Part shown: positions 1 to 49,856 of the stretch, in pieces | Numbering within the stretch: position 1 is the stretch's first letter | How the letters are laid out: each line of letters starts with the position of its first letter | Source of the DNA: a virus | Lineage: Duplodnaviria > Heunggongvirae > Uroviricota > Caudoviricetes | Virus record (IMG/VR): IMGVR_UViG_3300029003_000089 | Reading direction: 5' to 3' (one strand) | DNA length: 49,856 bases | Position numbers and translations under genes: made by a program | The notes under the pieces: generated by a model | Databases searched by the model: none | What the model saw: only the letters and a program-made list of their open reading frames with translations | What the model was told of the DNA's origin: nothing

Positions 1-1410
1 TACTATCGGATAAGTGGATTGGCTATCAGCAGAGATCGTCGGCGACGAATCTCCATCCAGTGTAAAAGACGAATCAGCCGTCGAGACACCACTATCAGTA
101 ACGCTAATATTCATCACGGCATAGTTGGAAACGTTGCCTCTGTTATCCTGTACTGTGGCTCCAACATTCCACGAATTTACACCTTCGCTTTTATAAGCCG
201 GTAAAGTGATCTGCCATGATGTGCCATTTCCACTGATCTTGCCGCCAGCCGCAGTGAATGCACTATCATTCCACTGTACAGACTTGATACCACCACTAGC
301 ATTGTTGATTGTCAGTGTTACAGGGATGATTGATTCCCCCTCCCCCTGAACAGACTCTGGCAAACTGATTTTCAGTGCATGCTTCTTCTTGTACTCCAGA
401 ACAATGTTGTTATTTCGTTCAACAAAATCATAACGCCGGTTCTGGACTTCTCGCATAACTGCAACATTATCGCTGCTAAGCTGTTCAGCCAAGGAAACGC
501 CCGGGCGATAATTAAACTCAACACCAAAGGTTGTATCGTGAGTGTTGCTCTGTCCTTGCTTATGCTGTGCAGAAAACTTAATCAGAGGAACTGGTGTATA
601 AGAAATTCCCCCAGTAACTGCGTAAGGGTTTTCCTGCAGGTTATCGCTTCCAAATAACCCGACATTTTTACCATAATATTTTTCAAACTGAATAGATGCC
701 CCTAATTGCGGATAAGCAGGTAGCCATCCTTCAGCAGAAAAATCCCAGCCATTTGCAGGTCTTTCCAGATAATCATCAATATCACGACTGTTCTTCCAGT
801 CAGATAGACCAAAATAGGTATTTACACCAAGCCTGAAATAATCCCTCCAGTACTCAACCCCAAAACCTGCACGAGAGTGACTACGACTTAAATCGTAATC
901 ATAGAAAACATTCGCACCCAACATTGCGTTATCAGGAGTGAAATGACGAATCCCCAAACCAATATTGGTCTGATTTCGGTCATCAGTACGATGTAGTGAT
1001 GTCTGACTGAATAACACATAATCCTGAGTATCCAGCCATGGATATAAAAAGTCGAATGATGAATCCTTCAAGGAAAAAGAATCATCGACATTAAGCTTGA
1101 TGCGCGCATTGCCATATTGTTGCAACCAGTCGACGACCTCTTTTGTCGCCTGAGTTGATAAAGTATTTACAGCAAAACTACTTGCATTATTATTCGCCAG
1201 GCTCTGACCTGCACTTGCTGCAAATGAGGCCACTTTATTTGCATGCTCATCGCTGGCATAAATTTGCGTAACATCTTTATTACCAGATGATGCAAAACTG
1301 TTTGCTGGGATCAAAGAAAGAGAAACTGGAGATAATATCTGGGTAACAATTACCGACCATGTAATCGCGCCAGATGCAGTTTTTTTTAACTTTTTATTCA
1401 CAGTGGTCAT
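1..1410 (-). CDS. Inverse autotransporter (intimin/invasin family) outer-membrane protein, N-terminal 470 codons; 3' end lies beyond window start
   Basis: ATG at 1410-1408 (MTTVNKKLKK...). Hand translation of the first ~130 codons and the last 20 codons shows no stop; the middle of the frame was not checked. Beta-barrel-type motifs present (e.g. DSSFDFLYPWLDTQD). AT-rich upstream region 1411-1659. Not in the ORF track because no stop in window. Confidence 0.55.
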   Translation of the reverse strand, partial: MTTVNKKLKKTASGAITWSVIVTQILSPVSLSLIPANSFASSGNKDVTQIYASDEHANKVASFAASAGQSLANNNASSFAVNTLSTQATKEVVDWLQQYGNARIKLNVDDSFSLKDSSFDFLYPWLDTQDYVLFSQTSLHRTDDRNQTNIGLGIRHFTPDNAMLGANVFYDYDLSRSHSRAGFGVEYWRDYFRLGVNTYFGLSDWKNSRDIDDYLERPANGWDFSAEGWLPAYPQLGASIQFEKYYGKNVGLFGSDNLQENPYAVTGGISYTPVPLIKFSAQHKQGQSNTHDTTFGVEFNYRPGVSLAEQLSSDNVAVMREVQNRRYDFVERNNNIVLEYKKKHALKISLPESVQGEGESIIPVTLTINNASGGIKSVQWNDSAFTAAGGKISGNGTSWQITLPAYKSEGVNSWNVGATVQDNRGNVSNYAVMNISVTDSGVSTADSSFTLDGDSSPTISADSQSTYPIV

Positions 1411-1659
1411 AGTTCAATCAACGTTATGAATATAATGAAAAAAATAACTGGTATGACAAGAGGCGCGAAATATACAGCTCGTTACAAAAAAATCAACTCA
1501 AAAATAAAATAAAATCTCTGCATAAACTTTATGGCTAAATGATTTCACAACAATGGAAGAAAAATTTTGTTGCTCACGCAATCAATCATTTCGGGCGTTA
1601 CAACTAGTCCTAAATTATATTCGCTAGGTATACTTTATTTTTAAGCTAATACTTTAGCT

Positions 1660-2361
1660 CTATTTCATCGCTCCTTTCAGCCCGAACTTAGCTTTGATTT
1701 CTGCGATCTTCGCCAGAGCCTGTGCACGATTTAGAGGCCTACCGCCCATGACAGGAAGTTGTTTTACTGGTTCAGGTATAGCCTCACCACGGTTAATTCG
1801 CGCGGTCATACAGGCCAGTTCATCGGCAGCCTTGCGCCGTAATTCCGCGTCAGTCAACGCATTGGCCCGCATGTTCTGATACAGGTTGGTAACCAGCCAG
1901 TAGTGCGCGTTTGATTTCCACGGATAAGACTCTGCATCCGGATACAGACCACGCTTCCGGCAATACTCGTAAACCATATCAACCAGCTCGCTGACGTTTG
2001 GCAGCCCGGCGGTAACGGATGCTTCTTCCCGGCACCATGCAACAAACTGCCCGGGTGATGGCAGAAATGGTCTATTCTGCCGACGGGCAACACGCATTCC
2101 GGCGCTCACCTGCTCCATCGTGGTGATCCCGTTTTCCCGGAAAGCCAGAACCCACTGGCGGCGGATTTCGTTCAGTTCGTTCTGGTCACGATTAGCCAGG
2201 CTCGCCGGGAAAGTTGCCAGTAACTGGCTGAATACACCGTTGATTATCTGCGCTACCTGCTGTACCTGCGGCTTTTCGTCGTACTGTTCCGGCATGTTGT
2301 TGGCGATCCGACGCATCTGCTCACGGTCAAAGTTAATCATCTGTGCGGCGATGTTTTTCAT
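1660..2361 (-). CDS. P: Replication protein P (DnaB helicase loader), lambda P-like
   Basis: 233 aa translation matches remembered lambda P nearly end to end (MKNIAAQM..NFDREQMRRIANNMPEQYDEKPQVQQ...); overlaps O stop by 4 bp. Confidence 0.9.
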   Translation of the reverse strand: MKNIAAQMINFDREQMRRIANNMPEQYDEKPQVQQVAQIINGVFSQLLATFPASLANRDQNELNEIRRQWVLAFRENGITTMEQVSAGMRVARRQNRPFLPSPGQFVAWCREEASVTAGLPNVSELVDMVYEYCRKRGLYPDAESYPWKSNAHYWLVTNLYQNMRANALTDAELRRKAADELACMTARINRGEAIPEPVKQLPVMGGRPLNRAQALAKIAEIKAKFGLKGAMK

Positions 2362-3287
2362 AGATCCACCCCGTAAATCCAGTCTGTGTTTGTCAGGTCG
2401 AGTTTTGGTTTGCTAGCTGTCACGCCTGCCTGTTGCTTGTTACGGTTGATTTCGAGTTGGGTCCACTTGTCGCGGAGTTTGGCCGGACTTAGCACGTTAC
2501 CGGACCAGAAGTTGTCCTGGCATGCCCAGCGGAACAGCACGCACATGTCGCGGTGGTTACGTCCGTCACGTTCACGCATCAGGCGGATATCGTTAGCCCA
2601 CCCTGCAAAATTCGGTTTTCTGGCTGATGGCGCGATGGTCTTCACCATGTCAAACATCCACTCTGCGGCGGTCAGGTCTTCTGCTGTCCCCCACTTGCTG
2701 CCGCTCTGAATTGCAGCATCCGGTTTCACCACAGGAAGATCGTTTTCTGGTTGGTCAGAGGATTCGCCAGAATTCTCGGACGAAAAAGGTTTTATATTGT
2801 CTTTTGTTAGTTTGTCTTTTGTGTTTACCTGATTCGGGTAAACGCCTTTACCTGATTTGGGTAAACTTTTTTTACCTGATTCAGGTAAATTTACCTCTTT
2901 CAGGTAAACTTTATTTTTCTTACCTGATTCGGGTAATGTTGACCATTCACTGACCACATTATTAATGCCGGTATTCCGCCCGCTCTGAATAAAAATCCCA
3001 CGCTTTACCAGAACACTTTTTGCAGCAGAACACTTGTGCGGCAATATCCCGGTTAATTCGGAAAGTTGCTCGTTGCTAACCCAATCCAGTTTTTTATTAA
3101 AGCCATATGTTTTGCGCATGACAGCCAGGAAGACCAGAAGCTGGTGCTGTGTTAATCCGGCCAGCATCACAGCTTCCAGCAACTCATTTGCAATGCGCGT
3201 ATAACCATCATCGAGATCTGCCACGCGCGGCTCCTTTTGTGCCGCATCCGGCACTGGAAAATTGAATATCTCAGCAGTGTTTGCCAT
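2358..3287 (-). CDS. O: Replication initiator O-like protein
   Basis: Lambda O-like N-terminal region (VADLDDGY..., LRKTYG.N) starting at internal Met (MANTAEIFNF); ORF track extends to 3377 but the first 30 codons overlap the upstream gene; iteron repeats lie inside the gene as in lambda ori. Confidence 0.8.
   Translation of the reverse strand: MANTAEIFNFPVPDAAQKEPRVADLDDGYTRIANELLEAVMLAGLTQHQLLVFLAVMRKTYGFNKKLDWVSNEQLSELTGILPHKCSAAKSVLVKRGIFIQSGRNTGINNVVSEWSTLPESGKKNKVYLKEVNLPESGKKSLPKSGKGVYPNQVNTKDKLTKDNIKPFSSENSGESSDQPENDLPVVKPDAAIQSGSKWGTAEDLTAAEWMFDMVKTIAPSARKPNFAGWANDIRLMRERDGRNHRDMCVLFRWACQDNFWSGNVLSPAKLRDKWTQLEINRNKQQAGVTASKPKLDLTNTDWIYGVDL
2826..2936. repeat. Origin-like iterons inside O gene: five copies of TACCTGATTCGGGTAAAC-like inverted-repeat elements
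   Basis: Direct reading: tacctgattcgggtaaac / tacctgatttgggtaaac / tacctgattcaggtaaa / tacctctttcaggtaaac / tacctgattcgggtaa; translated as the PESGKK repeats in O. Confidence 0.8.
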
Positions 3288-3373
3288 AATTCCTCCCGCA
3301 ATGAGTGTGTTACGATTTGCACCTGAAAGTCGGTTCTGTTCGCGCAGACCGGCTTTTGCCATTTCTGAACCTG

Positions 3374-3919
3374 TCATATTGCCCCCAGCATGGTGGTGAC
3401 CATCGCCATCAATGGACCAGCCAGGTCCGGGTCCACACGAAACATCGACACAATGCCTTCACTCATCTCCTTCAGTTTCTGGTGGCGTGGTGCGTTGAGA
3501 ATGACAGCCTGTTTTGCCTCACTGAGTTCCTTTTCCATTTCAGCCAGCCGAGCCATGAAGCTATCCTGCTCAACCAAGTGGCCGCGATATTCCAGCGGTA
3601 GTACCGCCAGAATTGCCGGGGTCAATTCACGCACGTTATTTCGGTATTTTTCAGAATCGAATTTGTTATCGAGGAAGCGGAACAGCTTCTGGCGTGCACG
3701 GCTGACATCATCAGGGAAATCGATGGTGCCGCCGCCCTGCTCCCGATACTCATTCACAATGAGTGTGGCAACGACATCCTGATTATCTACAGCCGACCAG
3801 GCGCGGACGGCATCACGGATTTTTTCGTGGCCTGGCACCTGTTTTGTTTGAGAACGATTTATCACCGCTGTCGGGCTAAATCCGCTAGTCTGTTGGTATG
3901 TAAGTGGTTGCATAGTCAT
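3374..3919 (-). CDS. YdaT-family protein (cII-position early gene)
   Basis: 181 aa; motif LTPAILAVLPLEYRGHL resembles remembered Rac YdaT (LIPAILAILPRELRHRL); position between cro-like gene and O. Confidence 0.45.
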   Translation of the reverse strand: MTMQPLTYQQTSGFSPTAVINRSQTKQVPGHEKIRDAVRAWSAVDNQDVVATLIVNEYREQGGGTIDFPDDVSRARQKLFRFLDNKFDSEKYRNNVRELTPAILAVLPLEYRGHLVEQDSFMARLAEMEKELSEAKQAVILNAPRHQKLKEMSEGIVSMFRVDPDLAGPLMAMVTTMLGAI

Positions 3920-3943
3920 TGCCTTATCAGTTAACGCCGCAGT

Positions 3944-4177
3944 TTAGGCGGCAGAATTACTCGCGTTAAACAATGGTGCGAGGTCGGGACGAATATCTGC
4001 TGGTTTAATCTTTCCACCAGTGGCTGAGACAATTTTCATTACATAGCGGGCATCAATTCCGCCACCGTGTAGCCAACGCCAAACAGTGGGTTGGGCTACA
4101 CCGCATAGATCTGCCAGTCGTTTTTGACTACCTGTAATACTGATTGCGAGTTGAATGGTTTGATTTGTCATTATCAA
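3944..4177 (-). CDS. Cro/YdaS-like HTH regulator
   Basis: 77 aa; HTH segment GSQKRLADLCGVAQPTVWRW; divergent from repressor gene. Confidence 0.6.
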   Translation of the reverse strand: MIMTNQTIQLAISITGSQKRLADLCGVAQPTVWRWLHGGGIDARYVMKIVSATGGKIKPADIRPDLAPLFNASNSAA

Positions 4178-4281
4178 TTCCTATTGGTATTGCAATGAAC
4201 AGATAATAGCAATGCGTATCAACCCATTCAATAGCAAAACGTGTTTTGACCATCAATACGCAAGCGTATAAATTAAAACTT
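4178..4281. promoter_or_regulatory. Divergent immunity promoter/operator region (oR-like) of prophage A
   Basis: Intergenic between divergent cro-like and cI-like genes; repeated motif AATAGCAAT(N3)TATCA at 4205-4221 plus related ATTGCAAT (4188-4201) and AATAGCAAA (4230-4241). Confidence 0.55.
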
Positions 4282-4974
4282 ATGAAAAAAGAAACTCTTG
4301 CTGATCGCTTAAACCTAGCGATGGAACAATCTGGAATGTCTCAAGGCGCTCTTGCAAAGGCGTCTGGCGTAGCTCAACCCACAATCTGGAGACTGACAAG
4401 CGGCAACGCGCGCGGCTCAACAAAAATTGTTGAAATAGCTAATGCATTGGGTGTTCGAACAGAGTGGCTCTCATCAGGCATAGGCCCGATGAGAAATGAC
4501 GGTCAACAATCAGGAAAGCCTGCTGTCAACCATTCCAAATACTTCAAGATTGACGTTCTTGATATAGAAGTCAGTGCTGGGCCGGGCGTCATCAACCGTG
4601 AGTTTGTAGAAGTCCTACGCTCGGTTGAGTACTCGTTTGACGATGCTCGTCACATGTTCGATGGCAGGAAGGCAGAAAATATCCGCATCATTAACGTACG
4701 CGGTGACAGCATGTCAGGAACGATCGAACCAGGTGATCTGCTGTTCGTTGATATCACGGTTAAATCTTTCGACGGTGATGGTATCTATGCGTTTCTGTAC
4801 GACGACACAGCCCATGTAAAGCGCCTGCAAATGATGAAAGATAAGCTACTGGTTATCTCTGATAACAAGAGCTACTCACCGTGGGACTCGATCGAGAAAG
4901 ACGAGATGAACCGGGTGTTCATTTTCGGGAAGGTTATTGGCAGTATGCCGCAGACGTATAGGAAACACGGATAA
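4282..4974 (+). CDS. CI-like repressor, N-terminal HTH plus C-terminal LexA-like S24 peptidase domain
   Basis: ATG at 4282 (MKKETLADRLN...) gives 230 aa, same length as prophage B repressor; C-terminal motifs INVRGDSM and KRLQ typical of autocleaving repressors; ORF track start 4246 is TTG. Confidence 0.85.
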   Translation: MKKETLADRLNLAMEQSGMSQGALAKASGVAQPTIWRLTSGNARGSTKIVEIANALGVRTEWLSSGIGPMRNDGQQSGKPAVNHSKYFKIDVLDIEVSAGPGVINREFVEVLRSVEYSFDDARHMFDGRKAENIRIINVRGDSMSGTIEPGDLLFVDITVKSFDGDGIYAFLYDDTAHVKRLQMMKDKLLVISDNKSYSPWDSIEKDEMNRVFIFGKVIGSMPQTYRKHG

Positions 4975-5053
4975 TCAGCTGCGTGCTGATGAGGCTTTTG
5001 GGTAATGCGCTGAAAGAATTCTTTATAAAAATAACATTACGGGAAAGGCAAAA

Positions 5054-5323
5054 ATGAGTGATAAAAAACTTATAAAAAAATCAAATAACTGTGTAGATGC
5101 ATATGCTGATGCATTTGGATATTCATCTTTTGGGGAAGATGACGATCGCTTAGGCTCCATATCTTTCTTTCAGCATGTTACAGAATGGGGCGCTGATGGT
5201 AGTAATGACACTGAAAACGTAAAGTACAACATTGCAACAATTCGCATGACGGAAGATTTAATGCTTAAACTCGCTGACTTTATTCGCGATCAGCATGATA
5301 GAGCTAAAACCAATAAGTCATAA
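5054..5323 (+). CDS. Hypothetical small acidic protein, first gene of cI-downstream cassette
   Basis: 89 aa ORF, same strand as cI, 80 bp downstream; no recognisable domain. Confidence 0.45.
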   Translation: MSDKKLIKKSNNCVDAYADAFGYSSFGEDDDRLGSISFFQHVTEWGADGSNDTENVKYNIATIRMTEDLMLKLADFIRDQHDRAKTNKS

Positions 5324-5331
5324 TATTAACA

Positions 5332-5772
5332 ATGAAACACGGTTATTACGAAGCTCCAAACCTAACTGAAAAGCTTGAACAAGCGGCAAGATCATCATCT
5401 TTGCATACTGCAGCATTTTCTCAATCAGCTGGTATGTCTGGCGGTAATGTACCTATGCTACAATCAAGTGGTAGCGGTGGCTCTGGGAGTAATAATGTGC
5501 TTGAATCGAAAGTTGCAAAGCTTGAGTCTGATGTGTCCTATATCCGACGTGACGTTGATGAGCTTAAGACAGATGTCAAATCTATCGACAGAAACATGAT
5601 CGCTGTTCTGGAGCGACTCGATTCAATAAAAGATTCACTAGCCAAAAAACCCTCCATCGATGCTGTCGATAGAAAGGTTTCAGACGCAAAGCTTGCGGTA
5701 TTGCTTGGTGTTCCAGCAATCATCGCTGCAGGAACAGGTCTTTATAAGCTATCAATGTACTTTTTTCTTTAG
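5332..5772 (+). CDS. Hypothetical coiled-coil protein with C-terminal transmembrane anchor (XhlA-like architecture)
   Basis: 146 aa; Gly/Ser-rich linker, heptad-like segment LESKVAKLESDVSYIRRDVDELKTDVKSIDRNMIAVLERLDSIKDSL, C-terminal hydrophobic LAVLLGVPAIIAAGTGLYKL; 9 bp after previous ORF. Confidence 0.5.
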   Translation: MKHGYYEAPNLTEKLEQAARSSSLHTAAFSQSAGMSGGNVPMLQSSGSGGSGSNNVLESKVAKLESDVSYIRRDVDELKTDVKSIDRNMIAVLERLDSIKDSLAKKPSIDAVDRKVSDAKLAVLLGVPAIIAAGTGLYKLSMYFFL

Positions 5773-5848
5773 TGCTTAAGAAACTGCTCGCCACCTTGCA
5801 TTACGCAAAGCGATTTTTCATTCCCTATTACCCTTTCTTATCCATCTA

Positions 5849-5878
5849 AACCCGGCCCCAGTGCCGGGTTTTCTTTTG
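5849..5878 (+). terminator. Rho-independent terminator after cI-downstream cassette
   Basis: aacccggc cccagt gccgggtt followed by ttcttttg. Confidence 0.65.
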
Positions 5879-6004
5879 CCTTCCCCTCATCACACAAACC
5901 GTTCAAAAAACCACCACGACCTCGCTTCAGTTATCGCTATGCGATGCAAGTCACAAAATTAATTCTTTTTGCTATCAAACATTTAATATCAAAACACATT
6001 TAAT

Positions 6005-6046
6005 AATAGCAATAAGTATTGATATCACCAATAGCAATGGCTATCA
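6005..6046. promoter_or_regulatory. oL-like operator pair of prophage A
   Basis: aatagcaataagtattga and aatagcaatggctatca share the AATAGCAAT..TATCA motif with the cro/cI intergenic region. Confidence 0.5.
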
Positions 6047-6143
6047 TCACCATGTCGCAACAACACAACGATACGGCAACCACCTGATTCACCGTTGCGA
6101 TGACCGCTTAGATCCGCAGCTTGATTTCAGCAGGCTTCGGGGA

Positions 6144-6530
6144 GTGCGAGGGGTGAAACGGACGCGTGAACGTCGGTGTGACCAGCTGAAATCAACTCAA
6201 CACTTCATACCTCAGTCGCTTCAACGAGGCGGCTTAGTTATGACAACCGGCGGCCATCCACCGCCTGAATGCGCGCAGAAGTCTCTATATGTTCAGCAGC
6301 CCAGCTTACGGGCAGGAGTTTTTATGGTTCATCAACATTACGGAACGCAGACCGTTAATCGCGGTGCGGTCATGCCAGGAATGCTGGTCAAACACAAAGA
6401 TGGTACCTGGACTGCATCAGCTAATTTACGCGGACGGCTTTATCTGCATCGCGGCATCGAGCGCACTTATACCCGTGATTTGCTCGTGGAAGTTTTTCTC
6501 GACGGACGCGGCAACGGCCTGAATCACTAA
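6144..6530 (+). CDS. Hypothetical early-left-operon protein (kil/cIII position), GTG start
   Basis: 128 aa ORF between oL-like sites and gam; Arg-rich N-terminus (VKRTRERR); no confident homology. Confidence 0.3.
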
Positions 6531-6605
6531 TCCCCTTTCCTGTTTACCTAATCAGCCCGGCATTTCGCAGGCGATATTTTCACAGCCATTTTCAGGAGTT
6601 CAGCC

Positions 6606-6902
6606 ATGAACGCTTATTACATTCAGGATCGTCTTGAGGCTCAAAGCTGGGCGCGTCACTACCAGCAGATCGCCCGTGAAGAGAAAGAGGCAGAACTGGC
6701 AGACGACATGGAAAAAGGTCTTCCACAGCACCTGTTTGAATCACTCTGCATCGATCATTTGCAACGCTGCGGGGCCAGCAAAAAAGCCATTACCCGTGCG
6801 TTTGATGACGATGTTGAGTTTCAGGAGCGCATGGCAGAACACATCCGGTACATGGTTGAAACCATTGCTCACCACCATGTTGATATTGATTCAGAGGTAT
6901 AA
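6606..6902 (+). CDS. gam: Gam (RecBCD inhibitor), lambda-like short form
   Basis: 98 aa translation [21 protein letters not shown]... matches remembered lambda Gam. Confidence 0.9.
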
Positions 6903-6907
6903 AACGG

Positions 6908-7693
6908 ATGAGTACAGCACTCGCAACGCTGGCTGGGAAGCTGGCTGAACGTGTCGGCATGGATTCTGTCGACCCACAGGAACTGATCACCACTCTTCGT
7001 CAGACGGCATTTAAAGGTGATGCCAGCGATGCGCAGTTCATCGCATTGCTGATCGTCGCCAACCAGTACGGCCTTAATCCGTGGACGAAAGAAATTTACG
7101 CCTTCCCTGATAAGCAGAACGGCATCGTTCCGGTGGTGGGCGTTGATGGCTGGTCCCGCATCATCAATGAAAACCAGCAGTTTGATGGCATGGACTTTGA
7201 GCAGGACAATGAATCATGTACGTGCCGGATTTACCGCAAAGACCGCAATCATCCGATCTGCGTTACCGAATGGATGGATGAATGCCGCCGCGAACCATTC
7301 AAAACTCGCGAAGGCAGAGAAATCACGGGGCCGTGGCAGTCGCATCCCAAACGGATGTTACGGCATAAAGCCATGATTCAGTGTGCCCGTCTGGCCTTCG
7401 GATTTGCTGGTATCTATGACAAGGATGAAGCCGAGCGCATTGTCGAAAATACTGCATACACTGCGGAACGTCAGCCGGAACGCGACATCACTCCGGTTAA
7501 CGATGAAACCATGCAGGAGATTAACACTCTGCTGATTGCCCTGGACAAAACATGGGATGTCGACTTATTGCCGCTCTGTTCCCAGATATTTCGCCGCGAC
7601 ATTCGCGCATCGTCAGAACTGACACAGGCCGAAGCAGTGAAAGCTCTTGGATTCCTGAAACAGAAAGCCACTGAGCAGAAGGTGGCAGCATGA
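6908..7693 (+). CDS. bet: Bet (Red-beta single-strand annealing recombinase)
   Basis: 261 aa translation matches remembered lambda Bet essentially throughout. Confidence 0.95.
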
Positions 7694-8370
7694 CACCGGA
7701 CATTATCCTGCAGCGTACCGGGATCGACGTGAGAGCTGTCGAACAGGGGGATGATGCATGGCACAAATTACGGCTCGGCGTCATCACCGCTTCAGAAGTT
7801 CACAACGTGATAGCAAAGCCCCGCTCAGGAAAGAAGTGGCCTGACATGAAAATGTCCTACTTCCACACCCTGCTGGCTGAGGTTTGCACCGGTGTGGCTC
7901 CGGAAGTTAATGCTAAGGCGCTGGCGTGGAGAAAACAGTACGAGAACGACGCCAGAACCCTGTTTGAATTCACTTCCGGCGTGAATGTTACTGAATCCCC
8001 GATCATCTATCGCGACGAAAGTATGCGCACCGCCTGCTCTCCCGATGGTTTATGCAGTGACGGCAATGGCCTTGAGCTGAAATGCCCGTTTACCTCCCGG
8101 GATTTCATGAAGTTCCGGCTCGGTGGTTTCGAGGCCATAAAGTCGGCTTACATGGCCCAGGTGCAGTACAGCATGTGGGTGACACGAAAAGATGCCTGGT
8201 ACTTTGCCAACTATGACCCACGAATGAAGCGTGAAGGCCTGCATTATGTCGTGGTTGAGCGGGATGAAAAGTACATGGCGAGTTTTGACGAGATGGTGCC
8301 GGAGTTCATCGAAAAAATGGACGAAGCACTGGCTGAAATTGGTTTTGTATTTGGAGAGCAATGGCGATGA
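7690..8370 (+). CDS. exo: Exo (Red-alpha 5'-3' exonuclease)
   Basis: 226 aa translation matches remembered lambda Exo; overlaps bet stop (ATGA). Confidence 0.95.
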
Positions 8371-8549
8371 CCCATCCTCACGATAATATCCGGGTAGGCG
8401 CGATCACTTTCGTCTACTCCGTTACAAAGCGAGGCTGGGTATTTCACGGTCTTTCTGTTATCCGAAATCCGCTGAAAGCCCAGCGGCTGGCTGAGGAGAT
8501 AAATAATAAACGGGGGGCGGTATGCACAAAGCATCTCCTGTTGAGTTAA
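8361..8549 (+). CDS. Hypothetical small protein
   Basis: 62 aa ORF in operon context after exo. Confidence 0.35.
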
Positions 8550-8713
8550 GAACGAGTATTGATTTGGCACATAGCCTTGCTCAAATTGGAGTCAGGTTTG
8601 TGCCAATACCAGCAGAAACAGACGAAGAATTTCATACGTTAGCCACATCCCTTTCACAAAAGCTGGAAATGATGGTGGCGAAAGCAGAAGCAGATGAGAG
8701 AGACCAGGTATGA
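8522..8713 (+). CDS. Hypothetical small protein
   Basis: 63 aa ORF, same strand. Confidence 0.3.
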   Translation: MHKASPVELRTSIDLAHSLAQIGVRFVPIPAETDEEFHTLATSLSQKLEMMVAKAEADERDQV

Positions 8714-8723
8714 CAACCACTGA

Positions 8724-9005
8724 ATGCATTTTTCTGGCAGCGGGCTTCATATTCTGTGTGCTTATGCTTGCCGACATGGGGCTTGTTCAGTGACACCTCA
8801 GCAAGAAAACGCCCTTCGCAGCATTGCCCGTCAGGCTAATTCTGAAATCAAAAAAGTCAGACAGCAGTTTCCGGATAAAAACGTCAATGACATTTGCCGT
8901 AGCGTACTGAAGAAGCACCGCGAAACGGTAACGCTGAAGGGATTCACACCGACTCATTTAAGCCTGGCAATCGGCATGTTAAACGGCGTCTTTAAGGAAC
9001 GATGA
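8724..9005 (+). CDS. Hypothetical protein
   Basis: 93 aa ORF; real start may be internal. Confidence 0.35.
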   Translation: MHFSGSGLHILCAYACRHGACSVTPQQENALRSIARQANSEIKKVRQQFPDKNVNDICRSVLKKHRETVTLKGFTPTHLSLAIGMLNGVFKER

Positions 9006-9103
9006 ACATGAAAAGCAAAATTATCAGGGAGCTACAGGCTCCTTTTTTATTGTTCGCATTCACCCTCAAGCGTATTAACCAACAGTTCAGGGATTAATGA
9101 AAG

Positions 9104-9325
9104 ATGGCAGACATCATTGATTCAGCATCAGAAATAGAAGAATTACAGCGCAACACAGCAATAAAAATGCGCCGCCTGAACTACCTGGCTGTATCTGCCA
9201 CTCATTGTTGTGAGTGTGGCGATCCGATAGATGAACGAAGACGCCTGGCCGTTCAGGGTTGTCGGACTTGCGCCAGTTGCCAGCAAGATCTGGAGCTTAT
9301 CCGCAAACAAAGGGGGATTAAGTGA
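9104..9325 (+). CDS. TraR/DksA-type C4 zinc-finger protein
   Basis: 73 aa with CxxC...CxxC (CCECGDPIDERRR...CRTCASC). Confidence 0.6.
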   Translation: MADIIDSASEIEELQRNTAIKMRRLNYLAVSATHCCECGDPIDERRRLAVQGCRTCASCQQDLELIRKQRGIK

Positions 9326-9651
9326 TGGCTAACCTGCAACTTGCTGTTAAAAGTGAATACTTCGATGCCATGATTCGCGGAGAGAAAACGGAAGAGTATC
9401 GCTTGTGTAATGACTACTGGAATAAGCGAATTATGTTCCGGGAATATGACCGCCTGATTATCACAAAGGGATATCCGAAGCGCGACGATTCCAGTCGCAG
9501 AATTGATGTTCCGTATGACGGATATGAAGTGAAGACAATCACACATCCGCACTTTGGCGATAAACCGGTAAAGGTGTTCGCTATAAAGGTGAATATCAGC
9601 ACTGAATATCAATCCGCACAACACAAGGTCAAGAATGTTCAGAGTGATTGA
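9322..9651 (+). CDS. Hypothetical protein
   Basis: 109 aa ORF, start overlaps previous stop. Confidence 0.4.
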   Translation: MMANLQLAVKSEYFDAMIRGEKTEEYRLCNDYWNKRIMFREYDRLIITKGYPKRDDSSRRIDVPYDGYEVKTITHPHFGDKPVKVFAIKVNISTEYQSAQHKVKNVQSD

Positions 9652-9874
9652 CCCTAACACCTGGTACGTCGACCACCACGGCACTCCCTGCAAAATCCTG
9701 CGTTCTACCCACAACAAAGTTCACTACATCCGAAAAGGCAGAACATGTATCGCCAGCATGTTCCGCTTTAATCATGACTTTGAACCTGTGAATAAAGCTG
9801 ATGCAGATCGGATAGCAGAAGAGATCGAAACGGCAGAACACATTAAGAAGTTACGTGACATGCGCAGGAAATAG
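9635..9874 (+). CDS. Hypothetical protein
   Basis: 79 aa ORF. Confidence 0.35.
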   Translation: MFRVIDPNTWYVDHHGTPCKILRSTHNKVHYIRKGRTCIASMFRFNHDFEPVNKADADRIAEEIETAEHIKKLRDMRRK

Positions 9875-10013
9875 AAAAATTGATAAATTCAATACTGCAT
9901 TTCTCAGCATTAAATTTATCTCTATGACCAGTCAAGAGATGTACCTGCCATGAGCTTAATATCATGTCAGATATATCGGTCACAAACTCCCTCAGCAGCT
10001 AAGAGGAGGACAA

Positions 10014-10250
10014 ATGTCTCGACTAATCACTTTACAGGACTGGGCTAAAGAAGAATTTGGGGACTTAGCACCAAGTGAGCGAGTTCTGAAAAAATACGCG
10101 CAAGGGAAAATGATGGCCCCACCCGCTATAAAAGTTGGTCGCTACTGGATGATTGACCGAAATTCCCGTTTTGTAGGAACGCTTGCAGAACCGCAACTCC
10201 CAATAAACGCAAACCCAAAACTCCAAAGGATAATCGCTGATGGCTGCTAG
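10014..10250 (+). CDS. xis: Excisionase (Xis-like)
   Basis: 78 aa; TLQDWAKE...RVLKKYA...PPAIKVGRYW resembles lambda Xis; overlaps int start; SD aggagg upstream. Confidence 0.6.
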   Translation: MSRLITLQDWAKEEFGDLAPSERVLKKYAQGKMMAPPAIKVGRYWMIDRNSRFVGTLAEPQLPINANPKLQRIIADGC

Positions 10251-11382
10251 ACCCCGATCTCACAAAATCTCTATACCCAATTTATATTGCAAATTAGATA
10301 AGCGAACCGGAAAGGTATATTGGCAATACAAACATCCACTATCCGGTCGTTTTCATAGCTTAGGAACTGATGAGAATGAAGCAAAACAAGTTGCTACTGA
10401 AGCAAATACCATTATTGCTGAACAACGTACCAGACAAATATTAAGCGTCAATGAGCGTCTGGAAAGAATGAAAGGCAGGCGCTCAGACATTACGGTGACA
10501 GAATGGCTTGATAAATATATTTCTATCCAAGAGGACAGGCTGCAACATAATGAACTAAGACCCAACTCCTATCGGCAAAAAGGCAAACCCATTCGTCTTT
10601 TCCGTGAGCATTGTGGAATGCAACACCTCAAGGATATTACCGCACTTGATATTGCCGAAATAATTGATGCTGTAAAGGCTGAAGGTCATAACAGGATGGC
10701 GCAAGTCATGAGAATGGTGTTGATCGACGTCTTCAAAGAAGCACAACACGCAGGACATGTTCCGCCAGGATTTAACCCAGCGCAGGCAACAAAACAACCG
10801 CGAAATCGAGTAAACCGCCAAAGATTGTCACTGCCCGAATGGCAGGCAATATTTGACAGCGTAAGCAGACGGCAGCCCTATTTAAAATGCGGCATGCTAC
10901 TTGCTCTTGTTACTGGACAACGTTTAGGCGATATCTGCAATTTGAAATTCTCTGATATATGGGACGACATGTTGCACATTACTCAGGAAAAAACCGGTTC
11001 AAAACTTGCTATTCCGCTTAACCTGAAATGCGATGCTCTGAATATTACCCTTCGTGAAGTTATATCTCAGTGCAGGGATGCTGTTGTTAGTAAATATCTG
11101 GTCCATTACCGTCACACTACCTCTCAAGCAAACAGAGGAGACCAGGTTTCTGCAAATACTCTGACAACGGCTTTTAAAAAGGCCCGGGAAAAATGTGGCA
11201 TAAAATGGGAGCAAGGAACTGCGCCCACATTTCATGAGCAGCGATCTCTGTCAGAACGGTTATATCGGGAACAGGGTCTGGATACGCAAAAGTTGTTAGG
11301 CCATAAATCCAGAAAAATGACCGACCGATACAATGATGATCGTGGTAAAGACTGGATTATCGTAGATATCAAAACAGCATAG
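10240..11382 (+). CDS. int: Tyrosine integrase, e14 IntE family (icd-targeting)
   Basis: 380 aa; clear paralog of the second integrase at 47603-48730 (shared blocks MAARPR, LLALVTGQRLGDI, KFSDIWDD, TFHEQRSLSERLY, LLGHK); adjacent to icd 3' fragment. Confidence 0.9.
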   Translation: MAARPRSHKISIPNLYCKLDKRTGKVYWQYKHPLSGRFHSLGTDENEAKQVATEANTIIAEQRTRQILSVNERLERMKGRRSDITVTEWLDKYISIQEDRLQHNELRPNSYRQKGKPIRLFREHCGMQHLKDITALDIAEIIDAVKAEGHNRMAQVMRMVLIDVFKEAQHAGHVPPGFNPAQATKQPRNRVNRQRLSLPEWQAIFDSVSRRQPYLKCGMLLALVTGQRLGDICNLKFSDIWDDMLHITQEKTGSKLAIPLNLKCDALNITLREVISQCRDAVVSKYLVHYRHTTSQANRGDQVSANTLTTAFKKAREKCGIKWEQGTAPTFHEQRSLSERLYREQGLDTQKLLGHKSRKMTDRYNDDRGKDWIIVDIKTA

Positions 11383-11392
11383 AAAATAGCCA

Positions 11393-11433
11393 GTTTTGGG
11401 GAAGGGTTTTGGGGAAAGTTTTGGGGAAGATTT
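11393..11433. repeat. Three tandem TTTTGGGGAA repeats, candidate integrase arm-type sites
   Basis: agttttggggaagggttttggggaaagttttggggaag immediately after int stop and near the att/icd junction. Confidence 0.4.
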
Positions 11434-11458
11434 TACATCATCATAAAACAACGGGCGT

Positions 11459-11482
11459 GTTATACGCCCGTTTCAATATTTA
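11459..11482. terminator. Bidirectional hairpin between convergent int and icd fragment
   Basis: acgggcgt gttat acgcccgt with T-rich flanks on both strands. Confidence 0.5.
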
Positions 11483-11500
11483 ACACATGTAGTGATTACA

Positions 11501-11660
11501 TATTCTTGATGATCGCGTCACCAAACTCTGAACATTTCAGCAGTTTAGCGCCTTCCATCAGACGTTCGAAGTCATAGGTTACGGTCTTGGCATTGATTGC
11601 GCCTTCCATACCTTTAACAATCAGGTCAGCCGCTTCAGTCCAACCCATATGGCGCAGCAT
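11501..11660 (-). pseudogene. icd: icd (isocitrate dehydrogenase) 3'-terminal fragment, att-associated duplicate
   Basis: Minus-strand translation [58 protein letters not shown] matches remembered Icd C-terminus; upstream frame closed by stop. Confidence 0.8.
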
Positions 11661-11893
11661 TAGTTAGATGACTAAATCGTAACTATTTGACATAGCAACA
11701 TAATTTTACTAATTTGCATATAACTCATTAGCCCTTAGCATTTCTATAACTCATTGATTATAAACATGTGTTTTTGAGTTTTGATAACCATTTTTAGCAT
11801 AAAAATAGCAGTTAACATTTGCAGAAGTTAAGATCAGAGAAAAATTTTACCCTGTAGGGTATTACGTCTTAAATGTGACTTTAATAAATAATT

Positions 11894-12727
11894 TTATTTC
11901 TGTAATCGGTTTATATTAACGTAAAGCATCTCGATTAGTTCTTTTGCATTTTTACTATAGTGCAATTCTCTATGGCAATTCGGACAAAGGGCAACACAGT
12001 TATCTGTTGTATCAGCACCACCTGAAGACAGGGGAATTACATGATGCACTTCCAAATATGGGTTTCCATCATTTAAATAAAACGGAGCATTTTTACCACA
12101 GTTTTCACATATACCTTTACTTTGCTGTAAAATCCAAGCTTTTACCATCGGGTCTCGGACATAAACTTTTTGTAGTCTTTCTACCTCAACTGGTTTCCTA
12201 GAGCCCTCGGGTTGACTCAACGTTTTCTTAATTAATTTACTAACCCTCATATTCAGAAGCGATTCATCATCTGTAGGCTGTGAAAGCTCTGATAGTTCTC
12301 CACGTATTATAGACGCCCAAAAACTGTCACTATAAATACCTGGAACATTTATCAATATTCGTTTCGTTCTATTGCCGGAAGGAATTTCCTTTCTCCCCGT
12401 ACGACTAAAATAAGCCTGATAACCACACATCTTCAAGCGTATATCGCGGGGGCTATTACCAATCAAAGTAAAATATTCACCAGGATGGATTTTTCTTTCA
12501 TCCAAAGAATGCATATGTTTTCTGACTGATGATGACGCCAGATATACTACGACTTGGGATACACCAGAATCAACCAACCGTTCAATGATATAATCAAGAG
12601 CGATATTGTAATCTTTGTTTCTGTCACCCGGCCCCCACGACTCAAGGATTAGACCATAAACACCATCCTCTTCACCTATCGAACACTCAGCTTTCAGTTC
12701 AATTCCATTATTATCAAAAACATGCAT
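11894..12727 (-). CDS. mcrA: McrA, 5-methylcytosine-specific HNH restriction endonuclease
   Basis: 277 aa; matches remembered e14 McrA including C-terminal HNH motif (EVHHVIPLSSGG...CPNCH); AT-rich gene. Confidence 0.9.
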   Translation of the reverse strand: MHVFDNNGIELKAECSIGEEDGVYGLILESWGPGDRNKDYNIALDYIIERLVDSGVSQVVVYLASSSVRKHMHSLDERKIHPGEYFTLIGNSPRDIRLKMCGYQAYFSRTGRKEIPSGNRTKRILINVPGIYSDSFWASIIRGELSELSQPTDDESLLNMRVSKLIKKTLSQPEGSRKPVEVERLQKVYVRDPMVKAWILQQSKGICENCGKNAPFYLNDGNPYLEVHHVIPLSSGGADTTDNCVALCPNCHRELHYSKNAKELIEMLYVNINRLQK

Positions 12728-12833
12728 AATATTAATCTTTAATCAATTTTTCACGACAATACTACTTTTATTGATAAAATTGCAACAAGTTGCTGTTGTT
12801 TTACTTTCTTTTGTACACAAAGTGTCTTTAACT

Positions 12834-13388
12834 TTATTTATCCCCTGCAGGAAACCTCTTATACAAAGTTGACACACCAACATCATAGATAATCGCCACC
12901 TTCTGGCGAGGAACTCCTGATGCAATTAATCGTCCGGCCTGTTCCCATTGTTCTGGTGTAAGTTTGGGACGACGTCCACCAATTCGTCCCTGTGCGCGAG
13001 CAGCTTCCAGTCCAGCTTTTGTTCTTTCAACAATCAGTTCACGCTCCATTTCAGCCAGGGCACCCATCACATGAAAGAAAAAGCGCCCCATTGGGGTACT
13101 GGTATCAATTGAATCCGTCAGACTACGAAAGTTGATGCCTCGTTCGCGCAACTCCTCCACCAGCACGACAAGATGCCGCATACTGCGCCCCAGTCGGTCC
13201 AGTTTCCAGACCACCAGCGTATCACCTGCCGATAATGTCCTGAGCAGTTTTTTCAGTCCCGGCCTTTCGGACTTTGTACCGCTTATCTTGTCTTCAAAAA
13301 TCAGCTCGCATCCTGCACAGTTCAGCGCATTACGTTGTAGATCTGTGTTCTGGTCATTTGTTGACACACGTACATAGCCAATAAGCAT
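12834..13388 (-). CDS. pin: Pin DNA invertase (serine recombinase, Hin/Gin/Cin family)
   Basis: Translation from internal Met MLIGYVRVSTNDQ (184 aa) matches remembered e14 Pin; adjacent to hix-like site. Confidence 0.9.
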   Translation of the reverse strand: MLIGYVRVSTNDQNTDLQRNALNCAGCELIFEDKISGTKSERPGLKKLLRTLSAGDTLVVWKLDRLGRSMRHLVVLVEELRERGINFRSLTDSIDTSTPMGRFFFHVMGALAEMERELIVERTKAGLEAARAQGRIGGRRPKLTPEQWEQAGRLIASGVPRQKVAIIYDVGVSTLYKRFPAGDK

Positions 13389-13442
13389 GGTAGATCTCCC
13401 TGACAAAAGCAGGAATGATGCCATTTGCTCGTTATTTCTGCA

Positions 13443-13468
13443 TTTTCATAAACGTTGGTTTGGGAGAA
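13443..13468. repeat. hix/gix-like recombination site (left end of invertible tail-fibre segment)
   Basis: TTTTCATAAACG TT GGTTTGGGAGAA; right half identical to the inverted copy at 15301-15326. Confidence 0.7.
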
Positions 13469-13948
13469 GGCTCAGCATTACCCGTTGGTGTGCCTGTTCC
13501 GTGGCCTTCAGCCACTCCGCCAACAGGCTGGCTGAAATGCAACGGAGCAGCTTTTTCTGCTGAAGAATACCCGGAACTGGCAAAGGCTTATCCGACAAAT
13601 AAATTACCTGATTTACGCGGTGAGTTTATTCGTGGCTGGGATGACGGACGTGGAGTGGATAACGGAAGGGGATTATTAACGCTTCAGGACGGTGCGATTG
13701 TCAGTCATAACCACTATTGGGGAATCTGGACTTCACGAACTAACGACCAGACTCTGGGAAGTTTTACAGGCACCACGATTTTAAAACAAATCACGCCCCT
13801 GTCTCCGGCCATTGACTTCGATAATTACCCAATTCCCAACCCGGCTATTACAGAGGGTGGTGTTGTTGCGGCAACGACTAAACCTGCAGGTGCGAATGAA
13901 ACACGCCCACGAAATGTCGCTTTTAACTATATTGTGAGGGCTGCATAA
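13457..13948 (+). CDS. Alternative tail-fibre C-terminal segment (silent orientation inside invertible segment)
   Basis: Frame continues GLGEGSALPVG... from the crossover core, exactly in frame with the constant fibre N-terminus ...ALENLGLGE after inversion; ORF track 13415-13948. Confidence 0.7.
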   Translation, partial: GLGEGSALPVGVPVPWPSATPPTGWLKCNGAAFSAEEYPELAKAYPTNKLPDLRGEFIRGWDDGRGVDNGRGLLTLQDGAIVSHNHYWGIWTSRTNDQTLGSFTGTTILKQITPLSPAIDFDNYPIPNPAITEGGVVAATTKPAGANETRPRNVAFNYIVRAA

Positions 13949-14550
13949 TGAATAACGCAGAATTAAACAGTGAATTAATTGCCACTATGGCAGGAGAAAT
14001 TACTGTTTATAACTTTGACGTCATGAGTCGGGAGTATATTTCAGCTTCAACTGAATATCTTGCTGTTGGTGTCGGCATTCCGGCATATTCCTGTTTAGAT
14101 GCTCCAGGCACCTACAAAGCTGGTTATGCAATCTGCCGCTCTGCAGATTTTAACTCATGGGAATATGTACCAGACCATCGCGGTGAAATCGTCTATAACA
14201 CCGAAACGGGAGACGCCAAAGAAATCACAACTCCGGGTGATTACCCCGAAAAAACAACCACTATCGCCCCGTTAACGCCATACGATAAATGGGATGGTGA
14301 GAAATGGGTGACGGATACTGAGACACAGCATAGCGCCGCAGTAGACGCGGCAGAAGCACAACGTCAGTCACTGATTGATACTGCAATGGCTTCCATTAGT
14401 CTGATTCAACTGAAATTGCAGGCCGGGCGGAAGCTGATGCAGGCAGAGACCACCCGACTTAACACTGTGCTGGATTACATTGACGCGGTGACGGCAACAG
14501 ATACCAGTACCGCGCCGGATGTCATCTGGCCTGAACTGCCGGAGGAGTAG
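13948..14550 (+). CDS. Tail fibre assembly protein (Tfa) for the alternative fibre
   Basis: 200 aa; C-terminal motif PDVIWPELPE shared with the other Tfa (PDIEWPTPP); downstream of alternative fibre segment. Confidence 0.75.
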   Translation: MNNAELNSELIATMAGEITVYNFDVMSREYISASTEYLAVGVGIPAYSCLDAPGTYKAGYAICRSADFNSWEYVPDHRGEIVYNTETGDAKEITTPGDYPEKTTTIAPLTPYDKWDGEKWVTDTETQHSAAVDAAEAQRQSLIDTAMASISLIQLKLQAGRKLMQAETTRLNTVLDYIDAVTATDTSTAPDVIWPELPEE

Positions 14551-14953
14551 GCCATTCAATATCTGGCGCACTGGAAGTATCGACCAGTTCCAGTGCGTCC
14601 AGATAATCCAGCCACAAATTATATTGCGCCAGTTCCTCACCTTTCAGACGACCAATCGCCGCTTTACCAGGCCATTGTTTACTGTTCATGTATTCGTTGG
14701 CCTGATTAACTAATCGCTGTTTATTTGATTCAGCGATTGAGATTAATTCTTCGCTGGTAAGTGGTGGCGCATCCTGCCATGCTGGAAAACCATTTTTATC
14801 TGAACCAAGTATTTTACCATCAGGCCATGCAACTCCTGCGAACTCAGAATAAATAGTAAAGTTTATTTTCGTAGCGTTCTCAGGAATGGTTTGGCTATCT
14901 GGTGAAATATAAAATCCCGAATCAGAGGGATTAAAATAATATGTCTTTTCCAT
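14522..14953 (-). CDS. Tail fibre assembly protein (Tfa) for the currently expressed fibre
   Basis: 143 aa; Tfa-like; immediately downstream of tail fibre gene. Confidence 0.75.
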   Translation of the reverse strand: MEKTYYFNPSDSGFYISPDSQTIPENATKINFTIYSEFAGVAWPDGKILGSDKNGFPAWQDAPPLTSEELISIAESNKQRLVNQANEYMNSKQWPGKAAIGRLKGEELAQYNLWLDYLDALELVDTSSAPDIEWPTPPAVQAR

Positions 14954-14955
14954 AG

Positions 14956-15603
14956 TTAATACCCCACAGCCATCCAGTAAATTGAATTTGTTGTAGCAGA
15001 AGTGTAAGTAAATCTGATTTTAGTTCTGTTGGTACTTCCAATATCAAAGCCCACAGAACGGGCAGAAGGATCATTAGTTGAAATAAGAGCGTTTACCGAA
15101 CGACAAGCAGCAGGGAAAGCTACAGGTAATGTTATATCAACTGTTCCAACACTTCCTCCGGTTGGTGAGACAGAAAAACTCCCCCATTGAATAATCATCC
15201 CCCCAGGTAATTTCTGGTATCCATTGGCGGTCAATGAGTTACCAAAGCTGTTCATATCCGGTACCTGATTTTCTCCTGTCCCCACATTCCTCTTTGCCGC
15301 TTCTCCCAAACCAAGGTTTTCGAGAGCTGTTTTCACCGTGCCATCCGATTTGATATCGCCAAACGGATTCTTGCGGCTTAACAGCAGCGCACGAAGCGCG
15401 GTAAGCAGCTGGTCATGCCGCCCCTTCTCCAGGCTGGCACCGGATGCCTCCACAACGCTGCAAAGCTCCTCCTGCAACATGTCAAAGTAGTCATCATCCA
15501 GATCAGTGGCAGGCGTGCCGGTCTGGGGGTTACCACGGGTAAAACCGTTCTTACCCGCGCCGAACTTATCCTTCTGCGCGGTTTTCGTGTCTATACGATG
15601 CAT
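14956..15603 (-). CDS. Tail fibre protein (constant N-terminus 15603-15315 fused to variable C-terminus within invertible segment)
   Basis: 215 aa; hix-like site lies inside the coding sequence at the LGLGE codons. Confidence 0.8.
15301..15326. repeat. hix/gix-like recombination site (right end of invertible segment)
   Basis: TTCTCCCAAACC AA GGTTTTCGAGAG, same half-site layout as remembered hixL TTCTTGAAAACCAAGGTTTTTGATAA. Confidence 0.75.
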
Positions 15604-15606
15604 GGA

Positions 15607-16191
15607 TTACTCCGGATATTTAAAAATCACATAGGTATGCGACGGGCAGAGTTTGTTAAGCACACACTCGACAACGGTGTCGCCCCATATACGCAGCGCG
15701 GAATCACAGGGATCGCCACATGTCATCCAGGTGGTGTTGGTGGCGGCTGGCATGTTGACCTGCCAGTAATACCGCCATTCAGGCGCATTCACCGCGTCAG
15801 TACAGGCCGATGAGCAGGTGAATGTGCTTTTGTCGTATCGCGTGATGTTGGCATCCGGTCTGCCCAGGGCAGCAAGCTGTGCAAGATAAAAATTCTCGTT
15901 GATGCCGCCCGCCAGGTTAACCTTCGCATCCAGCCGTTGCTGACGCTGGCGAAGGGTCTGTGTCCCTGTAGGAATACATTCATCCGGCAGGCCGCACAGA
16001 CGCTCCCAGCGATTTATCAGTTCAGTGGTGGTGCGCGGATCCAGCTCCCGCATCAGGGCATCCGCACGCTGATGAACGCGGGTTAATGACGGTGCCGCAC
16101 CGGCAATCGCCGGATCGCTGGCTGACCACGCCGGACCGGGCGGCAACAGTGCTGACAACAGACGGATGTAATCATCGTTTGTCACGTCCAT
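15607..16191 (-). CDS. Tail/baseplate protein, Mu gp48-like
   Basis: 194 aa; position and size match Mu-like baseplate module. Confidence 0.6.
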
Positions 16192-17240
16192 GAAATCGCC
16201 CCCAGAACCGCCAGTTCATTTTTCGCAATGGTGATATTGTCCGCCGGTGCAAGCAACTGATGGCTGTATTCCCCGTTCGCACCGGAAATCGCTTCACTGA
16301 TACGTGACACCTTCAGTTCTCCCTGCGGATAACCATCACGCAGCAGGAACGAACGCAACTCCGCGGTGATGGCAGCCCGTATTTCCGGTGTGTCCGGCGT
16401 CACACGGATATGAAAATCCACCGTATGTGCCACCGGCCTGAACACATACAAATCAGAGCCTGCCACCGGGGCCAGTGGCCCGATATGTTGTCTTGCCGCC
16501 GTTTCCGTTGATTCTTCCGGAATGGGATTAATCAGGTCACTGCTGGCAATCATCACACCGACAGTCCCCGTTCCCATCCAGTGTCGGTATGTCCATGCGC
16601 GGGTAATGCCAGGCACTTCTTTAGCCCAGACGACATAGTCCCCGTCAGCCCCGCCCTGCGGCGTCCAGTAATACCGCTCAATGACGCGGGCGCGCCACGT
16701 TTCCAGCTCTTCAGTATCAAATCCGCCTGTCAGGGTGTCAGCCACACCGGAAGACGGCAGACCATTCACCGGCGTGACCAGGATTAATGCCGTACCGTCG
16801 TCAGCGTTACCGACCGCACCTGCACTTGAGCAGGCGATCGGCACGCGCAGGACACCACCGGAGCTGATTGCATCGTCAGTTGTCGTGTACTGCACCAGGT
16901 CATCGCGCTGAATAACACTCCCGGCAGTCACCTTCAGGCCATCGCTGACACCTTCCCAGCGCATATACCCGCTGGCAACCGTGGCTCCCTTGCGCGGACA
17001 CCGTTTCATCGCAGCATGTCGCGCCAGCCAGGACTCATCGCACAGGTCAGGCAGCATATTCATTGCCAGATAATCGATGTAACCGTAGACCGTATGCAGC
17101 GCCGCCGCATACACCTTTGCCCGCACGTCTTCATCCATGCGCCGGAGCGTGTCGCTGACGTCCAGCCTGGCGAATAAATCGTTACGGAGCATACTGATAT
17201 TTTCTGCCAGCGTCGGGCGCTGAAATTCACTGTCCGCCAT
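16182..17240 (-). CDS. Baseplate J-like protein (Mu gp47-like)
   Basis: 352 aa; gene order and size. Confidence 0.7.
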
Positions 17241-17655
17241 GCGTTATCGCACTCCACAGATCATCAAAAGAAATCATTACCGGTCCGTCACGACGCCAGA
17301 GAGTGATACTGTTACCCAGTTCATTAATCCCGGTGCGACGGATATCCAGATCAATACGGGACACCACGCCGTCATCAATCATCCATTGCAGGCATTCGCG
17401 GATATAACCCCTTACCGTCTGCACCAGCTGATTGGTCAGTTTGCTGCGCTGAAGCAGCCACAGTCGGGAGCCGTAACGGTCATTCTGTACCGCAGGCCAG
17501 GTATCCCCCCACCATCCCATCGGGACGTCGGCGTTGTCATCAGGCTCCGCCCGCCGCCAGGTAAACAGGGAAATCACCACGGCGCGGGTCAGCGGATCCA
17601 GCGGTGCGCTGGCGCAGGTGCGTTTACCGTTCACCGTCAGCCACAGTTCCATCAT
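17227..17655 (-). CDS. Baseplate protein, Mu gp46-like
   Basis: 142 aa; gene order and size. Confidence 0.6.
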   Translation of the reverse strand: MMELWLTVNGKRTCASAPLDPLTRAVVISLFTWRRAEPDDNADVPMGWWGDTWPAVQNDRYGSRLWLLQRSKLTNQLVQTVRGYIRECLQWMIDDGVVSRIDLDIRRTGINELGNSITLWRRDGPVMISFDDLWSAITHGGQ

Positions 17656-18200
17656 GCCTCCATCGCTTTATCAGGTTTGTCGGTGTTACTGCCCTGACCG
17701 TTCTCTCTGTGACGATGCCCGTTATAGGCAAGCCGCATCGCTGACATGGTGGTGCCGCCGGAGTCGCACAGGTCTTTCACCTGTCCTGTCACTTCCAGGT
17801 CCATTTCAAAACGTGCTTCAGGTGCATTGCGAAACGTGATCGTTTTACCTGCACCATCCACCACGATCCCCTCCCGGGTCAGCGTCACGGACTGCCCCTG
17901 ATCGTCATAGACCGCCACCTCACCCGTCTGCAGCCCTTTCAGGCGGTAGCGCCGGTCCGACACCGTAACAACTACCGCATGAGAACGGTCACCATCCGGA
18001 AACAACACCACCGCTTCCGCACCGCTGTTTGCCCTTGCGGTAAAACCGTAGGGTTCAAGATGTTCAACCCCGGCTTTGGGTTCACCGGCAATCAGGGACA
18101 CATCCACGGTCTGACATTTCGTGGCGGCACTGATGCTTTTCACCACGGCCCGCCCAATCAGGCCGAGGAGTTGTCGCTGCATGGCTTCAATCGTCCTCAT
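17652..18200 (-). CDS. Baseplate assembly/spike protein (Mu gp45-like)
   Basis: 182 aa; gene order and size. Confidence 0.6.
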   Translation of the reverse strand: MRTIEAMQRQLLGLIGRAVVKSISAATKCQTVDVSLIAGEPKAGVEHLEPYGFTARANSGAEAVVLFPDGDRSHAVVVTVSDRRYRLKGLQTGEVAVYDDQGQSVTLTREGIVVDGAGKTITFRNAPEARFEMDLEVTGQVKDLCDSGGTTMSAMRLAYNGHRHRENGQGSNTDKPDKAMEA

Positions 18201-19279
18201 CAGAACGGGTCCTCCTGTACTCTGGCTTTTTTCTTTTTCCGCGCGCCGGGGGCTTCGGGTTCAGGCAGATAAGCATCAGGTGGGCCGACACGGATTTCCG
18301 TCAGGGTGCCGTTCTGGTCCTGAGTAAACGTGACTTCCGAGACAAGCAGTTCGGTATTGTCGAAACCACAGACCGGATCAAAGACAATCACCCGCTGGTT
18401 GGGCTGCCACAGCGTACCGTTACCCTGTCGCCAGCCCTGCACCACATAGGTGGTTTCATCCGTCCGCGCCGCCCGTTGTCGGGCTTCAAAGTCAGCACGG
18501 GCAATACAGCCTGCCCCCGTGGCCTGCCCTGTCTGCCTGATATACATCGGACGGTAACGGGAAATAAATGCGTCCTCTGTGCGGGCCCGCAGCGCGGTGG
18601 TGGTGGCCTCACCGAAATCATCGTCGTTTCCGGCACGCTGCCCCGCCACCTGGTAAACAGAAAACCGCTCCCGGATACTCTTCTCCGTATCGCAGGAAAG
18701 GATGTTTTCCCCAAGTACCAGCGCAGTATGTGCCCGCGTTGAGCCAATACCGCCAATCACCAGCCTGCCGTGCGGGTCGTCGTAAGCCAGTGCCTGCTGC
18801 TGACCGAGTATTTTGTTGATTACCTCAATCACCGTTTCACCGTGATCAGGCTGGACGTCAGGAATAACACCCGACGGCGCACCGTTGTTCACCACCTCAA
18901 TGCCGAAAGGCGCAGCAAGCGCCTGCGCAATCTGTACCAGCGATCGTCCGTTAAACTGTGTCGGTTCGGCTGCACAGTCAATCAGGTCAGCGGTCAGACT
19001 GCGTCCGGCAATACCGGTGCTGACCGAACGGGCATCGTAACGAACGGGCGTCGCCTCCACCCAGCCGGTGATCACCAGCTCATCACCAATCAGCACCTCC
19101 ACTTTTGAACCGTTTTTAATGCGCGGCTGAAGCGTGGTGATACCCTCATCTCCCGGCCACTGGCGGGTGATCTCCACACTGAAATCCCGCGCCAGCCGTT
19201 CAATACCGGCACCGATGCGCACCGATGTCCAGCCATTCCACTCCCGGCCATTTACCCGTAGCGTGACATTGTCGTTCAT
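18200..19279 (-). CDS. Tail protein, Mu gpP (gp44)-like
   Basis: 359 aa; gene order and size. Confidence 0.6.
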   Translation of the reverse strand: MNDNVTLRVNGREWNGWTSVRIGAGIERLARDFSVEITRQWPGDEGITTLQPRIKNGSKVEVLIGDELVITGWVEATPVRYDARSVSTGIAGRSLTADLIDCAAEPTQFNGRSLVQIAQALAAPFGIEVVNNGAPSGVIPDVQPDHGETVIEVINKILGQQQALAYDDPHGRLVIGGIGSTRAHTALVLGENILSCDTEKSIRERFSVYQVAGQRAGNDDDFGEATTTALRARTEDAFISRYRPMYIRQTGQATGAGCIARADFEARQRAARTDETTYVVQGWRQGNGTLWQPNQRVIVFDPVCGFDNTELLVSEVTFTQDQNGTLTEIRVGPPDAYLPEPEAPGARKKKKARVQEDPF

Positions 19280-20646
19280 TGCACTGGCACCTTCAGAGGG
19301 ATCACCGGCACAAATCCGGGATGCGTAATGGCATTACGCCGGATAATGTCCGCGTCACGCGCCGCGTTATCAAACCAGGTCGCCGCCAGCACCAGCGCGG
19401 GTAAAACCTCATCCGGTGTGCGCTGAATAATCCGTGCAGACTGTTCAAGGCGCGTGTTGATATCCGCATTCAGATCCGCTTTCACCCGGCGCAGCGCCAG
19501 AAACAGCGCATCACTGGTTGTTCGGGACAACTCCTTATCAATTGCCGTATTCAGTGTGTCGCGAATGTCAGTCAGTTCTTCCCACGTCGGCAGGTCAACC
19601 GTGTTTTTCACCGCCGGTGCATTGTTCAGTGCCGGATGCGTGACGGAAGGCCAGCCAGTGCTCTGCGCAGGTGTTGTTGCCTGCCCCACTGTGGCATTCT
19701 GCATCACCGCGGAAGTTGTTGGCGCAGGCAATCGGGTGACGGCATACGCCGCTTCGCTGATTGCGGTCGTACGAAGGGTGCTGGCAACCACGTTACGCTG
19801 CTGCGTCGCCGTAGCGGTGGTTTTACTGTCCGTTTTCCAGACGCCGCGCGGTTGCAGATCGCTGCCGAGGCTGACACCGGAAAGCATTTTGATCATGGTG
19901 ACCAGGTCGCTGGCGTTACCATAAAGGCGTTTCCCGGTACGCCACATTTTCTGCACCTGCTCAACGAAATTTTTGCCTGACGATGGCGGCGGCAGAAGTA
20001 CCGAGATATCCCCCTGCAACAGCCTGGCGGCATCCGATACGGCAGAATCCACCACTTTCATCGCATCAGAAACATACCCAAGCATTGTGCTGGCATTACC
20101 GACGACGTCGTTCTGCACAAAATCTGCCACGCCATCGATACTGAAACCACTGAAGCTGTCACTGATGCAGTCATCCAGTGCAGAACAGGATGACATCAGC
20201 GTCTGCGCCGTCGCCGCACCTGAAGTGGGGTAAGAGAGTTCTCCCGCTTCGACAAACTTCAGGTCAAAGCGGACAATACGCCCTTCACTCTTCGATGTGC
20301 TGACCCGAACTTCCCCATCAACACAGACTTTCAGCTCACCGTAAGTCGGATGGACAAGCGTGCCGGGACCGGGTTTATTCAGCGCGTCAATCAGGCGATC
20401 GCGCTGGTCAAAGCAGTCATCTCCCACCACATAAGCTGTGATGGACGGGCGGAAAGTGATTTTCCCCAGGTCTTCGGTATAGGGTTTGTCGCGGTTCGGG
20501 TATTCGTGCGTTTCCACACGACGACCGGTTCCCGCACTTTCTTCTTCAACCTTAAACGGCACACCGCGAAATGACGCGTCCTGAAGTCTGTCTTTCCACG
20601 TCATATAAACTCCGTACATAAAAAATCCCACCGGAGTGGGACTCAT
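19276..20646 (-). CDS. DNA circulation protein, Mu gpN (gp43)-like
   Basis: 456 aa; directly downstream of tape measure gene. Confidence 0.6.
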   Translation of the reverse strand: MSPTPVGFFMYGVYMTWKDRLQDASFRGVPFKVEEESAGTGRRVETHEYPNRDKPYTEDLGKITFRPSITAYVVGDDCFDQRDRLIDALNKPGPGTLVHPTYGELKVCVDGEVRVSTSKSEGRIVRFDLKFVEAGELSYPTSGAATAQTLMSSCSALDDCISDSFSGFSIDGVADFVQNDVVGNASTMLGYVSDAMKVVDSAVSDAARLLQGDISVLLPPPSSGKNFVEQVQKMWRTGKRLYGNASDLVTMIKMLSGVSLGSDLQPRGVWKTDSKTTATATQQRNVVASTLRTTAISEAAYAVTRLPAPTTSAVMQNATVGQATTPAQSTGWPSVTHPALNNAPAVKNTVDLPTWEELTDIRDTLNTAIDKELSRTTSDALFLALRRVKADLNADINTRLEQSARIIQRTPDEVLPALVLAATWFDNAARDADIIRRNAITHPGFVPVIPLKVPVQ

Positions 20647-20664
20647 TAACAGATTAATTTTTCA

Positions 20665-22500
20665 TTACCTGCCAAAGCGCGTATAGCCAACATCATGGCT
20701 GACATCAAAACCGCTGGATCGCGTTTCCATAACCCGCATACCCGGAGGCGAATTCACAAAAGAGACCTTGATCTCACCATCAACTTTTGGCGCAGAAGCT
20801 TTGTTAATCATGAAGGGATTCGGGCCTGTGGCACCGGAGGCGTTGTTTGACTGAGCCGGATCCACCACCGGATAAGGTGTGTATCCCCGCGCCGGTATTC
20901 CCGTCCCATAAGCATCATAAGCACCCGCGCCCCACTGCGCAGAGTTAATGGCATCGACCGTGTCACCGGAACTGTCGGTAAACCACTCAATAATTGGCTT
21001 CAGCTTGTCCCACATATCCTGAAACCACTTAACAACCGGTCCCCAGTTATTGATTACCATCCCCAGCGGCGACCAGGCAAAAACCTTCTTCAGAAGTTCC
21101 CGGCCAGCCTCAAAATAAGGACCAATGGTTTCCCAGAGCTTCTTGAAATAAGGTCCGACAACATCCCAGTTAGTGATAATTAATCCCGCAGCCAGGGCTA
21201 TCGCCGTCGCAATCATTCCAATCGGCGTCATCGACATGATCCTGCTGACAATACTGATGGCACCGCCAACGCCCATCAATCCCAGTTTCAGAATCGCAAG
21301 ACCGGCAGCAAGCCCGACGACGCCGCGAATAACCCGGGGATTTTCATCCGCAAACTTCGTGAATTTTTCCCCCAACTCCCCCAGCCATTGCGTGATATTT
21401 TTGGCGTCACCAGAAAATGCGCCGCCAATAGCCGCAAGGCCGTTAGTTGCGGTCCCCGTCATTGCCTCCCACAGGTTGGACAGCGTACCAAGCTGGGCCT
21501 GAACACGTTTATTCAGGCTGGCCTGTTTATTCATCTTCTGCTGGATCTGATCGTAGCCATCCTTTCCTTTATCGATCAGTGCATTGACCACCTGAAGGGT
21601 TTCGGCATCATCACCAAATATTGCCTTAAGTACACCTGTTCGCTTAACGTCGGTCAGTTTTCGCAGCTTTGCCAGTTGCCTGAACATGTTATCAAGACCG
21701 CCAAAACTTCCTTTGCCGTCAGTAAAATCGAGCTGTACCCCGAGTTTCTGGCGGGCCATGACTTTATTGACGTCCCTGATTTTCTTAACGCTTAATCCGG
21801 ACTGGATAACTTTTCGCAGGGCATTACCTGCCGACTCCCCGTTCATCCCCATCTGATCCATCATGACACTGATGGGGGCAAGACTCTGTGCAGCCTGAAG
21901 ACCGTCCTTGTTCACCATCTTCAGAACAGAGCTGGTTTTAGTGAAGAATGACAGCATGTTGGTGTCGTCAACGCCCAGATAAAACGCCTTCTGAATTGTG
22001 TCGAACAGCCCCATCATGTCTTCTGAGACCGTTCCGGTAGCATCCTGCATCTTTGCGGCAAACTCGGCAGCCGCTTCCGGTGTTTTTTTCAGTTGTACCG
22101 CAAGATAAGCTGTCGCTTTACCCACACCGCCAAGAATGTTTTCTGCCGGGATCCCCTGACGCACCAGCATCTGCATCATGTTCTGAAAATCAGCTGTTGT
22201 ACCGGGTAGCTGGTTACCCAGGCCAATAGCCAGTTTATTGATGTCCTGAAAGCGCTTTCCAACCTCGCCGTTCGCATCCATCATGGCGACTTTCAGCCCG
22301 GTGGCGGCGTTTTCCTGATCGGCATAAGATTTCAGGGAAAGCGTCAGACCCGCTGCCAATCCGCCACCAAGCGCCAGCCCACCCTGTGACGCTTCTTCCG
22401 CCTGGCGTTTAAATCCCCGGATTTTCTTTTGCATTTTCGACAGCGCGGGAGAAAGCCTGTCGACACCGGTGATCAACGCCTTAAGCTCAAATTCAGCCAT
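20665..22500 (-). CDS. Tail tape measure protein
   Basis: 611 aa; Gly/Ala-rich hydrophobic central region, coiled-coil N-terminus; follows frameshifted chaperone pair. Confidence 0.85.
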   Translation of the reverse strand: MAEFELKALITGVDRLSPALSKMQKKIRGFKRQAEEASQGGLALGGGLAAGLTLSLKSYADQENAATGLKVAMMDANGEVGKRFQDINKLAIGLGNQLPGTTADFQNMMQMLVRQGIPAENILGGVGKATAYLAVQLKKTPEAAAEFAAKMQDATGTVSEDMMGLFDTIQKAFYLGVDDTNMLSFFTKTSSVLKMVNKDGLQAAQSLAPISVMMDQMGMNGESAGNALRKVIQSGLSVKKIRDVNKVMARQKLGVQLDFTDGKGSFGGLDNMFRQLAKLRKLTDVKRTGVLKAIFGDDAETLQVVNALIDKGKDGYDQIQQKMNKQASLNKRVQAQLGTLSNLWEAMTGTATNGLAAIGGAFSGDAKNITQWLGELGEKFTKFADENPRVIRGVVGLAAGLAILKLGLMGVGGAISIVSRIMSMTPIGMIATAIALAAGLIITNWDVVGPYFKKLWETIGPYFEAGRELLKKVFAWSPLGMVINNWGPVVKWFQDMWDKLKPIIEWFTDSSGDTVDAINSAQWGAGAYDAYGTGIPARGYTPYPVVDPAQSNNASGATGPNPFMINKASAPKVDGEIKVSFVNSPPGMRVMETRSSGFDVSHDVGYTRFGR

Positions 22501-22911
22501 GTGTGCGTTTCTCCTGCTCTATCCTGTTTGCCTGACTGACCAGCAAGGGAATTTCACTGATCGGCATATTCAGCAATTCGAAGGGATTAATGCGCCAGTA
22601 GCTGGCGCAGTCAAAGAAGCGATCAGTGAGGTATTCAGCCGTCAGGCCTGGAGGAAAAAACCAGCCACAAGCCACGCCGCTGCATTCAGGTCTGCCGGAG
22701 ACATCTGGTCGACAGAGTTTTGCGGCACTTTCGCCAGCCGCACAATGTATTTCGATACCACATGCGCCAGAAGTCTGACGGACTCATCCTGATTCATCTG
22801 GTAGGGATACCCCAGCTCGCGGACATCTTTCCCGGTGGGCTCATCAAACTCCAGTACGGAGAGTGTCTCGCCATGAGCGGTAATCGGTTTCTTTAACTCA
22901 AGCTCTTTCAT
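22493..22911 (-). CDS. Tail assembly chaperone pair with programmed -1 frameshift (upstream ORF 22642-22911, extension 22493-22675)
   Basis: Slippery heptamer T_TTT_TTC on minus strand (plus-strand 22655-22661) in the overlap; -1 frame continues FFPPGLTAEYL... Confidence 0.65.
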
Positions 22912-23267
22912 TACTGGTAATCCCCTTCTTCACCGTGGAACTCAAGATCAACCGTCCCTTCTTCGGCATTATGGTTCGCTTCGCCGTGCAGCCAGGCAGA
23001 CGACAGTACATAGACCTGACCGTTCGCCAGCTCGGCAGTGATGGTCATCTCATCAGACGAGGTGATTTTGCTCACCGGAAAATTCTTCGGCACCTTGAAG
23101 GTCCCTTTAACATAAGGCGCACGGTGAGTTTCCTTGCGGTCCACTGAACCGTCCAGGCCGATGATGTCATCATTGACCGTCCTGTTCATGGGCACCTCAA
23201 TGCCGCCGGTCAGCGATAGCTGCTGACCGTCAATTTTGAAATAACAGGTTCCCCCGATACGGGCCAT
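22911..23267 (-). CDS. Tail tube protein (Mu gpM-like)
   Basis: 118 aa directly downstream of sheath gene. Confidence 0.7.
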   Translation of the reverse strand: MARIGGTCYFKIDGQQLSLTGGIEVPMNRTVNDDIIGLDGSVDRKETHRAPYVKGTFKVPKNFPVSKITSSDEMTITAELANGQVYVLSSAWLHGEANHNAEEGTVDLEFHGEEGDYQ

Positions 23268-24763
23268 TATGCGGACTCCTCTGAATACTGAAGACGGAAC
23301 TGGTTAACCACGGCAAAGACACGCAACTGGTTAACATAGTCAGGCGGGAACAGCGTGTTCAGGCGGTTCGGATCGCTGGCATCACGCTCCACAACCAGGT
23401 ACTGCTTAAAAAGTTCGTAGTTTTCCACGATCCCCGCACGCTCAAGCTGACGGTAGGTTGCCAGCAGTTCCCCTTTGATCACCGCCGGGGTGACAATCGC
23501 CTGACCGGGACCAAAGCGGGTACCGTCGCTGGCAAGCTTGTGACGCCCGTACTTACTGGTAATGACGGATTTCAGTTTGCGCAGTACATACGCACTGGTA
23601 TGCAGCGTCTCGCTGTCGAGGTAGCTGTTATCCGCAACCCCGTAAGCGTTTTTCCTGTACGTGGTGACATCACGCTGAATGCGCAGTACCCCGCTTTCGA
23701 CATACGCCGTTGCCACGCCATGAGACAGCAAGGTCTGTTGTTCGGTCATCGTGAACCGTTTCCCCTTCGGCGCAGGCTGCATACCCACCAGCTCACCGGT
23801 CTGCGTGGGACGTGCCGGATCGTTGCGGATAAACACCGCTGCGCGGGCGGTACGGCTTGCCGCCAGCTCGTCGGCAGGCGTCTGGGTGTCTTTTTCGTAC
23901 CCCGCCAGGGTAATGTGCTGCTGGTTAAACTGGTCACCTGCGGTCACCAGTTCTGACAGCGTGCCGATCTTTGCCGTATACACATGACCATACAGCTGAC
24001 GCGCATAGCTCCAGCGACCGCTGGTATCGTTCATCTCGGTCACCAGCGTGTTAACGGAGGCCGTGTCGTTGAACGGCAGGCCGATATAATCAAACGGCTC
24101 ATCCGCCATTGCAGCCACCGCGCCGGTGAGAACCGGAGCACCCGTTCCGGCGGTACCCGTCGCCACGGCAATCTGTACGCCCGCTGGCAGCACTTCGCCC
24201 CCACCAAAGCCGTAGTAATTGAGGCTGACAGGAATTTCATTCCCGCAAAGCCCCTTATGACGCGCGGTCAGTGTGACCACGCCTGCCGAAGATGAAGCCG
24301 TAAACGGCAGGGTCGGAACGGCATTGATGGCATCCTGGATACTGCTGGCAATCATCGTGACGTTATCGCCGTTAGTCACCGGTGCCTGCACGCGGGTACG
24401 TCCCACATACACATTCACCGTGCCGGTTTCGGTTGCCGCCCCGGTCACCGTCAGCGTAACCGTTGCCGCCGCGCCTGTGGATTCAGGAACGGCAATCACA
24501 TACAGCTCGCCAAACGGGTCAGTCTGGCGATAAGCCTCGACCATACGCGCCAGCTGACTTCCCGCACCACAAATCTGGCGTGCATAGTCTGCCGACGGCA
24601 TCAGTACCAGACTGTTGGCAACAATCTCTGCACCGTTATTGGCATGACCAATCAGCAGCGATGCTCCGCTGTCCTGTGCAGTATTCGCCGCCTGGTTATC
24701 CATTTCCGCATAAAACAACGGAACCAGCGTATTCGACGGAATGGTGTTAAAGCTTATCGTCAT
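23267..24763 (-). CDS. Contractile tail sheath protein (Mu gpL-like)
   Basis: 498 aa; position before tube gene. Confidence 0.8.
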   Translation of the reverse strand: MTISFNTIPSNTLVPLFYAEMDNQAANTAQDSGASLLIGHANNGAEIVANSLVLMPSADYARQICGAGSQLARMVEAYRQTDPFGELYVIAVPESTGAAATVTLTVTGAATETGTVNVYVGRTRVQAPVTNGDNVTMIASSIQDAINAVPTLPFTASSSAGVVTLTARHKGLCGNEIPVSLNYYGFGGGEVLPAGVQIAVATGTAGTGAPVLTGAVAAMADEPFDYIGLPFNDTASVNTLVTEMNDTSGRWSYARQLYGHVYTAKIGTLSELVTAGDQFNQQHITLAGYEKDTQTPADELAASRTARAAVFIRNDPARPTQTGELVGMQPAPKGKRFTMTEQQTLLSHGVATAYVESGVLRIQRDVTTYRKNAYGVADNSYLDSETLHTSAYVLRKLKSVITSKYGRHKLASDGTRFGPGQAIVTPAVIKGELLATYRQLERAGIVENYELFKQYLVVERDASDPNRLNTLFPPDYVNQLRVFAVVNQFRLQYSEESA

Positions 24764-24925
24764 CGGTATTCACCTTTTTATTCACGCGCCGGATATCACC
24801 CGCTGCTTCACGGCGCAGCCAGTAGTTGTTCTCGTCAACATTTCGCCCTTCGGCGGGCAAAAGGTCGCCGCGGGCAGGGTCAGGAACTGACCGCCCTTTA
24901 ACAGGTTTGACAAACATGAGGATCC

Positions 24926-25486
24926 TCAGGAAGGAAGGGTTATTTCGGTGTGATGTTCGATATCGCCGTCAGGCCCGTTACCGGGCTCGAGATAATCAAC
25001 ATCAATCGCCAGCGTTTGCAGTTCATCCAGACTGTTCAGATCATCCTGCTGGCGGGTATCGTCTTCAGTCAGCTCGCTGATGACCGAAAAATCGAACTGA
25101 TAAATCAGCTCATGACGATTCAGATCCAGCAGCGTGCCGCCGTCATAGGTAATCGGGTTACCGCACGCCTCCGGGTTCCAGCCCAGCAGAGCCTTAAAGA
25201 GCATCTGCCGGACATCGTCCACCACATCATACGAGGCAAACTGACCGCGCTCATCACGCCCGTTACTCAGTATGACAACCACGGAGAAACCCTCTTTCAG
25301 CTCCTGCCAGTAGTCGGTCTGGCTTTTGTTTTCTCCCGGAGAATCATCACCCGGTACAACATATGCCGCCGGGAGTTTCAGCTTTCCGACCTCCGGCAGA
25401 TTTTTGAACTGGGCCGCGCCTGCGACCCGGTTTTCAAAATACGGACAGCGGGCACGCAGTGCAGCAATAACAGGCGTCAGTTTCAT
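24926..25486 (-). CDS. Hypothetical tail-completion/neck protein
   Basis: 186 aa between head-closure genes and sheath. Confidence 0.45.
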   Translation of the reverse strand: MKLTPVIAALRARCPYFENRVAGAAQFKNLPEVGKLKLPAAYVVPGDDSPGENKSQTDYWQELKEGFSVVVILSNGRDERGQFASYDVVDDVRQMLFKALLGWNPEACGNPITYDGGTLLDLNRHELIYQFDFSVISELTEDDTRQQDDLNSLDELQTLAIDVDYLEPGNGPDGDIEHHTEITLPS

Positions 25487-25989
25487 CTGTGTCGTCGCTC
25501 CGGCTTCAGTGATTTACGCAATTCCCGCGCCAGAAAATAGCGTGTCCAGCTGCGGTTCTTTTCAAGCGTTTCCACCATGAAGTTATTACGTGGAGCCAGT
25601 CGCCAGCCGCTGCCACCGGATGCACCACGATGATGGCTGCGACGACGCTTTGCCCCTCGCCTCACGCCATAGAACAAAAAAGCCGGATAAAAATCACCGG
25701 TGATACGGCGGTTTCCCTCTCCATTACGCTGGTTAGGGGCTATACGTGCCATAAAACCAGGGCGATGTTTACTGGCTCTGGGTACCATGTAACCAATCGA
25801 ACGAGCCAGGCGTCCGGTCTGATAACCGGGGTTTTCACCCGGTGCCGACCGCGCACGGCGCATCACCAGCCGACGGGCATCACGCATATGACGCTGACCA
25901 ATCGTGACAAACGCCCGCCGGACACGGGCGCGGTTAAAGCGCATCTCCGCGGGCTGCTGAAAATCAACGTGCAAAAAGGAAGTCGTCAT
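25483..25989 (-). CDS. Hypothetical head-tail joining protein (HK97 gp10-like position)
   Basis: 168 aa, basic; position. Confidence 0.45.
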   Translation of the reverse strand: MTTSFLHVDFQQPAEMRFNRARVRRAFVTIGQRHMRDARRLVMRRARSAPGENPGYQTGRLARSIGYMVPRASKHRPGFMARIAPNQRNGEGNRRITGDFYPAFLFYGVRRGAKRRRSHHRGASGGSGWRLAPRNNFMVETLEKNRSWTRYFLARELRKSLKPERRHR

Positions 25990-26374
25990 TGTTGCCTCCG
26001 TGACTCTGCCTACATTCGCCCAGCTCCGTACACTCCAGCAGCAGAAAGCGCCGCGCCCCGTTCAGATCGCGCTGACGTTTCACCCGGTACACACTGTCAC
26101 CGCAGACCACCTCATAATCAGCGGTGATCCCCCGGCGGTAACGAATGGTGATGTAATGGGTGATGGCGTCCCCGGTCTGCGCGGTTTCCTGCCAGGTGGT
26201 GGCACTGGTCTGGATAACCTTCGCCCATGTCCGGAACGTAACCGGGTATTGAGGCTCCACGCCAAAGTTATCCGCGGGCATATCCACCCGCTGGCGGATC
26301 AGGACGCGTTTATTCAGTTCACCGGGGTCCGGCAGAATGTAGGTTGCGCTGGTCTGCGCCTGACGAATTTTCAT
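25964..26374 (-). CDS. Head closure / head-tail adaptor protein
   Basis: 136 aa; position after connector. Confidence 0.55.
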   Translation of the reverse strand: MKIRQAQTSATYILPDPGELNKRVLIRQRVDMPADNFGVEPQYPVTFRTWAKVIQTSATTWQETAQTGDAITHYITIRYRRGITADYEVVCGDSVYRVKRQRDLNGARRFLLLECTELGECRQSHGGNNDDFLFAR

Positions 26375-26694
26375 TGCGGAAAGTACCTGTACGGGCCGAC
26401 AAGCCAGCCAAAACTCTGCGGCATGTCGAGTTTCTCCACTTCCGTAACCGACGAGCGGTTTTCGTAAAAATGGCTGATAAGCATCAGCATCCCCAGACGA
26501 ATATCATCCGGCAGGTGCAGCCCGTCCGGATCGCTGTCCGGAATGGTTTCATCCGGTGCATAGAGCTTCCGGTTCAGATACGTTTCCGTCCGCTTTTGTG
26601 CCGCACAGGCCAGCAGTTGCAGATGGCGGTCATCAGCATCGAAATCCTCATCCAGCCGGAGTTGGGCTTTAATCTCTTCCATTGTCAGAAGCAT
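26371..26694 (-). CDS. gp6-like head-tail connector protein
   Basis: 107 aa acidic protein directly after capsid-proximal small ORF. Confidence 0.6.
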   Translation of the reverse strand: MLLTMEEIKAQLRLDEDFDADDRHLQLLACAAQKRTETYLNRKLYAPDETIPDSDPDGLHLPDDIRLGMLMLISHFYENRSSVTEVEKLDMPQSFGWLVGPYRYFPQ

Positions 26695-26696
26695 AC

Positions 26697-26897
26697 TCAG
26701 CCCTCTTTACTGGTCGTGGCTTTTTTCTCTTTTGTCGCTTTACTGCTTTTTGCACTGGTTCCGCGCTCTGCTAACCCGGCCTGAAGTGCAACCTCCTGCA
26801 CCCGGGCAGGAAGCGCCCCGTCGTCATACTCACCGGCCCGAATGACCTCAACACGCATACCGTCCGGTGACCATTTCAGATCTTGTTTCAGGATCAT
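26697..26897 (-). CDS. Hypothetical small protein (head module)
   Basis: 66 aa between capsid and connector genes. Confidence 0.4.
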   Translation of the reverse strand: MILKQDLKWSPDGMRVEVIRAGEYDDGALPARVQEVALQAGLAERGTSAKSSKATKEKKATTSKEG

Positions 26898-26945
26898 GAT
26901 TCTTCACCCATCAGAACAGGGGCGCGGTTCCGCGCCCCTGAGTGA

Positions 26946-28151
26946 TTACGCCACTGCAATCTTCAGCAGTTTGATGGCCTGCGAATCGACCAGCATGCCG
27001 CCGGTGCGTTTGGTGGTATAAAAACCGACAAACGGTTTATTGGTGTACGGGTCACGCAGAATGCGGGTGCCGATACGGTCAACGATGGTGTAACCCCGTT
27101 TGAAGTTACCAAATGCAATGGCTTTCGCATCAGCGGCGATATCCGGCATCTGTTCGTTTTCAGCGATACCGTAACCCGCCAGAGAGGACGGCTGCCCCAG
27201 TTCCAGCCCCGGACGCCACAGATAGTTACCCTCGGTGTCTTTCAGCAGACGGATGGCAAACAGGCTGTTGTTGTTCATCATGAACTTCGCGCCAGTGCGG
27301 TGTGCCTTTCGCAGCGTGTAAATCAGTTTGATAATGGCGTCTGCGGTCACCGCAGTCGCGTCGCCGGATACAATATGCTGAAGTTTGCCGAACGCCCGGA
27401 CCTTATCGGTTTCATCCGTGGATTCATACGCCAGGAACCCTTTCGGCTTCTTGGTACCATCGCCGGTGGTAAAGGCAATTTCTTCCTGTTCGGCAAATTC
27501 GGTTGCCAGCTCGCTGTTGATCCAGGCCTCCACGTTGAAAAAGGCATCATCCAGCATTTTCTGGGTGGCCTGCGGGTTACCGTAGATTTCCCCCATGAAA
27601 GGTTCAATCAGCCCCAGTTTTGAGGTGGCAGTCTGGGAGCGCGCGTCAGTCTCGCCAACCCATCCGGAAGCCGTGCCGCCCAGATTCACCAGTTTTTTGT
27701 AGTCGGAACCACCAACGGTGATCACCGTGGCTTCCTGACGCATCACCACTTCATCTTTCAGCAGGTTAAGAATGTTGCGATCCAGTTCTTCCGGCACGGC
27801 GTAGCCACCGTCTTCATCGGTGCCCACCTGCAATGCCTTACGCTCCAGATCGCGCAGACCGTCTTCACGGCCTTTACGCAGGAAGCTCACAAACGCCTCT
27901 TTATGCTCGGTGGCCAGTTTATTTTGCGCACCACCTGCCGGACGTTTCAGCTCAAGCAGCTCTTTTTCAAGATCGCTTTTGAGGTTTTCCAGCTCGCTGA
28001 GTTTCCCGTTCAGGGTTTCCACCTGCCCGGCAAGTTTGCCTTTTTCCTGCTCAATCGCATCCACGCGCTTGTCGTTCTTTGCTTTGAAGTCGTCAAACTT
28101 CTGCTGCAGCTCCTGCGCGACCTGTTCGACATCTTTAATATCAACCGCCAT
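26946..28151 (-). CDS. Major capsid protein, HK97-like
   Basis: 401 aa; coiled-coil delta-like N-terminus; downstream of prohead protease. Confidence 0.85.
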   Translation of the reverse strand: MAVDIKDVEQVAQELQQKFDDFKAKNDKRVDAIEQEKGKLAGQVETLNGKLSELENLKSDLEKELLELKRPAGGAQNKLATEHKEAFVSFLRKGREDGLRDLERKALQVGTDEDGGYAVPEELDRNILNLLKDEVVMRQEATVITVGGSDYKKLVNLGGTASGWVGETDARSQTATSKLGLIEPFMGEIYGNPQATQKMLDDAFFNVEAWINSELATEFAEQEEIAFTTGDGTKKPKGFLAYESTDETDKVRAFGKLQHIVSGDATAVTADAIIKLIYTLRKAHRTGAKFMMNNNSLFAIRLLKDTEGNYLWRPGLELGQPSSLAGYGIAENEQMPDIAADAKAIAFGNFKRGYTIVDRIGTRILRDPYTNKPFVGFYTTKRTGGMLVDSQAIKLLKIAVA

Positions 28152-28165
28152 CGTATTTCTCCTGA

Positions 28166-28852
28166 TTAGAAGTTCAGATTTTTCAGTGCATTCAGTGCAG
28201 AGCCCACATCCTCAGCGTCGCGCAGGGACAGTGCGCCATAGCCCCCGGCCATGAATGCTTTGGCCTGGGTACGGGAGAGTCCGACATCACGCAGGACTCT
28301 TTCGATTTTTTTCTGTTCGGGGATTTCCCCGCGGGCCAGCGCGTTCTTGACGTCGCTGATCCGCGCCTCGTCGTTAGACGGAAACGTCACCAGACTGACT
28401 TCCCAGAGGTCGATTTCTTTCAGCAGAAAGGCTTCTTTCGTCTGGTCGTATTCCCAGTCCTTCAGGACGTACCCAATAGAAAGGCCGGTTAACGAACCGG
28501 CCTTCATGTGTGCATGTGCGCGTTTTGCCAGAGGATCATCATCAATGAGCAACCGCCCCCTGACGTAAAGCCCGACATCGTCTTCCTTCATTTCGGTGTA
28601 AACACCGATGGGCTCATCCATGCGGTGCTGCCAGAGCAGCGCAGGTAACGCTTTTCTGTCACTCCACGCCCGCAGGGAAGCAGCAAATGCCCCGGACATC
28701 ACCACATCATCGTGGCTGTCCTTTACACCAAAGACGGAGCCATACCCTTCAAACTCACCGGAGTCACTGACAGATTTCAGACTCAGCGGTACATCAAGAC
28801 GTTGTTTCGTCTGCATTGGCGTTATCCTTCTGCTTACCGGCTTTACTGCCAT
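28166..28852 (-). CDS. Prohead protease (HK97 family)
   Basis: 228 aa between portal and capsid. Confidence 0.8.
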   Translation of the reverse strand: MAVKPVSRRITPMQTKQRLDVPLSLKSVSDSGEFEGYGSVFGVKDSHDDVVMSGAFAASLRAWSDRKALPALLWQHRMDEPIGVYTEMKEDDVGLYVRGRLLIDDDPLAKRAHAHMKAGSLTGLSIGYVLKDWEYDQTKEAFLLKEIDLWEVSLVTFPSNDEARISDVKNALARGEIPEQKKIERVLRDVGLSRTQAKAFMAGGYGALSLRDAEDVGSALNALKNLNF

Positions 28853-30035
28853 CGGAGGGTTTCGTGGTCATGTTCATCGGTGTGAGATAGACATCCCCAC
28901 CGGGACGCGGATTCATATCTTCCAGGTCGCGGCAGTCATTGGGAGAGTAAATTCCCCAGTTAATCCCGGTGGCGTAGGCTTCAAAACGGGACTTCATATC
29001 CCCGCGCAGTAACGCCCCGGCGTTAAATTTGGCGTAATAAACGCCCTGCTTACTTTTTCGTACCAGTCCGGTGTTGATCCGCTGTTCGATGCGGGTCAGA
29101 TACGGCACCAGTGAATAGTTGATAAATCCGAGCCCCAGTTCTTCGATATTGTTGAAGGTGGCGCGATCGGTGTTCTGCACCATGTGCAACGGTACCCGGA
29201 ACAGACGACAGATTTCTTCAAGCTGAAACTTGCGGGTTTCCAGGAACTGGCTGTCCTCGGCGTTCAGCGCCATCGACTTCCAGTCCAGCCCCATCTCAAG
29301 GATCATCGGGCGGTGAGCATTGCCAAGCCCGGTGTGACGCTCCTCAAAATCTTTCTTCAGGCGCTCATAAGCCTGATCTGACAGCGTCTGCTCTGTACGC
29401 AACACACCCGACGTCACCGCACCATTGCTGAACAGTCTGGCCCCGTGCTCTTCAGTCGCTGCCGCCAGCGATATTGCCTCGCGGGCATAGGCGACGGGAT
29501 TCAGCCCCACCAGTCCGTCCAGCGTCAGCGTGCGCACATGCCAGATATCCTCCTGGCTCAGCACATCCGTGGAGCCGTCCGGGAATGTGACCTGATAGAC
29601 CGGCTCCCAGCTACTGTTAAGCTTCGGTACCACACAGCCGGGATCGACGGGCAGCAGTTCAGCCACTTCGCCAAATGCTTTCACTTTGTAGGCGTAAAAG
29701 TTTCCCCGCAGGCACAGACAGGTGACCACCAGCTCCCAGAACTCCTGCGGCGTCATATAGCCATTGGGATGCGTGGAGATCAGCTTATGCAGACGTTCGC
29801 CAGTGGCTCTCTGCTTCAGGCTGCCGTTCAGGTGATACAGGTTGCAGGGCAACATCCCGACCGACTCCGCCAGCACCCTGACACAGGAAAAAACCGCCGT
29901 CAGTCGCATGGCCCGCTGGCTGCTGATCTGCTTTCCGGTATAGGTGTCGTAGGACAACCCGATAGCATCCGCCAGCTCTGCTGGCGTGGTCACCGGTGCG
30001 TCACTTTTTCGTTGAAATAATCCCGAAAAGAACAC
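28794..30035 (-). CDS. Portal protein (HK97 family)
   Basis: 413 aa downstream of terminase large subunit. Confidence 0.85.
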   Translation of the reverse strand: MFFSGLFQRKSDAPVTTPAELADAIGLSYDTYTGKQISSQRAMRLTAVFSCVRVLAESVGMLPCNLYHLNGSLKQRATGERLHKLISTHPNGYMTPQEFWELVVTCLCLRGNFYAYKVKAFGEVAELLPVDPGCVVPKLNSSWEPVYQVTFPDGSTDVLSQEDIWHVRTLTLDGLVGLNPVAYAREAISLAAATEEHGARLFSNGAVTSGVLRTEQTLSDQAYERLKKDFEERHTGLGNAHRPMILEMGLDWKSMALNAEDSQFLETRKFQLEEICRLFRVPLHMVQNTDRATFNNIEELGLGFINYSLVPYLTRIEQRINTGLVRKSKQGVYYAKFNAGALLRGDMKSRFEAYATGINWGIYSPNDCRDLEDMNPRPGGDVYLTPMNMTTKPSDGSKAGKQKDNANADETTS

Positions 30036-30217
30036 TATTTACCTCCGCCGACAGACGACTGTGTACGGTCAAGATATCGCGCCACCAGCCACGACCAGAA
30101 CAGGCACAACGCCCCGGCAACAACAAACCCCGCCGGGGGATAAATCAGCCAGGCACCATACGCCAGCAAAAGCGCCCCCAGCACGCCCACCAGAGGCGCG
30201 AGAATCAGCATGATCAT
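30035..30217 (-). CDS. Hypothetical small membrane protein
   Basis: 60 aa, two hydrophobic segments. Confidence 0.4.
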
Positions 30218-30228
30218 AATTACCTCAG

Positions 30229-31962
30229 TTAAAGCGAGCGGATCCCATAGGACTCAATGTGGTCAGACAACGTGTCTTCTTTCTCGTACAGCATGGCTCT
30301 GCCAACCGCCATAATCAGCGCAACTGCACCATCGATTTTGTTTTCCGCCTGCTCTTTGACGGGCTTCACCACATCATCGTTACCCGGAATGGTTTTGCCG
30401 ACCACGTTGCCGATACACCAGGTCATGATGGGATTGCCATCATGATGAAAGCGCCCCGATTCAATTGCCGCTTCCAGCTCTTTCATCGGGTCGGACATGT
30501 TGGTGTAGTTCTGAATGATAGTGATGGGGTTCAGGTCTTCATCAGCAAGGTCATGTGAGAGCCCGGTCGCCCCGAAGGGGTCGATGGGTGACTCGCTGAC
30601 CGGGCTGATTTTGTTCGCCGCTTTGGCCTCCTCGAGGATGTAGCGATAATCCACCTCCGCACCAGCGGTAACGGTCAGAACGCCCATTTCCACCCATTTC
30701 TGAAAGCGTTCGGCTGTCCGGCGATCTTCATTTTTCTCGACGCTGTACACCGTGTCATACGGTACCCAGAAGCGCGGAGCCACACTGTAGTAATACGTTT
30801 TACCGTCAATCTCGCGGGTATAAAGTCGCGCCATACTGTTCATATCCAGCTTACGCGCCAGGTCAAAGGCCAGAATGCACGGCTGCCCCTCGAACTGCTC
30901 AAGGGTCAGTGATTTATCCTCGCAGCTCTGCCAGCTCACCAGGTTGAAATACGCCGAACGCGCCGACACCCAGATATTGAGGTGTTTTGTTTTAAAGACG
31001 TTTGCCAGACGGGCGTTATTTTTCGCACGCTGCTGCTGACTTAACAAAAATTCGCGATAAACCGACACGCCAATATTCGGGTTGGCTTTTTCCAGCACCT
31101 GCGGGTCGGTCCAGTCATCGCCTTCGTCAACGGTATAGATGATCCCGAACAGTTCATCGTTGGGTACCGACCCGTTGAGCATCTCGATAACTTCCCGTCG
31201 CTTGTCGTAGCACGGCCCCTCAATGTTGTACCCTGCAGTAGTAATGGCCCACATCAGTGGCTGACGTCGCGCCCCCATCCCGGTAAGCATCGTGGTGTAA
31301 AGCGCATCGGTGGCGTGCTCGTGATATTCATCCACCACCGCACAGTGGGGTGATGAACCATCACCGGGGTTACCGATCAGCGGTTCAAACCGCGCGCCAT
31401 CCTCCGGACGGTTCATGTTTGAGGCGTTAACCTCAATCCCGAACGCTTCCGTCAGCATGGGTGTGCGTTTACACATCAGTCGCGCCGGGCGAAAGACTTC
31501 CCACGCCTGTTTCTCTGTCGTGGCACCGGAATACACTTCCGCGCCAAACTCGTTATCACAGGCAAAACAATACAGGGCGACACCGGCAGAGATTGCCGAT
31601 TTGCCGTTCTTACGGGGGATTTCGGTATACACCTCCCGGAAGCGGCGCAGCCGGGTACCTTTATTGACCCAGCCAAACGCACAGCAGATCACAAAGAGCT
31701 GCCACGGCTCCAGCGTGATGGGCATCCTCTTGAATGCCCACTCCCCCTTGGTGTGTGGCAACAGCTGAATAAATTTGGCGGCCCGTTCAGCCAGGTCCTT
31801 GTCGAAGCGGTAACGAAACGACTTACTTTTTTCCGCCATCAGGTCATCAAGATGGCGCTGGCAGGCCTGAATCACAAACTGGCAGGCCACAATATTTCCG
31901 CGCACGACATCACGGGCATACTGATTGGCAGCATTTACGTTGGGGTAAGATTTCCGGCTCAT
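30229..31962 (-). CDS. Terminase large subunit
   Basis: 577 aa; position between small subunit and portal; overlaps small-subunit stop. Confidence 0.9.
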
Positions 31963-32462
31963 GATTCGATGATTTTCAGAAACGGGTTAGTGGCTTTCTT
32001 CTGCCCCGCCAGGCCAATCAGACGCTGGCGGCTGCTGGGGTCGAGTCCGAGCATTGCCCCCGTACTGCTCATCTCGGACTCCTGTTCTTTTTTGGCGGTC
32101 AGCTCCGGATTTTTGACCATACCGCCCATTGCACCGGTGATGGTGTTGCCCTGTCTGGCAATATTTTTCACGGCACGTCGCCAGAACTCGTAGGCCACGC
32201 ACCACCGCTCAAGCACCGCGAGGTCAGTCACGCACAGCAGGCCCTGACCGCAGAGTTCTTTAGTTGTCAGTTGCCACATGATCGTAGCGAGAGGGAGATC
32301 TTCTTCAGCGAACCACTCCGGTGGCTCAACACCTTTGATGGGCGTAAAAACAGGTTCATCTTTATTCAGGGCTCGCTTGCCGGGGTTTCCGGCCAGCGCC
32401 TTGCGCGCCGTTGGCTTGGGGCGACGCCCGGAACGCCCCGCCGTTCCAGCCATATGCGGCAC
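31959..32462 (-). CDS. Terminase small subunit (P27-like)
   Basis: 167 aa, basic N-terminus (GRSGRRPKP). Confidence 0.75.
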
Positions 32463-32480
32463 TCCTGGTTAAATTTCATT

Positions 32481-32545
32481 TTTCGCGGGTATAAAAAAAC
32501 GATGGGGCGGGCAGTCCTGAAGGCGTCAGGTCACAGGGATTTGAC
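32481..32545 (-). terminator. GC-rich hairpin plus T-run on minus strand between HNH and terminase genes (terminator and/or cos-region structure)
   Basis: ggggcggg ... cccgccc inverted repeat with internal cctga/tcagg; minus strand followed by TTTTTTTAT. Confidence 0.45.
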
Positions 32546-32577
32546 CCGCCCTCCCCTCTGGCAGTGGAAACTGGTTC

Positions 32578-32928
32578 TTACTTCAGCCGTTCACGGGCCG
32601 TCTTCGCCTTATGACACGGCCAGCACAGACTCTGCAGATTACTGTCGGCATCAGAGCCGCCATGCGCTTTAGGGATGATGTGGTCAACGGTTTTCGCCTC
32701 ACGCGCCACACCGGCACGCAGACATAACTGACACAGGCCTTTGTCACGCTTGAGCACACGTTCACGGATAACATCCCATTTCGAACCATAACCGCGCTGG
32801 TGACGGGACAGGCCGCGTTGATATTGGATCCATCCTTCACCACGATGTTTAACACAATACCCAGAATTGTCTGTTGTAGTCCCCGCACACCCGTGCTTAC
32901 GACATGCTCGGGGAATTCGTGACGCCAT
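32578..32928 (-). CDS. Phage HNH endonuclease (packaging-associated)
   Basis: 116 aa; CxxC ... DHIIPKAHGG ... CWPCH motifs; immediately upstream of terminase genes. Confidence 0.85.
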   Translation of the reverse strand: MASRIPRACRKHGCAGTTTDNSGYCVKHRGEGWIQYQRGLSRHQRGYGSKWDVIRERVLKRDKGLCQLCLRAGVAREAKTVDHIIPKAHGGSDADSNLQSLCWPCHKAKTARERLK

Positions 32929-32965
32929 ATTATCTCCAATAAAAAACCCGCTAAAGCGGGTCTTG

Positions 32966-33391
32966 TTAGCAACTTATTAACATTGCATGGTTATTTAGCA
33001 TCCAGTCGTTTAACTCATTTTCTGCCCATTCTACGTCTATAAGCACTTTGCATAAATTCGAAGGTTTAAGAAGTTCACCTGCTGACGCCCCTGAAGGCCA
33101 AAAATGCACAGCTACATAATTTTGAGTTACATATGTTTTTTTTATAGTTTGTCGTGTTTCGATTGAGATAATCACATCCGATATTTTACATTTTCTTTTT
33201 TTGACCAAAAAATCATGAATTCGCTCCCCAACAGCTTCCTTAAAAATAGTTGAGTTAGCATGTTGATTAAATGTTGCAAAAATAAGTTTAAGTTCGCAAT
33301 TTAAAGCCTTAGCTTTTGATATTCCTAATTGCATAGCCTTGTGAGCAGCAAGTATATGATTGCTATTTGCCCTGATTACATACTTTTCCAT
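32966..33391 (-). CDS. Hypothetical protein in AT-rich moron between lysis cassette and HNH/terminase
   Basis: 141 aa ORF; strongly AT-rich with ~375 bp AT-rich upstream non-coding region. Confidence 0.5.
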   Translation of the reverse strand: MEKYVIRANSNHILAAHKAMQLGISKAKALNCELKLIFATFNQHANSTIFKEAVGERIHDFLVKKRKCKISDVIISIETRQTIKKTYVTQNYVAVHFWPSGASAGELLKPSNLCKVLIDVEWAENELNDWMLNNHAMLISC

Positions 33392-33765
33392 ATTCGCTCT
33401 CCCAAAAAATCAGAGGTATATAATAAGAACATAGAAAAATTTATCAATAAAATCAGCAACAAAAGTAGCTCATCAGCATTACTGACTAAAAGTTCTAATA
33501 TCATTAACAAACGAGTATTGCACTGTACACTTTTTCAAAACGGACAAGTCTTTCAGATACTCACATCGACAACCAATAAAGAACACCAATTGTACTCATC
33601 TCGCGTCAATTCATTGTAGCCTGTGAGCCTATGCTTTCTGATCACAACGCTACCAGTATTATCGCTTCAAGCAGGAATGAACTCCGTATTTTAGCATCCA
33701 AAGGAATTAGCTGTCCCCAAACAGGGTATTAGAACGTAACAATATCACTTTACTAATATAATCAG

Positions 33766-34227
33766 CTAGTTAACACACTGCGCTCTGATGTATTCCTGTA
33801 GGTAATTAACCTGTGCAGTTATCTTGTCGATTCCACTTCGGAGGCGGTAATAATTGAGTTCAGAATCTGCTGTAAGTCTTGGGCTTTCTCCATCGCCCAT
33901 GCCGCTGGCTCTGGTCGTTGATTTTGCACAGGTGGCGGCGACTTGCAGGCGCTTACGCCCAGCAGAAACATCAGCACGGAGGCTTTCGATAGTCGCGTTA
34001 GCATCAGCAAGCTCCTTTGTGTATCTGGCGTCAAGTTCTGCTACGTCACGTTGACGCTTCTGCATATCAGAAATGGTCGCCATAGCCGAATCTAATGCCA
34101 TAGCATTCTCATCACGCTGCTTTTTGTATTCAATAGCTTTATTGTGGTAATGATTCGCTGAACAGATAAAAGAACCGATGACAGTAAAGAAGAATGCAGA
34201 GATAGCCAGCTTATAGCTCAACTTCAT
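33766..34227 (-). CDS. Rz: Rz-like i-spanin
   Basis: 153 aa; N-terminal TM then coiled coil; overlaps endolysin end. Confidence 0.75.
   Translation of the reverse strand: MKLSYKLAISAFFFTVIGSFICSANHYHNKAIEYKKQRDENAMALDSAMATISDMQKRQRDVAELDARYTKELADANATIESLRADVSAGRKRLQVAATCAKSTTRASGMGDGESPRLTADSELNYYRLRSGIDKITAQVNYLQEYIRAQCVN
33819..34004 (-). CDS. Rz1: Rz1-like o-spanin lipoprotein embedded in Rz (+1 frame)
   Basis: Lipobox-like VSAC followed by proline-rich KSPPPVQNQRPEP; fully nested in Rz. Confidence 0.6.
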   Translation of the reverse strand: MLTRLSKASVLMFLLGVSACKSPPPVQNQRPEPAAWAMEKAQDLQQILNSIITASEVESTR

Positions 34228-34687
34228 TTACCACCCCACCAGCCTCTTTAAACCGGGAAATCAGGTCACCGATTTTATGTTCATACTGACCGTAACCTGC
34301 ACCAGGTAACGACGCCCAGATATTGCTGCAACGATCGATAGCCTGACGAATATCGCCGCGATCAATCATCGGTAAAGCGCCACGCTCTTTAATCTGCTGT
34401 AATGCAACAGCATCCTGGCTTTTAGGAGAGAAGTCTGTCAGCCCTAACTGCTTGCGGTAAGCATCCCACCAGCGCGAAAGAAGTTGATAACGGCCTGCAG
34501 CTGTTGATTTGAGTTTCGGGTTTAGCGTGACAAGCTTGCGAGGGTGATCGGAGTAATCAGTGAAGAGTTCTCCACCGACAATAACATCATAACCGTGGTT
34601 ACGTGTCGGTTGTCGCCCGTTATCCGTTCCTTCTGACCATGCCACCATATCGAGGAAAGCTTTACGCTGGGAATTTAGTACCTGCAT
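34211..34687 (-). CDS. R: Endolysin, lambda R-like
   Basis: 158 aa; matches remembered lambda R across most of its length (EGTDNGRQPTRNHGYDVIVGGELFTDYSDHPRK...). Confidence 0.9.
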   Translation of the reverse strand: MQVLNSQRKAFLDMVAWSEGTDNGRQPTRNHGYDVIVGGELFTDYSDHPRKLVTLNPKLKSTAAGRYQLLSRWWDAYRKQLGLTDFSPKSQDAVALQQIKERGALPMIDRGDIRQAIDRCSNIWASLPGAGYGQYEHKIGDLISRFKEAGGVVNEVEL

Positions 34688-34690
34688 AAA

Positions 34691-35017
34691 TTACTCCTTA
34701 GAGCCACCAAACTTGTTACCGATTACTCGCATTGCAGCCCCACGAATAGCATCGACACCGATCAGCCCCACCCCACCACCAATGGCAACAGATAGTGATT
34801 TAGGCCATCCGACATACTCAAGCGCGGATGCAAATGTCAGCGTCAGAGCGCCACAGAGTAAAATCTCAAGCGTTTTTCGCTTCCAGCCACCACCACCGCC
34901 AAAATAGGCAATGCGCAAGCCAGCCATAACGATCGACATAATCACTGCGCCCAGTGGTGTGTCTCCACGCCACCAGCTCTGGACCAACTCCAGCCAGGTA
35001 TTTGGGTTATGAGGCAT
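34691..35017 (-). CDS. Holin
   Basis: 108 aa with hydrophobic helices, directly upstream of endolysin. Confidence 0.7.
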   Translation of the reverse strand: MPHNPNTWLELVQSWWRGDTPLGAVIMSIVMAGLRIAYFGGGGGWKRKTLEILLCGALTLTFASALEYVGWPKSLSVAIGGGVGLIGVDAIRGAAMRVIGNKFGGSKE

Positions 35018-35169
35018 TTGTAGTTATCTCTCACCTCGCTGATACAGCAGGTGCAAATTGAGGGAACATCATGTACAGCAAATTAGAAGCGGAAACGTCA
35101 AAGAAGCCGAACCAATGGATAACTGCGGAATAGACCAGGACCAACGAATCCCCAGCCCCAGAAACGACA

Positions 35170-35196
35170 AAACCCGCTCAACGGCGGGTTTAAGCT
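35170..35196 (-). terminator. Hairpin with minus-strand T-rich tail upstream of holin (tR'-like)
   Basis: aacccgc tcaac gcgggtt; minus strand continues TTTGTCGTTTCT. Confidence 0.4.
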
Positions 35197-35307
35197 GTGT
35201 GGCGAAGTAACCACTCTTAACAGAGTACTGTATTTTTTGCGTACGCATTAGTATTTTTTGAAGTATTATCAACACCAATTGTTCAAAACCATTAAAAGGA
35301 TGTTGTT

Positions 35308-36342
35308 ATGACTGCATCAGCGACCCCCACTAATATCACTCATAAGTTTATTGTTCACATTATGAACAAGGAACAACAGGGGTTAGCCACCATTATTCCT
35401 TGTCCTTCAGAAAAACCTGTTCAGCAAGCATCAAAAGACCTCTCTAACGCACTTACTGAAAGGTACTCTGGGAGAGCAGGTAAAGGATATGGGAAATTTG
35501 AAGATGACCGCGATAGTTACCCTATGGGTAATATCGTTGATGATTATTTCGTAAATAAAACACATAGTTTTTATGATACTAGTATCCGAATGATCAATCA
35601 TTTAAAAGCCAGAGCCGATGATGAATCAATGTCTACTGGTGGTTATGTAATAATTGCCCATAATGAGGTAAATGGAAATCATTATTTGATGGTTGCAATC
35701 CTAACTTCAGCAGTTGGCTCTTCAGTCCACGATTTTGAAATTCAAGAAAGTGAATATCTAGACATTGCTAAACTTCGAGTAGCGGGACGAATTGACTTAA
35801 CTGGGCGCCAGAATGGCAAAGAGAGATATATTAGCTTTCTAAAGGGGCAAAATTCAGTAGCAGGTTATTTCAAAAAGTTTTTAGGTTGCAACGATATTCT
35901 AATTGCCAAACAAGAAACAACAAAATTACGGAATGCACTTTTAGAATTTGCTACTGAAAGAGGTTTTGAACCAGAGGCACGTGAAGAGTTCCTAAATAAG
36001 GCTCATGAAAAATTAAAAAATTTAAATCGTTCTGGTGAAACTTTCGACACTCAAATTTTTGCAAACGAGATATGGCCAACTGCTCCTGAGTTGTTAGTTG
36101 AAAAGTTAACCAATGACGATCTGGAGTTCTCTGATGGGTTCGTGCCTGATGGCAACGTTATACGTGGGCTTGTTAGTTTCAAAGGAAAGTCCAAACATTG
36201 GTCTCTGAAATTCGAGCGTGCGGCCTTGCATGATGGCAGCGTTCTTTATGATTCAGAAAACGATAAATTGATACTTACCGAGATTCCGGATACGCTAAGA
36301 TCAGAGATTTTATCAGAATTAGGTGAAGAGGATGAGCAGTAA
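35308..36342 (+). CDS. NdpA/YejK-family nucleoid-associated-protein homolog (first gene of opposite-strand cargo cassette)
   Basis: 344 aa; blocks GGYVIIAHNEVNGNHYLMVAILTS, YLDIAKLRVAGRIDLT, RYISFLKG, DKLILTEIPDTLR align with remembered E. coli YejK; SD aaaagga upstream; AT-rich. Confidence 0.65.
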   Translation: MTASATPTNITHKFIVHIMNKEQQGLATIIPCPSEKPVQQASKDLSNALTERYSGRAGKGYGKFEDDRDSYPMGNIVDDYFVNKTHSFYDTSIRMINHLKARADDESMSTGGYVIIAHNEVNGNHYLMVAILTSAVGSSVHDFEIQESEYLDIAKLRVAGRIDLTGRQNGKERYISFLKGQNSVAGYFKKFLGCNDILIAKQETTKLRNALLEFATERGFEPEAREEFLNKAHEKLKNLNRSGETFDTQIFANEIWPTAPELLVEKLTNDDLEFSDGFVPDGNVIRGLVSFKGKSKHWSLKFERAALHDGSVLYDSENDKLILTEIPDTLRSEILSELGEEDEQ

Positions 36343-37510
36343 AAATCAGAGAACCTTCAAAGACTTAGTGACTATTTACAAGGCCGCTACATTTGCAGGT
36401 ACCCTATCTGAAGCATCACTCATTCTTTCAAACGAGGAGCTCTGTGACATCATCAACGATATCACAGAGAATCCCCATGATTTTGGCATCACCCTTGAAT
36501 CTGGCAACATTGAGTTAGGCCAAACTATAACCTTACATATAACCCCCCCAAAATTACGATTGGGGCAGCTACATTTCTCTTTTAATGAGTATTTAAAAAA
36601 TCCTAAAAATAGGATAAAGGAAGCCAGTAACTTCTTTATAATCGAACTTAATTATCACAACAGGGATAAAAAGTCGCCTGCTATTATATCCAAGTACAGA
36701 GATGTTTTGAGCTTAATTACTTTATTCAAAGATTGTTCTGCTTATTTAGATGAAACAAATTTTGAATTGGTATTCGTCGAATCCAACGTACTAAAAATTC
36801 CAGTAAATTATTCTAGCGATGACCTTATGAATGTTAATGGAGATCTGATTCATAATTTGATCGCAAACTTTGCAGAAGATACGCATAAAGATCAAAAACT
36901 TACTATTTTAGCAAGTAGTATAAAATCATCATGTGAATCTAAAACTAAAGAAACCTCTTTTTCCTTCATGTTAAGGGATTTAGGACAACTTTATGAAAGT
37001 TATCAAAAAGGATACAAAGTATTCGTTTCTGGTTTTTCTTACGAGAAAATACTGGATCAGTTACGAGTAGCCAAAATAGAAGAGATGGGGAAAATACATA
37101 AAGTATTCAGTGACATACAAAATCAGATATTAGGTATCCCCGTCGCAACAATTATCGTTGCGACTCAAATGAAGCAGGCTAATGGTTGGGATAGTCAAGC
37201 ATTAATAAACACAGCTGTAGTGTTGGGTGCATTGTTCTTCACTATTATGATTATATTTGTTCTATTTAATCAATGGCAAACTTTAACAGCAATAAATGAT
37301 GAGTTAAATCATAAAAAACAACAAGCAGAATATAACTTCAAGGCTATTTACGAAGATATAAAGGATACATTTGATAGTTTAACCACAAGATTGCTTGTTC
37401 AGAAAGTTGTTTTTGCCTCATTAGGAATTATAGTTTTATGTGGCTTATATCTTACATTTAGATTCTACTTTTTACTTACACCTTATGCTATTACATATTT
37501 ATTTAGCTGA
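36323..37510 (+). CDS. Hypothetical protein with two C-terminal transmembrane helices (second gene of cassette)
   Basis: 395 aa; ~285 aa soluble N-terminal region, then hydrophobic ALINTAVVLGALFFTIMIIFVLF and VVFASLGIIVLCGLYLTFRFYFLL; start overlaps gene 1 by 20 bp. Confidence 0.6.
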   Translation: MKRMSSKNQRTFKDLVTIYKAATFAGTLSEASLILSNEELCDIINDITENPHDFGITLESGNIELGQTITLHITPPKLRLGQLHFSFNEYLKNPKNRIKEASNFFIIELNYHNRDKKSPAIISKYRDVLSLITLFKDCSAYLDETNFELVFVESNVLKIPVNYSSDDLMNVNGDLIHNLIANFAEDTHKDQKLTILASSIKSSCESKTKETSFSFMLRDLGQLYESYQKGYKVFVSGFSYEKILDQLRVAKIEEMGKIHKVFSDIQNQILGIPVATIIVATQMKQANGWDSQALINTAVVLGALFFTIMIIFVLFNQWQTLTAINDELNHKKQQAEYNFKAIYEDIKDTFDSLTTRLLVQKVVFASLGIIVLCGLYLTFRFYFLLTPYAITYLFS

Positions 37511-37527
37511 CGGCCAATATGGCCGTC
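37509..37527. terminator. Perfect hairpin between convergent cassette gene and Q gene
   Basis: gacggcca tat tggccgtc followed by taataaatt. Confidence 0.5.
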
Positions 37528-37534
37528 TAATAAA

Positions 37535-37882
37535 TTACCCATGTATTATATATATAACTGCATCAATAAATCCCAATGCAGCTTGCAACTTTTTTCTTAT
37601 AGTCCCATCAGAGCATTTTCTCTTCTTCGCAATAGTGCGTAATGAGATACCGATAACAAAGTGAGCAATGATTAGCTCATATTCTTCAGGCCTATATTTA
37701 CGCAACCGAGCCACACAACTGTCTATCATAATGCCTTCGTCATCATCACACTGAATCCGGGACTTTTTGCCATGAGGTAAAAGTCCCTTGAAGCCAGCGG
37801 CTACCGGTTGCCAGTCCACTCCGCTATTGTCTGAAGCAGCCCAAGCTCCCCAACGATCCATTACTTCATACATATCACGCAT
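37535..37882 (-). CDS. Late-gene antiterminator Q (QuuD/phage-82-type family)
   Basis: Resembles remembered DLP12 QuuD (ERWGAWAA, AAGFKGL, CDDD, CSDG); likely start at internal MRDMYEV. Confidence 0.7.
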   Translation of the reverse strand: MRDMYEVMDRWGAWAASDNSGVDWQPVAAGFKGLLPHGKKSRIQCDDDEGIMIDSCVARLRKYRPEEYELIIAHFVIGISLRTIAKKRKCSDGTIRKKLQAALGFIDAVIYIIHG

Positions 37883-37899
37883 CAACTTTCTCCACAAAA

Positions 37900-38895
37900 T
37901 CAGGCCAGCACACCAATTGCCAGCGCACGATCGATAAAACGAAATATCAGCTCCAGCTGGGAGCCATACATCTCTTCAAAGGCCACGGTATCCGCATGCA
38001 GCTCGTCGTGATGCTTTCTGCACAAAGGCAACACAAAGAGGTCATGCGCTTTTGTCCCCATTCCACCCTGACCATGGCCTATCAGGTGGTGGGGATCATC
38101 AGCGGGCTTTCCACAACATGCACACGGCTGTGTCTTAACCCAGCGCGTGTACTTTTCATTAACCCAGCGGCGACGTTTTGGGCGTAACATAAAAGACTCC
38201 GGTGACTCCGGATCCACTTTCAGCGCCAGCACCTTTTTCGCCTTATCTTGGATGATGCTGGTGGCAGGAACCGAAGGCACAAGGTCACTTTCCCGGGTGA
38301 CAGACGGCACAACAGGCTTCGGTAATCTCAGTGCCTTACGGGCTGCACTTTCCGGTAAGGCATCCGCCAGGTCATTACGAATCAGCCACCAGCACAGTTC
38401 CGGCATTGTCACAACGTGACTATCATCAAAACCGAGATCCCGACGCACGACAGACAACACCCAGCGGGCACAGTTATCCGTTGCCATTGATTCCAGCCGT
38501 TCCGTGAACTGGTCACGCAGCTGGTTATCGCAGTGCCAGCACAGACGAATTGCTCCCGGAGCGTGCCGCATTGTGGTCATGTTCTCGCTGTGCCAGTCGG
38601 AATGAGGCCACTGACAGCCCTTTTCACGAAGTAACCAGCTTTCAAGACATTCCACGCCACCAGCACGACGGATCACTGCCTCATTGCGGAACACGGCCCG
38701 AACGGCAGGATCATCCGCCAGCGGTTGTGATGCCGCCGGAACGGCACCACTGGCGAAAGATGAATAACGTTCCGGCTCAGGCTCCAGCAGGACACGCCCC
38801 TGCATAAACAGGGGCATCAGCTCTGAACCTGGCCTGAACAATACGATCCCCATACGCGGGGCAATTTCAGGGGTCAGTAGTGCTCTCACGGTCAC
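37900..38895 (-). CDS. DUF968-like protein (YdfU-like), Cys/His-rich C-terminus
   Basis: 331 aa; C-terminal CACCGKPADDPHHL...H..C.KHH motif; position upstream of Q. Confidence 0.55.
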   Translation of the reverse strand: MTVRALLTPEIAPRMGIVLFRPGSELMPLFMQGRVLLEPEPERYSSFASGAVPAASQPLADDPAVRAVFRNEAVIRRAGGVECLESWLLREKGCQWPHSDWHSENMTTMRHAPGAIRLCWHCDNQLRDQFTERLESMATDNCARWVLSVVRRDLGFDDSHVVTMPELCWWLIRNDLADALPESAARKALRLPKPVVPSVTRESDLVPSVPATSIIQDKAKKVLALKVDPESPESFMLRPKRRRWVNEKYTRWVKTQPCACCGKPADDPHHLIGHGQGGMGTKAHDLFVLPLCRKHHDELHADTVAFEEMYGSQLELIFRFIDRALAIGVLA

Positions 38896-38896
38896 C

Positions 38897-39706
38897 TCAA
38901 TGAACGGTATCGAGCAGCTTTAACAGCTCAGGGAATCGGGATTCGAAGAAATGCGGCTGCGTCTCGCGCGGATTTGCAGGACTGGTGATGTTCTTGCCGA
39001 ACATGCAGCCTTTCGCCGTCAGCGACCAGAATTTTTTGATGTTGTTAATCGCGGTACGGCTGTATCGTTCGCGTTGTTCAACGATCCCCAGCTTCACCAT
39101 CTGGTGATATGCCTGATTAGCCGTCAGGCGGATACCATACTGCCTCAGCAGTGCACTCAGCGACAGCGTGGGGCGACTTGAGCCATCGTGTGCATCAGCA
39201 GGAGCATCAATGGCATAGCGCGGTGCCAGATTCGGTAAGCCAACAGCCTCCTGGAGTTTCTGACAGGCCCCAAGCACAGATGAGTTAGACAGGTTTAACT
39301 CCCGACGCATAAAGTCCAGCAGAATCACACCTGCCTGCATCTTGTCAGCAGCCTGCCCGGATAATTTTTCCGGTGCACTGACTACCATATCGAAAGTACG
39401 GATCACCTTCAGATGGAATGACGGACTGATCCACATTGCATAGGCATACACCAGTTCCTTGCAGACATAACTCCCCTGCTTAGGACCACCACGAACTGTA
39501 TTAACCGGACCGACACCCAAATTTTGGGTATCGGTCAATTCCTGAACAAGTTCAACAGTCTGTTGGCTGGAAAGAAACTTTCCCGGCTCCTTCGTTCTGG
39601 CATTTGCACCAGATGCTACTGCGGCACGATGCAGATCGTTCAGGCTGTAACGTCCATAAGCATCACGACGAACTTCAATACCATCAATGACCATCAGATT
39701 ATTCAT
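38897..39706 (-). CDS. KilA-N domain protein (antirepressor-like)
   Basis: 269 aa; N-terminal MVIDGIEVRRDAYGRYSLNDLHRAA...YAMWISPSFHLKVIRTF pattern typical of KilA-N. Confidence 0.55.
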   Translation of the reverse strand: MNNLMVIDGIEVRRDAYGRYSLNDLHRAAVASGANARTKEPGKFLSSQQTVELVQELTDTQNLGVGPVNTVRGGPKQGSYVCKELVYAYAMWISPSFHLKVIRTFDMVVSAPEKLSGQAADKMQAGVILLDFMRRELNLSNSSVLGACQKLQEAVGLPNLAPRYAIDAPADAHDGSSRPTLSLSALLRQYGIRLTANQAYHQMVKLGIVEQRERYSRTAINNIKKFWSLTAKGCMFGKNITSPANPRETQPHFFESRFPELLKLLDTVH

Positions 39707-39725
39707 ACTTCGTTTCTCCTCTTAA

Positions 39726-40115
39726 TCAGGCGGCTGCACCCGCCGTTTTCTCGTACTTACTGATAGTGATCTCGACCTTCCCTTCCGGGATAACCGGTCC
39801 CCACTCCACCAGCATTCTTTTCACCTGGCTGTCGTCTTCCCACACACCTGCGTGGGTCAGGGCGTCAAACAGCGCCTTGTTATAGTTATCCAGATCGCGG
39901 ATCCTGTTATCCGGAGGAAACAACACGATCTCCACTGAAGCAGGTGCCGACGTTGGTTTCGGCAGACGACGTAACTGCTCAACTATTGCTGCGCACGCCG
40001 CGCTCTGGAATTTTCGCCCCGCCGCGCTTATCAGGCTCTTACCTGCAAACGCCCCTTTGTTAGGGTGTCGCCAGTAAGTGTTCACGCTGGGCGGGAAAGG
40101 CAGGATAAGCTTCAT
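39726..40115 (-). CDS. rusA: RusA-like Holliday junction resolvase
   Basis: 129 aa; LPFPPSVNTYWRH...DLDNYNKALFDALTHAGVWEDDSQV matches RusA family. Confidence 0.8.
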   Translation of the reverse strand: MKLILPFPPSVNTYWRHPNKGAFAGKSLISAAGRKFQSAACAAIVEQLRRLPKPTSAPASVEIVLFPPDNRIRDLDNYNKALFDALTHAGVWEDDSQVKRMLVEWGPVIPEGKVEITISKYEKTAGAAA

Positions 40116-40438
40116 ACTTTCAGGCCCCTCTCATGTAACCAGTGAGTTGCACGCAGCCTGGCGTTTTCCTCACCGGCAAGCAGTGCGCGGATAATCCCGG
40201 CTGCCTCGCTGTCGTCGTCCTTCACTGTGGTATGAAGCGTGATACCCCGGGCCACGCCACGCTTTATCGTGATGACGCCTTTTTTCTCCAGTGAGCGAAG
40301 ATGCTCCACCGCTGCATTCACCGAACGGTATCCCAGCATGGCTGCCACCTCCTGATTGGTTGGCGGGAAACCACGTTCTTTCTGATAAGAAATCAGCATA
40401 TCCAGCACCTGCTGCTGGCATTGAGTTAACGTCGTCAT
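40112..40438 (-). CDS. LexA N-terminal DNA-binding-domain homolog lacking the peptidase domain
   Basis: LTQCQQQVLDMLISYQKERGFPPTNQEVAAMLGYRSVNAAVEHLRSLEKKGVITIKRGVARGITL parallels LexA residues 1-70; no S24 domain; probable start MTTLTQ. Confidence 0.65.
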   Translation of the reverse strand: MTTLTQCQQQVLDMLISYQKERGFPPTNQEVAAMLGYRSVNAAVEHLRSLEKKGVITIKRGVARGITLHTTVKDDDSEAAGIIRALLAGEENARLRATHWLHERGLKV

Positions 40439-40926
40439 TAACCCCCCACGTAATTCCCTGACAGATACCACTCATCACCCGATACAGCGCGCTTGCTGCT
40501 TTTCCGTAAACACTGCTCACGACGCGCCAGAAAATTGTTTCGTTCTGGCTGGGAGTGGCTTTCACGGAATGCCGCCATCCACACCGTTGCAGCACGACGG
40601 TATAAGCCCCTGGACTCTAGTTCTTCAGCCTGGCGGGTCAGGCACAAAATCACACGGGGATCGTTAGTGCCGACATAGAAATTGCGCACAGGTCTGGTTT
40701 CACGAACTGGTTGTGGTTCCGGCTCCTGTGCTCTCTCAGTCAGGCGCGGGAAATGTCTGCGTGTATCCCCTTCACAACGGTGAGCCACACGCCCACTCTG
40801 ACGTAACTTGCTTGCTGACTGCAGAACGCGCTGCCGTGAGTAACCAGCAAAAGCATCCGCAATGTCTCCGGAAGTACACCCCGGATGGGCTTCAATGAAT
40901 TTCTGAACTTCATTCAAAAGACTCAT
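40438..40926 (-). CDS. Hypothetical regulator with PerC-like C-terminal region
   Basis: 162 aa; AEELESRGLYRRAATVWMAAF...RREQCLRK resembles PerC family. Confidence 0.4.
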   Translation of the reverse strand: MSLLNEVQKFIEAHPGCTSGDIADAFAGYSRQRVLQSASKLRQSGRVAHRCEGDTRRHFPRLTERAQEPEPQPVRETRPVRNFYVGTNDPRVILCLTRQAEELESRGLYRRAATVWMAAFRESHSQPERNNFLARREQCLRKSSKRAVSGDEWYLSGNYVGG

Positions 40927-40928
40927 GA

Positions 40929-41747
40929 TTACCCCCTGAATCCTGCCGGGATCTGGCTGTAGTCCACGTTGTCGTAACTGGCTTTGAAGTACGGGTCCTC
41001 GCGTCTGGCTGCAGATACCGCAGGAACTTCCCAGGATTCTTCGAAATGACGATCCAGACCAAAGAACGTGACAGCCTGTTTCACAAATTGTGTGCCGCTG
41101 TTACCCATCGCAGATACCCAGCCCGCGTAGCGTTTCACACCTTCCAGCATGGTTTCGGGTTTTACCCCCTCATTCAAACGGGCTTTCCAGGCTTTGAAGG
41201 CTGCAGATTTTGAATTGCCACCAGCACGTTTGGGGTATGCCAGCCATGCCTGCTCAAACTCCGGAGAGTATTCCGGTCGGTTTGAACGAACTCGCACAGA
41301 CTCATCAGCAGATGCACCAACAGCTATTGGTTCATTGACTGGTTCTTTGACTGGTTCAAAAGAGTGACTGGTTCTGGGTGAATCCCCTGCACCACCCCCT
41401 GGTGCAACTCCTGCACTACCTGGTGAATTTGCTGCACCAGATAGTGAATTATTTGCACTACCCCCTAGTGAATCTCCTGCACCATCAAGATGAAGGAGAT
41501 AGATATTACTTGAGTTACCTTTTTCACCTTTCCGGGTGACTTTTTTTACCAGCCCGGAATCACAAAGGGCCGCAATATGATTCATCACAGAACGTTTGCT
41601 AATCTCGCACTGGTCAGCAATATGCTGGTAGCTGGGCCAGCACTCACCCTGATCGCTGGCATTATCAGCCAGCTTGATCAGAACCAGTTTTCGCAATGGA
41701 TTACCCACTCGAATTTTCATCGCTTTAACCATCAGCTCCATACTCAT
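40929..41747 (-). CDS. Replication initiator / replisome organiser with N-terminal winged HTH
   Basis: 272 aa; N-terminal HTH; internal DNA repeats (iterons) encoding a low-complexity Gly/Ser/Ala linker. Confidence 0.6.
   Translation of the reverse strand: MSMELMVKAMKIRVGNPLRKLVLIKLADNASDQGECWPSYQHIADQCEISKRSVMNHIAALCDSGLVKKVTRKGEKGNSSNIYLLHLDGAGDSLGGSANNSLSGAANSPGSAGVAPGGGAGDSPRTSHSFEPVKEPVNEPIAVGASADESVRVRSNRPEYSPEFEQAWLAYPKRAGGNSKSAAFKAWKARLNEGVKPETMLEGVKRYAGWVSAMGNSGTQFVKQAVTFFGLDRHFEESWEVPAVSAARREDPYFKASYDNVDYSQIPAGFRG
41335..41486. repeat. Origin-like iteron cluster inside replication initiator gene
   Basis: Three TGACTGGTTC repeats (41336-41374) then five ~21-bp GTGAAT(N3-4)CTGCAC-type repeats (41378-41486). 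Confidence 0.65.
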
Positions 41748-41968
41748 GCTGCACCTCCGAGATGCTTCATGTTTTTTCCGGAGCGAAAGGCTATAAGCGG
41801 CATACTGACGCGGTAACTACGGCCCAGCGGTTCACAAATCACCTTCTGACATTCACGGTCAACCAAGCTAACACGTAGAACATGCCCTGCAGGTGTGGTG
41901 TACCACTGACCCGGACGAGGACAACGGAAAGTCTGATTGGTAAACCGTTTGAAAATATTCCGGATCAT
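41744..41968 (-). CDS. Hypothetical small protein
   Basis: 74 aa ORF overlapping neighbours by 4 bp on both sides. Confidence 0.4.
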   Translation of the reverse strand: MIRNIFKRFTNQTFRCPRPGQWYTTPAGHVLRVSLVDRECQKVICEPLGRSYRVSMPLIAFRSGKNMKHLGGAA

Positions 41969-43113
41969 TTGCGCCCCCTTACCTCTGAAGGGTTCAGCGA
42001 CAAATTTATGAGGCAGGCCAGTGCCGAAGCATCATTAATATAGTCATACAAGCTAACAGCCAGCGGAGATTCGGCTTTTGCCAACATAGGATAAAGCTGC
42101 TGCAGCCAGACCTGATGAATTGATGAAATGTAGGAATAGAGAACGCTGGCGTTATGTGCAACGTCGCTCAGTACAGAGGGATTTGAAAGCTGTTTCTCCA
42201 TCTGGTTAAAGGCATTGATGTATGCCTCTTTGAACTGGGCAGCACGTTTACCCGTGAAACCCATAGCAAGAAACGCAAAGCCGTCGCGGGTTATTTGATA
42301 GCAAGGTAGTTTGCGGCCTGTGCAATCGGTGTAATCACTCACCGAAAAATTGCGGGAAGTGAATGATGCAGAGCATTCAAGCGTGCGGATCTTTTTCAGT
42401 ACATCGTCATGACGTTTGGAGAAGAAGTTGGCAACAGCCAGGGATGAAGTAACAGCCTGACCATCAACGATGGCAATTTCAGGTTGAGTGAGGGTTGGGA
42501 TCGTAGCCATGATGGCAGCCTCCGATAACAGTGAATTACCTTCACCACCGGAAACGCCAATTTCGCTGGTGGTGAACTGAACGGGGTTGGCGTAACCGGC
42601 GTTATCGGAAACCGGCGCACCTTTCGGTGCCCCCGTCCAGCCCACCATAATTTGGGTGTGCACAGACGCAGACGATAAAAAAGACGCTGGCGCGTCATAT
42701 ATCGCCGATAACATTTCCAGGACGCCAATCCCGGCACCCGCTTTATAAGGTGCCTGAACAGTGTAACGTCCCGGAATGGCAGAATCAATGTGCTGGTGGT
42801 CCTTCACACTCAACAAAATCACGCCTGAATTTCCACAAAGGACTAAAGCACTCATGCGGGTAGTCTTTGCGAAGATAGATAACGCGCTGTGTTTCTGGCT
42901 CCCAACGAATAACATGGACATAAAGCCCTCTTCCGTCACGAAACCAGCGGTTAAGTTCCTGCACAACTCGCCCCCCACAGTCAGGTAAAGTTCTCTGTGG
43001 TTACTTACAGACAGGTGATTTGGTAATCTGCATTCATGCCGTAACAACAGGTGTTCAGCGACACTGACCACCAGCTGTTGCGACAAACGGTTATTTGCCG
43101 TTAAACTGTTCAT
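41965..43113 (-). CDS. Rha-family phage regulatory protein with ~200-aa N-terminal extension of unknown function
   Basis: Rha-like block (AVANFFSKRHDDVLKKIRTL...YQITRDGFAFLAMGFTGKRAAQFKEAYINAF) at residues ~215-300; ATGA overlap with upstream gene at 43110-43113; alternative internal start at 42510 with GGAGG. Confidence 0.5.
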   Translation of the reverse strand: MNSLTANNRLSQQLVVSVAEHLLLRHECRLPNHLSVSNHRELYLTVGGELCRNLTAGFVTEEGFMSMLFVGSQKHSALSIFAKTTRMSALVLCGNSGVILLSVKDHQHIDSAIPGRYTVQAPYKAGAGIGVLEMLSAIYDAPASFLSSASVHTQIMVGWTGAPKGAPVSDNAGYANPVQFTTSEIGVSGGEGNSLLSEAAIMATIPTLTQPEIAIVDGQAVTSSLAVANFFSKRHDDVLKKIRTLECSASFTSRNFSVSDYTDCTGRKLPCYQITRDGFAFLAMGFTGKRAAQFKEAYINAFNQMEKQLSNPSVLSDVAHNASVLYSYISSIHQVWLQQLYPMLAKAESPLAVSLYDYINDASALACLINLSLNPSEVRGRK

Positions 43114-43661
43114 GCGTTAGTTTCTCCACAGACACAAAACGCCACGACGCCCGGAGCTGCACACTCGCGGGCGTCACTCTTTTCTGGAACGCAGAAAATT
43201 TTGTAGACCAGTGCCGCATGCTCCTGGAGCTTCGAAATCGACAGATACAACTCATCATTAATTGCTGTTTGTTCGTGTGGCTCCACTACCCCATCTTCGA
43301 TTGCCGAACGAATCTGCTTTGAGTAACTCCCGATCTGTTCAATGACTTCCAGCAGGCGTTGGTTGATATCAGCGTTCTCTACCTCCTCAATTTCAGGAAG
43401 TGATACAAACACCCCACCAGCAGACTGTGCGACAGCATCCGCAATGTAGTGAGTGCCAGCCGCGCGCTGTAAAATCATTGCCCATCCCAGCGGGAAAATC
43501 TGATCGCCATCTGCACGAAGGCGGTTGAATAAAGCGTTCTCTGTTACATCCAGCCAGTCAGCAGCTTCAGCGTAACCACCTGGCAATGCCGCGATAGTTT
43601 TTCTGACAGCTTTCACGTACCAGTCAGGTTGTTTTTCCACTTTCCAGTGATGCTTACCCAC
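43110..43661 (-). CDS. Hypothetical early regulatory protein (cII position)
   Basis: 183 aa; directly downstream of cro-like gene with overlapping start/stop. Confidence 0.4.
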   Translation of the reverse strand: MGKHHWKVEKQPDWYVKAVRKTIAALPGGYAEAADWLDVTENALFNRLRADGDQIFPLGWAMILQRAAGTHYIADAVAQSAGGVFVSLPEIEEVENADINQRLLEVIEQIGSYSKQIRSAIEDGVVEPHEQTAINDELYLSISKLQEHAALVYKIFCVPEKSDARECAAPGVVAFCVCGETNA

Positions 43662-43914
43662 GGCTTACCTCCTGTTCCTGTGGTTTAAACCCATTCTGGT
43701 TTTGGCTAGATTGAAAACGTGCCGGATAAAGAATCTGCATTTCGCTGATTTCACCCTTAAAAAAATTGGCTAGACGTTCTGCAAGATCGATAGATGGAAT
43801 TTGTTCCAGTCTTTCAATACGACTCAGCGTCGCTGGATTGACCTGAACGCCCGCAGCAACATGCTGCAAAGTAAATCCGTGCGCCTTACGCACATTTCGT
43901 AATGGTGATTGCAT
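43654..43914 (-). CDS. Cro-like XRE-family HTH regulator
   Basis: 86 aa; HTH GFTLQHVAAGVQVNPATLSRIER; divergent from repressor. Confidence 0.7.
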   Translation of the reverse strand: MQSPLRNVRKAHGFTLQHVAAGVQVNPATLSRIERLEQIPSIDLAERLANFFKGEISEMQILYPARFQSSQNQNGFKPQEQEVSRG

Positions 43915-44011
43915 ATAACCTCCACATATTGCGTGAGAAGCATATTATTTCACGCAAATATTTTGCGCAAGTTGATTTGCTTAACGCGCAATAAAGAAAT
44001 GTAATAAACGC
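43915..44011. promoter_or_regulatory. Divergent immunity promoter/operator region of prophage B
   Basis: Palindromes TTGCGTGA(N13)TCACGCAA (43929-43957), TTGCGCAA (43963-43970) and AACGCGCAA (43983-43991). Confidence 0.55.
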
Positions 44012-44704
44012 ATGAACATAGGAAATCGAGTCAGACAACTTCGCCAGGCGAAGAACATGAAAATCGCCGATCTCGCTGAAGCAATAGGAGTGGATGCGGC
44101 GAATATCTCACGCCTGGAAACAGGTAAGCAGAAACAATTCACTGAACAAGCCCTGAGTAATATTGCCAGGAGCTTAGGTGTTGATATTGCTGATCTCTTT
44201 ACCTCAGACCTCAAAAGTAATACTGTATATAAAAACAGTATTAGTGAGGATGTTGCGCAGGTGAAGGATGTATTCCGTATTGAAATGCTGGATGTCAGTG
44301 CCAGTGCGGGAAATGGCCTTATCCAAGGCGGTGATGTCATTGATGTGATTCATGCCATTGAATACAGAACTGATAATGCTGTATCGATGTTTGGCGGACG
44401 GCCAGCCAATCACATTAAAGTTATCAACGTTCGTGGGGACAGTATGTGTCCAACCATTGAGCCAGGAGATCTCATCTTCGTTGATGTAAGTATCAATCAG
44501 TTTGATGGGGATGGTATCTATGTATTTGGTTTTGATGATAAAATTTATGTCAAACGACTGCAAATGATACCTGACAAACTACTGGTGATTTCTGATAACC
44601 AGATTTACCGTGAATGGGGAATTACCAGCGAAAATGAACACCGGTTTATGGTCTTTGGAAAGGTCTTAATCAGCCAGTCACAAACCCTTAAGCGACACAA
44701 TTAA
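44012..44704 (+). CDS. CI-like repressor, HTH plus S24 peptidase domain
   Basis: 230 aa; C-terminal domain closely parallels the prophage A repressor; N-terminal HTH differs (heteroimmune). Confidence 0.85.
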   Translation: MNIGNRVRQLRQAKNMKIADLAEAIGVDAANISRLETGKQKQFTEQALSNIARSLGVDIADLFTSDLKSNTVYKNSISEDVAQVKDVFRIEMLDVSASAGNGLIQGGDVIDVIHAIEYRTDNAVSMFGGRPANHIKVINVRGDSMCPTIEPGDLIFVDVSINQFDGDGIYVFGFDDKIYVKRLQMIPDKLLVISDNQIYREWGITSENEHRFMVFGKVLISQSQTLKRHN

Positions 44705-44860
44705 CCCTTACCTCCTCATCAATTAGCCACCCGAAGGTGGCTTTTCATTACTCACAAAATTGCACATCTCGCAATAAAAACACTTGCATAATGCGCAACT
44801 TCATTTTATCTTTCTTTCCAGACCAACAAACAAGGTACTAACAAAATTTGGTTGTAACAC

Positions 44861-45185
44861 GGCGTATGGCACATGCGTCGTTAGCGGTCTGGGGACGTTA
44901 AAGGGGACAATCCACTCCTTGCTCGGGCAAACAAACCAGGTAGCCGGAATGTGCAAGTCAATGATGATGCTGATAAGACGCCTAACCAGCGTGGCGATCC
45001 GGTTTGACGCCTGGGAAGAGACCAGGGTGCAACGATGAGGGCATTTATGGAGCCGCGACAAAGTGTGGTGCCGTAACTGGCTAAGTGCTCTCAGCGTTGT
45101 GGTAATCCGCGAAATGGCGCGGCGGTAAGTATGGCGGGGTTACTCTTTCCCCGTTGAGGACACCGGATTGTCAGGTTGACCATAC
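44861..45185 (+). ncRNA. Candidate structured non-coding RNA region downstream of repressor gene
   Basis: GC-rich ~325 nt with no convincing ORF, bounded by 9-bp inverted repeat GGCGTATGG (44861-44869) / CCATACGCC (45177-45185); followed by strong terminator. Confidence 0.25.
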
Positions 45186-45223
45186 GCCTGAGTGACAACC
45201 CCACCACAACAGCCACTGCTTTG

Positions 45224-45270
45224 GCGGTACCAGCTTGTACCCTTGCTTCCGGCTGGTACCGCTCTTTTTA
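45224..45270 (+). terminator. Strong rho-independent terminator
   Basis: 11-bp perfect stem gcggtaccagc / gctggtaccgc, 17-nt loop, then TCTTTTTA. Confidence 0.7.
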
Positions 45271-45406
45271 CAAAACAGAGAAGAGCATCACCGGACGACA
45301 GGCTCATAACCCAATCCATCCGGGCGGCTGCCACCACAGGTGTTCTTCTCTGTTTTGTGGAGAAACTAATCGGCCTTGCAGGGCCGATATGATGAGGAGC
45401 AGCAAA

Positions 45407-45769
45407 ATGGCTAGCGAACGCAGTACTGATGTGCAGGCATTTATCGGGGAGCTGGACGGCGGCGTATTTGAAACCAAAATCGGCGCAGTTCTCAGTGAAG
45501 TCGCTTCAGGTGTGATGAACACGAAAACCAAAGGTAAGGTCTCACTCAACCTGGAAATCGAACCATTTGATGAGAACCGTGTGAAAATCAAACACAAACT
45601 CTCATATGTTCGCCCGACTAACCGCGGGAAAATTTCCGAAGAAGACACCACCGAAACGCCGATGTATGTCAATCGCGGTGGTCGCCTGACTATTCTGCAG
45701 GAAGACCAGGGACAATTACTGACTCTTGCCGGTGAGCCTGACGGAAAACTCCGCGCAGCAGGTCATTAA
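45407..45769 (+). CDS. YfdP-like hypothetical protein
   Basis: ATG at 45407 with AGGAG 8 nt upstream gives 120 aa; size and neighbourhood resemble CPS-53 yfdP-yfdQ-yfdR. Confidence 0.45.
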   Translation: MASERSTDVQAFIGELDGGVFETKIGAVLSEVASGVMNTKTKGKVSLNLEIEPFDENRVKIKHKLSYVRPTNRGKISEEDTTETPMYVNRGGRLTILQEDQGQLLTLAGEPDGKLRAAGH

Positions 45770-45834
45770 TATCGTTCTTAATTAACTGATTATTTATCTC
45801 ATCACTGAATATCTTAATATAGTGAGGACTTATT

Positions 45835-46659
45835 ATGTCTCAGAACTTAGACGCAACCGCAATTAATCAAATCCATGCCCTTATTTCTGCTCAGGGTGTT
45901 AATGAAATTATCAGTAAGATTGGTGCCGATGCTGTGGCATTGCCTGAGAATTTCCGCATTCATGATCTGGAAAAATTTAATTTAAATCGCTTCCGTTTCC
46001 GTGGTGCGCTTTCCACTGCCAGCATCGATGACTTTACCCGTTATTCTAAAGATCTTGCAGATGAAGGCACCCGCTGCTTTATCGATGCTGATAATATGCG
46101 TGCCGTCAGTGTGCTTAACCTGGGTACTATTAATGAACCAGGTCACGCAGATAACACCGCCACTCTCAAACTGAAAAAGACAGCACCGTTCTCTGCACTG
46201 TTGTCTGTTAACAGCGAGCGTAACTCCCAGAAGTCACTGGCAGAATGGATTGAAGACTGGGCCGACTACCTTGTGGGTTTTGATGCTAATGGTGACGCTA
46301 TCCAGGCAACAAAAGCGGCTGCGGCTGTCCGTAAAATCACGATTGAAGCAAACCAGACCGCTGATTTTGAAGATAATGACTTCAGCGGCAAACGCTCCCT
46401 GATGGAGTCTGTCGAAGCGAAGACCAAAGACATTATGCCAGTGGCATTTGAATTTAAATGCGTTCCGTTTGAAGGTCTGAAAGAACGTTCTTTTAAATTA
46501 CGCCTCAGCATTATCACTGGCGATCGTCCTGTACTTGTTCTGCGCATTATTCAACTGGAGGCGGTGCAGGAAGAAATGGCTAACGAATTTCGCGATCTGC
46601 TTGTTGAGAAATTCAAAGACAGCAAAGTAGAAACCTTTATTGGTACTTTCACCGCCTGA
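45835..46659 (+). CDS. YfdQ-like protein (DUF2303-type)
   Basis: 274 aa ORF; same length as remembered YfdQ; operon position. Confidence 0.5.
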
Positions 46660-46787
46660 TTTGATTACTGCAAATGCCCCTGCGGGGGCATTTATGGAAA
46701 CGTAATTAACTCAATAATCGCCGGATGGTGAGGGCTTCCTTTTACCAGAATTCAGTGCGGTGCAGCGCAAATAACGTGGAGAACAAA

Positions 46788-47321
46788 ATGTCATTTATTA
46801 AAACTTTTTCTGGGAAGCATTTTTATTATGAAAGGATAAATAAAGACGACATCGATATTAACGATATCGCGGTTTCCCTTTCAAATATCTGTCGCTTTGC
46901 CGGTCATCTTTCGCACTTCTACAGCGTCGCCCAACATGCGGTGCTTTGCAGCCAGCTGGTACCGCAGGAATTTGCTTTTGAAGCGTTAATGCATGATGCA
47001 ACAGAAGCGTATTGCCAGGACATCCCCGCACCACTGAAACGCCTTCTTCCTGACTATAAACGGATNNNNNNNNNNNNNNNNNNNNNNNNNNNNNNNNNNN
47101 NNNNNNNNNNNNNNNNNNNNNNNNNNNNNNNNNNNNNNNNNNNNNNNNNNNNNNNNNNNNNNNNNNNNNNNNNTCGGGCTTGATGATGGCTCTTTCTGGC
47201 CTGTACTGGAAGGTATCCCGGCAACAGAGATGTTCAACGTGATTCCACTGGCACCGGGCCATGCCTACGGGATGTTTATGGAACGTTTTAAAGAGCTGCA
47301 TAAGATGCATAAGCAATCCTA
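46788..47321 (+). CDS. YfdR-like HD-domain phosphohydrolase, interrupted by assembly gap
   Basis: N-terminal part MSFIKTF...CRFAGHLSHFYSVAQHAVL...MHDATEAY (HD-type motifs) before the N run; C-terminal part ...FNVIPLAPGHAYGMFMERFKELHKMHKQS-stop after it. Confidence 0.5.
47066..47173. other. Run of 108 N (assembly/scaffold gap)
   Basis: Literal n characters in sequence. Confidence 0.99.
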
Positions 47322-47376
47322 ACTGCGAAATTAACTAGTGAAATAGTTTTGTAGCAAAAGAAATGAGGTTATCAAA

Positions 47377-47622
47377 ATGCTTCAAATGCTGACACTTGAG
47401 GAATGGGCTGCGGAAAAATTTAGGAGTAACCCTCCAAGTGTGTCCACATTGCGTCGTTATGCTAAGCAGAATTTATTTTGTCCACCGGCAATGAAACAAG
47501 GTCGACTATGGCGAGTACGTGAGGACGCAGAGTTAGTTGGAGAATTAGTTACTCCTGTCATTAAGAAAAGTGATTCTATTATTCTACAAAGGATTTTAAG
47601 TAATGGCAGCCAGACCACGTAA
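47377..47622 (+). CDS. xis: Excisionase (Xis-like)
   Basis: 81 aa; paralog of the 10014-10250 product (TLEEWAAEKF...LRRYAKQ...PPAMKQGRLW). Confidence 0.6.
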   Translation: MLQMLTLEEWAAEKFRSNPPSVSTLRRYAKQNLFCPPAMKQGRLWRVREDAELVGELVTPVIKKSDSIILQRILSNGSQTT

Positions 47623-48730
47623 GAATAATGTTTCAGTCCCGAACTTGTATCCGCTCTATAGCAGAAAAGTAAATAAAGTTTATTGGCGATATAAGCATCC
47701 AGTGACCGGGAAGTTTCATTCTTTGGGCACAAACGAAGCTGAAGCCATTGCTATTGCCACTGAGGCCAATACACGCCTAGCTGAGCAAAGAACCCGGCAG
47801 ATTCTAGCTATCAGTGACAGGATCGCAACCAGCAAAGGAAAAGCAATCACAACGTCAACCTGGTTAGATCGCTATCAAGCAATCCAGGAAGACAGACTGA
47901 AAAGTGGCGATATAAAGCTCAACACCTATAAACAGAAAGCCAAACCAGTATCCTTGCTCAGGGAACGAGCAGGACTGAAGTTAATTTCAGCCGTTGATGT
48001 CAGGGATATAGCCCAGTTGCTTGACGAGTATATCGCCGCCGGACAGCCGAGAATGGCGCAAGTAGTTCGTTCCGTACTGATTGATGTTTTCAAAGAGGCG
48101 CAACACTACGGAGAAGTCCCCCCTGGCTATAACCCGGCATTAGCCACCAAACAGCCCAGAAGAAAAATTACCCGACAACGGTTAAGTCTTGAAGAGTGGC
48201 AAAAAATCTTTGATATCGCTGATGCCAGTCATCGTTATATGGGGAATGCCATGCTGTTAGCACTGGTTACCGGCCAGAGGTTAGGTGATATCTCGCGTAT
48301 GAAATTTAGCGATATTTGGGATGATCATCTCCATGTCATCCAGGAAAAAACCGGGAGCAAAATCGCCATCCCGCTTTCCCTGCGTCTCAATGCGATTAAC
48401 TGGAGTTTGCGCGATGTAGTAGCCCGCTGCCGTGACTATGCTGTCAGCCCATACCTTGTACATTTTTTTCGTACTACCTCACAGGCTGAACGCGGCGCGC
48501 AGGTTAAAGCCAATACATTGACGATGAATTTCAGTAAAGCGAGGGATTTAGCAGGAATTAACTGGGGTGAAGGTTCTCCCGCAACATTTCATGAACAAAG
48601 GTCTTTATCAGAACGTTTGTATAAAGAACAGGGTTTAAATACACAAAAACTACTTGGTCATAAAACGCAACAGCAAACCGATCGTTATCATGATGATCGA
48701 GGTAAAGGATGGAGTAAAGTAGCGTTGTAA
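47603..48730 (+). CDS. intE: Tyrosine integrase IntE (e14-type, icd-targeting)
   Basis: 375 aa; matches remembered e14 IntE in length and sequence blocks; overlaps xis. Confidence 0.9.
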   Translation: MAARPRKNNVSVPNLYPLYSRKVNKVYWRYKHPVTGKFHSLGTNEAEAIAIATEANTRLAEQRTRQILAISDRIATSKGKAITTSTWLDRYQAIQEDRLKSGDIKLNTYKQKAKPVSLLRERAGLKLISAVDVRDIAQLLDEYIAAGQPRMAQVVRSVLIDVFKEAQHYGEVPPGYNPALATKQPRRKITRQRLSLEEWQKIFDIADASHRYMGNAMLLALVTGQRLGDISRMKFSDIWDDHLHVIQEKTGSKIAIPLSLRLNAINWSLRDVVARCRDYAVSPYLVHFFRTTSQAERGAQVKANTLTMNFSKARDLAGINWGEGSPATFHEQRSLSERLYKEQGLNTQKLLGHKTQQQTDRYHDDRGKGWSKVAL

Positions 48731-48909
48731 AGCATTAAGTGCCTTAACGCCACCTTGAATTTCGAACTACACTTGAAAAAGAACCAAACAGTCCACTTTG
48801 AGCAAAAAGCAGAAGTTCGCAGTTAATCTCGAAACCTAATAGTTACATTACTAATATTGTGACGTGTTAATCAATGGAGAGCAGATCAGTTATTGAGCTT
48901 AATTTCAAT

Positions 48910-48944
48910 AGATACCAAGCTCTTATGCATAGAGCTTGGTATCT
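48910..48944. terminator. Perfect 14-bp hairpin between convergent intE and HNH-motif gene
   Basis: agataccaagctct tatgcat agagcttggtatct followed by atttaataaaa. Confidence 0.6.
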
Positions 48945-48998
48945 ATTTAATAAAATGGAACTACGAAATTAGAACAAAAATAAAAAATTCAAGCATTA

Positions 48999-49856
48999 CT
49001 ACAAGTCTGACATAAGAGCCAAACACATAACCCGTTCCCAATGATTCACAAAAGGCGATTTATTAATTATTGTTTGAAATATAAGGTGTTTAGCAGCATT
49101 TTTATCTCTGGATAGTGGTAGCACTGAGTTATATAGAGCTAAAAGTACAACTAATCTCGCACTAGCCTCTTTCGAATATCTTAAAGACAAATCAAAATCG
49201 TTAAAATGTTTTTCCACTCTTTGTTTATGTGCTTCATCCCAATCAGCCGGTGGAGAAACAAAATACTCAATAACTCCTGGCTCATCATTTTTGCCAGCCA
49301 AGTATCTAGCCGATATCCACTGTTCATCATAATAACGGCTATCGTCTAAATAGGGATGTATGATCTGTTCTGCTTCATTTCTTGCAAAAACTTCCCCTTT
49401 GCCATCCATATTACAGTCTCGACAAGCAGGCACCAGATTAACTGGCAATATAGAAAACTGAGGATAGTAAGCTTTAGGCAAATAATGATCTAAATTTCGA
49501 GGGCGCCCAATTCCACCACAATATGGACATTTTTCATTAGCAGCAGTAATCAGGGAATCATAAATAGCTCGAGCAGGCTTTTTCTTCCCAACAACATAAT
49601 TGCCATAAAGCTTAACAAAGTCAGATTTCTTTAACCGACCGACAACAATAGGGTCTTCCTTATCTTTGTTTTTCAATGGTTGTATTGTATAAAGCTCACC
49701 AGTTGATGCCGATGCGCTATATGAAGCTGCCAGTGTTTGCAAATCAGTTATTGCTTCATTTACTTTCAGCAACAAGCCCGGATTACCGGTTATGCCTTCG
49801 CGGCAACTAGTCAGCATATCGGCATATGTGTAAGCAGGTTGTTTAAGTTTCAACAT
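48999..49856 (-). CDS. HNH-motif protein at int-proximal prophage end (possible defence nuclease); ATG on last three bases of window
   Basis: 285 aa; CPYCGG...NLDHYLPKAYYP...NLVPACRDCN HNH-like motif; AT-rich; occupies the position held by lit in K-12 e14. Confidence 0.5.
   Translation of the reverse strand: MLKLKQPAYTYADMLTSCREGITGNPGLLLKVNEAITDLQTLAASYSASASTGELYTIQPLKNKDKEDPIVVGRLKKSDFVKLYGNYVVGKKKPARAIYDSLITAANEKCPYCGGIGRPRNLDHYLPKAYYPQFSILPVNLVPACRDCNMDGKGEVFARNEAEQIIHPYLDDSRYYDEQWISARYLAGKNDEPGVIEYFVSPPADWDEAHKQRVEKHFNDFDLSLRYSKEASARLVVLLALYNSVLPLSRDKNAAKHLIFQTIINKSPFVNHWERVMCLALMSDL

Follow-up and report, generated by a model that had tools for sequence, protein, structure and literature searches.

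A large FdeC-like inverse autotransporter adhesin gene as probable moron cargo beside gene P of a lambdoid prophage at icd in Escherichia coli

The DNA analysed here, referred to as the window, is a stretch of 49,856 nucleotides (IMG/VR record IMGVR_UViG_3300029003_000089) whose left end lies inside a gene for an FdeC-like type Ve adhesin. This gene is very probably a self-contained moron that fills the slot between P/ren and the nin region of a 4A7-like lambdoid prophage, prophage A, which is integrated at icd. The adhesin is an unnamed new member of a well-known family, found in a well-known kind of cargo slot. Its position as cargo between P and nin/Q is a common arrangement in E. coli, which makes the case real but ordinary, and mechanistically unsurprising.

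The adhesin ORF (1..1410, minus strand) begins with an ATG at 1410 and shows no stop in its 470 codons, the 5' third of the gene, before the window ends on the left. It lies directly downstream of a lambda-like gene P (1660..2361, also minus strand), as the original prediction had described, and the AT-rich gap noticed there after P (1411..1659, minus strand) is 249 bp long with 29.7% GC. The prediction had also read the product as an intimin/invasin-type adhesin with beta-barrel motifs, and a profile search of the translation agrees with it, since residues 57-334 (409..1242, minus strand) match the Pfam model PF11924, IAT_beta, with E=4e-102. Among solved structures, this beta-barrel translocator domain is nearest to the barrel of invasin (4E1T, E=1e-73), which is followed by that of intimin (4E1S, E=7e-63). 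The signal-like N-terminus that had been pointed out, MTTVNKKLKKTASGAITWSVIVTQILSPVSLSLIPANSFA/SS, contains a Lys-rich stretch, a hydrophobic core and an SFA/SS site, so that by inspection of the sequence residues 1-40 (1291..1410, minus strand) form a predicted long Sec signal peptide, which aligns with the N-terminus of FdeC. The first Ig-like passenger domain is D00-like (residues 342-441; 88..387, minus strand), matches the intimin D00-D0 structure 6TQD with E=1.2e-9 and is 37% identical to its FdeC equivalent. Positions 1..101 (minus strand) are the gene-proximal end of a tandem repeat array of 357 bp (119 residues), and they also match two further registers. The passenger part of the adhesin within the window comprises only the first Ig-like domain and part of one 119-residue repeat.

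Codons 8-11 of the adhesin contain an A8 tract (window 1380-1387, minus strand), which in strain H22 is an A7 tract that shifts the frame. Phase variation at this site was considered and rejected, because 81 nt are invariant in 500 of 560 records. The sampled variants around the tract are SNPs or a 3-nt insertion, the tract being otherwise stable across the 560 records, and the A7 tract of H22 probably reflects a sequencing error or a mutation private to that strain.

The left part of the gene, as well as the nin, Q and late genes, was read in other, near-identical genomes and not in the strain of the window; L001 coordinates are those of the Rb-23 locus. The complete gene has 4,266 bp, or 1,421 codons, in both Rb-23 (L001 17145-21410) and EC958. 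The full-length protein is formed by the signal peptide (residues about 1-40), the barrel (residues 57-334), the D00-like Ig domain (residues 342-441), three near-identical 119-residue repeats (residues 439-795; 357-bp period, 98% matches) and about six further Ig-like domains (residues 796-1421). At the DNA level, TRF places the array at L001 19039-20101, with a period of 357, 3.0 copies and 98% matches. The repeat is present in one to four copies in different strains, which gives adhesins of 1183, 1302, 1421 and 1540 aa, and the nearest genomes have three copies.

Pfam matches on the full-length adhesin of the L001 copy include Big_1 (E=6.6e-56) and Invasin_D3 (E=1.2e-61), and no Pfam match to a LysM or lectin domain is found in it. 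An N-terminal PF11924 barrel, a signal peptide (by inspection) and a passenger of tandem Big_1/Invasin_D3 domains are thus found together in one protein, as in inverse autotransporters. The AlphaFold model of the last 221 residues (pLDDT 89.6) consists of two all-beta Ig-like domains, and its best Foldseek matches are intimin D0-D1 and D00-D0, FdeC (4E9L), InvE, InvD and invasin. A lectin tip like those of intimin and invasin was rejected, given that the Big_1 alignment, the AlphaFold model and Foldseek all indicate Ig-like domains. Outside its own family, the final domain is nearly without relatives among 1.84 billion representative proteins, the sole clearly diverged one being a fragment of 135 residues with 55% identity.

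FdeC (EaeH), which is a vaccine candidate, has nearly the same length as the prophage adhesin (1,417 against 1,421 aa), and the two proteins are colinear in signal peptide, barrel, D00-like domain and string of Ig-like domains. Neither of them has a LysM domain or a lectin tip. An end-to-end alignment with FdeC of SMS-3-5 gives 31% identity overall, with 55.6% in the barrel, 37% in the D00 domain and about 27% in the remaining passenger. The prophage adhesin differs from FdeC in its one to four near-identical 119-residue repeats and in a last domain that is nearly without outside relatives. The loci are also different: the adhesin gene is flanked by P and ybcN in a prophage, whereas fdeC of SMS-3-5 lies between aldo/keto reductase genes and rclC. 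EC958 and similar strains carry both genes. Judged by these comparisons of sequence and locus, the prophage adhesin is a paralogue of FdeC and not an orthologue.

Yersinia invasin and the intimin of EPEC/EHEC share with the adhesin the barrel family and the Ig-like passenger domains (1CWV, 6TQD). Unlike these proteins, the adhesin lacks both LysM and the C-type lectin tip and is encoded outside the LEE island and its Tir system, and its NCBIfam intimin score is 330 bits against a cutoff of 1400. The other inverse autotransporters described by Goh et al. 2019, namely YeeJ, IatA/YchO, IatB/SinH, IatC and IatD, share the PF11924 barrel with it (PMC6714894). The adhesin stays below the curated NCBIfam cutoffs for IatC (389/2400), SinH (318/999) and YchO (270/508), and it scores far below each of those for Ilp, YrIlm and Cronobacter Inv.

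Upstream of the adhesin, prophage A contains within the window cI, cro, O, P, gam-bet-exo, xis and int. Gene P is of the lambda type (PF06992, E=1.2e-61). It is preceded by the replication gene O (2358..3377; PF04492, E=1.1e-33), by a YdaT-family gene at the position of lambda cII (3374..3919; PF06254, E=7.4e-30) and by a Cro-like, YdaS-type helix-turn-helix gene (3944..4177; PF15943, E=1e-14), all of them on the minus strand. The CI-type repressor (4246..4974, plus strand), which has a helix-turn-helix and an S24 peptidase domain, matches PF01381 and PF00717. The integrase (10240..11382, plus strand), which inserts prophage A at icd, is annotated in Rb-23 and EC958 and is 98.8% identical to the corresponding stretch of phage 4A7. 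The prophage ends at an icd C-terminal fragment of 55 residues (11496..11663, minus strand), whose translation equals the C-terminus of icd. Profile matches, the annotation of Rb-23 and the identity with 4A7 all uphold the earlier view that the immunity, Red and integration modules are intact. The gene content is that of a lambdoid prophage, with nin, Q and late genes seen only in matching genomes, outside the window. An N-type antiterminator is annotated left of cI neither here nor in 4A7.

Window 1670-11662 shares 96-99% identity with the viable phage 4A7 (NC_049946, genus Bievrevirus), barring two short cargo stretches at about 4974-5847 and 9330-9630. At 5054-5772 (plus strand), just downstream of cI and at the position of lambda rexAB, there are two ORFs of 89 and 146 aa with about 38% GC. 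They give no significant Pfam match and no PADLOC match, and 4A7 has different genes there.

Left of P, nothing of prophage A is present in the window except the adhesin gene itself. The original prediction had therefore considered that prophage A might be a deletion remnant that ends at P and abuts the chromosome, the adhesin being a host gene on its flank. The near-identical genomes make this extremely improbable. Over window 1..3400, E. coli Rb-23 and two further genomes show 100% identity and many ST131 genomes, EC958 and JJ1886 among them, show 99.7%; over window 1..11660 the identity with Rb-23 is 99.96%. On the left of the adhesin, Rb-23 and EC958 continue with a convergent gene for an alpha/beta-hydrolase (esterase), a ylcH-like ORF of 33 codons, ybcN, ninE, ybcO (DUF1364), rusA, ylcG and Q. 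Q is followed by holin, lysozyme, Rz and iss/bor, and then by terminase, portal, protease and decoration genes, and in the EC958 prophage the capsid and tail genes are complete. The claim that prophage A lacks nin, Q and late genes consequently holds for the window, which contains none, and fails for the prophage, where they are present left of the adhesin in Rb-23 and EC958; they are missing from the window because it ends inside the adhesin gene. Flanking prophage sequence accompanies the adhesin in more than 500 genomes, which also speaks against an abutting chromosomal gene.

In Rb-23 the major capsid gene (L001 2307-3950) is truncated beside another integrase-bearing element, and this copy of prophage A is, by its sequence, probably defective.

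The distribution of the gene decides further between phage cargo and host flank. A 1-kb barrel probe matches 558 of 5,426 complete E. coli genomes at a coverage of at least 80%, so that about 10% of them, including those of the pandemic ST131 clone, carry the adhesin gene. A probe for the junction of adhesin, gap and P also matches 558 genomes; all adhesin copies found adjoin a lambdoid P, and the adhesin is never away from it. The order P-adhesin-esterase-ylcH-ybcN...Q is present in Rb-23, EC958, H22, GN4738 and AHB7. KTa008 has a 93%-identical adhesin between P and ylcH-ybcN, here with no esterase, in a prophage that has a different repressor, cII and O and that is integrated by ybhC, the lambda attachment site, and not at icd. 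This other attachment site likewise speaks against a host gene beside icd. Prophage-free icd loci, that of K-12 among them, are matched only by the ybcN end of the query, and this match lies at the DLP12 prophage. A conserved chromosomal adhesin in prophage-free strains, the observation that could have favoured the host-flank reading, was not found, as every copy adjoins a lambdoid P and one of the prophages is at ybhC. The other option of the original prediction, that the adhesin is phage cargo, is the one borne out: the gene always lies by P, with different immunity regions and attachment sites. A plasmid-borne copy was rejected as an exception, because p23AR0151A contains a captured icd chromosomal segment with the adhesin in the same prophage context, in the order P-adhesin-esterase-ybcN.

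None of 50,697 phage genome records contains the adhesin gene or any real inverse autotransporter gene by DNA and protein search. Two protein matches in such records were rejected, one being a mislabelled 501-kb Salmonella contig and the other a 2.1-kb fragment. From the mosaic distribution, we infer that infectious particles may spread the adhesin.

As cargo, the adhesin lies in a module of about 4.56 kb, delimited by pairwise comparison at L001 17106/17113 and 21669. The right edge, at window 1669, falls within the final three codons of P: adhesin-free phages cease to be similar at 1669/1670, and matches to P only all begin at window 1670 (query position 510). The upstream region of 249 bp is part of the module and, like the adhesin gene, is conserved in the KTa008 prophage. 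Directly past the adhesin stop, at L001 17113-17133, there is a hairpin of 9 pairs, 7 of them G-C, with a T run on both strands, which makes it a bidirectional terminator; it is conserved in KTa008 and travels with the gene. The GC content is 44.0% in the adhesin gene and 29.7% in the upstream region, against 50.6% in P and O and 49.9% from nin to Q. The module thus has its own terminator, a distinct base composition and a slot with sharp edges that is filled differently in three states, those of 4A7, KTa008 and Rb-23/EC958, as is expected of a moron.

The distinct composition and sharp edges would also suit a gene that was carried into the prophage by a separate mobile element, such as a transposon, an IS composite or an integrative element, and in strain H54 an IS66-family element is found inside the adhesin region. 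This origin is nevertheless very improbable, and for a transposon or IS it was rejected, because the module has no transposase or integrase and no terminal inverted repeats, direct repeats or target duplications at its edges (17106-17113 and 21669). The edges instead fall at the P stop and at the esterase stop and terminator, both of them gene ends conserved across lambdoid phages, as for modular recombination. With neither repeats at its edges nor a transposase, the adhesin module looks like a classic moron that is exchanged by recombination.

The slot resembles other lambdoid slots between P/ren and ybcN, which are bounded by the P stop codon and ylcH-ybcN and receive exchangeable modules of foreign composition. 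In 4A7 the adhesin slot contains ren, qacE, a small ORF and a serine recombinase, beyond which comes the same esterase, and in DLP12 the same slot is filled by emrE-ybcK-ybcL-ybcM. Unlike the slot contents of 4A7 and DLP12, the one described here is a 4.3-kb gene for an outer-membrane adhesin.

The esterase belongs to a separate module (L001 15760 to 17105). Its gene (L001 16065-17108) encodes an alpha/beta hydrolase of the BD-FAE family (E=5.7e-45) with a lipoprotein-like N-terminus (..MSVGSC). It is found in the viable phages 4A7, Lambda_4C10, D2, 1W, 3W, Perceval and PhiR47_2 and is missing from the KTa008 prophage.

The working of the adhesin can be proposed from the intimin/invasin/FdeC family. 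The protein would be exported by Sec via its long signal peptide, and BAM would insert the 12-stranded barrel into the outer membrane. The passenger would then be threaded out as a hairpin and form a rod of about 11 Ig-like domains, which may mediate attachment or biofilm formation and whose length would be set by the number of 119-residue repeats, from one to four. The layout of the locus suggests that in the lysogen the adhesin would be expressed from a promoter of its own, located in the AT-rich gap and probably silenced by H-NS. The gap has two weak sigma-70-like sites (9-of-12), at 1496->1469 and 1459->1432, and promoter-like sites are no commoner than by chance (3 found against 1.4 +/- 1.2 expected). 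No terminator was found in the gap between P and the adhesin gene, and because none separates them, the adhesin would also be read on the pR-O-P transcript after induction. The terminator of the module would then stand before nin and Q, at the position that tR2 has in lambda.

The orientation of the adhesin gene, which is that of O, P and pR, together with the lack of a terminator found after P, could also mean that the adhesin serves the phage, for example by covering receptors and so blocking superinfection or by a role in lytic growth. Exclusion functions are frequent among the cargo genes that lambdoid phages carry near their immunity and nin regions, which is a general argument in favour of such a benefit. 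Even so, a service to the phage is very improbable, since the protein is built like an adhesin for host cells or biofilms, in a layout colinear with that of FdeC. The decayed prophage remnants at icd in GN4738 and AHB7, which retain P-adhesin-esterase-ybcN, keep the adhesin intact, and this fits a benefit to the host. Phage 4A7 carries at least sitA beside its icd fragment, and in its decayed relatives at icd sitABCD is retained alongside the adhesin and the esterase, a grouping of cargo that benefits the host within a single phage lineage.

The RefSeq annotation of the adhesin gene is generic, and no functional study of the adhesin was found in the literature. Its one mention there is as EC958_1349, for which 'mutations' were reported (PMC8541385); short-read assemblies may misassemble the 357-bp repeat, and this could account for them. 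A survey of E. coli inverse autotransporters defines seven groups and scores EC958, JJ1886 and uk_P46212 only for fdeC, iatA and iatB (PMC6714894, Data Set S1). All three strains carry the prophage adhesin, yet the survey gives it no group of its own, so it was either merged with FdeC or missed. With this gene, the inverse autotransporter family of E. coli gains a member that is widespread and carried by phage. Tentatively, the adhesin could be placed in an eighth class of that family, as a lysogenic-conversion adhesin for the colonisation and biofilms of ExPEC (ST131), with a reach that is tuned by the repeats and a spread by lambdoid phages, although this broader interpretation is a good deal less likely than not to hold as a whole. 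Should it promote adhesion, the protein would clearly exemplify lambdoid host conversion by a large outer-membrane adhesin. The practical interest is moderate, owing to the prevalence of the adhesin in ST131.

Two prophages are integrated in tandem at icd in the window, where prophages A and B are kept apart by the icd fragment at 11496-11663 (minus strand), and H22 has the same layout. Prophage B, which lies in the region 11496-49856, is a full-length myovirus prophage of the e14 family. It contains a gene for an mcrA-like type IV restriction enzyme (11894-12727, minus strand), a Pin-type invertase (12834-13424, minus strand), tail-fibre genes (13415-14550) and an integrase (47603-48730, plus strand). 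Between its lysis and Q regions there is an island of 31-41% GC with two ORFs of 344 and 395 aa (35308-37510, plus strand), neither of which is matched by PADLOC. The ORF that adjoins the integrase (48999-49856, minus strand) matches the PADLOC candidate defence family PDC-M01B with E=1e-114. At the position of this ORF, between intE and icd, other strains have genes for an AAA ATPase and an HNH endonuclease.

Follow-up and report, generated by a model that had tools for sequence, protein, structure and literature searches.

A swappable cassette of two genes, orfA and orfB, lies between the stop codon of a cI-type repressor gene and the operon terminator in a 49,856-nt stretch of viral DNA (IMG/VR virus record IMGVR_UViG_3300029003_000089; hereafter the window, meaning the whole stretch analysed). 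We tentatively read the pair as a lysogen-expressed phage-exclusion system in which OrfA would be the regulator and OrfB the membrane effector, an explanation that is drawn from genomic context and in which we place slightly less than even confidence. The cassette is cargo that the prophage carries in its repressor operon. It probably serves as an exclusion module, and its protein families have not been described before.

The repressor operon and its cargo slot

Positions 1-11660 of the window are 99.96% identical to a lambda-like prophage located at icd in E. coli Rb-23, which additionally carries Q, lysis, head and tail genes as well as many conversion genes, such as iss, lom and an inverse autotransporter gene. 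The plus strand here corresponds to lambda's leftward direction, and orfA and orfB occupy the position of lambda rexA-rexB; the first-pass annotation, which had placed the pair directly 3' of cI in the rexAB-equivalent slot, was right on this point. The features of the locus are as follows.

3944-4177, minus strand: YdaS-type cro-like gene, followed by the divergent operator/promoter region
4246-4274, plus strand: pRM-like promoter, TTGACC-17-TAAATT (consensus scan, 9/12)
4282-4974, plus strand: cI-type repressor with HTH and S24 peptidase domain, first gene of the operon (Peptidase_S24, 1e-18; phrog_4, 2e-69)
4976-5847, plus strand: swappable cassette (homology breakpoints relative to phages with other cargo; base composition)
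5054-5323, plus strand: orfA (89 aa, phrog_4231)
5332-5772, plus strand: orfB (146 aa, phrog_3556)
5485-5499, plus strand: candidate internal translation start in orfB, putatively used (GGGAG, 7 nt, GTG)
5692-5769, plus strand: region coding for the C-terminal membrane helix (hydropathy, family alignment)
5848-5880, plus strand: intrinsic terminator of the cI operon, t_imm-like (hairpin; common to the backbone, outside the cassette)
6005-6047, plus strand: oL-like operators AATAGCAAT with the overlapping pL-like promoter, the downstream edge of the slot

The pRM-like promoter ends 8 nt 5' of the cI ATG (position 4282, the PGAP start in the identical Rb-23 record), and a leaderless or near-leaderless cI mRNA is therefore expected. 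By analogy with lambda pRM, this promoter is the likely source of cassette transcription. A scan of the cI-orfA interval found no terminator, and the strong one is located 3' of orfB, where a 9-bp stem with six GC pairs (5848-5871) is followed by the T-rich tail TCTTTTGCCT. Since the cassette is inserted between the cI stop and the operon terminator, it would be made in the lysogen from the cI promoter(s). Downstream of the slot, AATAGCAAT repeats are found at 6005 and 6030 (oL) and likewise at 4205 and 4230 (oR), the pL-like promoter spans 6019-6047, and kil, gam, bet and exo are encoded 3' of pL.

The borders of the cassette are set by five phages with other cargo (L016-L020), in which homology to the window is lost at 4972-4975 and is back at 5848-5850; 4A7, PhiR30_1 and PhiR68_2 have a 96-97% identical cI, and PhiR26_1 and IdasGreatGrand are of the other immunity type. 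As one breakpoint coincides with the stop codon of cI (4975) and the other with the base that opens the terminator stem (5848), the cassette is delimited to 4976-5847. Because the homology of the other-cargo phages resumes at 5848-5850, the terminator is part of the backbone and not of the cassette. Thus, while the earlier claim of a strong intrinsic terminator after the pair and ahead of oL/pL stands (5848-5880), the attribution of this terminator to the cassette as its own does not. The cassette is AT-rich (38-44% GC as compared to 50-54% in the flanks). It thus has the presence/absence polymorphism, sharp borders and atypical GC content that characterise a moron, and it would be expressed from the prophage.

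The first-pass annotation had proposed surveying what occupies the slot downstream of cI in related phages. In the phages with other cargo we found a 353-aa protein with an ASCH protein (PADLOC candidate PDC-M11A/B), a DUF6932 protein with a 310-aa protein (PADLOC candidate PDC-M63A/B), or a single BamE-like lipoprotein. The two immunity types that carry the cassette share 52% identity over the N-terminal domain and 99% over the C-terminal domain, and each of them is also found with other cargo. The slot 3' of cI is a cargo hotspot; in the literature, the interval from cI to N is already listed as a mosaic hotspot, with rexAB and bstA as abortive-infection systems located there (PMC8585504). 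The PDC systems are candidate predictions (10.1101/2024.01.29.577857), and in one test in a native host PDC-M63AB had no protective effect (PMC12409345), so that the hotspot argument carries less weight than it might seem to. The lipoprotein in the same slot further indicates that slot cargo need not all be defence.

The cassette is present in 201 of the 5426 complete E. coli genomes (3.7%), including the O26:H11 EHEC lineage, every time as a single chromosomal copy, and its copies fall into three identity bands. A scan of genome contigs yielded nine loci, too few for statistics. Relatives of the pair are found at positions other than 3' of this cI. In P22-like prophages (Salmonella, including UPF_BP1, Serratia and Leclercia), an orfA-type pair comes directly after mnt, the stop of which overlaps the start of orfA, and lies between the tailspike/ant side and gene 16; in P22 itself this position is held by sieA, orf59a and mnt (PMC10883804). 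In Citrobacter, Phaseolibacter and an Enterobacteriaceae MAG, relatives partnered with a phrog_5893 gene lie behind unrelated cI-type repressors. Finally, in Pantoea, Citrobacter and Raoultella prophages, relatives are inserted as morons in tail modules, on the opposite strand. All three kinds of position (cI, mnt, tail-module moron) are typical of genes that are expressed from the repressed prophage.

OrfA, OrfB and their relatives

The two open reading frames are as first described: an 89-aa acidic protein and a 146-aa protein with a Gly/Ser linker, a coiled coil and a C-terminal membrane helix. OrfA (pI 4.98) matches phrog_4231, a PHROG family of unknown function (E 2e-49), and its gene is under strong constraint, with a dN/dS of 0.08 relative to the 81%-identical E. 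coli variant of O26:H11 and other strains. In the AlphaFold2 model (mean pLDDT 78), three antiparallel strands precede a C-terminal helix. The family is tiny: 15 clusters at 90% identity, and 10 clusters at 50% identity in an exhaustive profile search of 1.84 billion representatives. The two weakest profile matches are repeat proteins, one of them WD40-like, and we regard them as spurious. OrfA is predicted to be an acidic soluble protein and the partner of OrfB.

OrfB (pI 7.9) matches phrog_3556, likewise a PHROG family of unknown function (E 8e-54). The protein begins with a variable N-terminus (residues 1-45) and a Gly/Ser tract (46-55), and its AlphaFold2 model consists of a short low-confidence helix (10-25), a disordered Gly/Ser-rich stretch (26-53) and two helices (54-105 and 109-145). 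The first long helix has a V/I/L heptad pattern and is followed by a conserved KKP break; the C-terminal part forms a hydrophobic helix (residues ~121-146; Kyte-Doolittle peak 1.8, with the hydropathy peak at 119-137). As this is the one hydrophobic segment of a protein that has no signal peptide, and basic residues lie N-terminal of it, we infer that OrfB is anchored in the inner membrane by its C-terminal tail and exposes about 120 residues to the cytoplasm. The dN/dS of orfB relative to the same 81%-identical variant is 0.24 overall, 0.43 in the N-terminal 55 codons and 0.14 in the core.

Homologues of OrfB form 92 clusters in Enterobacterales, from Escherichia, Salmonella, Citrobacter, Klebsiella, Enterobacter, Pantoea, Erwinia, Serratia and Dickeya. 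Family alignments resolve a conserved core that runs from MLEARVAKLESDVSYIRRDVDELK to the end of the membrane helix, a glycine tract before the core and, before the tract, a hypervariable N-terminus of ~35-55 residues. Residues A119, K120, L121, L124, L125, G126, P128, T135, Y138 and K139 are invariant in the family. At least three C-terminal core types have this plan, and the orfA-linked Serratia and Raoultella genes add two more. The gene directly 5' of orfB-type genes encodes either an OrfA homologue or a member of phrog_5893 (~136-153 aa), and the two partner families, phrog_4231 and phrog_5893, are unrelated when compared by hhalign (probability 0.1%). The spacing between partner and orfB is tight throughout, 2 to 9 nt or overlapping. 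Core-only genes of ~100 aa, lacking a partner, are found at one chromosomal site in several Pantoea species.

Nucleotide homology to the pair is mosaic. In Salmonella phage UPF_BP1 it covers window positions 5028-5534 only, that is, orfA and orfB codons 1-67, and in the Citrobacter and MAG relatives 5498-5766 only, that is, orfB from codon 56 on. This mosaic indicates that the partner gene together with the N-terminus is one travelling unit and the core another. Such a sequence pattern fits an adaptor-effector design; alternatively, the co-inheritance of partner and N-terminus may be due to mere recombination at the edge of the conserved core.

A candidate internal start in orfB

A Met residue is located one or two residues after the glycine tract in 40 of 42 family members; in the window and its 99% twin, this near-invariant position is occupied by Val (GTG). 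The glycine codons 5' of the Met position contain GGAGG-like strings. In the window itself, GGGAG (5485-5489) is separated by a 7-nt gap from GTG (5497-5499, codon 56), and initiation at this codon would yield a 91-aa product comprising the core only. When pairing with the 3' tail of 16S rRNA was compared along each gene, the strongest anti-SD pairing was found just 5' of the internal codon in 9 of 11 genes; in all 11 the site is in the top ~1% (≤1.5%) and is stronger than that of the annotated start. The pattern extends to the Serratia and Raoultella genes, the linkers and cores of which are unrelated. Furthermore, the short form has been annotated by several pipelines, one example being the 91-aa E. 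coli entry P0011, and the mosaic joint to the Citrobacter and MAG homologues falls at 5498, at the internal GTG.

Together, these sequence features suggest a second, shorter OrfB product made from the internal GTG, although the SD-like motif could partly be a by-product of G-rich Gly codons. Since the first 55 codons form an open frame that begins next to the orfA stop and whose protein sequence is conserved, both the long and the short form of OrfB are plausible. A precedent is P22 sieB, where distinct peptides are made from one gene under the control of the sas RNA switch (PMC13397905). As in SieB/Esc of P22 and S107/S105 of lambda, long and short membrane-active isoforms would be produced, here as judged from the conserved in-frame start and its SD; these proteins have no sequence similarity to OrfB, and the promoter scan found no antisense promoter here.

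Comparison with known systems

The first-pass annotation had also proposed profile and structure searches of both proteins, and no known structural or regulatory phage family was matched significantly. In sequence searches of Pfam, NCBIfam, PADLOC and the PDB, neither OrfA nor OrfB reached any curated threshold, and we discounted the sub-threshold Pfam, NCBIfam and PADLOC matches (FlaC_arch, Lpp, GajA and Rad50 segments) as coiled-coil noise. Specifically, PADLOC-DB v2 gave no matches for OrfA, and the best matches for OrfB (E 0.006-0.05) fell on coiled-coil segments of ATPases. PDB sequence profiles gave none for OrfA and generic coiled coils for OrfB (Lpp, P22 tail needle gp26, GCN4; E > 0.007); we do not take the gp26 match as homology. 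Foldseek searches against viral structures returned no match at E ≤ 0.001. Text searches by accession and locus tag, and the DefensePredictor supplements, contained no mention of the pair, which does not fully exclude an earlier experimental description. Brenes & Laub 2025 reportedly screened E. coli prophage genes for defence against temperate phages, and the pair may have been among them.

The closest positional counterpart is lambda rexA-rexB, where two genes likewise lie 3' of the cI stop, followed by the operon terminator and then oL/pL (PMC8585504). Both cases combine a cytoplasmic with a membrane protein, and orfA and orfB would, like the rex genes, be co-transcribed with cI. The pair is nevertheless unrelated to RexAB, as had been claimed from the outset: neither PADLOC nor Pfam gave a significant match. 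RexB is polytopic and channel-like, whereas OrfB combines one C-terminal membrane helix with a long coiled coil in the cytoplasm, and RexA is far larger than the 89-aa OrfA. In P22-like prophages, the orfA/orfB pair takes the slot of SieA, between genes 16 and 9 and next to mnt. [quoted passage not shown] A conserved position downstream of a prophage repressor is also shared with BstA, an abortive-infection protein encoded 3' of repressors and presumed to use the repressor promoter (PMC8585504). Unlike our pair, BstA consists of one large protein that associates with DNA and is accompanied by a self-immunity element, aba; it is unrelated in sequence and architecture.

The first-pass annotation had further likened the architecture of OrfB to that of XhlA, a lysis-cassette membrane protein of the Bacillus prophage PBSX that acts with holin XhlB and endolysin XlyA (PMC5589764). 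The likeness of build holds, since OrfB, like XhlA, is small, with a cytoplasmic coiled coil at the N-terminal end and one membrane helix at the C-terminus, but membership of the family does not: OrfB scores 11.5 bits on PF10779 (E 0.35), below the gathering threshold of 34.7 bits. Also below threshold is P0087, a type-2 relative that NCBI names 'hemolysin XhlA' (25.2 bits, E 1.9e-5). OrfB differs from XhlA in being encoded in repressor operons far from lysis genes, with cI and pL-kil as neighbours, and in having an extra N-terminal tail and a dedicated partner. Based on the PF10779 score and the absence from a lysis cassette, we rejected OrfB as an XhlA member.

Functional interpretation

The XhlA-like build raises the question of whether OrfB is a lysis-clock or holin-associated factor of the phage's own lytic cycle, aiding or restraining the prophage holin, with the two isoforms behaving like holin and antiholin. 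Apart from the shared architecture (PMC5589764), this reading draws on the 'hemolysin XhlA' naming of type-2 relatives and on the dual-start signature, which resembles that of holin genes; given that the XhlA gathering threshold is missed, that the pair is never beside holin or endolysin genes in the contexts examined (in the Rb-23 prophage these are ~12 kb from the cassette, beyond Q) and that placement in cI and Mnt operons implies expression while lysis genes are silent, we consider it quite improbable. Somewhat easier to entertain, yet still unlikely, is a toxin-antitoxin-like addiction or stress module, in which OrfB (or its short form) would be a membrane-damaging toxin and OrfA its protein antidote, and the benefit would be a stabilised prophage or a dormant host, any effect on phages being secondary. 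The order of a small acidic gene followed by a membrane gene, the pI of 4.98 against 7.9, the small sizes and tight or overlapping spacing (suggesting coupled translation), and the Gly, Pro and Thr residues of the conserved transmembrane helix (suggesting a pore or oligomer) agree with such a module. Pfam and NCBIfam scans, however, detected no similarity to known toxin-antitoxin families, the partner-less Pantoea copies are hard to square with a constitutively toxic core, and the cassette always occupies lysogen-expressed cargo positions, as do defence and conversion genes.

The same Pantoea copies, kept at one chromosomal site in several species, speak for a lysogenic-conversion factor that acts on host physiology and not on phage sensitivity, for instance a tail-anchored cytoplasmic scaffold that influences division, ribosomes or envelope stress, as with other enterobacterial coiled-coil proteins that are tail-anchored. 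Because of these copies, a housekeeping-type role of the core is conceivable, which would count against exclusion. The BamE-like lipoprotein, which has no obvious defence role, is found in the same slot, and the prophage is rich in conversion genes (iss, lom, the inverse autotransporter). A hypervariable N-terminus and swaps of the partner family resemble an arms race rather than a housekeeping interaction, and no similarity to tail-anchored coiled-coil host families emerged from the Pfam and NCBIfam scans, which makes a conversion factor rather unlikely. That the cassette has no function, its ORFs having arisen by chance or being the decaying remains of genes in a recombination hotspot, would explain the lack of curated family matches, and is scarcely credible: both genes are under purifying selection (dN/dS 0.08 and 0.24), OrfB homologues form 92 clusters across Enterobacterales, and the pair is kept at three kinds of position in several genera. 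The dN/dS values and the conservation refute this reading.

Phage exclusion is the reading that we favour because of the placement in the repressor operon, the recurrent capture behind two unrelated repressors, cI and Mnt, and the free reassortment with immunity type; the arms-race-like variability of partner and adaptor likewise argues for a lysogen-expressed cargo module. We infer an exclusion or abortive-infection function through guilt by association; searches of PADLOC, Pfam, NCBIfam and the PDB found no homology to any proven defence protein. According to this proposal, the mobile two-gene moron at 4976-5847, placed in the repressor operon of a lambda-like E. coli prophage, would use a membrane event to shield its lysogen against superinfection by phages; OrfA would act as sensor or brake, and OrfB would be the membrane effector. 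OrfB would oligomerise through its cytoplasmic coiled coil, its conserved membrane helix being the working, effector end; OrfA would be cytoplasmic, translationally coupled to OrfB, and would bind or regulate the variable N-terminal tail of OrfB. The short form made from the internal GTG would not have the partner-binding tail and would probably act as a modulator of the long form.

As to the membrane event itself, cells might be depolarised as by Rex, the holin of the infecting phage might be set off too early, or its DNA might be stopped at the inner membrane. A mostly cytoplasmic OrfB fits poorly with a classical injection blocker, and since OrfB is nearly all cytoplasmic and has a soluble partner, a sensor-effector arrangement is likelier than a classical injection block. 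Rex-like depolarisation and premature holin triggering, the latter idea taken from the XhlA-like build (PMC5589764), are two candidate mechanisms. A bolder version, which we hold to be doubtful, is that OrfA/OrfB are the founding members of a so far unrecognised, modular abortive-infection or exclusion family of Enterobacterales prophages, in which a conserved tail-anchored coiled-coil effector is combined with a hypervariable N-terminal adaptor, interchangeable cytoplasmic sensors (phrog_4231 or phrog_5893) and two effector isoforms produced through an internal ribosome-binding site in the glycine-linker codons. In such a family, the short form might tune the long form or give self-immunity to it, as compared with SieB/Esc and holin/antiholin pairs.

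The interval between repressor and pL holds RexAB and BstA, and cataloguing its cargo is a route to new mechanisms of phage-phage competition. The cassette reported here is common, is exchanged between lambdoid and P22-like phages, and has no place in any described family. If it is not a defence system, it is a warning against inferring function from hotspot position alone. If it is one, it would offer a compact model (~0.9 kb) of signal transfer from the cytoplasm to a membrane effector with a single helix, and possibly also a new case of two proteins from one gene, with the internal start located in linker codons.

Apparent tandem prophages at icd and associated loci

Identity between the window and E. 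coli strain Rb-23, which carries a lambda-like prophage at icd, stops at position 11660, within the 3' end of icd (11496-11660). The sequence past this point, up to position 49856, belongs to a second prophage with tail, head and terminase-sized ORFs, which is absent from Rb-23. Since the identity ends in icd and a second prophage follows, the source strain seems to carry two tandem prophages at this site. A search against Rfam placed a C4 antisense RNA (82.8 bits) next to an isrK Hfq-binding RNA (63.7 bits) at 42565-42753 on the minus strand; together, the two RNAs make up a locus for antirepressor control, of the P1/P7 or Gifsy type, within the second prophage.

In the lambda-like prophage, an inverse autotransporter gene of the intimin/invasin type (approximately 4.3 kb, of which the window holds a part at 1-1410, minus strand) directly follows the replication gene P within the nin region, and is a large virulence-type moron. 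In the Rb-23 copy of the identical lambdoid prophage, the major capsid gene is interrupted by a satellite-like insert (18196-28541 of the Rb-23 record L036, outside the window), which brings capsid and decoration genes of its own and also encodes an integrase, a primase and a TIR-domain protein.

Transcription signals around the cassette

In the pRM-like promoter, the -10 element extends to 8 nt upstream of the cI ATG (4246-4284), and this short distance suggests that the cI mRNA is leaderless, as it is in lambda. On the pL arm, the stretch from the pL-like promoter to kil (6048-6323) lacks an N-like antiterminator gene: a leader of approximately 275 nt leads directly into kil-gam-bet-exo, and this N-less layout is kept in all related phages seen. 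One possibility is that the pL leader contains a nut- or put-like RNA element; another is that the phage does without N-type antitermination on this arm.

Within orfB, the second gene of the cassette, the antisense strand (5650-5676, minus strand) carries a hairpin that resembles a terminator, with TTTTTT after it, and that overlaps the invariant KKP codons. As no antisense promoter was detected, the hairpin may simply result from the Lys codons.

Alternative slot cargo and immunity exchange

A BamE-like lipoprotein of 126 aa is a further independent cargo gene of the slot that the cassette occupies, the interval from the cI stop codon to the operon terminator. It was found at two locations, and the two proteins are 78% identical:

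L018 3182-3562, BamE-like lipoprotein gene, sole cargo in E. coli phage PhiR26_1
L006 5474-5854, BamE-like lipoprotein gene, directly 3' of the cassette relative in Citrobacter prophages

The cassette occurs with two cI versions, that is, with two immunity types. The C-terminal S24 domains of these repressors are 99% identical and the DNA-binding domains only 52%, and nucleotide homology between the two genes starts at window position 4418, inside cI. Position 4418 is a recombination joint within cI, at which immunity specificity is exchanged.

Follow-up and report, generated by a model that had tools for sequence, protein, structure and literature searches.

What role does a solitary AT-rich gene play between the lysis and packaging genes of a temperate phage? 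The question is raised by a stretch of 49,856 nucleotides (the window, in what follows) whose host element is an SfV/P27-like E. coli prophage. A sequence-only reading had picked out an AT-rich block of ~0.8 kb in it, 32940..33765, with a single 141-aa open reading frame (ORF), and had suggested a lysogenic-conversion or exclusion factor carried as cargo in the slot where lambda has bor. Our analysis indicates, with considerable confidence, that window 32938..33508 on the minus strand is a moron or accessory cassette consisting of a predicted promoter, a ribosome-binding site, the ORF and a terminator. Moreover, we consider it probable that the encoded protein acts in the conflict between phage and host, whichever side it serves. 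That it serves counter-defence specifically is a tentative proposal, held at somewhat less than even confidence, and a small share of our expectation is left for other functions.

Anatomy and borders of the cassette

The gene order around the ORF, all on the minus strand, is holin, endolysin, Rz/Rz1, ORF, HNH, TerS and TerL, so that the ORF is indeed flanked by the lysis cassette on one side and by the HNH and terminase genes on the other. The features on which our argument draws are the following.

34691..35017, minus strand, holin
34211..34687, minus strand, endolysin
33766..34227, minus strand, Rz i-spanin, the final gene of the lysis cassette and upstream border of the slot (Pfam Phage_lysis, 1e-38)
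33819..34034, minus strand, Rz1 o-spanin, embedded in Rz
~33507..33727, no strand assigned, indel of ~221 bp in the spacer
33392..33508, minus strand, proximal upstream segment moving with the gene
33420..33447, minus strand, sigma-70-type promoter match
33397..33403, minus strand, Shine-Dalgarno sequence
32966..33391, minus strand, 141-aa ORF (ATG 33391..33389, stop 32966..32968)
32938..32964, minus strand, intrinsic terminator
32578..32928, minus strand, HNH endonuclease in an HK97 gp74-like position, downstream border of the slot (Pfam HNH, 8e-16)
31959..32462, minus strand, P27-type TerS
30229..31962, minus strand, TerL
37535..37897, Q gene

At 35.0% GC the block departs from the window mean of 49.1% (sd 6.7%), and its AT-richness is matched by just 1.8% of 826-bp windows. 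The ORF itself has 33.8% GC (GC3 26%) and the 374-bp spacer upstream of it 35.6%, as against 46.5% for Rz, 54.7% for HNH and 58.5% for TerS, which bears out the contrast with GC-richer flanks that had first drawn attention to the locus. Members of the ORF's family, described below, are likewise lower in GC than their surroundings, with the exception of the Klebsiella member L030 (48.1% for the gene, 49.5% for the locus).

The sequence-only reading had also described an AT-rich upstream region of ~375 bp, and while its length and composition stand, its unity does not. About 221 bp of it are an indel, and only ~117 bp, at 28% GC, move with the gene. DNA homology with the Citrobacter and Logan copies begins at window 33508 and the deletion in E. 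coli H22 starts at ~33503-33507; these alignments put the left boundary of the mobile module at 33508. The indel itself is present in the window and in IMG/VR UViG_2897375277 and absent from H22. Considered as an RNA or repeat element it gave nothing: it holds no ORF, has no Rfam match and shows no excess structure (RNA folding z-score +0.89), and no relatives of it were found outside the same phage.

A consensus match predicts that the ORF has a sigma-70 promoter of its own. The hexamers TTGATA and TATTAT, 16 nt apart, agree with the consensus at 10 of 12 positions, the predicted -10 element ends 28 nt before the ATG, and the match scores in the top ~1% of random 150-nt windows drawn from phage loci. 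The -35 element, together with the flanking TTTTATTGATAAAT block, is identical in the Citrobacter copy, which is 78% identical overall. Distant family members have matches at 7-9 of 12 positions, ordinary against the background, so that outstanding promoter matches are confined to the clade of the window. Nearer the start codon, a Shine-Dalgarno sequence, GGGAGAG, can be read 5 nt 5' of the ATG, and the Citrobacter copy has GAGGAGGG at the equivalent position.

Directly 3' of the ORF stop lies an intrinsic terminator, AAGACCCGC-UUUA-GCGGGUUUU with a U-run, recognised from the sequence and by RNAfold, and the ribosome-binding site of HNH follows 10 nt further on. An automated terminator scan overlooked this hairpin because the stem takes up part of the T-run. 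In the Citrobacter copy the stem is invariant and the loop altered, and 9 of the 11 lineages have an equivalent canonical terminator just 3' of the family gene; none follows the E. albertii allele. A terminator placed ahead of HNH implies that HNH and the terminase genes need Q-modified, terminator-resistant transcription. If these signals work as predicted, host RNA polymerase would transcribe the gene from its own sigma-70 promoter without Q, ending at the terminator. During late growth, Q-modified polymerase would pass the terminator and the protein would also be made along with the late genes.

The HNH gene is the final gene ahead of cos. The SfV and SfIV genome records stop ~3 nt past the homologous position (query position 225). 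This alignment puts cos near window 32521 and the ORF about 0.45-0.9 kb from the right cos end of virion DNA. When lambda DNA enters a cell, the end packaged last goes in first. If this rule holds here as well, the gene would belong to the earliest DNA to reach a newly infected cell.

A protein family and its slot

Is the ORF a gene at all? Its dN/dS against the Citrobacter copy is 0.26, from which we conclude that the ORF is a genuine gene and subject to purifying selection. That it is spurious, or in decay, within AT-rich junk might be suggested by the premature stop in one copy described below and by a dN/dS of ~1 between nearly identical E. coli copies, a figure with just 5 substitutions behind it. 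However, that explanation is largely refuted, and we give it hardly any credence: dN/dS remains low at larger distances (0.30 for the pair of family genes in L017 and L024), a length of 139-142 aa is kept across relatives that are only 20-39% identical, their 14-sequence alignment yields a confidently predicted fold, and the gene is carried by hundreds of contigs from four genera.

These relatives come from an exhaustive HMMER profile search over 1.84 billion representative proteins, which defines a family of 13 clusters, nearly all within the lengths just given and all within that range of identity to the window protein. Their hosts are E. coli (the type found in the window, ~240 contigs), Escherichia albertii, Citrobacter, Salmonella and Klebsiella. 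Every family entry is labelled 'hypothetical protein' in cluster look-ups, and our literature search met no paper matching the family. The absence of a recognisable domain, noted earlier from the translation, was confirmed by searches of Pfam, PHROGs, NCBIfam and PADLOC, in which the ORF has no match below E = 0.08, and none of the anti-phage models of PADLOC 2.0 and NCBIfam is matched by it. The distant relatives likewise match no family in these searches, with the sole exception of a C-terminal domain in the relative P0014. In all nine contexts with readable flanks the gene has lysis genes on one side and terminase genes on the other and points in the same direction as the late genes. The position is kept even where the endolysins (GH24, M15, GH19) and the small terminases (Terminase_4, Terminase_2) are non-homologous. 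The contexts are these.

E. coli (window, H22, IMG/VR): lysis-to-terminase slot
E. albertii (L031-33): Rz, gene, HNH, TerS
Citrobacter and Salmonella (L018 and L025-28): lysis-to-terminase slot
Metagenomic (L017/L024): M15 endolysin, DUF2570, Acb2-like, gene, 169 aa, Mom, Terminase_2
L019: lysozyme, 177 aa, gene, Terminase_2
L014/15: lysis-to-terminase slot
Klebsiella (L030): holins, GH19, further genes, Acb2-like, 74 aa, gene, further genes, Terminase_4
L012: TerS fragment downstream of the gene

By these searches and contexts the family is unnamed, uncharacterised and restricted to enterobacterial temperate phages, always in the lysis-terminase slot. In chromosomal defence islands, prophage remnants aside, we did not see it.

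The neighbours of the gene vary, and one of them recurs. In L017/L024 an Acb2_Tad1_hairpin gene (Pfam PF24729) lies immediately 5' of the family gene on the same strand, and Mom lies two genes downstream; in L017 no terminator-like hairpin is visible in the aligned spacer from the Acb2-like gene to the family gene. The pairing is found again, also on one strand, in the Klebsiella lineage L030, where the Acb2-like protein is 33% and the family protein 44% identical to its L017 counterpart. Altogether the adjacency occurs in 2 of ~9 lineages, and the window phage has no Acb2-like gene in its slot. The gene adjoins HNH in the window, in Citrobacter and in E. albertii; we considered ORF and HNH as a functional pair and rejected the idea, since relatives next to Terminase_2-type genes occur without HNH.

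In P0014 the family protein is fused to a C-terminal phrog_29321 domain, the single fusion found. By eye this domain looked HEPN-like (RHDCVH), an assignment that we dropped because it has no Pfam or PDB support and the domain matches only phrog_29321, a function-unknown family. A free-standing phrog_29321 homologue lies beside the integrase in the accessory region of a Wohlfahrtiimonas prophage.

Close copies of the gene are rare. Of the 5,426 complete E. coli genomes, a single one, that of strain H22, has it, in the same Rz-HNH slot and at 98.7% identity, even though 3,498 of these genomes match some part of a 2.4-kb query spanning the lysis, HNH and terminase flanks (many of them only its endolysin or Rz portion). 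One phage contig in IMG/VR, which aligns colinearly with 8.3 kb of the window at 97% identity, has the gene with an in-frame stop at codon 43 and is otherwise intact, which implies that the gene is dispensable. A further copy, found in a decayed element next to a tRNA gene of Citrobacter portucalensis, has 76% protein identity and 78.5% DNA identity to that of the window. It adjoins GmrSD and HEPN genes, and its homology with the window runs from 33508 to 32506, through ORF, terminator and HNH. No copy was found by tblastn among 50,697 GenBank phage records, nor in a scan of species-representative genomes.

What occupies the slot in other phages? Among sampled relatives that keep both flanks, some have iss, the bor homologue, on the opposite strand, another has KilA-N with two unknown genes, and further ones have single unknown ORFs of 74, 83 or 161 aa, while in phage 720R4 the slot is empty. 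The other cargo proteins of these relatives have no Pfam assignment, and in hhalign the ORF protein gave no match to the 161-aa cargo of strain 82.0311. This comparison of presence and absence upholds the idea of a cargo-insertion slot and shows that the ORF is not a syntenic core gene with a known lysis or structural role. Its pattern points to the Rz-HNH slot as a cargo hotspot and to the gene as accessory rather than core.

Within the family, moreover, the alleles appear to be exchangeable. Over 7.8 kb (32838..25001), from inside HNH through the packaging and head genes, the E. albertii phage L031 matches the window at 97% identity, and yet the two slot proteins share no more than 24%. Such a combination suggests that the family stays in the slot while alleles swap through recombination within Rz and HNH. 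This pattern is typical of genes engaged in conflict and is hard to reconcile with a co-adapted terminase partner.

The protein and its predicted fold

Neither a signal peptide nor a lipobox nor a membrane segment is present in the ORF protein, whose highest 19-residue Kyte-Doolittle mean is 0.75, and on this ground we take it to be cytoplasmic, which argues against a Bor/Iss-like or membrane-exclusion mechanism. Thus the analogy with bor, sound as regards location, is unlikely to extend to mechanism.

Profile and structure searches, which the sequence-only reading had proposed, gave different answers: the profiles lead to no known family, and the structure resembles RecA and TerL-type ATPase domains, at TM-scores of 0.5-0.6. 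AlphaFold run on an alignment of 14 sequences gives a seven-stranded alpha/beta domain with pLDDT 92 and pTM 0.88, whereas an alignment of 3 near-identical sequences gave just pLDDT 45. The best Foldseek matches to this model are ASCE/RecA-like P-loop domains, with probabilities of 0.97-1.0 and query-normalised TM-scores of 0.52-0.62. In BFVD they are large-terminase ATPase domains (E = 1.5e-4 to 1e-3, TM up to 0.62). In the PDB they include the Pol-theta helicase domain, the phi29 gp16 ATPase, the TerL proteins of Sf6 and P74-26 and the C-terminal domain of HelD, all at E >= 5e-3. Packaging ATPases account for 10 of the top 50 PDB matches; none of the PDB matches falls below E = 1e-3, and resemblances at this level are generic.

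The nucleotide-binding motif of such domains is missing. Walker A (GxxxxGK[ST]) is absent from all 15 family sequences checked, in which the loop after strand 1 is unconserved. The positions that the family does conserve are S47, R66, E78, W98, E121-W122 and L127, most of which fall at the ends of strands or the starts of helices, or close to them, in the secondary structure of the model. In sequence, hhalign against the phage's own TerL gives a probability of 0.1%, and a profile search against PDB sequences returned only noise. The model thus points to a soluble, cytoplasmic protein with a RecA/ASCE-like alpha/beta fold without a P-loop, and such a protein is more likely to act as a binder than as an NTPase.

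Candidate roles and known systems

How could such a protein contribute to the conflict between phage and host? We expect that it binds a partner instead of hydrolysing NTP, and that its most likely target would be a host or prophage immune component, which it would neutralise. The evidence that favours counter-defence is of several kinds. An Acb2-like gene lies just upstream in two divergent lineages. The family gene is in sense orientation in every context, whereas the defence cargo of late regions is typically antisense, as with iss, the NA37 pair of the window and the methylase and ATPase of L018; in phi80 too, taiEcA is antisense to the late operon and the counter-defence gene atiEcA sense (PMC11364771). 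The protein is small and predicted to be single-domain and soluble, with no catalytic motif. Finally, by the lambda rule the gene would lie close to the end of the DNA that goes first into a new cell. The co-orientation with the late operon and the Acb2/Tad1-like neighbour would make counter-defence at least as likely as the lysogenic conversion or exclusion proposed earlier, though the adjacency to Acb2 may reflect merely a shared hotspot. We therefore order the readings with cytoplasmic counter-defence first and prophage defence second, and regard a Bor-like envelope role as unlikely.

The layout with its own promoter and terminator fits a prophage-expressed defence equally well, the hotspot is known for defence genes, and P0014 is fused to a phrog_29321 domain whose free-standing homologue has a setting that looks like defence. 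On such a view the moron promoter would drive the gene constitutively, and its product would act in the cytoplasm, by abortive infection (Abi) or interference, against superinfecting phages. Promoter, ORF and terminator at low GC are typical of morons expressed in lysogens; the slot is documented for defence genes, in the form of Tai (PMC11364771), and for iss; the homologue of the P0014 domain sits in an integrase-proximal accessory region; the Citrobacter copy adjoins GmrSD and HEPN; and allelic diversity within the one slot is deep. A defence by packaging interference would also suit a predicted fold like that of the TerL ATPase. Nevertheless we hold prophage defence to be somewhat doubtful, given that no PADLOC or NCBIfam anti-phage model is matched, that the protein is unrelated to TaiEcA, that the gene is sense within the late operon in all contexts, that just 141 aa carry neither an enzymatic nor a membrane motif, and that the family is not seen in chromosomal defence islands other than as prophage remnants. 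Far less probable is an envelope factor, either a lysogenic-conversion protein of the Bor/Iss/Lom type or a membrane superinfection-exclusion protein. The presence of iss in the same slot of relatives and the moron anatomy of the cassette speak for it, but the protein lacks a signal peptide, a lipobox, any hydrophobic segment and a Pfam Bor match, is modelled as a compact soluble alpha/beta domain, and is encoded in the orientation opposite to iss and bor, so that we regard this role as very unlikely.

A different possibility is that the protein helps packaging or lysis, as a degenerate ASCE-domain protein that works with the terminase or HNH and adjusts packaging or the cutting of cos. Its position just upstream of the terminase is strictly kept across different terminase types, large-terminase ATPase domains are among the best Foldseek matches, and the sense orientation would fit. 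However, the gene is missing in nearly all close relatives with the same terminase and HNH genes, a nonsense allele occurs in an otherwise intact phage contig, alleles just 24% identical go with packaging genes that are 97% identical, a combination that speaks against co-adaptation with the terminase, the protein has no profile similarity to the phage's own TerL, and the cassette has a deviant GC content and a separate terminator. A helper is accordingly improbable in our view. More speculative still, and in our estimate distinctly improbable, is a reading of the model, supported by fold resemblance and gene position, in which the protein is a P-loop-less mimic of the terminase or helicase ATPase core carried beside the packaging genes, and would act as a decoy for Avs-type sensors of the TerL fold or as a dominant-negative packaging poison. 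If it were true, the dominant-negative subunit would hit competing phages or satellites, and fast allele replacement would result from an arms race over how the packaging machinery is recognised.

More generally, temperate enterobacterial phages increasingly turn out to store genes for defence and counter-defence (iss/bor, Tai/Ati, Acb2-like sponges) at the junction between lysis and terminase genes, and a further unnamed family of ~141 aa, confined to this junction, can now be added. Its distinctive traits are strict fidelity to the slot, deep allele swapping and a predicted terminase-like fold without a P-loop, and it constitutes a concrete and cheap candidate for defence and anti-defence screens. 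Should the counter-defence reading prove true, the anti-immune repertoire would gain a new fold, a P-loop-less RecA-like domain, and sense-oriented, terminator-capped slot genes would be a class worth mining.

How does the cassette compare with known systems? The moron concept is due to Juhala, Hendrix and colleagues, with HK97 gp15 and lambda bor and lom as examples. Like the morons of lambdoid and HK97-like phages, the window cassette adds a gene between conserved late genes, with a predicted sigma-70 promoter, a terminator and deviant GC, and is missing in close relatives; unlike characterised morons, it encodes a protein that is unrelated to any characterised moron product and is predicted to be cytoplasmic, while gp15, Bor and Lom have their site of action at the envelope. 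With Bor/Iss it shares the use of the slot, but the ORF protein has neither Lambda_Bor homology nor a lipobox.

Similarly, the comparison with Acb2/Tad1 sponges extends to the general type, a small soluble phage accessory protein, but not to sequence or fold, so that the link is one of neighbourhood only. ASCE/RecA domains (the TerL ATPase, the RecA domain of SF2 helicases, phi29 gp16) provide the best structural matches to the AlphaFold model; unlike ASCE NTPases, however, the 141-aa protein would be a bare core domain with no Walker A and no TerL profile similarity, which makes catalysis unlikely. The Tai/Ati genes resemble the family in hotspot and in the great divergence of their alleles (22-43% for Tai, 20-39% here). 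The proteins themselves are not related in any way that hhalign can detect, with probabilities all below 1% against phi80 TaiEcA (204 aa, 0.5%), AtiEcA (76 aa, 0.07%) and gp49. Tai genes lie 'upstream of the packaging module' (PMC11364771), and whereas TaiEcA is antisense to the late operon, the 141-aa gene is sense, the orientation also of the small phi80 slot gene atiEcA, which is a counter-defence gene (PMC11364771).

Variation of the cargo gene among close relatives

The chromosomes of E. coli TUM14697, Rb-23 and 1002W03 match bases 1..9000 of the window at 100% identity, but in a whole-collection search of complete E. coli genomes the region of the 141-aa ORF found no match in these three strains, so the prophage, or at minimum its cargo, varies between strains that otherwise match. 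In an IMG/VR relative (L023, IMGVR_UViG_2897375277_000008), the rest of whose contig is 97% identical, the ORF copy at 6001..6426 is interrupted by an in-frame TAA at codon 43; the gene was either inactivated naturally in this phage or misread in sequencing. Two further features concern an Escherichia albertii phage (L031) and the spacer upstream of the ORF:

L031, 861..1286: allele of the family gene
L031, 1447 onward: window-like sequence
Window, about 33507..33727: 221-bp segment of the Rz-to-ORF spacer

Across a 7.8-kb stretch of head and packaging genes L031 and the window share 97% identity, whereas the slot of L031 holds an allele of the same family just 24% identical to the window's; the recombination breakpoint between the two lies inside HNH, at window 32838. 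We found no terminator 3' of the L031 allele. The 221-bp segment (41.6% GC) is missing in E. coli H22 and present in the IMG/VR relative; it contains no ORF, Rfam match or excess folding, and a search for its relatives found none elsewhere.

Other settings of the family gene

Outside these phages the family gene occurs in the following settings:

L008 (Citrobacter portucalensis), 1..13765: decayed mobile element
L017, 1057..3335, and L024, from 4674 (metagenomic lineages): gene string Acb2-like, family gene, 169-aa ORF, Mom

The Citrobacter element adjoins a tRNA with CAT anticodon, between mug and rpoD, and encodes a DUF927 primase, SSB, ProQ, PerC, a cytosine methylase and a GmrSD_N and HEPN_MAE_28990 pair, with a portal-like phage fragment immediately upstream of the family gene. 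The metagenomic string, in which the 169-aa ORF has a weak ParB_N match, is flanked by lysis and terminase genes and looks like a small anti-defence island.

A 1.2-kb Logan contig (L011, SRR29845380) encodes a 354-aa fusion, P0014, in which the family domain is followed at the C-terminal end by a phrog_29321 domain. The latter includes an RHDCVH motif (Rx4H, HEPN-like), an assignment to which Pfam and PDB give no support, and its free-standing homologues (P0015) adjoin an integrase in a Wohlfahrtiimonas prophage.

The slot between Q and holin

The content of the Q-holin slot varies too (window 35252..37563):

Window, 35308..37510, + strand: second AT-rich cargo block, between Q (37535..37897) and holin
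L001 (E. coli H22), 8222..9759: two other + strand ORFs, of 312 and 190 aa, unlike the window's
L023, 2461..4140: another 1.7-kb insert
L018 (Citrobacter phage), 2984..5818: DNA methylase and AAA_15/21 ATPase, likewise antisense

The window's block consists of two overlapping genes that run antisense to the late operon, one for a nucleoid-associated protein of 344 aa resembling NA37/YejK (Pfam, 8e-69) and one for a 395-aa membrane protein (phrog_5023). PADLOC returned no match for this gene pair. Both proteins give sub-threshold NCBIfam matches (1e-15 and 1e-19) to the DS1_1/DS1_2 anti-phage pair. Together the two genes probably form a divergent defence system.

Follow-up and report, generated by a model that had tools for sequence, protein, structure and literature searches.

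Type II PANGU, described by Li et al. (bioRxiv 10.64898/2026.04.06.716658), consists of Pag2A, a YejK-like nucleoid-associated protein (NAP), and Pag2B, a transmembrane effector whose N-terminal domain is acidic. The system needs both genes, the phenotype is abortive infection, and neither gene is toxic alone, the NAP being the activator. Upon infection, the NAP leaves the nucleoid, and it binds the DNA-mimicking (DMK) domain of the effector with nM affinity; phage T4 escapes the system via denA mutations. The proposal is that NAP freed from the phage-degraded nucleoid activates the membrane effector. The preprint highlights linkage to defence islands, and the word "prophage" has zero occurrences in its text (bioRxiv 10.64898/2026.04.06.716658).

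The second relevant system, DS-1 (D390; WP_000355468.1 and WP_000150292.1), is a replicated, validated E. coli defence pair from the DefensePredictor study (Science 2026, PMC13092281), in which the YejK domain was newly validated in defence. Its NAP (DS-1A) is encoded at 220602–221777 and its partner (DS-1B) at 221780–222994, and the HHpred match given for DS-1A is NinF (PMC13092281). The DS-1 sequences used for comparison below are those of Table S8 of that article.

The pair analyzed here lies in a window of 49,856 nucleotides, by which we mean the whole stretch of viral DNA under study, and its source is an E. coli lambdoid prophage. A preliminary description made from the sequence had proposed an AT-rich, opposite-strand cassette of two genes between Q and the holin. 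The two-gene cargo module is real, as evidenced by the open reading frames, by the matches of both flanking genes to PF06530 and PF05106, and by AT-rich DNA (30–40% vs 52–58% GC), with a GC content of 0.29–0.42 over 35000–37799 vs 0.47–0.58 in the flanks. The features of the locus are as follows.

34691 to 35017, minus strand: lambda-family holin S (PF05106, E 5.7e-25; RefSeq annotation of identical copies).
35169 to 35259, minus strand: conserved phage late-control block, the left boundary and not cargo, common to relatives L003 and L004, which carry other cargo.
35260 to 35307, plus strand: cassette-specific 5' region, with a -10-like TATTAT (35264–35269), a Shine-Dalgarno AAGGA (35296–35300) and the ATG at 35308.
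35308 to 36342, plus strand: gene 1, a 344-aa NAP of the YejK/NdpA family, identical to WP_000127202.1.
36332 to 37510, plus strand: gene 2, the 392-aa membrane partner, identical to WP_052516676.1.
37509 to 37527, no strand assigned: perfect 7-bp hairpin GACGGCC-AATAT-GGCCGTC, located between the stop of gene 2 and the facing stop of Q.
37535 to 37897, minus strand: 82-type antiterminator Q, the right boundary, convergent with gene 2 (PF06530, E 1.9e-44).

Comparison with relatives places the variable segment of the locus at about 35259–37566. The interval first given for the cassette, 35018–37534, thus contains a genuine cassette preceded by about 240 bases (35018–35258) of conserved phage late-control sequence that lie outside it. 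The late-control block carries a terminator-like hairpin at 35191->35170, found in a terminator scan, and an 8-bp palindrome, GCGTACGC, at 35239–35246. It is present in 366 phage records, adjoins the Q stop in relative L005, and comes immediately after Q in Stx phages. By position, the block would correspond to pR'/qut/tR'; the late promoter is assigned by positional homology only, because no pR' -35 and -10 hexamers were assignable by eye. An Rfam search of 34600–38000 gave no relevant match. Downstream of the block is holin S, the first gene of the late/lysis operon. Since the cassette is located between the Q stop (37535–37537) and the block at the pR'/qut/tR' position, it is upstream of the late promoter and outside the late transcript, with an orientation divergent from the promoter and convergent with Q. 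Two earlier statements on placement therefore need correction: the cassette is not antisense to the late operon, nor does it sit where Stx phages carry stx, as the block that adjoins Q in those phages is here separated from the Q stop by the cassette. It is likewise not the only plus-strand pair in 11.9–43.9 kb, since the ORFs at 13415–13948 (tail Collar domain) and 13948–14550 (tail-fibre assembly protein) are also on the plus strand. Those two ORFs belong to an invertible segment adjoining a Pin-like invertase.

The 5' region of the cassette is kept in the Citrobacter, Klebsiella-phage and Rosenbergiella copies and is missing from relatives with other cargo. We infer for the cassette a promoter of its own, directed away from the phage late promoter block, rather than reading one from a prediction, because the sigma-70/terminator consensus scan did not call a cassette promoter and returned fewer promoter-like sites than in shuffles. 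At the other end, the perfect hairpin facing the convergent Q, which had been pointed out before, has a folding energy of -16.3 kcal/mol and a U-tract that is weak in the present copy. A bare 7-bp hairpin is frequent by chance, with 139 within the window; this one keeps its position in four relatives (L047, L052, L006 and L008), where it shows compensatory changes, and it probably serves the cassette as 3' terminator.

Gene 1 had been described as NdpA/YejK-like, with an NdpA-family match expected in a profile search. The match to Pfam NA37 (PF04245) is indeed full-length, covering positions 1–324 of 325 with E 8e-69 and scoring 232.9 bits vs a cut-off of 24.6. The protein also matches the solved YejK structure PDB 9be2 (E 1.7e-19) and phrog_3767. 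Assignment as an orthologue of housekeeping YejK was rejected, as the score against the NCBIfam YejK model NF001557 is 164.8 bits, below the equivalog cut-off of 341, which places gene 1 in a paralogous branch. By analogy with Pag2A and DS-1A, we propose gene 1 as a candidate infection sensor.

Gene 2 starts, in the PGAP annotation of identical copies, at the ATG at 36332 behind AGGTGAAGAGG, giving 392 aa; an alternative GTG start at 36323 yields an ORF of 395 aa (36323..37510). The stop is at 37508–37510 in either case. The overlap with gene 1 is 20 bp from the GTG, as was originally stated, and 11 bp from the ATG used by PGAP. Whichever start is used, the two genes overlap and, judged from this arrangement, are predicted to be translationally coupled. 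The protein is laid out as an alpha/beta N-domain (about 1–180), a helical region (186–280) and two hydrophobic segments, at about 288–316 and about 350–384, which on the basis of hydropathy are two C-terminal transmembrane helices, the second placed at about 358–382. These segments sit within long helices of a confident AF2 model (pLDDT 80.6), in agreement with the soluble domain followed by two C-terminal transmembrane helices that had been reported. A near-invariant family signature is found next to the membrane, at 222–282: GYxxFVSGFSYxKIxDQLRVAKxEEMGKIHKxFSDIQNQILGIPVATIIVATQMK. The soluble part has a net charge of -5, a modest acidity; the family median is -9, and 97% of members are net negative. 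Gene 2 matches phrog_5023, and its effector family comprises 1145 clusters at 50% identity. Run against PDB sequences, the gene 2 profile gave no match, fold searches returned generic helical matches only, and no toxSAS domain was found in a Pfam search. By analogy with Pag2B and DS-1B, gene 2 is proposed as a candidate membrane effector.

Both proteins are distant relatives of DS-1. Gene 1 matches the NCBIfam model DS1_1 (NF053868) with E 2.8e-15 and gene 2 matches DS1_2 (NF053869) with E 1.5e-19; at 56.2 bits vs a cut-off of 330 and 70.3 bits vs 315, neither is a DS-1 equivalog. In direct alignment, gene 1 is 25% identical to DS-1A over 197 aa (E 3e-10), aligned from DS-1A residue 63 onward, and gene 2 is 28% identical to DS-1B over 104 aa (E 3e-7), with a 94% probability over 267 columns in hhalign profile comparison. 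DS-1A and DS-1B match many family members at 1e-8 to 1e-16, and DS-1 proper is found at 0 of the 83 recovered loci. With scores this far below the equivalog cut-offs, function is being transferred across 25–28% identity. The DefensePredictor tables list as predicted defence genes both WP_000127202.1, the exact gene 1 protein, and WP_000097747.1, a 2-residue variant of gene 2. The PADLOC check envisaged for the locus gave no match, with 0 families in PADLOC-DB v2.0.0 for both proteins at E <= 1.

The distant kinship to DS-1 and the likeness to Type II PANGU mean that the pair is not the undescribed system that had been suggested: NAP-based defence was published in 2025–2026, the DS1_1 and DS1_2 models are matched, and listings as predicted defence genes exist. 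The earlier reading of the locus as an abortive-infection system agrees by analogy with what has been found for these homologous or similarly built systems. We consider it likely that the two genes form an anti-phage defence module, carried by the prophage, that belongs with DS-1 and Type II PANGU in the NAP-sensor class.

The way the two genes travel bears directly on this assignment. A NAP gene is adjacent to a gene 2 homologue in 77/83 loci, and sequence identity declines in parallel for the two proteins across loci. Apparent exceptions to the pairing are 208-aa C-terminal-half ORFs among metabolic genes (L041-43), a fragment (L046) and an intact pair with a frameshift (L091); at L073 and L096 the gene 2 match is at or near the start of the analyzed locus, which does not extend to the NAP region upstream. 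The contexts are lambdoid prophages, Mu-like prophages, integrase islands, a mobilizable element, a TA-flanked islet and plasmids. RefSeq annotates the pair only as "nucleoid-associated protein" and "hypothetical protein". The exact proteins occur on hundreds of contigs and are common in E. coli; among complete E. coli genomes the cassette is present in 16 of 5426, and a gene 2 homologue is present in 7 of 50,697 phage records. The pair is thus an accessory, mobile unit with obligate pairing, and it recurs as a unit outside this phage lineage, a point that the preliminary description had set as a check. A core phage function was rejected on the counts in complete E. coli genomes and in phage records.

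Genes for NAPs on mobile elements, the topic of a published study, are reportedly common, and the NdpA-like Pnd of plasmid pCAR1 has been proposed to tune transcription. Gene 1, a complete NA37 protein carried on prophages, islands and plasmids, could accordingly be read as a mobile-element nucleoid protein adjusting the transcription of host or prophage, with the membrane partner tethering or titrating it, in a housekeeping or silencing role and not in immunity. We regard this as improbable, since the NAP is almost never found apart from its membrane partner, both proteins are homologous to a validated defence pair, and elsewhere the slot houses a candidate defence system.

That slot, between Q and pR', holds alternative, unrelated cargo in close relatives. 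In phage SfII and E. coli strain 3-72 it is occupied by PDC-M53, a PADLOC candidate system which, like the present pair, is a two-gene cassette on the strand opposite Q and the holin. The PDC-M53 proteins are unrelated to gene 1 and gene 2 and are relevant only as a sign of a defence-cargo hotspot. The Q/pR' slot in SfII/e14-like prophages is a cargo hotspot that swaps defence candidates.

Location can also be read another way, as a phage-lifecycle role in lysis or late timing (a holin regulator or a membrane–DNA tether) or as superinfection exclusion at the membrane that blocks DNA entry. The pair adjoins the lysis cassette, both proteins have PHROG families, and in 22/22 loci of lambdoid context Q, encoded on the other strand, follows the stop of gene 2 after 30–140 bp. 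In Mu-like prophages the pair has a fixed position on the late-gene strand, mostly just upstream of the holin (most of 25 loci). This fixed late-strand position could also suit a lifecycle role, and to that extent counts against the defence reading. A phage-lifecycle role nevertheless has, in our estimate, a small probability: a gene 2 homologue occurs in so few of the phage records, the cassette is present in only 16 of the ~900 E. coli genomes that share the late-control region, close relatives fill the slot with unrelated cargo, the pair is also carried by non-phage elements, and in lambdoids the late transcript does not include it.

Two tightly coupled genes in one operon, one of them encoding a potentially toxic membrane protein, might instead be a toxin–antitoxin-like addiction module, with gene 2 as toxin and the NAP as antidote, stabilizing the prophage rather than acting against phages; one family member does lie among TA genes. 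This is very improbable in view of Type II PANGU, where the genes are singly non-toxic and the NAP is an activator and not an antidote, and Pfam, PADLOC and NCBIfam searches of both proteins gave no match to a TA-family HMM.

For the preferred reading, a NAP-sensor defence module, we infer a mechanism from homology and architecture. In the lysogen, a promoter of the cassette's own, pointing away from the phage late promoter, would drive its transcription, and the YejK-like gene 1 protein would be bound to the host nucleoid. The gene 2 protein would span the inner membrane with the two C-terminal helices and expose the net-acidic soluble part to the cytoplasm. Upon superinfection by a phage that breaks down host DNA (by EndoII of T4 in the PANGU work), the NAP would be freed and could then bind the acidic soluble domain of gene 2 instead of DNA. 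The conserved juxtamembrane/transmembrane module would thereby be switched on and membrane integrity or energization damaged, such that the infected cell would no longer support phage growth, i.e., abortive infection. A more specific version is doubtful when taken as a whole: the pair would be a distinct, mobile-element-specialized branch of NAP sensors with two hitherto undescribed features, in which the signature at 222–282 and the transmembrane hairpin form a NAP-gated channel or pore and, in addition, the prophage silences its own defence at induction, the placement in the Q/pR' slot convergent with Q allowing read-through transcription to do so.

As the class is already published and partly dissected, the discovery value of the locus is limited, though its likely defence function had been correctly inferred from raw sequence. 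The divergent branch it represents is missed or under-called by current tools, with no PADLOC match and scores below the NCBIfam cut-offs. With a large family, a confident model and a sharply conserved juxtamembrane motif, this branch could help to solve the mechanism of Type II effectors. The locus also documents the Q/pR' cargo slot of SfII/e14-like prophages with interchangeable defence candidates.

Set beside known systems, gene 1 has the fold family of chromosomal YejK/NdpA (9be2, NF001557) over its whole length; unlike the chromosomal protein, it is on AT-rich prophage cargo and is paired with a membrane partner. Gene 2, built of a soluble domain, stalk helix and transmembrane pair, loosely resembles CorA in layout. 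DS-1 is, like the present pair, a two-gene E. coli operon of homologous components, adjacent and on the same strand with the NAP first, and its partner of ~400 aa likewise has a soluble N-part and hydrophobic C-terminal helices. In contrast, DS-1A carries an N-terminal CxxC...CxxC zinc ribbon (NinF-like), whereas gene 1 lacks the CxxC pair, and the transmembrane segments of DS-1B are less hydrophobic than those of gene 2. Type I PANGU (Pag1A with the GRel toxSAS Pag1B) shares the sensor principle, in that a YejK-like NAP binds an acidic DNA-mimic domain of the effector, but its effector is a soluble alarmone synthetase, while gene 2 is a membrane protein without a toxSAS domain. The bicistronic definition of Type II PANGU, a NAP with a transmembrane partner, describes the present pair, which is likened to it by description and not through the PANGU-Ecu sequences. 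The tested Type II example is also from E. coli, and the description of Cluster 2, with its distribution over phyla and mobile contexts, agrees with the present family. The Type II partner has an acidic N-terminal DMK domain, to be compared with the net -5 of the soluble part of gene 2, and the system is highlighted near defence islands, whereas the present copy lies in the Q/pR' slot of a prophage.

The cassette consists of two plus-strand ORFs bordered by minus-strand genes in a lambdoid E. coli prophage, and its GC content of 0.29–0.42, as opposed to 0.47–0.58 in both flanks, bears out the preliminary description of an AT-rich, opposite-strand pair between Q and holin. The flanks, which also hold a DUF968 protein, and the two genes are as follows:

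34691..35017, flank, lambda-family holin (PF05106)
35308..36342, plus strand, gene 1, 344 aa
36323..37510, plus strand, gene 2 from a GTG start, 395 aa
36332, plus strand, ATG start of gene 2 as annotated in identical RefSeq copies, 392 aa
37535..37897, flank, 82-type antiterminator Q (PF06530)

The 20-bp gene overlap originally described holds from the GTG at 36323; from the RefSeq ATG at 36332, which is preceded by AGGTGAAGAGG, the overlap is 11 bp, ATGAGCAGTAA. Whichever start is used, the sequence predicts that the two genes are translationally coupled. The perfect hairpin said to close the cassette against convergent Q (GACGGCC-AATAT-GGCCGTC, 37509–37527) indeed separates the stop codons of gene 2 and Q. 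The window contains 139 perfect 7-bp hairpins, so one is not rare by chance; a hairpin nevertheless recurs at the same place 3' of the gene 2 stop, with compensatory changes, in Citrobacter, Klebsiella-phage, Rosenbergiella and Erwinia copies, three of which have a T-run after it that is weak in the window copy. Upstream of gene 1, TATTAT (35264–35269) and an AAGGA Shine-Dalgarno sequence are conserved in lambdoid-context relatives, and we infer that this region is the cassette's own promoter, although a consensus promoter scan did not call the TATTAT site.

The cassette is not, as had been thought, the only plus-strand pair between 11.9 and 43.9 kb. An invertible tail-fibre segment (window 12834–14953) near the prophage end contains another:

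10240–11382, plus strand, lambda-type integrase, marking the prophage end
11894–12727, minus strand, 277-aa HNH-domain protein between integrase and invertase
12834–13424, minus strand, Pin/Hin-type invertase
13415–13948, plus strand, Collar-domain gene of the invertible segment
13948–14550, plus strand, Tfa (tail-fibre assembly) gene of the invertible segment
14522–14953, minus strand, Tfa gene opposing the plus-strand pair
14956–15603, minus strand, fibre tip, also opposing that pair

Relatives that share the holin and the DUF968/Q region have other cargo at the same place and on the same strand as the cassette. Variable sequence extends from about 35259 into the final codons of Q (about 37566), and the sequence from 35018 to about 35258, initially counted as part of the cassette, is conserved phage sequence. 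The slot spans 35259–37566 in the window and, in four comparison loci, L003 5347–6366, L004 5411–6899, L098 842–2456 and L099 964–2386. Its other occupants are:

E. coli H7, a single 339-aa gene
strain 3-72 and phage SfII, two genes, the PADLOC candidate PDC-M53A/B
phage SfIV, a further pair, gp48/gp49

All four different occupants are encoded opposite to Q and holin. SfII/e14-like prophages have a cargo hotspot here, between Q and the late-control block. Apart from this slot, a second AT-rich island (32800–33800, GC 0.33–0.41) holds a 141-aa minus-strand ORF (32966–33391) between the HNH/terminase genes and Rz, which has no Pfam, PADLOC or NCBIfam match. Relatives carry different genes there (L001 6729–7418, L002 6851–7336), which suggests that this island is another variable moron slot.

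The conserved block at 35169–35259, which by position corresponds to pR'/qut/tR', includes a minus-strand hairpin resembling a terminator (35191 to 35170) and an 8-bp perfect palindrome, GCGTACGC, at 35239–35246. Relatives with other cargo retain the palindrome as TGCG(T/G)A(C)CGC, as does the cargo-free prophage L005 in its block after Q, and it might be a binding site for Q or for a regulator. In L005 the block adjoins the Q stop codon; it occurs in 366 phage records, and in Stx-converting phages it directly follows Q. In Stx phages such as H-19B and 933W, Q is followed directly by pR', qut and tR', and stx lies further downstream. Since the same block adjoins Q in L005 and in Stx phages, the cassette lies between Q and the putative late promoter block, so that it converges with Q and points away from pR'. 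This corrects two earlier claims, that it occupies the stx position, which is downstream of the block, and that it is antisense to the late transcript.

Gene 1 covers the whole Pfam NA37 profile (E 8e-69), the NdpA-family match that had been anticipated, and also matches phrog_3767 and, among solved structures, YejK 9be2 (E 1.7e-19). It scores 165 bits against the YejK equivalog model, whose cut-off is 341, and judged by sequence it is a YejK paralogue rather than housekeeping YejK. Gene 2 matches phrog_5023, which has no assigned function, and gave no match in Pfam and PADLOC searches. A confident AlphaFold2 model built from 39 homologues (mean pLDDT 80.6) predicts an alpha/beta N-domain (~1–180), a helical region (186–280) and two long helices, inside which lie the hydrophobic segments at ~288–316 and ~350–384, in agreement with the soluble domain and two C-terminal TM helices first proposed. 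Fold searches returned no specific relative, only generic helical matches; CorA/Mrs2 and ClyA among these are a weak hint. In 97% of family members the soluble part carries a net negative charge (median -9; window copy -5), and conservation peaks in a juxtamembrane signature at residues 222–282, with 79% mean identity versus 39–44% in the N-domain.

The gene 2 profile found 1145 clusters at 50% identity (E <= 1e-3; 1.84 billion representatives searched). Among 83 loci recovered with the gene 2 alignment (41 genome, 42 viral-contig), 77 have an NA37 homologue directly upstream on the same strand. In two of the six exceptions (L073, L096) the match begins the stored locus, so that the upstream region falls outside it; the other four are three Cupriavidus ORFs with the C-terminal half only and one fragment. 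These NAP-less 208-aa Cupriavidus ORFs (L041–L043 8004–8630) comprise the signature and TM hairpin (~191–386), and partial matches to residues 213–371 occur in Acinetobacter and Pseudomonas plasmid and phage records (H48, H49, H53–H55); such pieces may be remnants, or an effector module acting alone or with another sensor. The identities of the two proteins fall in parallel, from 75/71% to ~29/28%.

The pair occurs as a unit in varied contexts. Lambdoid context accounts for 22 loci (for example L006–L008, L015, L056–L070, L086, L087), all convergent with an 82-type Q 30–140 bp away. Because this convergence persists from 99% to 39% gene 2 identity, it suggests either joint transfer of Q and cassette or selection for the arrangement. 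Another 25 of the 83 are Mu/B3-like prophages, most with a holin 150–1100 bp downstream of the pair on the late-gene strand, and 36 have no context marker. Among contexts sampled separately are two integrase islands, one beside two methyltransferases and the other adjoining smpB, as well as a mobilizable element with ParA/ParG/Fic/MobC and a TA-flanked islet. Gene 2 homologues are present in only 7 of 50,697 phage records and in 6 plasmid records. The cassette occurs in 16 of 5426 complete E. coli genomes, always at the same site and with at least 99.4% identity, and the adjacent 240 bp are common to ~900. The exact proteins are found on hundreds of draft contigs, labelled only 'nucleoid-associated protein' and 'hypothetical protein'. 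In a Citrobacter prophage with the NAP pair (L047–L049 12039–17155), a colicin-domain gene (PF01024) lies beyond RusA, and isolates variously add SLFN_AlbA_2, a reverse transcriptase or an SMC/AAA protein. Cargo therefore varies in a second region of this prophage too, and may be related to defence.

Two described systems resemble the pair. Type II PANGU, defined with other PANGU systems in a 2026 preprint, comprises a YejK-like NAP, Pag2A, and a TM effector, Pag2B, in which an acidic 'DNA-mimicking' domain at the N-terminus is combined with a TM region at the C-terminus (10.64898/2026.04.06.716658). An E. coli example protects against T4 by abortive infection, for which both genes are needed; T4 escapes through denA (EndoII) mutations, and infection takes Pag2A off the nucleoid, the Pag2B soluble domain binding it at 19 nM (10.64898/2026.04.06.716658). 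In its layout of a YejK-like NAP followed by a TM partner, the window pair matches this architecture. By analogy, gene 1 would sit on the nucleoid as a sentinel and be released when a superinfecting phage degrades host DNA; released NAP would then bind the acidic soluble domain of gene 2, and the conserved juxtamembrane/TM module would be activated, leading to abortive infection. We infer these steps because both components are homologous, the architecture matches, pairing is obligate and the distribution is mobile and hotspot-resident. A mobile-element NAP that modulates transcription, a lysis/late-timing or exclusion function, and an addiction module would each explain fewer of these observations, and the PANGU Type II/DS-1 model is the best-supported reading. 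What remains of value is the effector mechanism, which the preprint leaves unexplained for Pag2B (10.64898/2026.04.06.716658), together with the gap in annotation and the regulatory logic of the slot.

The sequence relationship is to DS-1, a validated DefensePredictor system in whose report the YejK domain is listed as newly validated in defence (PMC13092281). Its proteins, NAP first, are WP_000355468.1 (DS-1A) and WP_000150292.1 (DS-1B) (Table S8, PMC13092281), the same order as in the window; DS-1A has an N-terminal zinc ribbon, whereas gene 1 does not. Gene 1 is 25% identical to DS-1A over 197 aa (E 3e-10) and gene 2 28% identical to DS-1B over 104 aa (E 3e-7), with a profile-to-sequence probability of 94% over 267 columns, and DS-1A and DS-1B match many members of the two families at 1e-8 to 1e-16. 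Gene 1 hits the NCBIfam model DS1_1 ('nucleoid-associated anti-phage protein') at E 2.8e-15 with 56 bits, far under its equivalog cut-off of 330, and gene 2 hits the paired model DS1_2 ('anti-phage protein') at E 1.5e-19 with 70 bits, far under 315; DS-1 proper is absent from all retrieved gene 2-family loci. In the E. coli-wide DefensePredictor table, both WP_000127202.1 (log-odds 9.1) and WP_000097747.1 (log-odds 12.0) bear the label 'Predicted novel defense gene' (PMC13092281); gene 1 is identical to the former, and gene 2 differs by two residues from the latter and is identical to WP_052516676.1. The original functional guess was a good one and the Q–pR' slot carries candidate defence cargo, but the system is not undescribed: by these comparisons, the window pair is a divergent, putative member of an already described class of defence systems, exemplified by DS-1 and Type II PANGU and already flagged computationally.

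Follow-up and report, generated by a model that had tools for sequence, protein, structure and literature searches.

The window analyzed in this study (the whole stretch of 49,856 nucleotides, i.e., 49.9 kb) is a lambdoid prophage, whose early-right, cro-to-Q operon includes a gene for a 108-aa protein composed of a LexA-type DNA-binding domain and a short tail, with no peptidase domain. The homology of this protein to LexA, its fold, the lack of a peptidase domain, the purifying selection acting on the gene, its position in the operon and its distribution were established here; the DNA it targets, its oligomeric state, whether it represses or activates, and the benefit it brings are what we infer below. 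The best single hypothesis, which we advance tentatively, is that the protein acts as a RecA-insensitive, LexA-type operator-binding regulator, which would bind SOS boxes in a non-cleavable manner.

The operon and its surroundings contain the following features, assigned from ORF order and profile searches unless otherwise indicated.

44012..44704, plus strand, cI-type repressor gene, divergent from the operon
43654..43914, minus strand, cro-like gene
43110..43661, minus strand, ymfL-like gene
41965..43113, minus strand, Rha-family gene
41744..41968, minus strand, small ORF (ORF order)
40929..41747, minus strand, replication initiator gene
40438..40926, minus strand, gene for a homologue of PerC-family transcriptional activators (yfdN-like), the upstream partner (PF06069, E=1e-9; PHROG 1324; RefSeq annotation of the identical locus)
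40436..40440, minus strand, TAATG overlap of the stop codon of the PerC-family gene and the start codon of the LexA-like gene (read from the sequence)
40112..40438, minus strand, gene for the LexA-N-terminal-domain protein, 108 aa (ORF list and sequence; ATG at 40436-40438, stop codon TGA at 40112-40114)
40112..40115, minus strand, ATGA overlap of the stop codon of the LexA-like gene and the start codon of rusA (sequence and ORFs)
39726..40115, minus strand, rusA, gene for the RusA Holliday-junction resolvase, the downstream partner (PF05866, E=6e-15; PHROG 34)
38897..39706, minus strand, KilA-N gene
37900..38895, minus strand, DUF968/HNH gene
downstream of the DUF968 gene, minus strand, Q-type antiterminator gene

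The LexA-like gene (product: MTTLTQCQQQVLDMLISYQKERGFPPTNQEVAAMLGYRSVNAAVEHLRSLEKKGVITIKRGVARGITLHTTVKDDDSEAAGIIRALLAGEENARLRATHWLHERGLKV) lies inside a block of overlapping genes, with no intergenic room for an operator. Its ATG, which is the start common to all homologues of the protein, is preceded by a GGGGGG Shine-Dalgarno-like run; the ORF list also contains a GTG-started version of 119 aa. Judged from the sequence, the gene is translationally coupled to the PerC-like gene upstream and to rusA downstream. A first-pass annotation of this DNA, made from the sequence alone, had placed the gene in the early operon next to rusA, and the ATGA overlap at 40112-40115 and the location of the gene between cro and Q confirm this.

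No promoter-like sites scoring at least 9/12 were found on the minus strand between about 40,000 and 43,900, i.e., from the cro region to the LexA-like gene. A promoter of its own was also considered for the gene, since the region of the ‘dam promoter’ predicted in the SfV record is conserved here, but this sequence is weak and the candidate was rejected. The simplest inference is that the gene belongs to the delayed-early class of the rightward operon and is expressed in lytic development. With this delayed-early position between cro and Q, the protein should appear only after prophage induction or infection.

The gene has already been annotated in other phages, and phage-borne, peptidase-less LexA DNA-binding domains are a known kind of protein. 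The product matched PHROG 362 over its full length (residues 1-108 against a profile of 106 positions, E=7.6e-58); this family is labelled ‘LexA family transcriptional regulator’ (NCBI/PHROG 362), and its members, of approx. 105-135 aa, consist of the PF01726 domain and a helical tail. The similarity includes the tail, and relatives of 39-95% identity align with the protein from end to end. The gene also has the location characteristic of PHROG 362: it follows the replication genes in the nin region of the early-right operon and precedes those for RusA, DUF968 and Q.

The protein can be divided into the following parts.

40232..40438, minus strand, LexA-type winged helix-turn-helix domain, residues 1-69 (BLASTP, AlphaFold2, Foldseek, pN/pS)
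40322-40324, minus strand, codon of Ser39, directly before the recognition helix (alignments)
40283..40321, minus strand, recognition helix VNAAVEHLRSLEK, residues 40-52 (alignments, AlphaFold2)
40130..40222, minus strand, two-helix tail, residues 73-103 (AlphaFold2 helices 73-88 and 93-103, pLDDT ~85)

The entire Pfam model LexA_DNA_bind (PF01726, positions 1-65 of 65) was matched with E=1.5e-18, and BLASTP produced an ungapped alignment of residues 1-68 with E. coli LexA (34/68 identities, 50%, E=6e-21). All significant matches among solved structures were to LexA (the best include 1lea, E=2e-15). The AlphaFold2 model, for which 32 diverse family members served as input (mean pLDDT 80.7, pTM 0.54), contains in its N-terminal domain helices at residues 6-22, 28-35 and 40-52 and strands at residues 56-58 and 66-68, so that residues 6-68 have the topology of LexA, i.e., three helices and a two-stranded wing. 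Foldseek superimposed the first 68 residues of the model on LexA of the LexA-operator crystal structure 3jso with an rmsd of 1.0 A. The parallel with the N-terminal region of LexA, drawn in the first-pass annotation, is thus borne out by both alignment and structure prediction, and no other helix-turn-helix family appeared among the significant structure matches. In a library of viral structures the best matches were LexA DNA-binding domains that likewise stand alone, encoded by a very diverse range of phages, which indicates that such domains are common as a kind.

The remainder of LexA is missing. No Peptidase_S24 domain (PF00717) was found in the protein by profile search, and the protein stops at residue 108. 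The lexA equivalog model TIGR00498 was matched at profile positions 1-91 of 203 only, with 66.5 bits, below the cut-off of 110.95. The protein therefore ends, as had been noted earlier, after 108 aa without a Ser/Lys peptidase domain: it has the PF01726 domain of LexA proper and lacks the S24 peptidase/dimerisation domain with its Ser-Lys dyad.

This domain is replaced by a tail of approx. 40 residues, predicted by AlphaFold2 to form two helices, for which no significant structural or sequence match to LexA was found past residue 69 (Foldseek, BLASTP). The pattern Ala93/Ala97/Leu101 of the tail is kept across the family. Conjecturally, the tail may be a dimerisation module; against this, a hydrophobic-moment test for amphipathic helices, as a sign of a dimer interface, was not significant, and the pTM of the model is only 0.54. 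The C-terminus of the protein is GLKV. From the work of Neher et al. in 2003, the ...VAA end of the cleaved LexA N-terminal fragment is said to tag this fragment for ClpXP, and the GLKV end of the phage protein differs from it.

The earlier statement that the protein has no Ala-Gly cleavage site holds only in part. Taken literally it is wrong, since this allele contains Ala88-Gly89, a pair that HMMER aligns with Ala84-Gly85 of LexA (IIRALLAGE in the phage protein, LVGRVAAGE in LexA) in an alignment reaching residue 90. However, Gly89 is replaced by Asn in Citrobacter relatives, the motif is missing in those from Cronobacter, Klebsiella and Enterobacter, and AlphaFold2 places the segment in a helix (pLDDT ~86) with no cleavage loop. 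The pair is therefore not a conserved cleavage site of the LexA type, and in this sense the statement stands.

The HMMER alignment of these two residues, together with the TIGR00498 match extending to profile position 91, could be taken to favour an action through protein-protein contacts, i.e., (i) the poisoning of LexA by formation of a heterodimer, or (ii) a decoy for RecA* or for the LexA active site, provided by a relic cleavage-site-like segment. We consider an action of this type very unlikely. LexA dimerises via its C-terminal S24 domain (PMC8565304), which the phage protein lacks, and the tail has no significant similarity to LexA, both of which argue against the heterodimer with host LexA proposed in the first-pass annotation. 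The decoy was rejected as unlikely because the Ala-Gly pair is not conserved in relatives. In addition, it is the DNA-binding domain and not the Ala-Gly segment that is under the strongest selection.

The gene is widespread. It was detected in 2233 of 5426 complete E. coli genomes (41%), in up to four copies per genome, with at least 90% nucleotide identity in all records except one. Approx. 50 phage records contain it, including those of SfV (in which it is orf42, labelled ‘unknown’), SfII, SfIV, mEp460, 2H10, Ayreon, cdtI, 1720a-02, Stx2a_1447/WGPS2 and fifteen Stx2c phages. Full-length relatives of 39-63% identity occur in prophages of Citrobacter, Salmonella, Cronobacter, Klebsiella, Enterobacter, Raoultella, Atlantibacter and Hafnia, and the host range is confined to temperate phages and prophages of Enterobacterales. 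Defence-system libraries gave no meaningful match.

Among the E. coli-type alleles the DNA-binding domain is the most constrained part of the protein. The pN/pS ratio over 71 nucleotide alleles was 0.18 for the whole gene, 0.042 for the DNA-binding domain and 0.36 for the tail, which reveals strong purifying selection on the gene and very strong selection on the domain. This pattern indicates that the protein is functional. The only property that would suit a decaying, functionless remnant of a captured lexA is the dispensability of the gene, which is absent from some otherwise near-identical prophages. Such a remnant is scarcely credible: besides the selection pattern, which effectively refutes it, the ORF is intact and of conserved length in thousands of genomes of several genera, and the gene is coupled translationally to its operon neighbours.

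The location of the gene in the nin region is constant in SfV, 2H10, cdtI, Ayreon, SfII and Kati, as well as in Klebsiella, Cronobacter, Enterobacter, Salmonella and Raoultella prophages. This constancy of position near dam, rusA and the DUF968 gene (in E. coli, Cronobacter, Salmonella, Enterobacter, Klebsiella and Raoultella prophages) and the overlap of start and stop codons with those of the neighbours would fit a DNA-binding accessory of the neighbouring products (Dam methylase, RusA, DUF968/HNH nuclease), involved for instance in their targeting or timing and not in the regulation of transcription. We regard this as unlikely, because none of the neighbours is constant: this window has no Dam, and the Klebsiella and Raoultella loci have no RusA. 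Moreover, among 80 IMG/VR loci picked by their neighbouring DUF968 gene (99% identical), 70 contained the LexA-like gene and 10 did not, and at some loci the PerC and RusA genes stay in place after its loss. The synteny is that of the nin region, which is mosaic in general.

According to PMC13416735 (citing Knegtel 1995), the DNA-contact residues of E. coli LexA are Ser39, Asn41, Ala42, Glu44 and Glu45. Four of the five residues reported there (Ser39, Asn41, Ala42 and Glu45) are identical in the phage protein, and these four are invariant in the 71 E. coli-type alleles; position 44 is occupied by Val instead of Glu. The wing residues Arg64-Gly65-Ile66 are invariant throughout the family. Since the rigid spacer of LexA sites has been attributed to wing contacts (PMC8565304), the conserved wing should cause the N-terminal domain to favour N8 spacing even without the C-terminal domain of LexA. 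Published work describes the isolated N-terminal fragment of LexA as still able to bind SOS boxes to some extent and to repress, so that its removal by ClpXP is necessary (PMC10584840). On the basis of the contact residues, the wing and the precedent of this fragment, a RecA-insensitive surrogate of LexA is the most economical reading of the protein.

A serious rival is suggested by the substitution at position 44. Glu44 is present in all but two of the sampled full-length LexA-like sequences, but it is never kept in the PHROG 362-type family, where Val, Ala, Phe, Leu, Thr or Asn is found instead, and helix positions 43-46 vary among relatives from E. coli, Cronobacter, Klebsiella and Atlantibacter, despite an identical SOS box in their hosts; such variation would be expected of phage-specific operators. 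It is nearly as likely as the hypothesis of SOS-box binding that the LexA-derived domain has drifted to another operator and that the protein is a phage-specific transcription factor. It would then repress, or else activate a phage promoter, and would not act directly on the host SOS regulon. There is a precedent for this in gp6 of the Bacillus tectivirus GIL01/Bam35, the closest and only characterised analogue, which has altered specificity, binds GaCACAnnTGTGaC instead of the Bacillus LexA box and activates transcription from the late promoter (Fornelos et al. 2018, PMC6182141), and the frequency of stand-alone LexA DNA-binding domains in very diverse viruses points in the same direction. 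On the other hand, four of the five contact residues named above are unchanged in the E. coli subfamily. Furthermore, scans of the window and of six related phages for ACTGT/ACAGT inverted repeats with spacing of 0-30 and for CTNT-N6-10-ANAG revealed no other palindrome that recurs, only canonical N8 boxes or coincidences within coding sequences, and the surroundings of the Q/late-promoter region offered no candidate either. At least four unrelated immunity (cI) types accompany the gene, as do several replication modules and varied Q and late modules. With this variation, and with no intergenic space around the gene, a conserved phage operator is hard to place.

SOS boxes located in cis were sought with a position weight matrix built from SOS operators. 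A single strong site was identified in the 49.9-kb window (26.8 bits, the next best scoring 14), with approx. 0.025 matches above 20 bits expected by chance per 46 kb.

44221..44240, no strand assigned, candidate strong LexA operator TACTGTATATAAAAACAGTA, inside the cI-type gene (26.8 bits)

This consensus box falls in the stretch of the cI-type gene that encodes the HTH-S24 linker. No promoter-like site adjoins it, and its arms are intact in all 80 copies of this cI allele. It is only a candidate for a cis target of the LexA-like protein. Strong boxes occur at different places in other phages carrying the gene: at codons 3-9 of SfV orf48 and its homologues (late-region DNA methyltransferase genes), in tandem in front of dinI genes of 2H10, cdtI and Stx2c phages, and approx. 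150 bp upstream of the unit containing the gene in an Enterobacter relative (20.9 bits). In Klebsiella and Raoultella the order is a 28-bit SOS box, dinI, orf85 and the LexA-like gene. No strong SOS box was found in Phage Kati or in the Cronobacter and Salmonella prophages, all of which contain the gene.

In the annotated phage collection, the LexA-like gene was present in all 13 records with the box-bearing cI allele and in all 27 with the box-bearing late-region methylase gene. A functional pairing of gene and box was nevertheless dropped, since both IMG/VR samples show it to be physical linkage. Within the sample picked by the DUF968 gene, an SOS box was located within 10 kb in 41 of the 70 loci with the gene, versus 3 of the 10 without it. 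Among 57 loci picked by the box-bearing cI allele, the gene was present in 50 and missing in 7, and some of these losses were clean between the PerC and RusA genes. SOS boxes in cis are thus neither necessary for the LexA-like gene nor specifically tied to it. The many immunity and replication modules that accompany the gene, and its location in a block of overlapping genes, make a target in trans more likely than a private phage operator; this target could be the host regulon or other elements.

The role proposed for the protein as a RecA-insensitive LexA-type regulator can be outlined as follows. It would have originated from an enterobacterial-type LexA that lost its S24 peptidase/dimerisation domain and came to carry the short two-helix tail, to give a small sequence-specific DNA-binding regulator translated in tandem with the PerC-like regulator and RusA. 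Two copies would occupy operators of the LexA type, of sequence CTGT-N8-ACAG or close to it, and contacts between their wings would fix the spacing, as they do in LexA. Because the protein has no catalytic domain, RecA* would be unable to switch it off, and SOS-box promoters would be repressed just when the host LexA has been destroyed. The promoters affected might be those of host SOS genes, of LexA-gated functions of co-resident prophages, and of SOS-box-bearing phage genes, such as cI of the window.

A more far-reaching version of this scheme can be formulated, although we judge it rather unlikely. In it, a LexA surrogate that RecA cannot inactivate would be encoded by prophages in approx. 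40% of E. coli genomes, among them Shiga-toxin phages and serotype-converting phages of Shigella. Made only after induction, it would silence the SOS regulon again, together with LexA-gated rival prophages, during the destruction of host LexA; in phages like the one described here it would also clamp their own cI-embedded consensus operator, so that no new repressor is made and the cell is committed to lysis.

If SOS operators are bound, induced prophages would shut down the very DNA-damage response that triggered them. The prophages concerned would be the Stx2a and Stx2c converting phages, the cdt phages and the O-antigen-converting phages of Shigella, with possible effects on toxin yield, mutagenesis, antibiotic-induced SOS responses and competition between co-resident prophages. 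If the protein has an operator of its own instead, it would be one more phage regulator, of modest interest. The question touches on the induction of Shiga-toxin phages, and the gene is both small and frequent, as the proportion of complete E. coli genomes containing it shows.

We found no functional study of the coliphage protein in the literature. A pangenome analysis of Stx phages only catalogues it, for 15 phages, under ‘pham 237, LexA family transcriptional regulator, pfam01726’ (PMC8136144). Phage 1720a-02, the one studied phage with the gene, which carries both the LexA-like gene and the cI allele of the window, suppresses a co-resident prophage, for which Cro alone suffices (bioRxiv 10.1101/2025.01.01.630987). 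A role of the gene in rival inhibition by this ‘bully phage’ was therefore rejected.

Among known systems, gp6 of GIL01/Bam35 resembles the protein in being encoded by an SOS-tied temperate phage, in belonging to an early operon and in consisting essentially of a LexA DNA-binding domain (PMC6182141). Both are peptidase-less LexA domains of phages, but homology between them was rejected: BLASTP gave no alignment of gp6 with the LexA-like protein at E<=100, gp6 has 66 aa and no tail, and Lys38, which gp6 requires, falls in a manual alignment at the position of LexA Asn41, which is Asn in the phage protein. By their sequences, gp6, which is similar to Bacillus LexA, and the protein described here are independent truncations of different LexA lineages. 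Late transcription of lambdoid phages depends on Q, and a gp6-like role at a late promoter is thus not expected in this phage.

The DinI homologues of prophages and gp7 of GIL01 are, like the LexA-like protein, small prophage proteins, and they damp or reshape the SOS response. However, they act on RecA* or on the LexA protein and not on DNA, and are unrelated to it in sequence. In Klebsiella and Raoultella, the transcription unit with the LexA-like gene begins with dinI.

A further counterpart is the N-terminal domain of E. coli LexA, together with the fragment LexA(1-84) that cleavage leaves, with which the protein shares the winged-helix fold (1.0 A), 50% identity, residues Ser39, Asn41, Ala42 and Glu45, and the Arg-Gly-Ile of the wing. 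It differs from E. coli LexA in lacking the S24 domain and a conserved Ala-Gly pair, in having Val in place of Glu44 and in its own two-helix tail; in addition, its gene belongs to an early phage operon, whereas that of LexA is chromosomal and autoregulated. The LexA(Ind-) mutants of the lexA3 type form full-length dimers of wild-type specificity and affinity which RecA* cannot remove. If SOS-box binding holds, this LexA(Ind-) state is what the phage protein would imitate.

A strong SOS box (LexA operator) occurs only once in the window, and it lies within the coding sequence of the cI-type repressor gene:

Window 44221-44240: TACTGTATATAAAAACAGTA, predicted near-consensus LexA operator (surrounding cI-type gene: 44012..44704, plus strand)

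The box occupies the linker of the repressor (codons about 70-77), which is of the RecA-cleavable type, and its sequence is presumably identical to that of the E. coli umuDC operator. No promoter-like site was seen next to it. The arms of the box were unbroken in all 80 copies of the window's cI allele found in IMG/VR, and likewise in phage SfII, while a Tyr-to-Cys codon change was accepted in the spacer. Loci devoid of the LexA-like gene still keep the cI-internal box.

The gene directly upstream of the LexA-like gene encodes a homologue of the PerC family, some members of which activate the LEE virulence island of EPEC and EHEC:

Window 40438..40926, minus strand: PerC-family (yfdN-like) transcriptional activator homologue

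Since this gene is both immediately adjacent and translationally coupled to the LexA-like gene, the early operon brings the two small regulators jointly. In most relatives (SfV, SfII, cdtI, mEp460 and Kati) the two genes are separated by a dam-type methylase gene of roughly 650 bp (SfV, 5615-6268), whereas in the window (junction at 40436-40440), 2H10 and Ayreon this gene is absent and the PerC-like gene directly adjoins the LexA-like gene. In the leftward operon, the yfdR-like 5′-deoxynucleotidase gene is broken by masked sequence, 108 consecutive N at 47066-47173.

In prophages of other genera (Klebsiella, Raoultella and Enterobacter), SOS boxes precede the units containing the LexA-like gene:

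L010-L012, 9385-9404: SOS box ahead of the unit
L017, 6386-6405: SOS box ahead of the unit
L015, 6560-6579: SOS box ahead of the unit

In the Klebsiella and Raoultella prophages, a 28-bit box overlaps a TTGAAC-17-TACTGT promoter upstream of dinI, and is followed by dinI, orf85, the LexA-like gene, orf67 and DUF968, in this order. In the Enterobacter prophage, a 20.9-bit box is located about 150 bp upstream of an equivalent unit. In these prophages, the LexA-like gene is probably SOS-inducible.

Two further boxes were identified elsewhere:

L029, L075, L077 and L080, 9067-9086: TACTGTATTTATGAACAGTG, 21 bits
SfV orf48, 10171-10190: TACTGTAAAAATAAACAGTG, codons 3-9 of a DNA methyltransferase gene (also L005, 16751; L006, 44083; L007, 41489)

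The former, found in four IMG/VR prophages, is situated within a variant rusA/KilA-N segment on the downstream side of the LexA-like gene, at a distance of about 440 bp from it. The methyltransferase gene bearing the latter is placed between Q and the holin gene in SfV, Stx2c, cdtI, Ayreon and mEp460-type phages, and the position of the box within its first codons suggests that the late-region methylase of these phages is under LexA control.

Follow-up and report, generated by a model that had tools for sequence, protein, structure and literature searches.

A predicted modular array of structured RNAs in the putative early-left leader of a lambdoid prophage

We analysed the DNA between a cI-like repressor gene and a yfdP-like gene in a viral sequence of 49,856 nt (the whole stretch is called the window below). 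We propose with moderate confidence that this interval is the promoter-proximal non-coding leader of a PL-type early-left operon in a lambdoid prophage of the SfV/mEp460/cdtI type, and that this leader would form a modular array of structured RNAs. As judged from homologous phage sequences, the array is composed of four separately conserved and covarying modules (A to D) on the + strand, each of which occurs alone or otherwise combined in other phages; in phage BLAST searches the interval is split into blocks with different carrier phages.

Organization of the locus

The boundaries of the interval and its candidate control signals are listed below.

44012..44704, + strand: cI-like repressor gene, the upstream boundary (Pfam Peptidase_S24, 6e-19, and HTH families)
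44725..44742, + strand: terminator-like hairpin ending the repressor transcript, AGCCACCCGAAGGTGGCT then TTTTCATT, from a consensus scan
44760..44798, unstranded: two operator-like sites TTGC-N7-GCAA (44760-44774 and 44784-44798), putative OL, from a pattern count
44784..44812, + strand: putative PL (-35 TTGCAT, 17-nt spacer, -10 TATCTT), read from the sequence, with 7/12 consensus matches
45369..45409, + strand: small hairpin ATCGGCCTTGCAGGGCCGAT, ribosome-binding site GAGGAG (45394-45399) and yfdP-like ATG at 45407, from the sequence and inverted repeat I22

The order of these elements is that of a lambdoid PL region, in which a repressor gene is followed by a terminator hairpin, two operator-like sites, the putative PL, about 590 nt and then the yfdP-like gene. 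SfII has an annotated rho-independent terminator at the position matching the 44725-44742 hairpin. The pattern TTGC-N7-GCAA was found five times in the window (1.5 expected), and three copies are grouped, namely the putative OL pair and one at 43977 between cro and cI. In addition, direct repeats D3 and D5 join the putative OL stretch to the cro-cI intergenic region. The putative PL overlaps the operator-like sites; its hexamers match the consensus poorly and are absent from the promoter-scan list. Similarity to phages of other immunity types begins at about 44840, just 3' of the putative PL. The neighbouring ORFs encode an S24/HTH repressor, an HTH cro-like protein and a Phage_CP76 CII protein (all by Pfam) as well as yfdP/yfdQ-like proteins; the first gene 3' of PL does not resemble N and was without a match in Pfam. 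The name yfdP is taken from the annotation of related phages.

It was originally predicted that the RNA would be expressed in the lysogen. This view was not supported: all RNA modules lie 3' of the terminator-like hairpin of the repressor gene and of the two operator-like sites, so the repressor should shut them off. Given this arrangement, expression on induction or infection, rather than in the lysogen, is more likely.

Coding potential of the interval

The original prediction also described the interval as GC-rich, lacking a convincing ORF and encoding a structured RNA, and these points were borne out. The G+C content between the repressor and yfdP-like genes is 0.545-0.565, compared with about 0.39-0.45 in the flanks, and none of the listed ORFs has a Pfam match. 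Indels among homologues are not multiples of three: homologue core lengths are distributed as 22/20/19 over the three classes modulo 3, so the indels are unconstrained by frame, and 1-nt indels occur among the homologues of module D. Compensatory base changes, the check that had been suggested for structure, are abundant in the homologue alignments. On this comparative evidence, the interval is non-coding and encodes structured RNA. The single-sequence folding z-scores (-1.4, -0.5 and -2.3) are uninformative on their own.

A different explanation would be that small protein genes account for the conservation, namely the ORFs at 45140-45337 (minus strand) and 45192-45392 (plus strand), which are annotated in several phages. 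These ORFs overlap modules B to D and give matches to phrog_3651 (7e-36) and phrog_33599 (2e-13), and "hypothetical protein" annotations lie across the region in mEp460, cdtI and some RefSeq genomes. However, the ORF of the window spans only the last 75 of the 162 PHROG profile positions, of 11 homologues, 5 have a broken minus-strand frame and 2 a broken plus-strand frame, with 1-nt indels, and the substitutions are compensatory for RNA pairing. A Pfam match was not obtained for these ORFs either, and the counterpart DNA of K-12 lies within the untranslated ydfC-dicF spacer. We therefore regard protein-coding conservation as highly improbable; PHROG families 3651 and 33599 are probably ORF-calling artefacts over conserved DNA of a non-coding RNA.

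A retron had been thought unlikely, which still holds because the flanking genes are regulators and no reverse transcriptase is adjacent. ARAGORN detected no tRNA or tmRNA genes in the whole window.

Structure of module A

Module A is predicted to be a pseudoknotted RNA of about 240 nt with five helices and a pseudoknot, including the long hairpin H6a as its 3' part.

44859-45099, + strand: module A, including H6a
44859..45029, + strand: module A core, from alignment A2 of 61 non-redundant homologues
44860-44868/44872-44880, + strand: helix H1
44888-44892/44936-44940, + strand: helix H2
44939-44957, + strand: invariant strand GGTAGCCGGAATGTGCAAG
44978-44981/44989-44992, + strand: helix H4
44984-44987/45001-45004, + strand: pseudoknot AACC/GGTT
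45010-45014/45022-45026, + strand: helix H5 with GAAGAGA loop
45030..45099, + strand: long hairpin H6a with conserved base CAACGATGAGGGCATT...AAGTGCTCTCAGCGTTG and variable tip

In the alignment of the core, 95.6% of the cells are paired and 13 of 27 pairs are changed on both sides, compared with 28-52% pairing in slid controls. Shuffled alignments reached the observed values in 0 of 500 cases on four of five measures and in 3 of 500 on the remaining one (further pair types), although these counts should not be taken as probabilities because the sequences are related. For the pseudoknot pair, 56 sequences have C-G and 5 have A-U, and mismatches are absent. The strand of the RNA array is assigned by covariation only, and the G-U pairs of module A are compatible with the + strand only. 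For H6, the support comes from per-sequence folds, in which homologues of differing sequence form the same hairpin (for example, CAACAGGUAAGAGCAUU/AGUGCUCUUUCCGUUG and CAACAUGAGAGCGCACU/GGAGUGCGCUCCCAGUUG); a count of H6 pairs in a symmetric register was given up, as the internal loop is asymmetric in many members.

All features of the family are present at 44859-45029, including the GCA loop of H1, AGCGGUC, H2, GGUAGCCGGAAUGUGCAAG, the H4 loop YUCACCA, the pseudoknot (C/A)ACC:GGU(G/U) and the GAAGAGA loop of H5. The covariance model R1, whose seed alignment contains the window sequence, detected a single copy in the window (145 bits, E = 1e-43). Homologues were gathered with an exact 18/19-mer, by which diversity is under-sampled and the anchoring strand is bound to look invariant. 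From a MAFFT alignment, RNAalifold also proposed a candidate second pseudoknot between GCACAU (H1 loop region, 44870-44875) and AUGUGC at 44949-44954, both strands of which are invariant, one of them by construction of the search; in a second module A copy in locus L028 both strands are likewise unchanged.

No match to modules A, B or D was found with the 4227 models of Rfam 15 in a gathering-threshold scan of the whole window, in a search of 44500-45600 at E up to 10, or in five other loci carrying the modules at E up to 1. A literature search by sequence string for modules A and C returned nothing relevant. Module A is an RNA family absent from Rfam 15 and a well-supported candidate for a new one. 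The earlier suggestion of an RNA component of an unrecognised system therefore holds for module A, but not for modules B and C, which are the counterpart of the known dicF locus (see below).

Local helices and the long-range repeat

It had been suggested that a 9-bp inverted repeat closes a domain of about 325 nt. The repeat is indeed present and perfectly complementary (GGCGTATGG at 44861-44869 and CCATACGCC at 45180-45188), with its 3' arm 3 nt away from the position given (45177). Since 22 inverted repeats of 9 nt or more, this one included, occur within 1.6 kb, it is at chance level. Both arms are occupied by local helices. The 5' arm forms one side (the 5' strand) of hairpin H1, for which covariation is seen in 61 sequences, and the 3' arm pairs locally with GTATGG at 45129-45134, a helix with the compensatory form GCATGG/CCATGC in P1. 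The long-range pairing was therefore rejected. A single lysogen-expressed RNA with one domain closed by the 44861/45180 repeat is also at odds with P1, in which H1 (GGCGTCTGG) and module B (CCATGCGCC) cannot pair with each other and are 2.3 kb apart in reversed order, and with other phages, in which modules A and B (carrying one arm each) are distributed independently. This model is refuted by the comparative sequence data, and we consider it extremely improbable.

Distribution and neighbourhood of module A

Module A was detected in 1637 of 5426 complete E. coli genomes (about 30%), and also in P1/P7/D6, phiV10-type phages and Klebsiella and Salmonella phages, often with a phage tRNA adjacent. 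At least 119 distinct copies were collected (IMG/VR and GTDB Enterobacterales), and the family is confined to Enterobacterales in what was sampled. Matches to the 18-mer in Bacteroidales and Oscillospiraceae MAGs and in Azonexus were chance or coding matches and do not belong to the family.

A promoter-like site (at least 9/12 matches) is located within 110 nt upstream in 23 of 61 module A representatives, compared with 1 of 60 control regions, and in four lineages the -10 hexamer ends 6-7 nt 5' of H1. A tRNA-Arg(UCU) begins at the last base of module A in 8 representatives, and tRNA-Ile(CAU) precedes module A in 4 representatives; in phiV10-type phages the 3' end of H6a abuts the first base of a tRNA-Arg(UCU). 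Genuine tRNA-Arg or tRNA-Ile neighbours of module A were seen in other phages but not in the window. As a rule, module A lies shortly 3' of a site resembling a promoter, with a phage tRNA or tRNA-shaped element immediately after it (before it in P1).

This placement, in which an RNA or gene follows immediately 3' and without exception on the same strand, would suit a ligand-sensing or self-processing RNA (similar to a riboswitch or ribozyme) that controls maturation or expression of the following tRNA, tRNA-shaped element or ban. The size, multi-helix junction, pseudoknot and highly conserved unpaired nucleotides of module A are typical of aptamers and ribozymes as well. However, an expression platform is not evident, as H6 has no 3' U-run and sequesters no ribosome-binding site, Rfam riboswitch and ribozyme models gave no match at E up to 10, and the downstream partners are heterogeneous. 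Such a function is very unlikely in our opinion.

Modules B and C and the dicF locus

The next two modules have the following features.

45099..45207, + strand: module B, identified by homology to K-12 Qin directly 5' of dicF and to the P1/P7 ban leader
Within 45099-45207, + strand: module B terminal stem GTGGT/ACCAC and hairpins CCGCG/CGCGG and CGGGG/CCCCG
45129-45134/45180-45185, + strand: module B crossing helix GTATGG/CCATAC
45168-45172/45194-45198, + strand: module B crossing helix TTGTC/GACAA
45220..45270, + strand: module C, diverged DicF-like intrinsic terminator hairpin (11-bp stem, 17-nt loop, U-run; inverted repeat I6)

Module B is 92.6% paired, with 5 pairs changed on both sides and 31-61% in slid controls, and it has no canonical T-arm. 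It was found in 4261 of 5426 E. coli genomes (79%) and aligns with about 91% identity to the 115 nt directly 5' of dicF in K-12 Qin (L160 1755-1870). The terminator was predicted correctly as an 11-bp perfect stem (GCGGTACCAGC/GCTGGTACCGC, 45224-45234/45252-45262) followed by TCTTTTT. Module C aligns to K-12 DicF from TTTGGCGGTA onward. By homology, modules B and C correspond to the dicF locus of E. coli K-12 and to the first part of the leader of the P1 ban operon.

DicF is produced from the long untranslated region of the dicBF operon via termination and processing by RNase E and RNase III, and its 5' single-stranded arm UUUCUGGUGACG contributes to xylR pairing and carries the RNase E-generated 5' end (PMC5069750). 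With such biology known, the product of the locus might be a DicF orthologue, i.e. an Hfq-dependent sRNA of about 55 nt, derived from the leader 3' end, that would repress ftsZ along with further host mRNAs. The remainder of the region would then be a processing scaffold. The locus is collinear with K-12 dicF (H6-type hairpin, module B, DicF-like hairpin with U-tail), a rho-independent terminator hairpin lies inside a repressor-controlled prophage operon (45224-45270, between the repressor and the early genes), and the Rfam DicF model (RF00039) aligns weakly but collinearly, with model positions 12-52 at 45220-45264. However, this alignment scores 12.1 bits against a gathering score of 48 (E = 1.6 in a 96-nt search), and RF00039 gave no match in the whole-window gathering scan. 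About 23 nt of the 5' part of DicF are missing, a gap opposite K-12 TTATCAATTTTCTGGTGACG, and the arm UUUCUGGUGACG was not found. The loop is UUGUACCCUUGCUUCC in place of UUUUACUCCGUGACUGCUCU, and therefore the CUCC facing the ftsZ Shine-Dalgarno sequence is lost. The duplex with the ftsZ leader has a calculated energy of -32.3 kcal/mol, equalled or beaten by 48% of shuffles, compared with -38.5 kcal/mol and 11% for genuine DicF, by a method that ignores accessibility. An orthologue of DicF would also leave the strong constraint on modules A, B and D unexplained. We consider a DicF orthologue quite unlikely, and the DicF-like hairpin may be only a terminator.

Module D and the yfdP leader

The last module is the second hairpin of the original prediction, whose 18-nt arms (45270-45287/45341-45358, 94% complementary) were confirmed.

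45270..45358, + strand: module D, branched element with an 18-19-bp closing stem, immediately followed by the invariant GUGGAGA and the yfdP leader, from alignment A6 of 11 sequences

In these 11 sequences module D is 97.1% paired, with 6 pairs changed on both sides and 37-53% in slid controls. Modules C and D are present together in 46% of complete E. coli genomes. Located just 5' of the ribosome-binding site, the stem of module D is likely to be an RNase III or translation-control element for the yfdP-like gene and the downstream early genes.

Possible mode of action

A mode of action can be proposed from the arrangement of the modules. Once the repressor is off the operator-like sites, transcription would begin near 44819, and most transcripts would stop at the strong DicF-like terminator (at about 45270). 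The product, a non-coding RNA about 450 nt long, would then be cut into stable pieces by host RNases: the junction of modules A and B might be cut by RNase P or RNase E, as where a real tRNA sits at this position, and RNase E might cut 5' of the terminator hairpin, as for DicF. A read-through fraction of the transcripts would carry module D. With most transcripts ending at the DicF-like terminator and a fraction reading through, the terminator would thus be an attenuator between an early ncRNA unit and the early-left genes. As a working guess, modules A and B would, once released, act in trans by binding a factor of the host early in lytic development. For module A, our best guess is a non-coding transcript that is made early, is processed and has an attenuating terminator.

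A more far-reaching idea, which we consider unlikely, is that module A represents a new functional class of phage RNA, pseudoknotted and about 170-240 nt long, which is found at the 5' end of early transcripts and acts on a conserved host machine. In one version it would be a protein-independent RNA polymerase modifier with a fold unrelated to put; in the other, a decoy or inhibitor of a tRNA-directed or RNA-processing enzyme. If so, module B, H6 and the tRNA-shaped elements would belong to a common "early non-coding operon" grammar, and DicF would be its only part characterised so far. Many temperate enterobacterial phages would be covered by this idea, including lambdoid, P1-like and phiV10/epsilon15-like phages. 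Apart from this idea, modules of the array occur in several very well-studied genomes, among them those of E. coli, phage P1 and the Stx and cdt phages, where they either have no annotation or are labelled "hypothetical protein". An action of module A on transcription or on tRNA/RNA processing would bear on how N-less lambdoid phages pass the terminators of their early operons.

Comparison with known systems

Several phage RNAs were considered for similarity with the array. The anti-sRNAs AgvB/AsxR had been suspected from a CA-rich stretch before the terminator; they belong to the PR' moron site and are in Rfam, with no match here, and the CA-rich stretch is the 3' strand of the terminal stem of module B. 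Pas sRNAs and STnc100 have a different context and no match in the window.

In lambda, the N-leader contains nutL and an RNase III-sensitive hairpin before the ribosome-binding site of N. The locus resembles it in that the long 18-19-bp stem of module D separates the PL-proximal RNA signals from the first early-left ribosome-binding site, but differs in that no N gene, boxB hairpin or sequence similarity was identified.

The GOLLD and ROOL RNAs, reportedly described by Weinberg et al. in 2009 and 2017, are said to be large phage-associated RNAs of 500-800 nt, mainly from Firmicutes. Like module A, they are ornate, strongly covarying RNAs of temperate phages and are often adjacent to tRNAs, whereas module A is about 240 nt long, has been sampled in Enterobacterales only and has no Rfam match to either.

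HK022 put is an RNA of about 73 nt with two stems that occurs after both PL and PR (PMC9378689). Like put, module A is a structured and strand-specific RNA near the promoter in a lambdoid PL leader, in a phage that lacks an N-type antiterminator gene and has terminators ahead, which raises the question of whether it is a cis-acting modifier of RNA polymerase that works from the nascent RNA in the manner of put and allows read-through of the DicF-like terminator without an N-type protein. In agreement with this, module A lies immediately 3' of early promoters (with the 6-7 nt spacing to H1 in four lineages) and takes the position of putL in phages with HK022-type operator sequences, and a strong intrinsic terminator separates it from the early-left genes both here and in mEp390-type phages, the first of these genes being neither N-like nor matched by Pfam. 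The length and invariance of its unpaired strands point to contact with a conserved host machine. However, module A is about 240 nt long, can also lie at a long distance from promoters and resembles putL neither in sequence nor in structure as far as could be detected: blastn of all module A members against the HK022 immunity region gave no match, nor did R1 on HK022 (L159), in which putL was read directly. It is present in single copy with none on the PR side, unlike the putL and putR pair of HK022, and the mEp460 and cdtI loci spanning both early promoters also have one copy each. In addition, module A of P1 lies 2.3 kb 3' of Pban, beyond the leader terminator, and that of phiV10-type phages stands at the start of a very short unit, with a tRNA and a single small gene at its end. 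On balance, a put-like action appears improbable.

The P1/P7 ban operon, too, is repressor-controlled (C1 at Pban) and early, with a long non-coding leader that bears tRNA-Asn, -Thr and -Ile. Module B and a terminator follow right after the promoter/operator, an H6-type hairpin is present, and the module A core lies directly after trnI and before ban. Differences are the module order (B ... A, 2.3 kb apart) and the absence of H6 from module A of P1. In the P1 record, a "dicF-like region" is annotated over the homologue of module B and nothing over module A, and a literature search by keyword on the P1 ban leader and tRNA-like prophage RNAs returned nothing.

The dicF locus of K-12 Qin is also located 3' of a prophage repressor gene (DicA there, cI here) and 5' of early genes, with an H6-type hairpin 5' of module B and a U-tailed hairpin beginning TTTGGCGGTAYCAG after it. 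It differs from the window in the DicF 5' arm (about 23 nt absent here), in the loop and in the Rfam score (12 bits for the window, threshold 48), as well as in the absence of module A and in the position of the protein genes ydfABC, which precede the RNA block in K-12, whereas in the window the RNA block comes first. In the literature that we found, the K-12 spacer 5' of dicF is treated as an untranslated region only, and module B and the H6 hairpin, i.e. the conserved covarying structures that surround DicF, are not described as conserved structures. This comparison links the dicF locus with the leader of P1 ban and with the PL leaders of lambdoid phages that lack N, as members of one modular family of predicted early non-coding transcripts.

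Organization of the interval between the repressor and yfdP-like genes

The gene order around the interval is that of a lambdoid immunity region, with a cro-like HTH gene and a Phage_CP76 CII-like gene upstream on the opposite strand, and the position of the interval matches that of lambda OL/PL and the start of the early-left operon. As originally predicted, the interval is G+C-rich (0.545-0.565 versus about 0.39-0.45 in the flanks), and both an 11-bp perfect stem with a T-run (45224-45270) and a second hairpin with 18-nt arms (45270-45358) are present. The following features were distinguished:

44012-44704, repressor gene with Peptidase_S24 and HTH domains
44725-44742, terminator-like hairpin directly 3' of the repressor stop codon
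44760-44774 and 44784-44798, operator-like sites of the form TTGC-N7-GCAA, after this hairpin
44859-45099 (+), module A (helices H1, H2, H4 and H5, a pseudoknot, and H6a)
45030-45099, H6a, a long hairpin forming the 3' third of module A, with a conserved and covarying base and a variable or branched tip
45099-45207, module B
45220-45270, module C
45270-45358, module D
45140-45337 (-) and 45192-45392 (+), ORFs overlapping modules B to D and matching phrog_3651 and phrog_33599, respectively (function unknown)
45407, start ATG of the yfdP-like gene, with GAGGAG upstream at 45394-45399

A terminator is annotated in SfII at the position equivalent to the 44725-44742 hairpin. The TTGC-N7-GCAA pattern occurs five times in the window (1.5 expected), and its sole further clustered copy is at 43977, in the cro-cI gap. 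TTGCAT and TATCTT, 17 nt apart and ending at 44812, may form a promoter with a weak consensus match (7/12), which the second operator-like site overlaps. In cdtI, Stx2c phages and 2H10 (other repressor), sequence is shared with the window only from about 44840 on, the pattern expected if an immunity-specific operator and promoter stop there and a shared leader starts.

The view that the interval lacks a convincing ORF was borne out: Pfam gave no matches in it, and frames are broken in homologues. The frames of the two PHROG-matching ORFs are broken in 5/11 and 2/11 homologues, with 1-nt indels, substitutions over them keep RNA pairing, and the K-12 counterpart DNA is untranslated spacer before dicF. 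These observations indicate that the two families are ORF calls over RNA, probably spurious calls over conserved RNA genes. The lengths of the module A core are also spread evenly across the three residues mod 3.

A gathering-threshold Rfam scan gave no match in the interval, a permissive scan of 44500-45600 gave no credible one, and ARAGORN found no tRNA or tmRNA. About 2 kb upstream, the gathering scan did give matches, to C4 antisense RNA at 82.8 bits and to isrK at 63.7 bits, side by side at 42565-42753 (-) inside a 382-aa ORF (41965-43113, -). This ORF has a C-terminal Phage_pRha antirepressor domain (residues 222-307) and a Pfam Phage_ASH match (residues 117-212) that coincides with the two RNAs at the nucleotide level. 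There are two readings: a protein that overlaps the RNAs, or an RNA locus whose translation makes up the N-terminal half of the ORF and perhaps Phage_ASH too. The arrangement of C4/isrK and antirepressor resembles that of P1/P7 immI. Elsewhere, 108 consecutive N (masked or unsequenced) at 47066-47173 break ORFs within the early-left gene block.

Mosaic distribution of the modules

BLAST against phage genomes broke the interval into blocks with differing phage sets:

about 44846-45102: P1, P7, D6, SJ46, phiV10/TL-2011b/SPN1S (Uetakevirus), Klebsiella and Enterobacter phages, mEp390
about 45096-45218: PPompW-type phages; P1 and P7 weakly, at a different position
about 45222-45410: SfV-type phages
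about 45258-45369: Salmonella and Klebsiella phages

Among 5426 complete E. coli genomes, module A is carried by 1637, module B by 4261 and modules C and D together by 2496, all without annotation save an occasional "hypothetical protein".

Compensatory base changes in homologues, proposed originally as a check, were found by pair counts in modules A, B and D. On the other hand, the 9-bp inverted repeat that had been suggested to close a domain of about 325 nt is not supported as such, since both arms lie in local covarying helices (H1 has the 5' arm, 44861-44869, as its 5' strand, and the 3' arm, 45180-45188, includes the 3' strand of the module B helix GUAUGG/CCAUAC), modules A and B are found apart from each other (in P1 in the opposite order, with 2.3 kb between), and 22 comparable inverted repeats occur in 1.6 kb.

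Module A, a family of structured RNAs

A first alignment of eight phages revealed long invariant strands with variable hairpins between them and visible compensatory changes. Further copies were gathered via an invariant 18/19-mer, a search that by its construction makes the 19-nt strand invariant. At least 120 loci were found in IMG/VR and 27 in GTDB species representatives, of which 23 are real and all from Enterobacterales (one under a Bacillota MAG); the other four (Bacteroidales, Oscillospiraceae, Azonexus) were rejected as chance or coding matches. Removal of redundancy at 95% identity left 61 representatives, in which H1, H2, H4, H5 and a pseudoknot (H4 loop with the strand 3' of H4) were counted. 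Standard pairs occupy 95.6% of cells, versus 28-52% when partners are slid by 1-3 columns, and both sides change in 13 of the 27 pairs. What supports the structure is this control, together with how many double changes arose independently; the observed values were reached by 0/500 shuffles on four of five measures and by 3/500 on further pair types, figures that cannot be read as probabilities because the sequences are related. One pseudoknot pair is without mismatches: 56 sequences have C-G and five A-U, the latter spread over at least three lineages (the window type and loci L135 and L153). Several pairs alternate between G-C and G-U, which fits the + strand only.

GCACAU at 44870-44875, at the H1 loop and its edges, and AUGUGC at 44949-44954, within the invariant 19-nt strand, are perfect complements. 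This pairing is favoured by RNAalifold, and neither strand varies; the two might form a second pseudoknot or belong to an alternative conformer.

A covariance model of the module A core found one copy in the window (145 bits) and one in each related locus, except for two in tandem in L028, an uncultivated phage contig; HK022, SfII and K-12 Qin gave no match. The L028 copies (3972-4153 and 4779-4958, -) are about 800 nt apart, and the second (131 bits) carries GGTC->GGCC, TAGCCGG->AAGCTGG and GGCG->GTCG in otherwise invariant strands. Module A matched no Rfam 15 family, and a sequence-string literature search with its invariant strand found no paper; it is possible that it represents a functionally new RNA class.

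The genomic neighbours of module A vary. In mEp390 and many uncultivated phages it comes after the repressor gene, as in the window. A tRNA-Arg(UCU) begins directly after the final base of H6 in phiV10-type phages and in a Klebsiella prophage, and in P1-like phages the core, without H6, lies 14 nt after tRNA-Ile(CAU) and about 80 nt before ban. At most other loci, H6 is followed by elements opening with GUGGUG and closing with CACCAC, some of which have a canonical T-arm and are therefore tRNA-shaped, though not called by ARAGORN. A promoter-like site (at least 9/12 matches, at most 110 nt upstream) was seen for 23 of the 61 representatives and for 1 of 60 control segments. Four lineages have a -10 hexamer whose end is 6-7 nt 5' of H1, which would place the RNA start at module A itself.

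These locations bear on the main rival explanation, that module A is a cis-acting RNA polymerase modifier like the put RNAs of HK022. It is promoter-proximal with a terminator ahead of it, and there is no N-type gene; against this, it lacks any similarity to put, is single-copy and occupies a position in P1 that does not fit. We regard a put-like role as improbable.

Elements of tRNA shape starting with GUGGUG or GUGAUG and ending with CACCAC or CAUCAC were also seen in K-12 Qin (1951-2086 of L160) and at many loci after module A. Those with a canonical T-arm include GCTGGTTCGACTCCAGC (locus L142) and CCCGGTTCGATTCCGGG (locus L078); ARAGORN calls none of the type. One K-12 element lies between dicF and dicB, at the reported RNase III site for the 72-nt DicF 3' end. 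In the P7 ban leader, 3' of module B (537-650 of L163), the models for permuted tmRNA and tmRNA match weakly (21.5 and 11.1 bits; E = 0.39), again suggesting tRNA-like pieces.

Modules B, C and D

Module B matches the annotated "dicF-like region" of P1, right after the C1-controlled ban promoter, and is about 91% identical to the 115 nt directly 5' of dicF in K-12 Qin, where an H6-type hairpin precedes it. Its proposed helices are 92.6% paired in ten sequences (31-61% when slid), with both-side changes in five pairs. GUAUGG/CCAUAC becomes GCAUGG/CCAUGC in P1, and UUGUC/GACAA becomes UUGCC/GGCAA in P1-like phages; the two helices cross and thus form a pseudoknot. The window aligns to DicF from TTTGGCGGTA on, about 23 nt of the DicF 5' arm being absent, and a 96-nt search with the Rfam DicF model placed positions 12-52 on 45220-45264 at 12.1 bits (threshold 48). 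Module C, then, falls short of DicF by the Rfam criterion and is a diverged terminator hairpin of DicF-like type; its predicted pairing with the ftsZ leader did not exceed that of shuffled sequence. The locus type of modules B and C, dicF, is a known one.

Between module B and kil in phage vB_Apl-pPE4 (1466-1650 of L162), an STnc100-like match (39.1 bits, gathering score 47, E = 8e-6) indicates that STnc100-type sRNAs also occur in such early leaders. The record gives Actinobacillus pleuropneumoniae as the host, yet the region shares 85% identity with E. coli prophage DNA.

An 18-19-bp closing stem and inner hairpins in module D are supported by eleven diverged copies (97.1% paired versus 37-53% slid; both-side changes in six pairs). 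On its 3' side lie an invariant GUGGAGA, a small hairpin (45369-45388) and the ribosome-binding site of yfdP. Judged by eye, the closing stem of module D has a base (ACAACA..AGAGCAU / GUGCUCU..GUUGUGUGG in relatives) similar to that of H6, and the window may thus carry two hairpins of one type with GUGG after each.

Such H6-type hairpins (CAAC..AGAGCAU ... GUGCUCU..GUUGUGG) appear as an independent repeated unit in leaders: about 555-640 in P1 (L004), 1676-1757 in K-12 (L160), and 45030-45099 and 45270-45358 in the window. In many copies the 3' strand is UGCUCUUU, the core of the boxA consensus (rrn, lambda nut), here base-paired; this likeness could be coincidence.

Proposed working and comparison with dicF

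At the level of sequence, the anatomy, strand, homologies and mosaic distribution of the interval are established. In a lysogen, the repressor would shut off PL. Upon induction, transcription would begin near 44819 and mostly halt at the DicF-like terminator, giving a non-coding RNA of about 450 nt with modules A and B. Host RNases might cut at the A-B junction, which is the RNase P cleavage position where a real tRNA comes after H6, and again upstream of the terminator hairpin, comparable to RNase E on DicF. Module D would be on read-through transcripts and may serve the first early-left gene as an RNase III or translational element. We consider this overall picture of a repressor-controlled leader with termination, processing and read-through fairly probable; we are much more confident of the anatomy, and much less so of the processing steps.

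The dicBF operon has a long untranslated region that gives rise to DicF: RNase E cuts to make the 5' end, and the 3' end is made either by RNase III or by rho-independent termination; the same paper gives no account of the conserved structures around DicF (PMC5069750). For the structures flanking DicF, we found no description in the literature searched and no annotation in the records examined. We class the whole region as a dicF-type prophage early leader together with an additional, uncatalogued structured RNA, module A.
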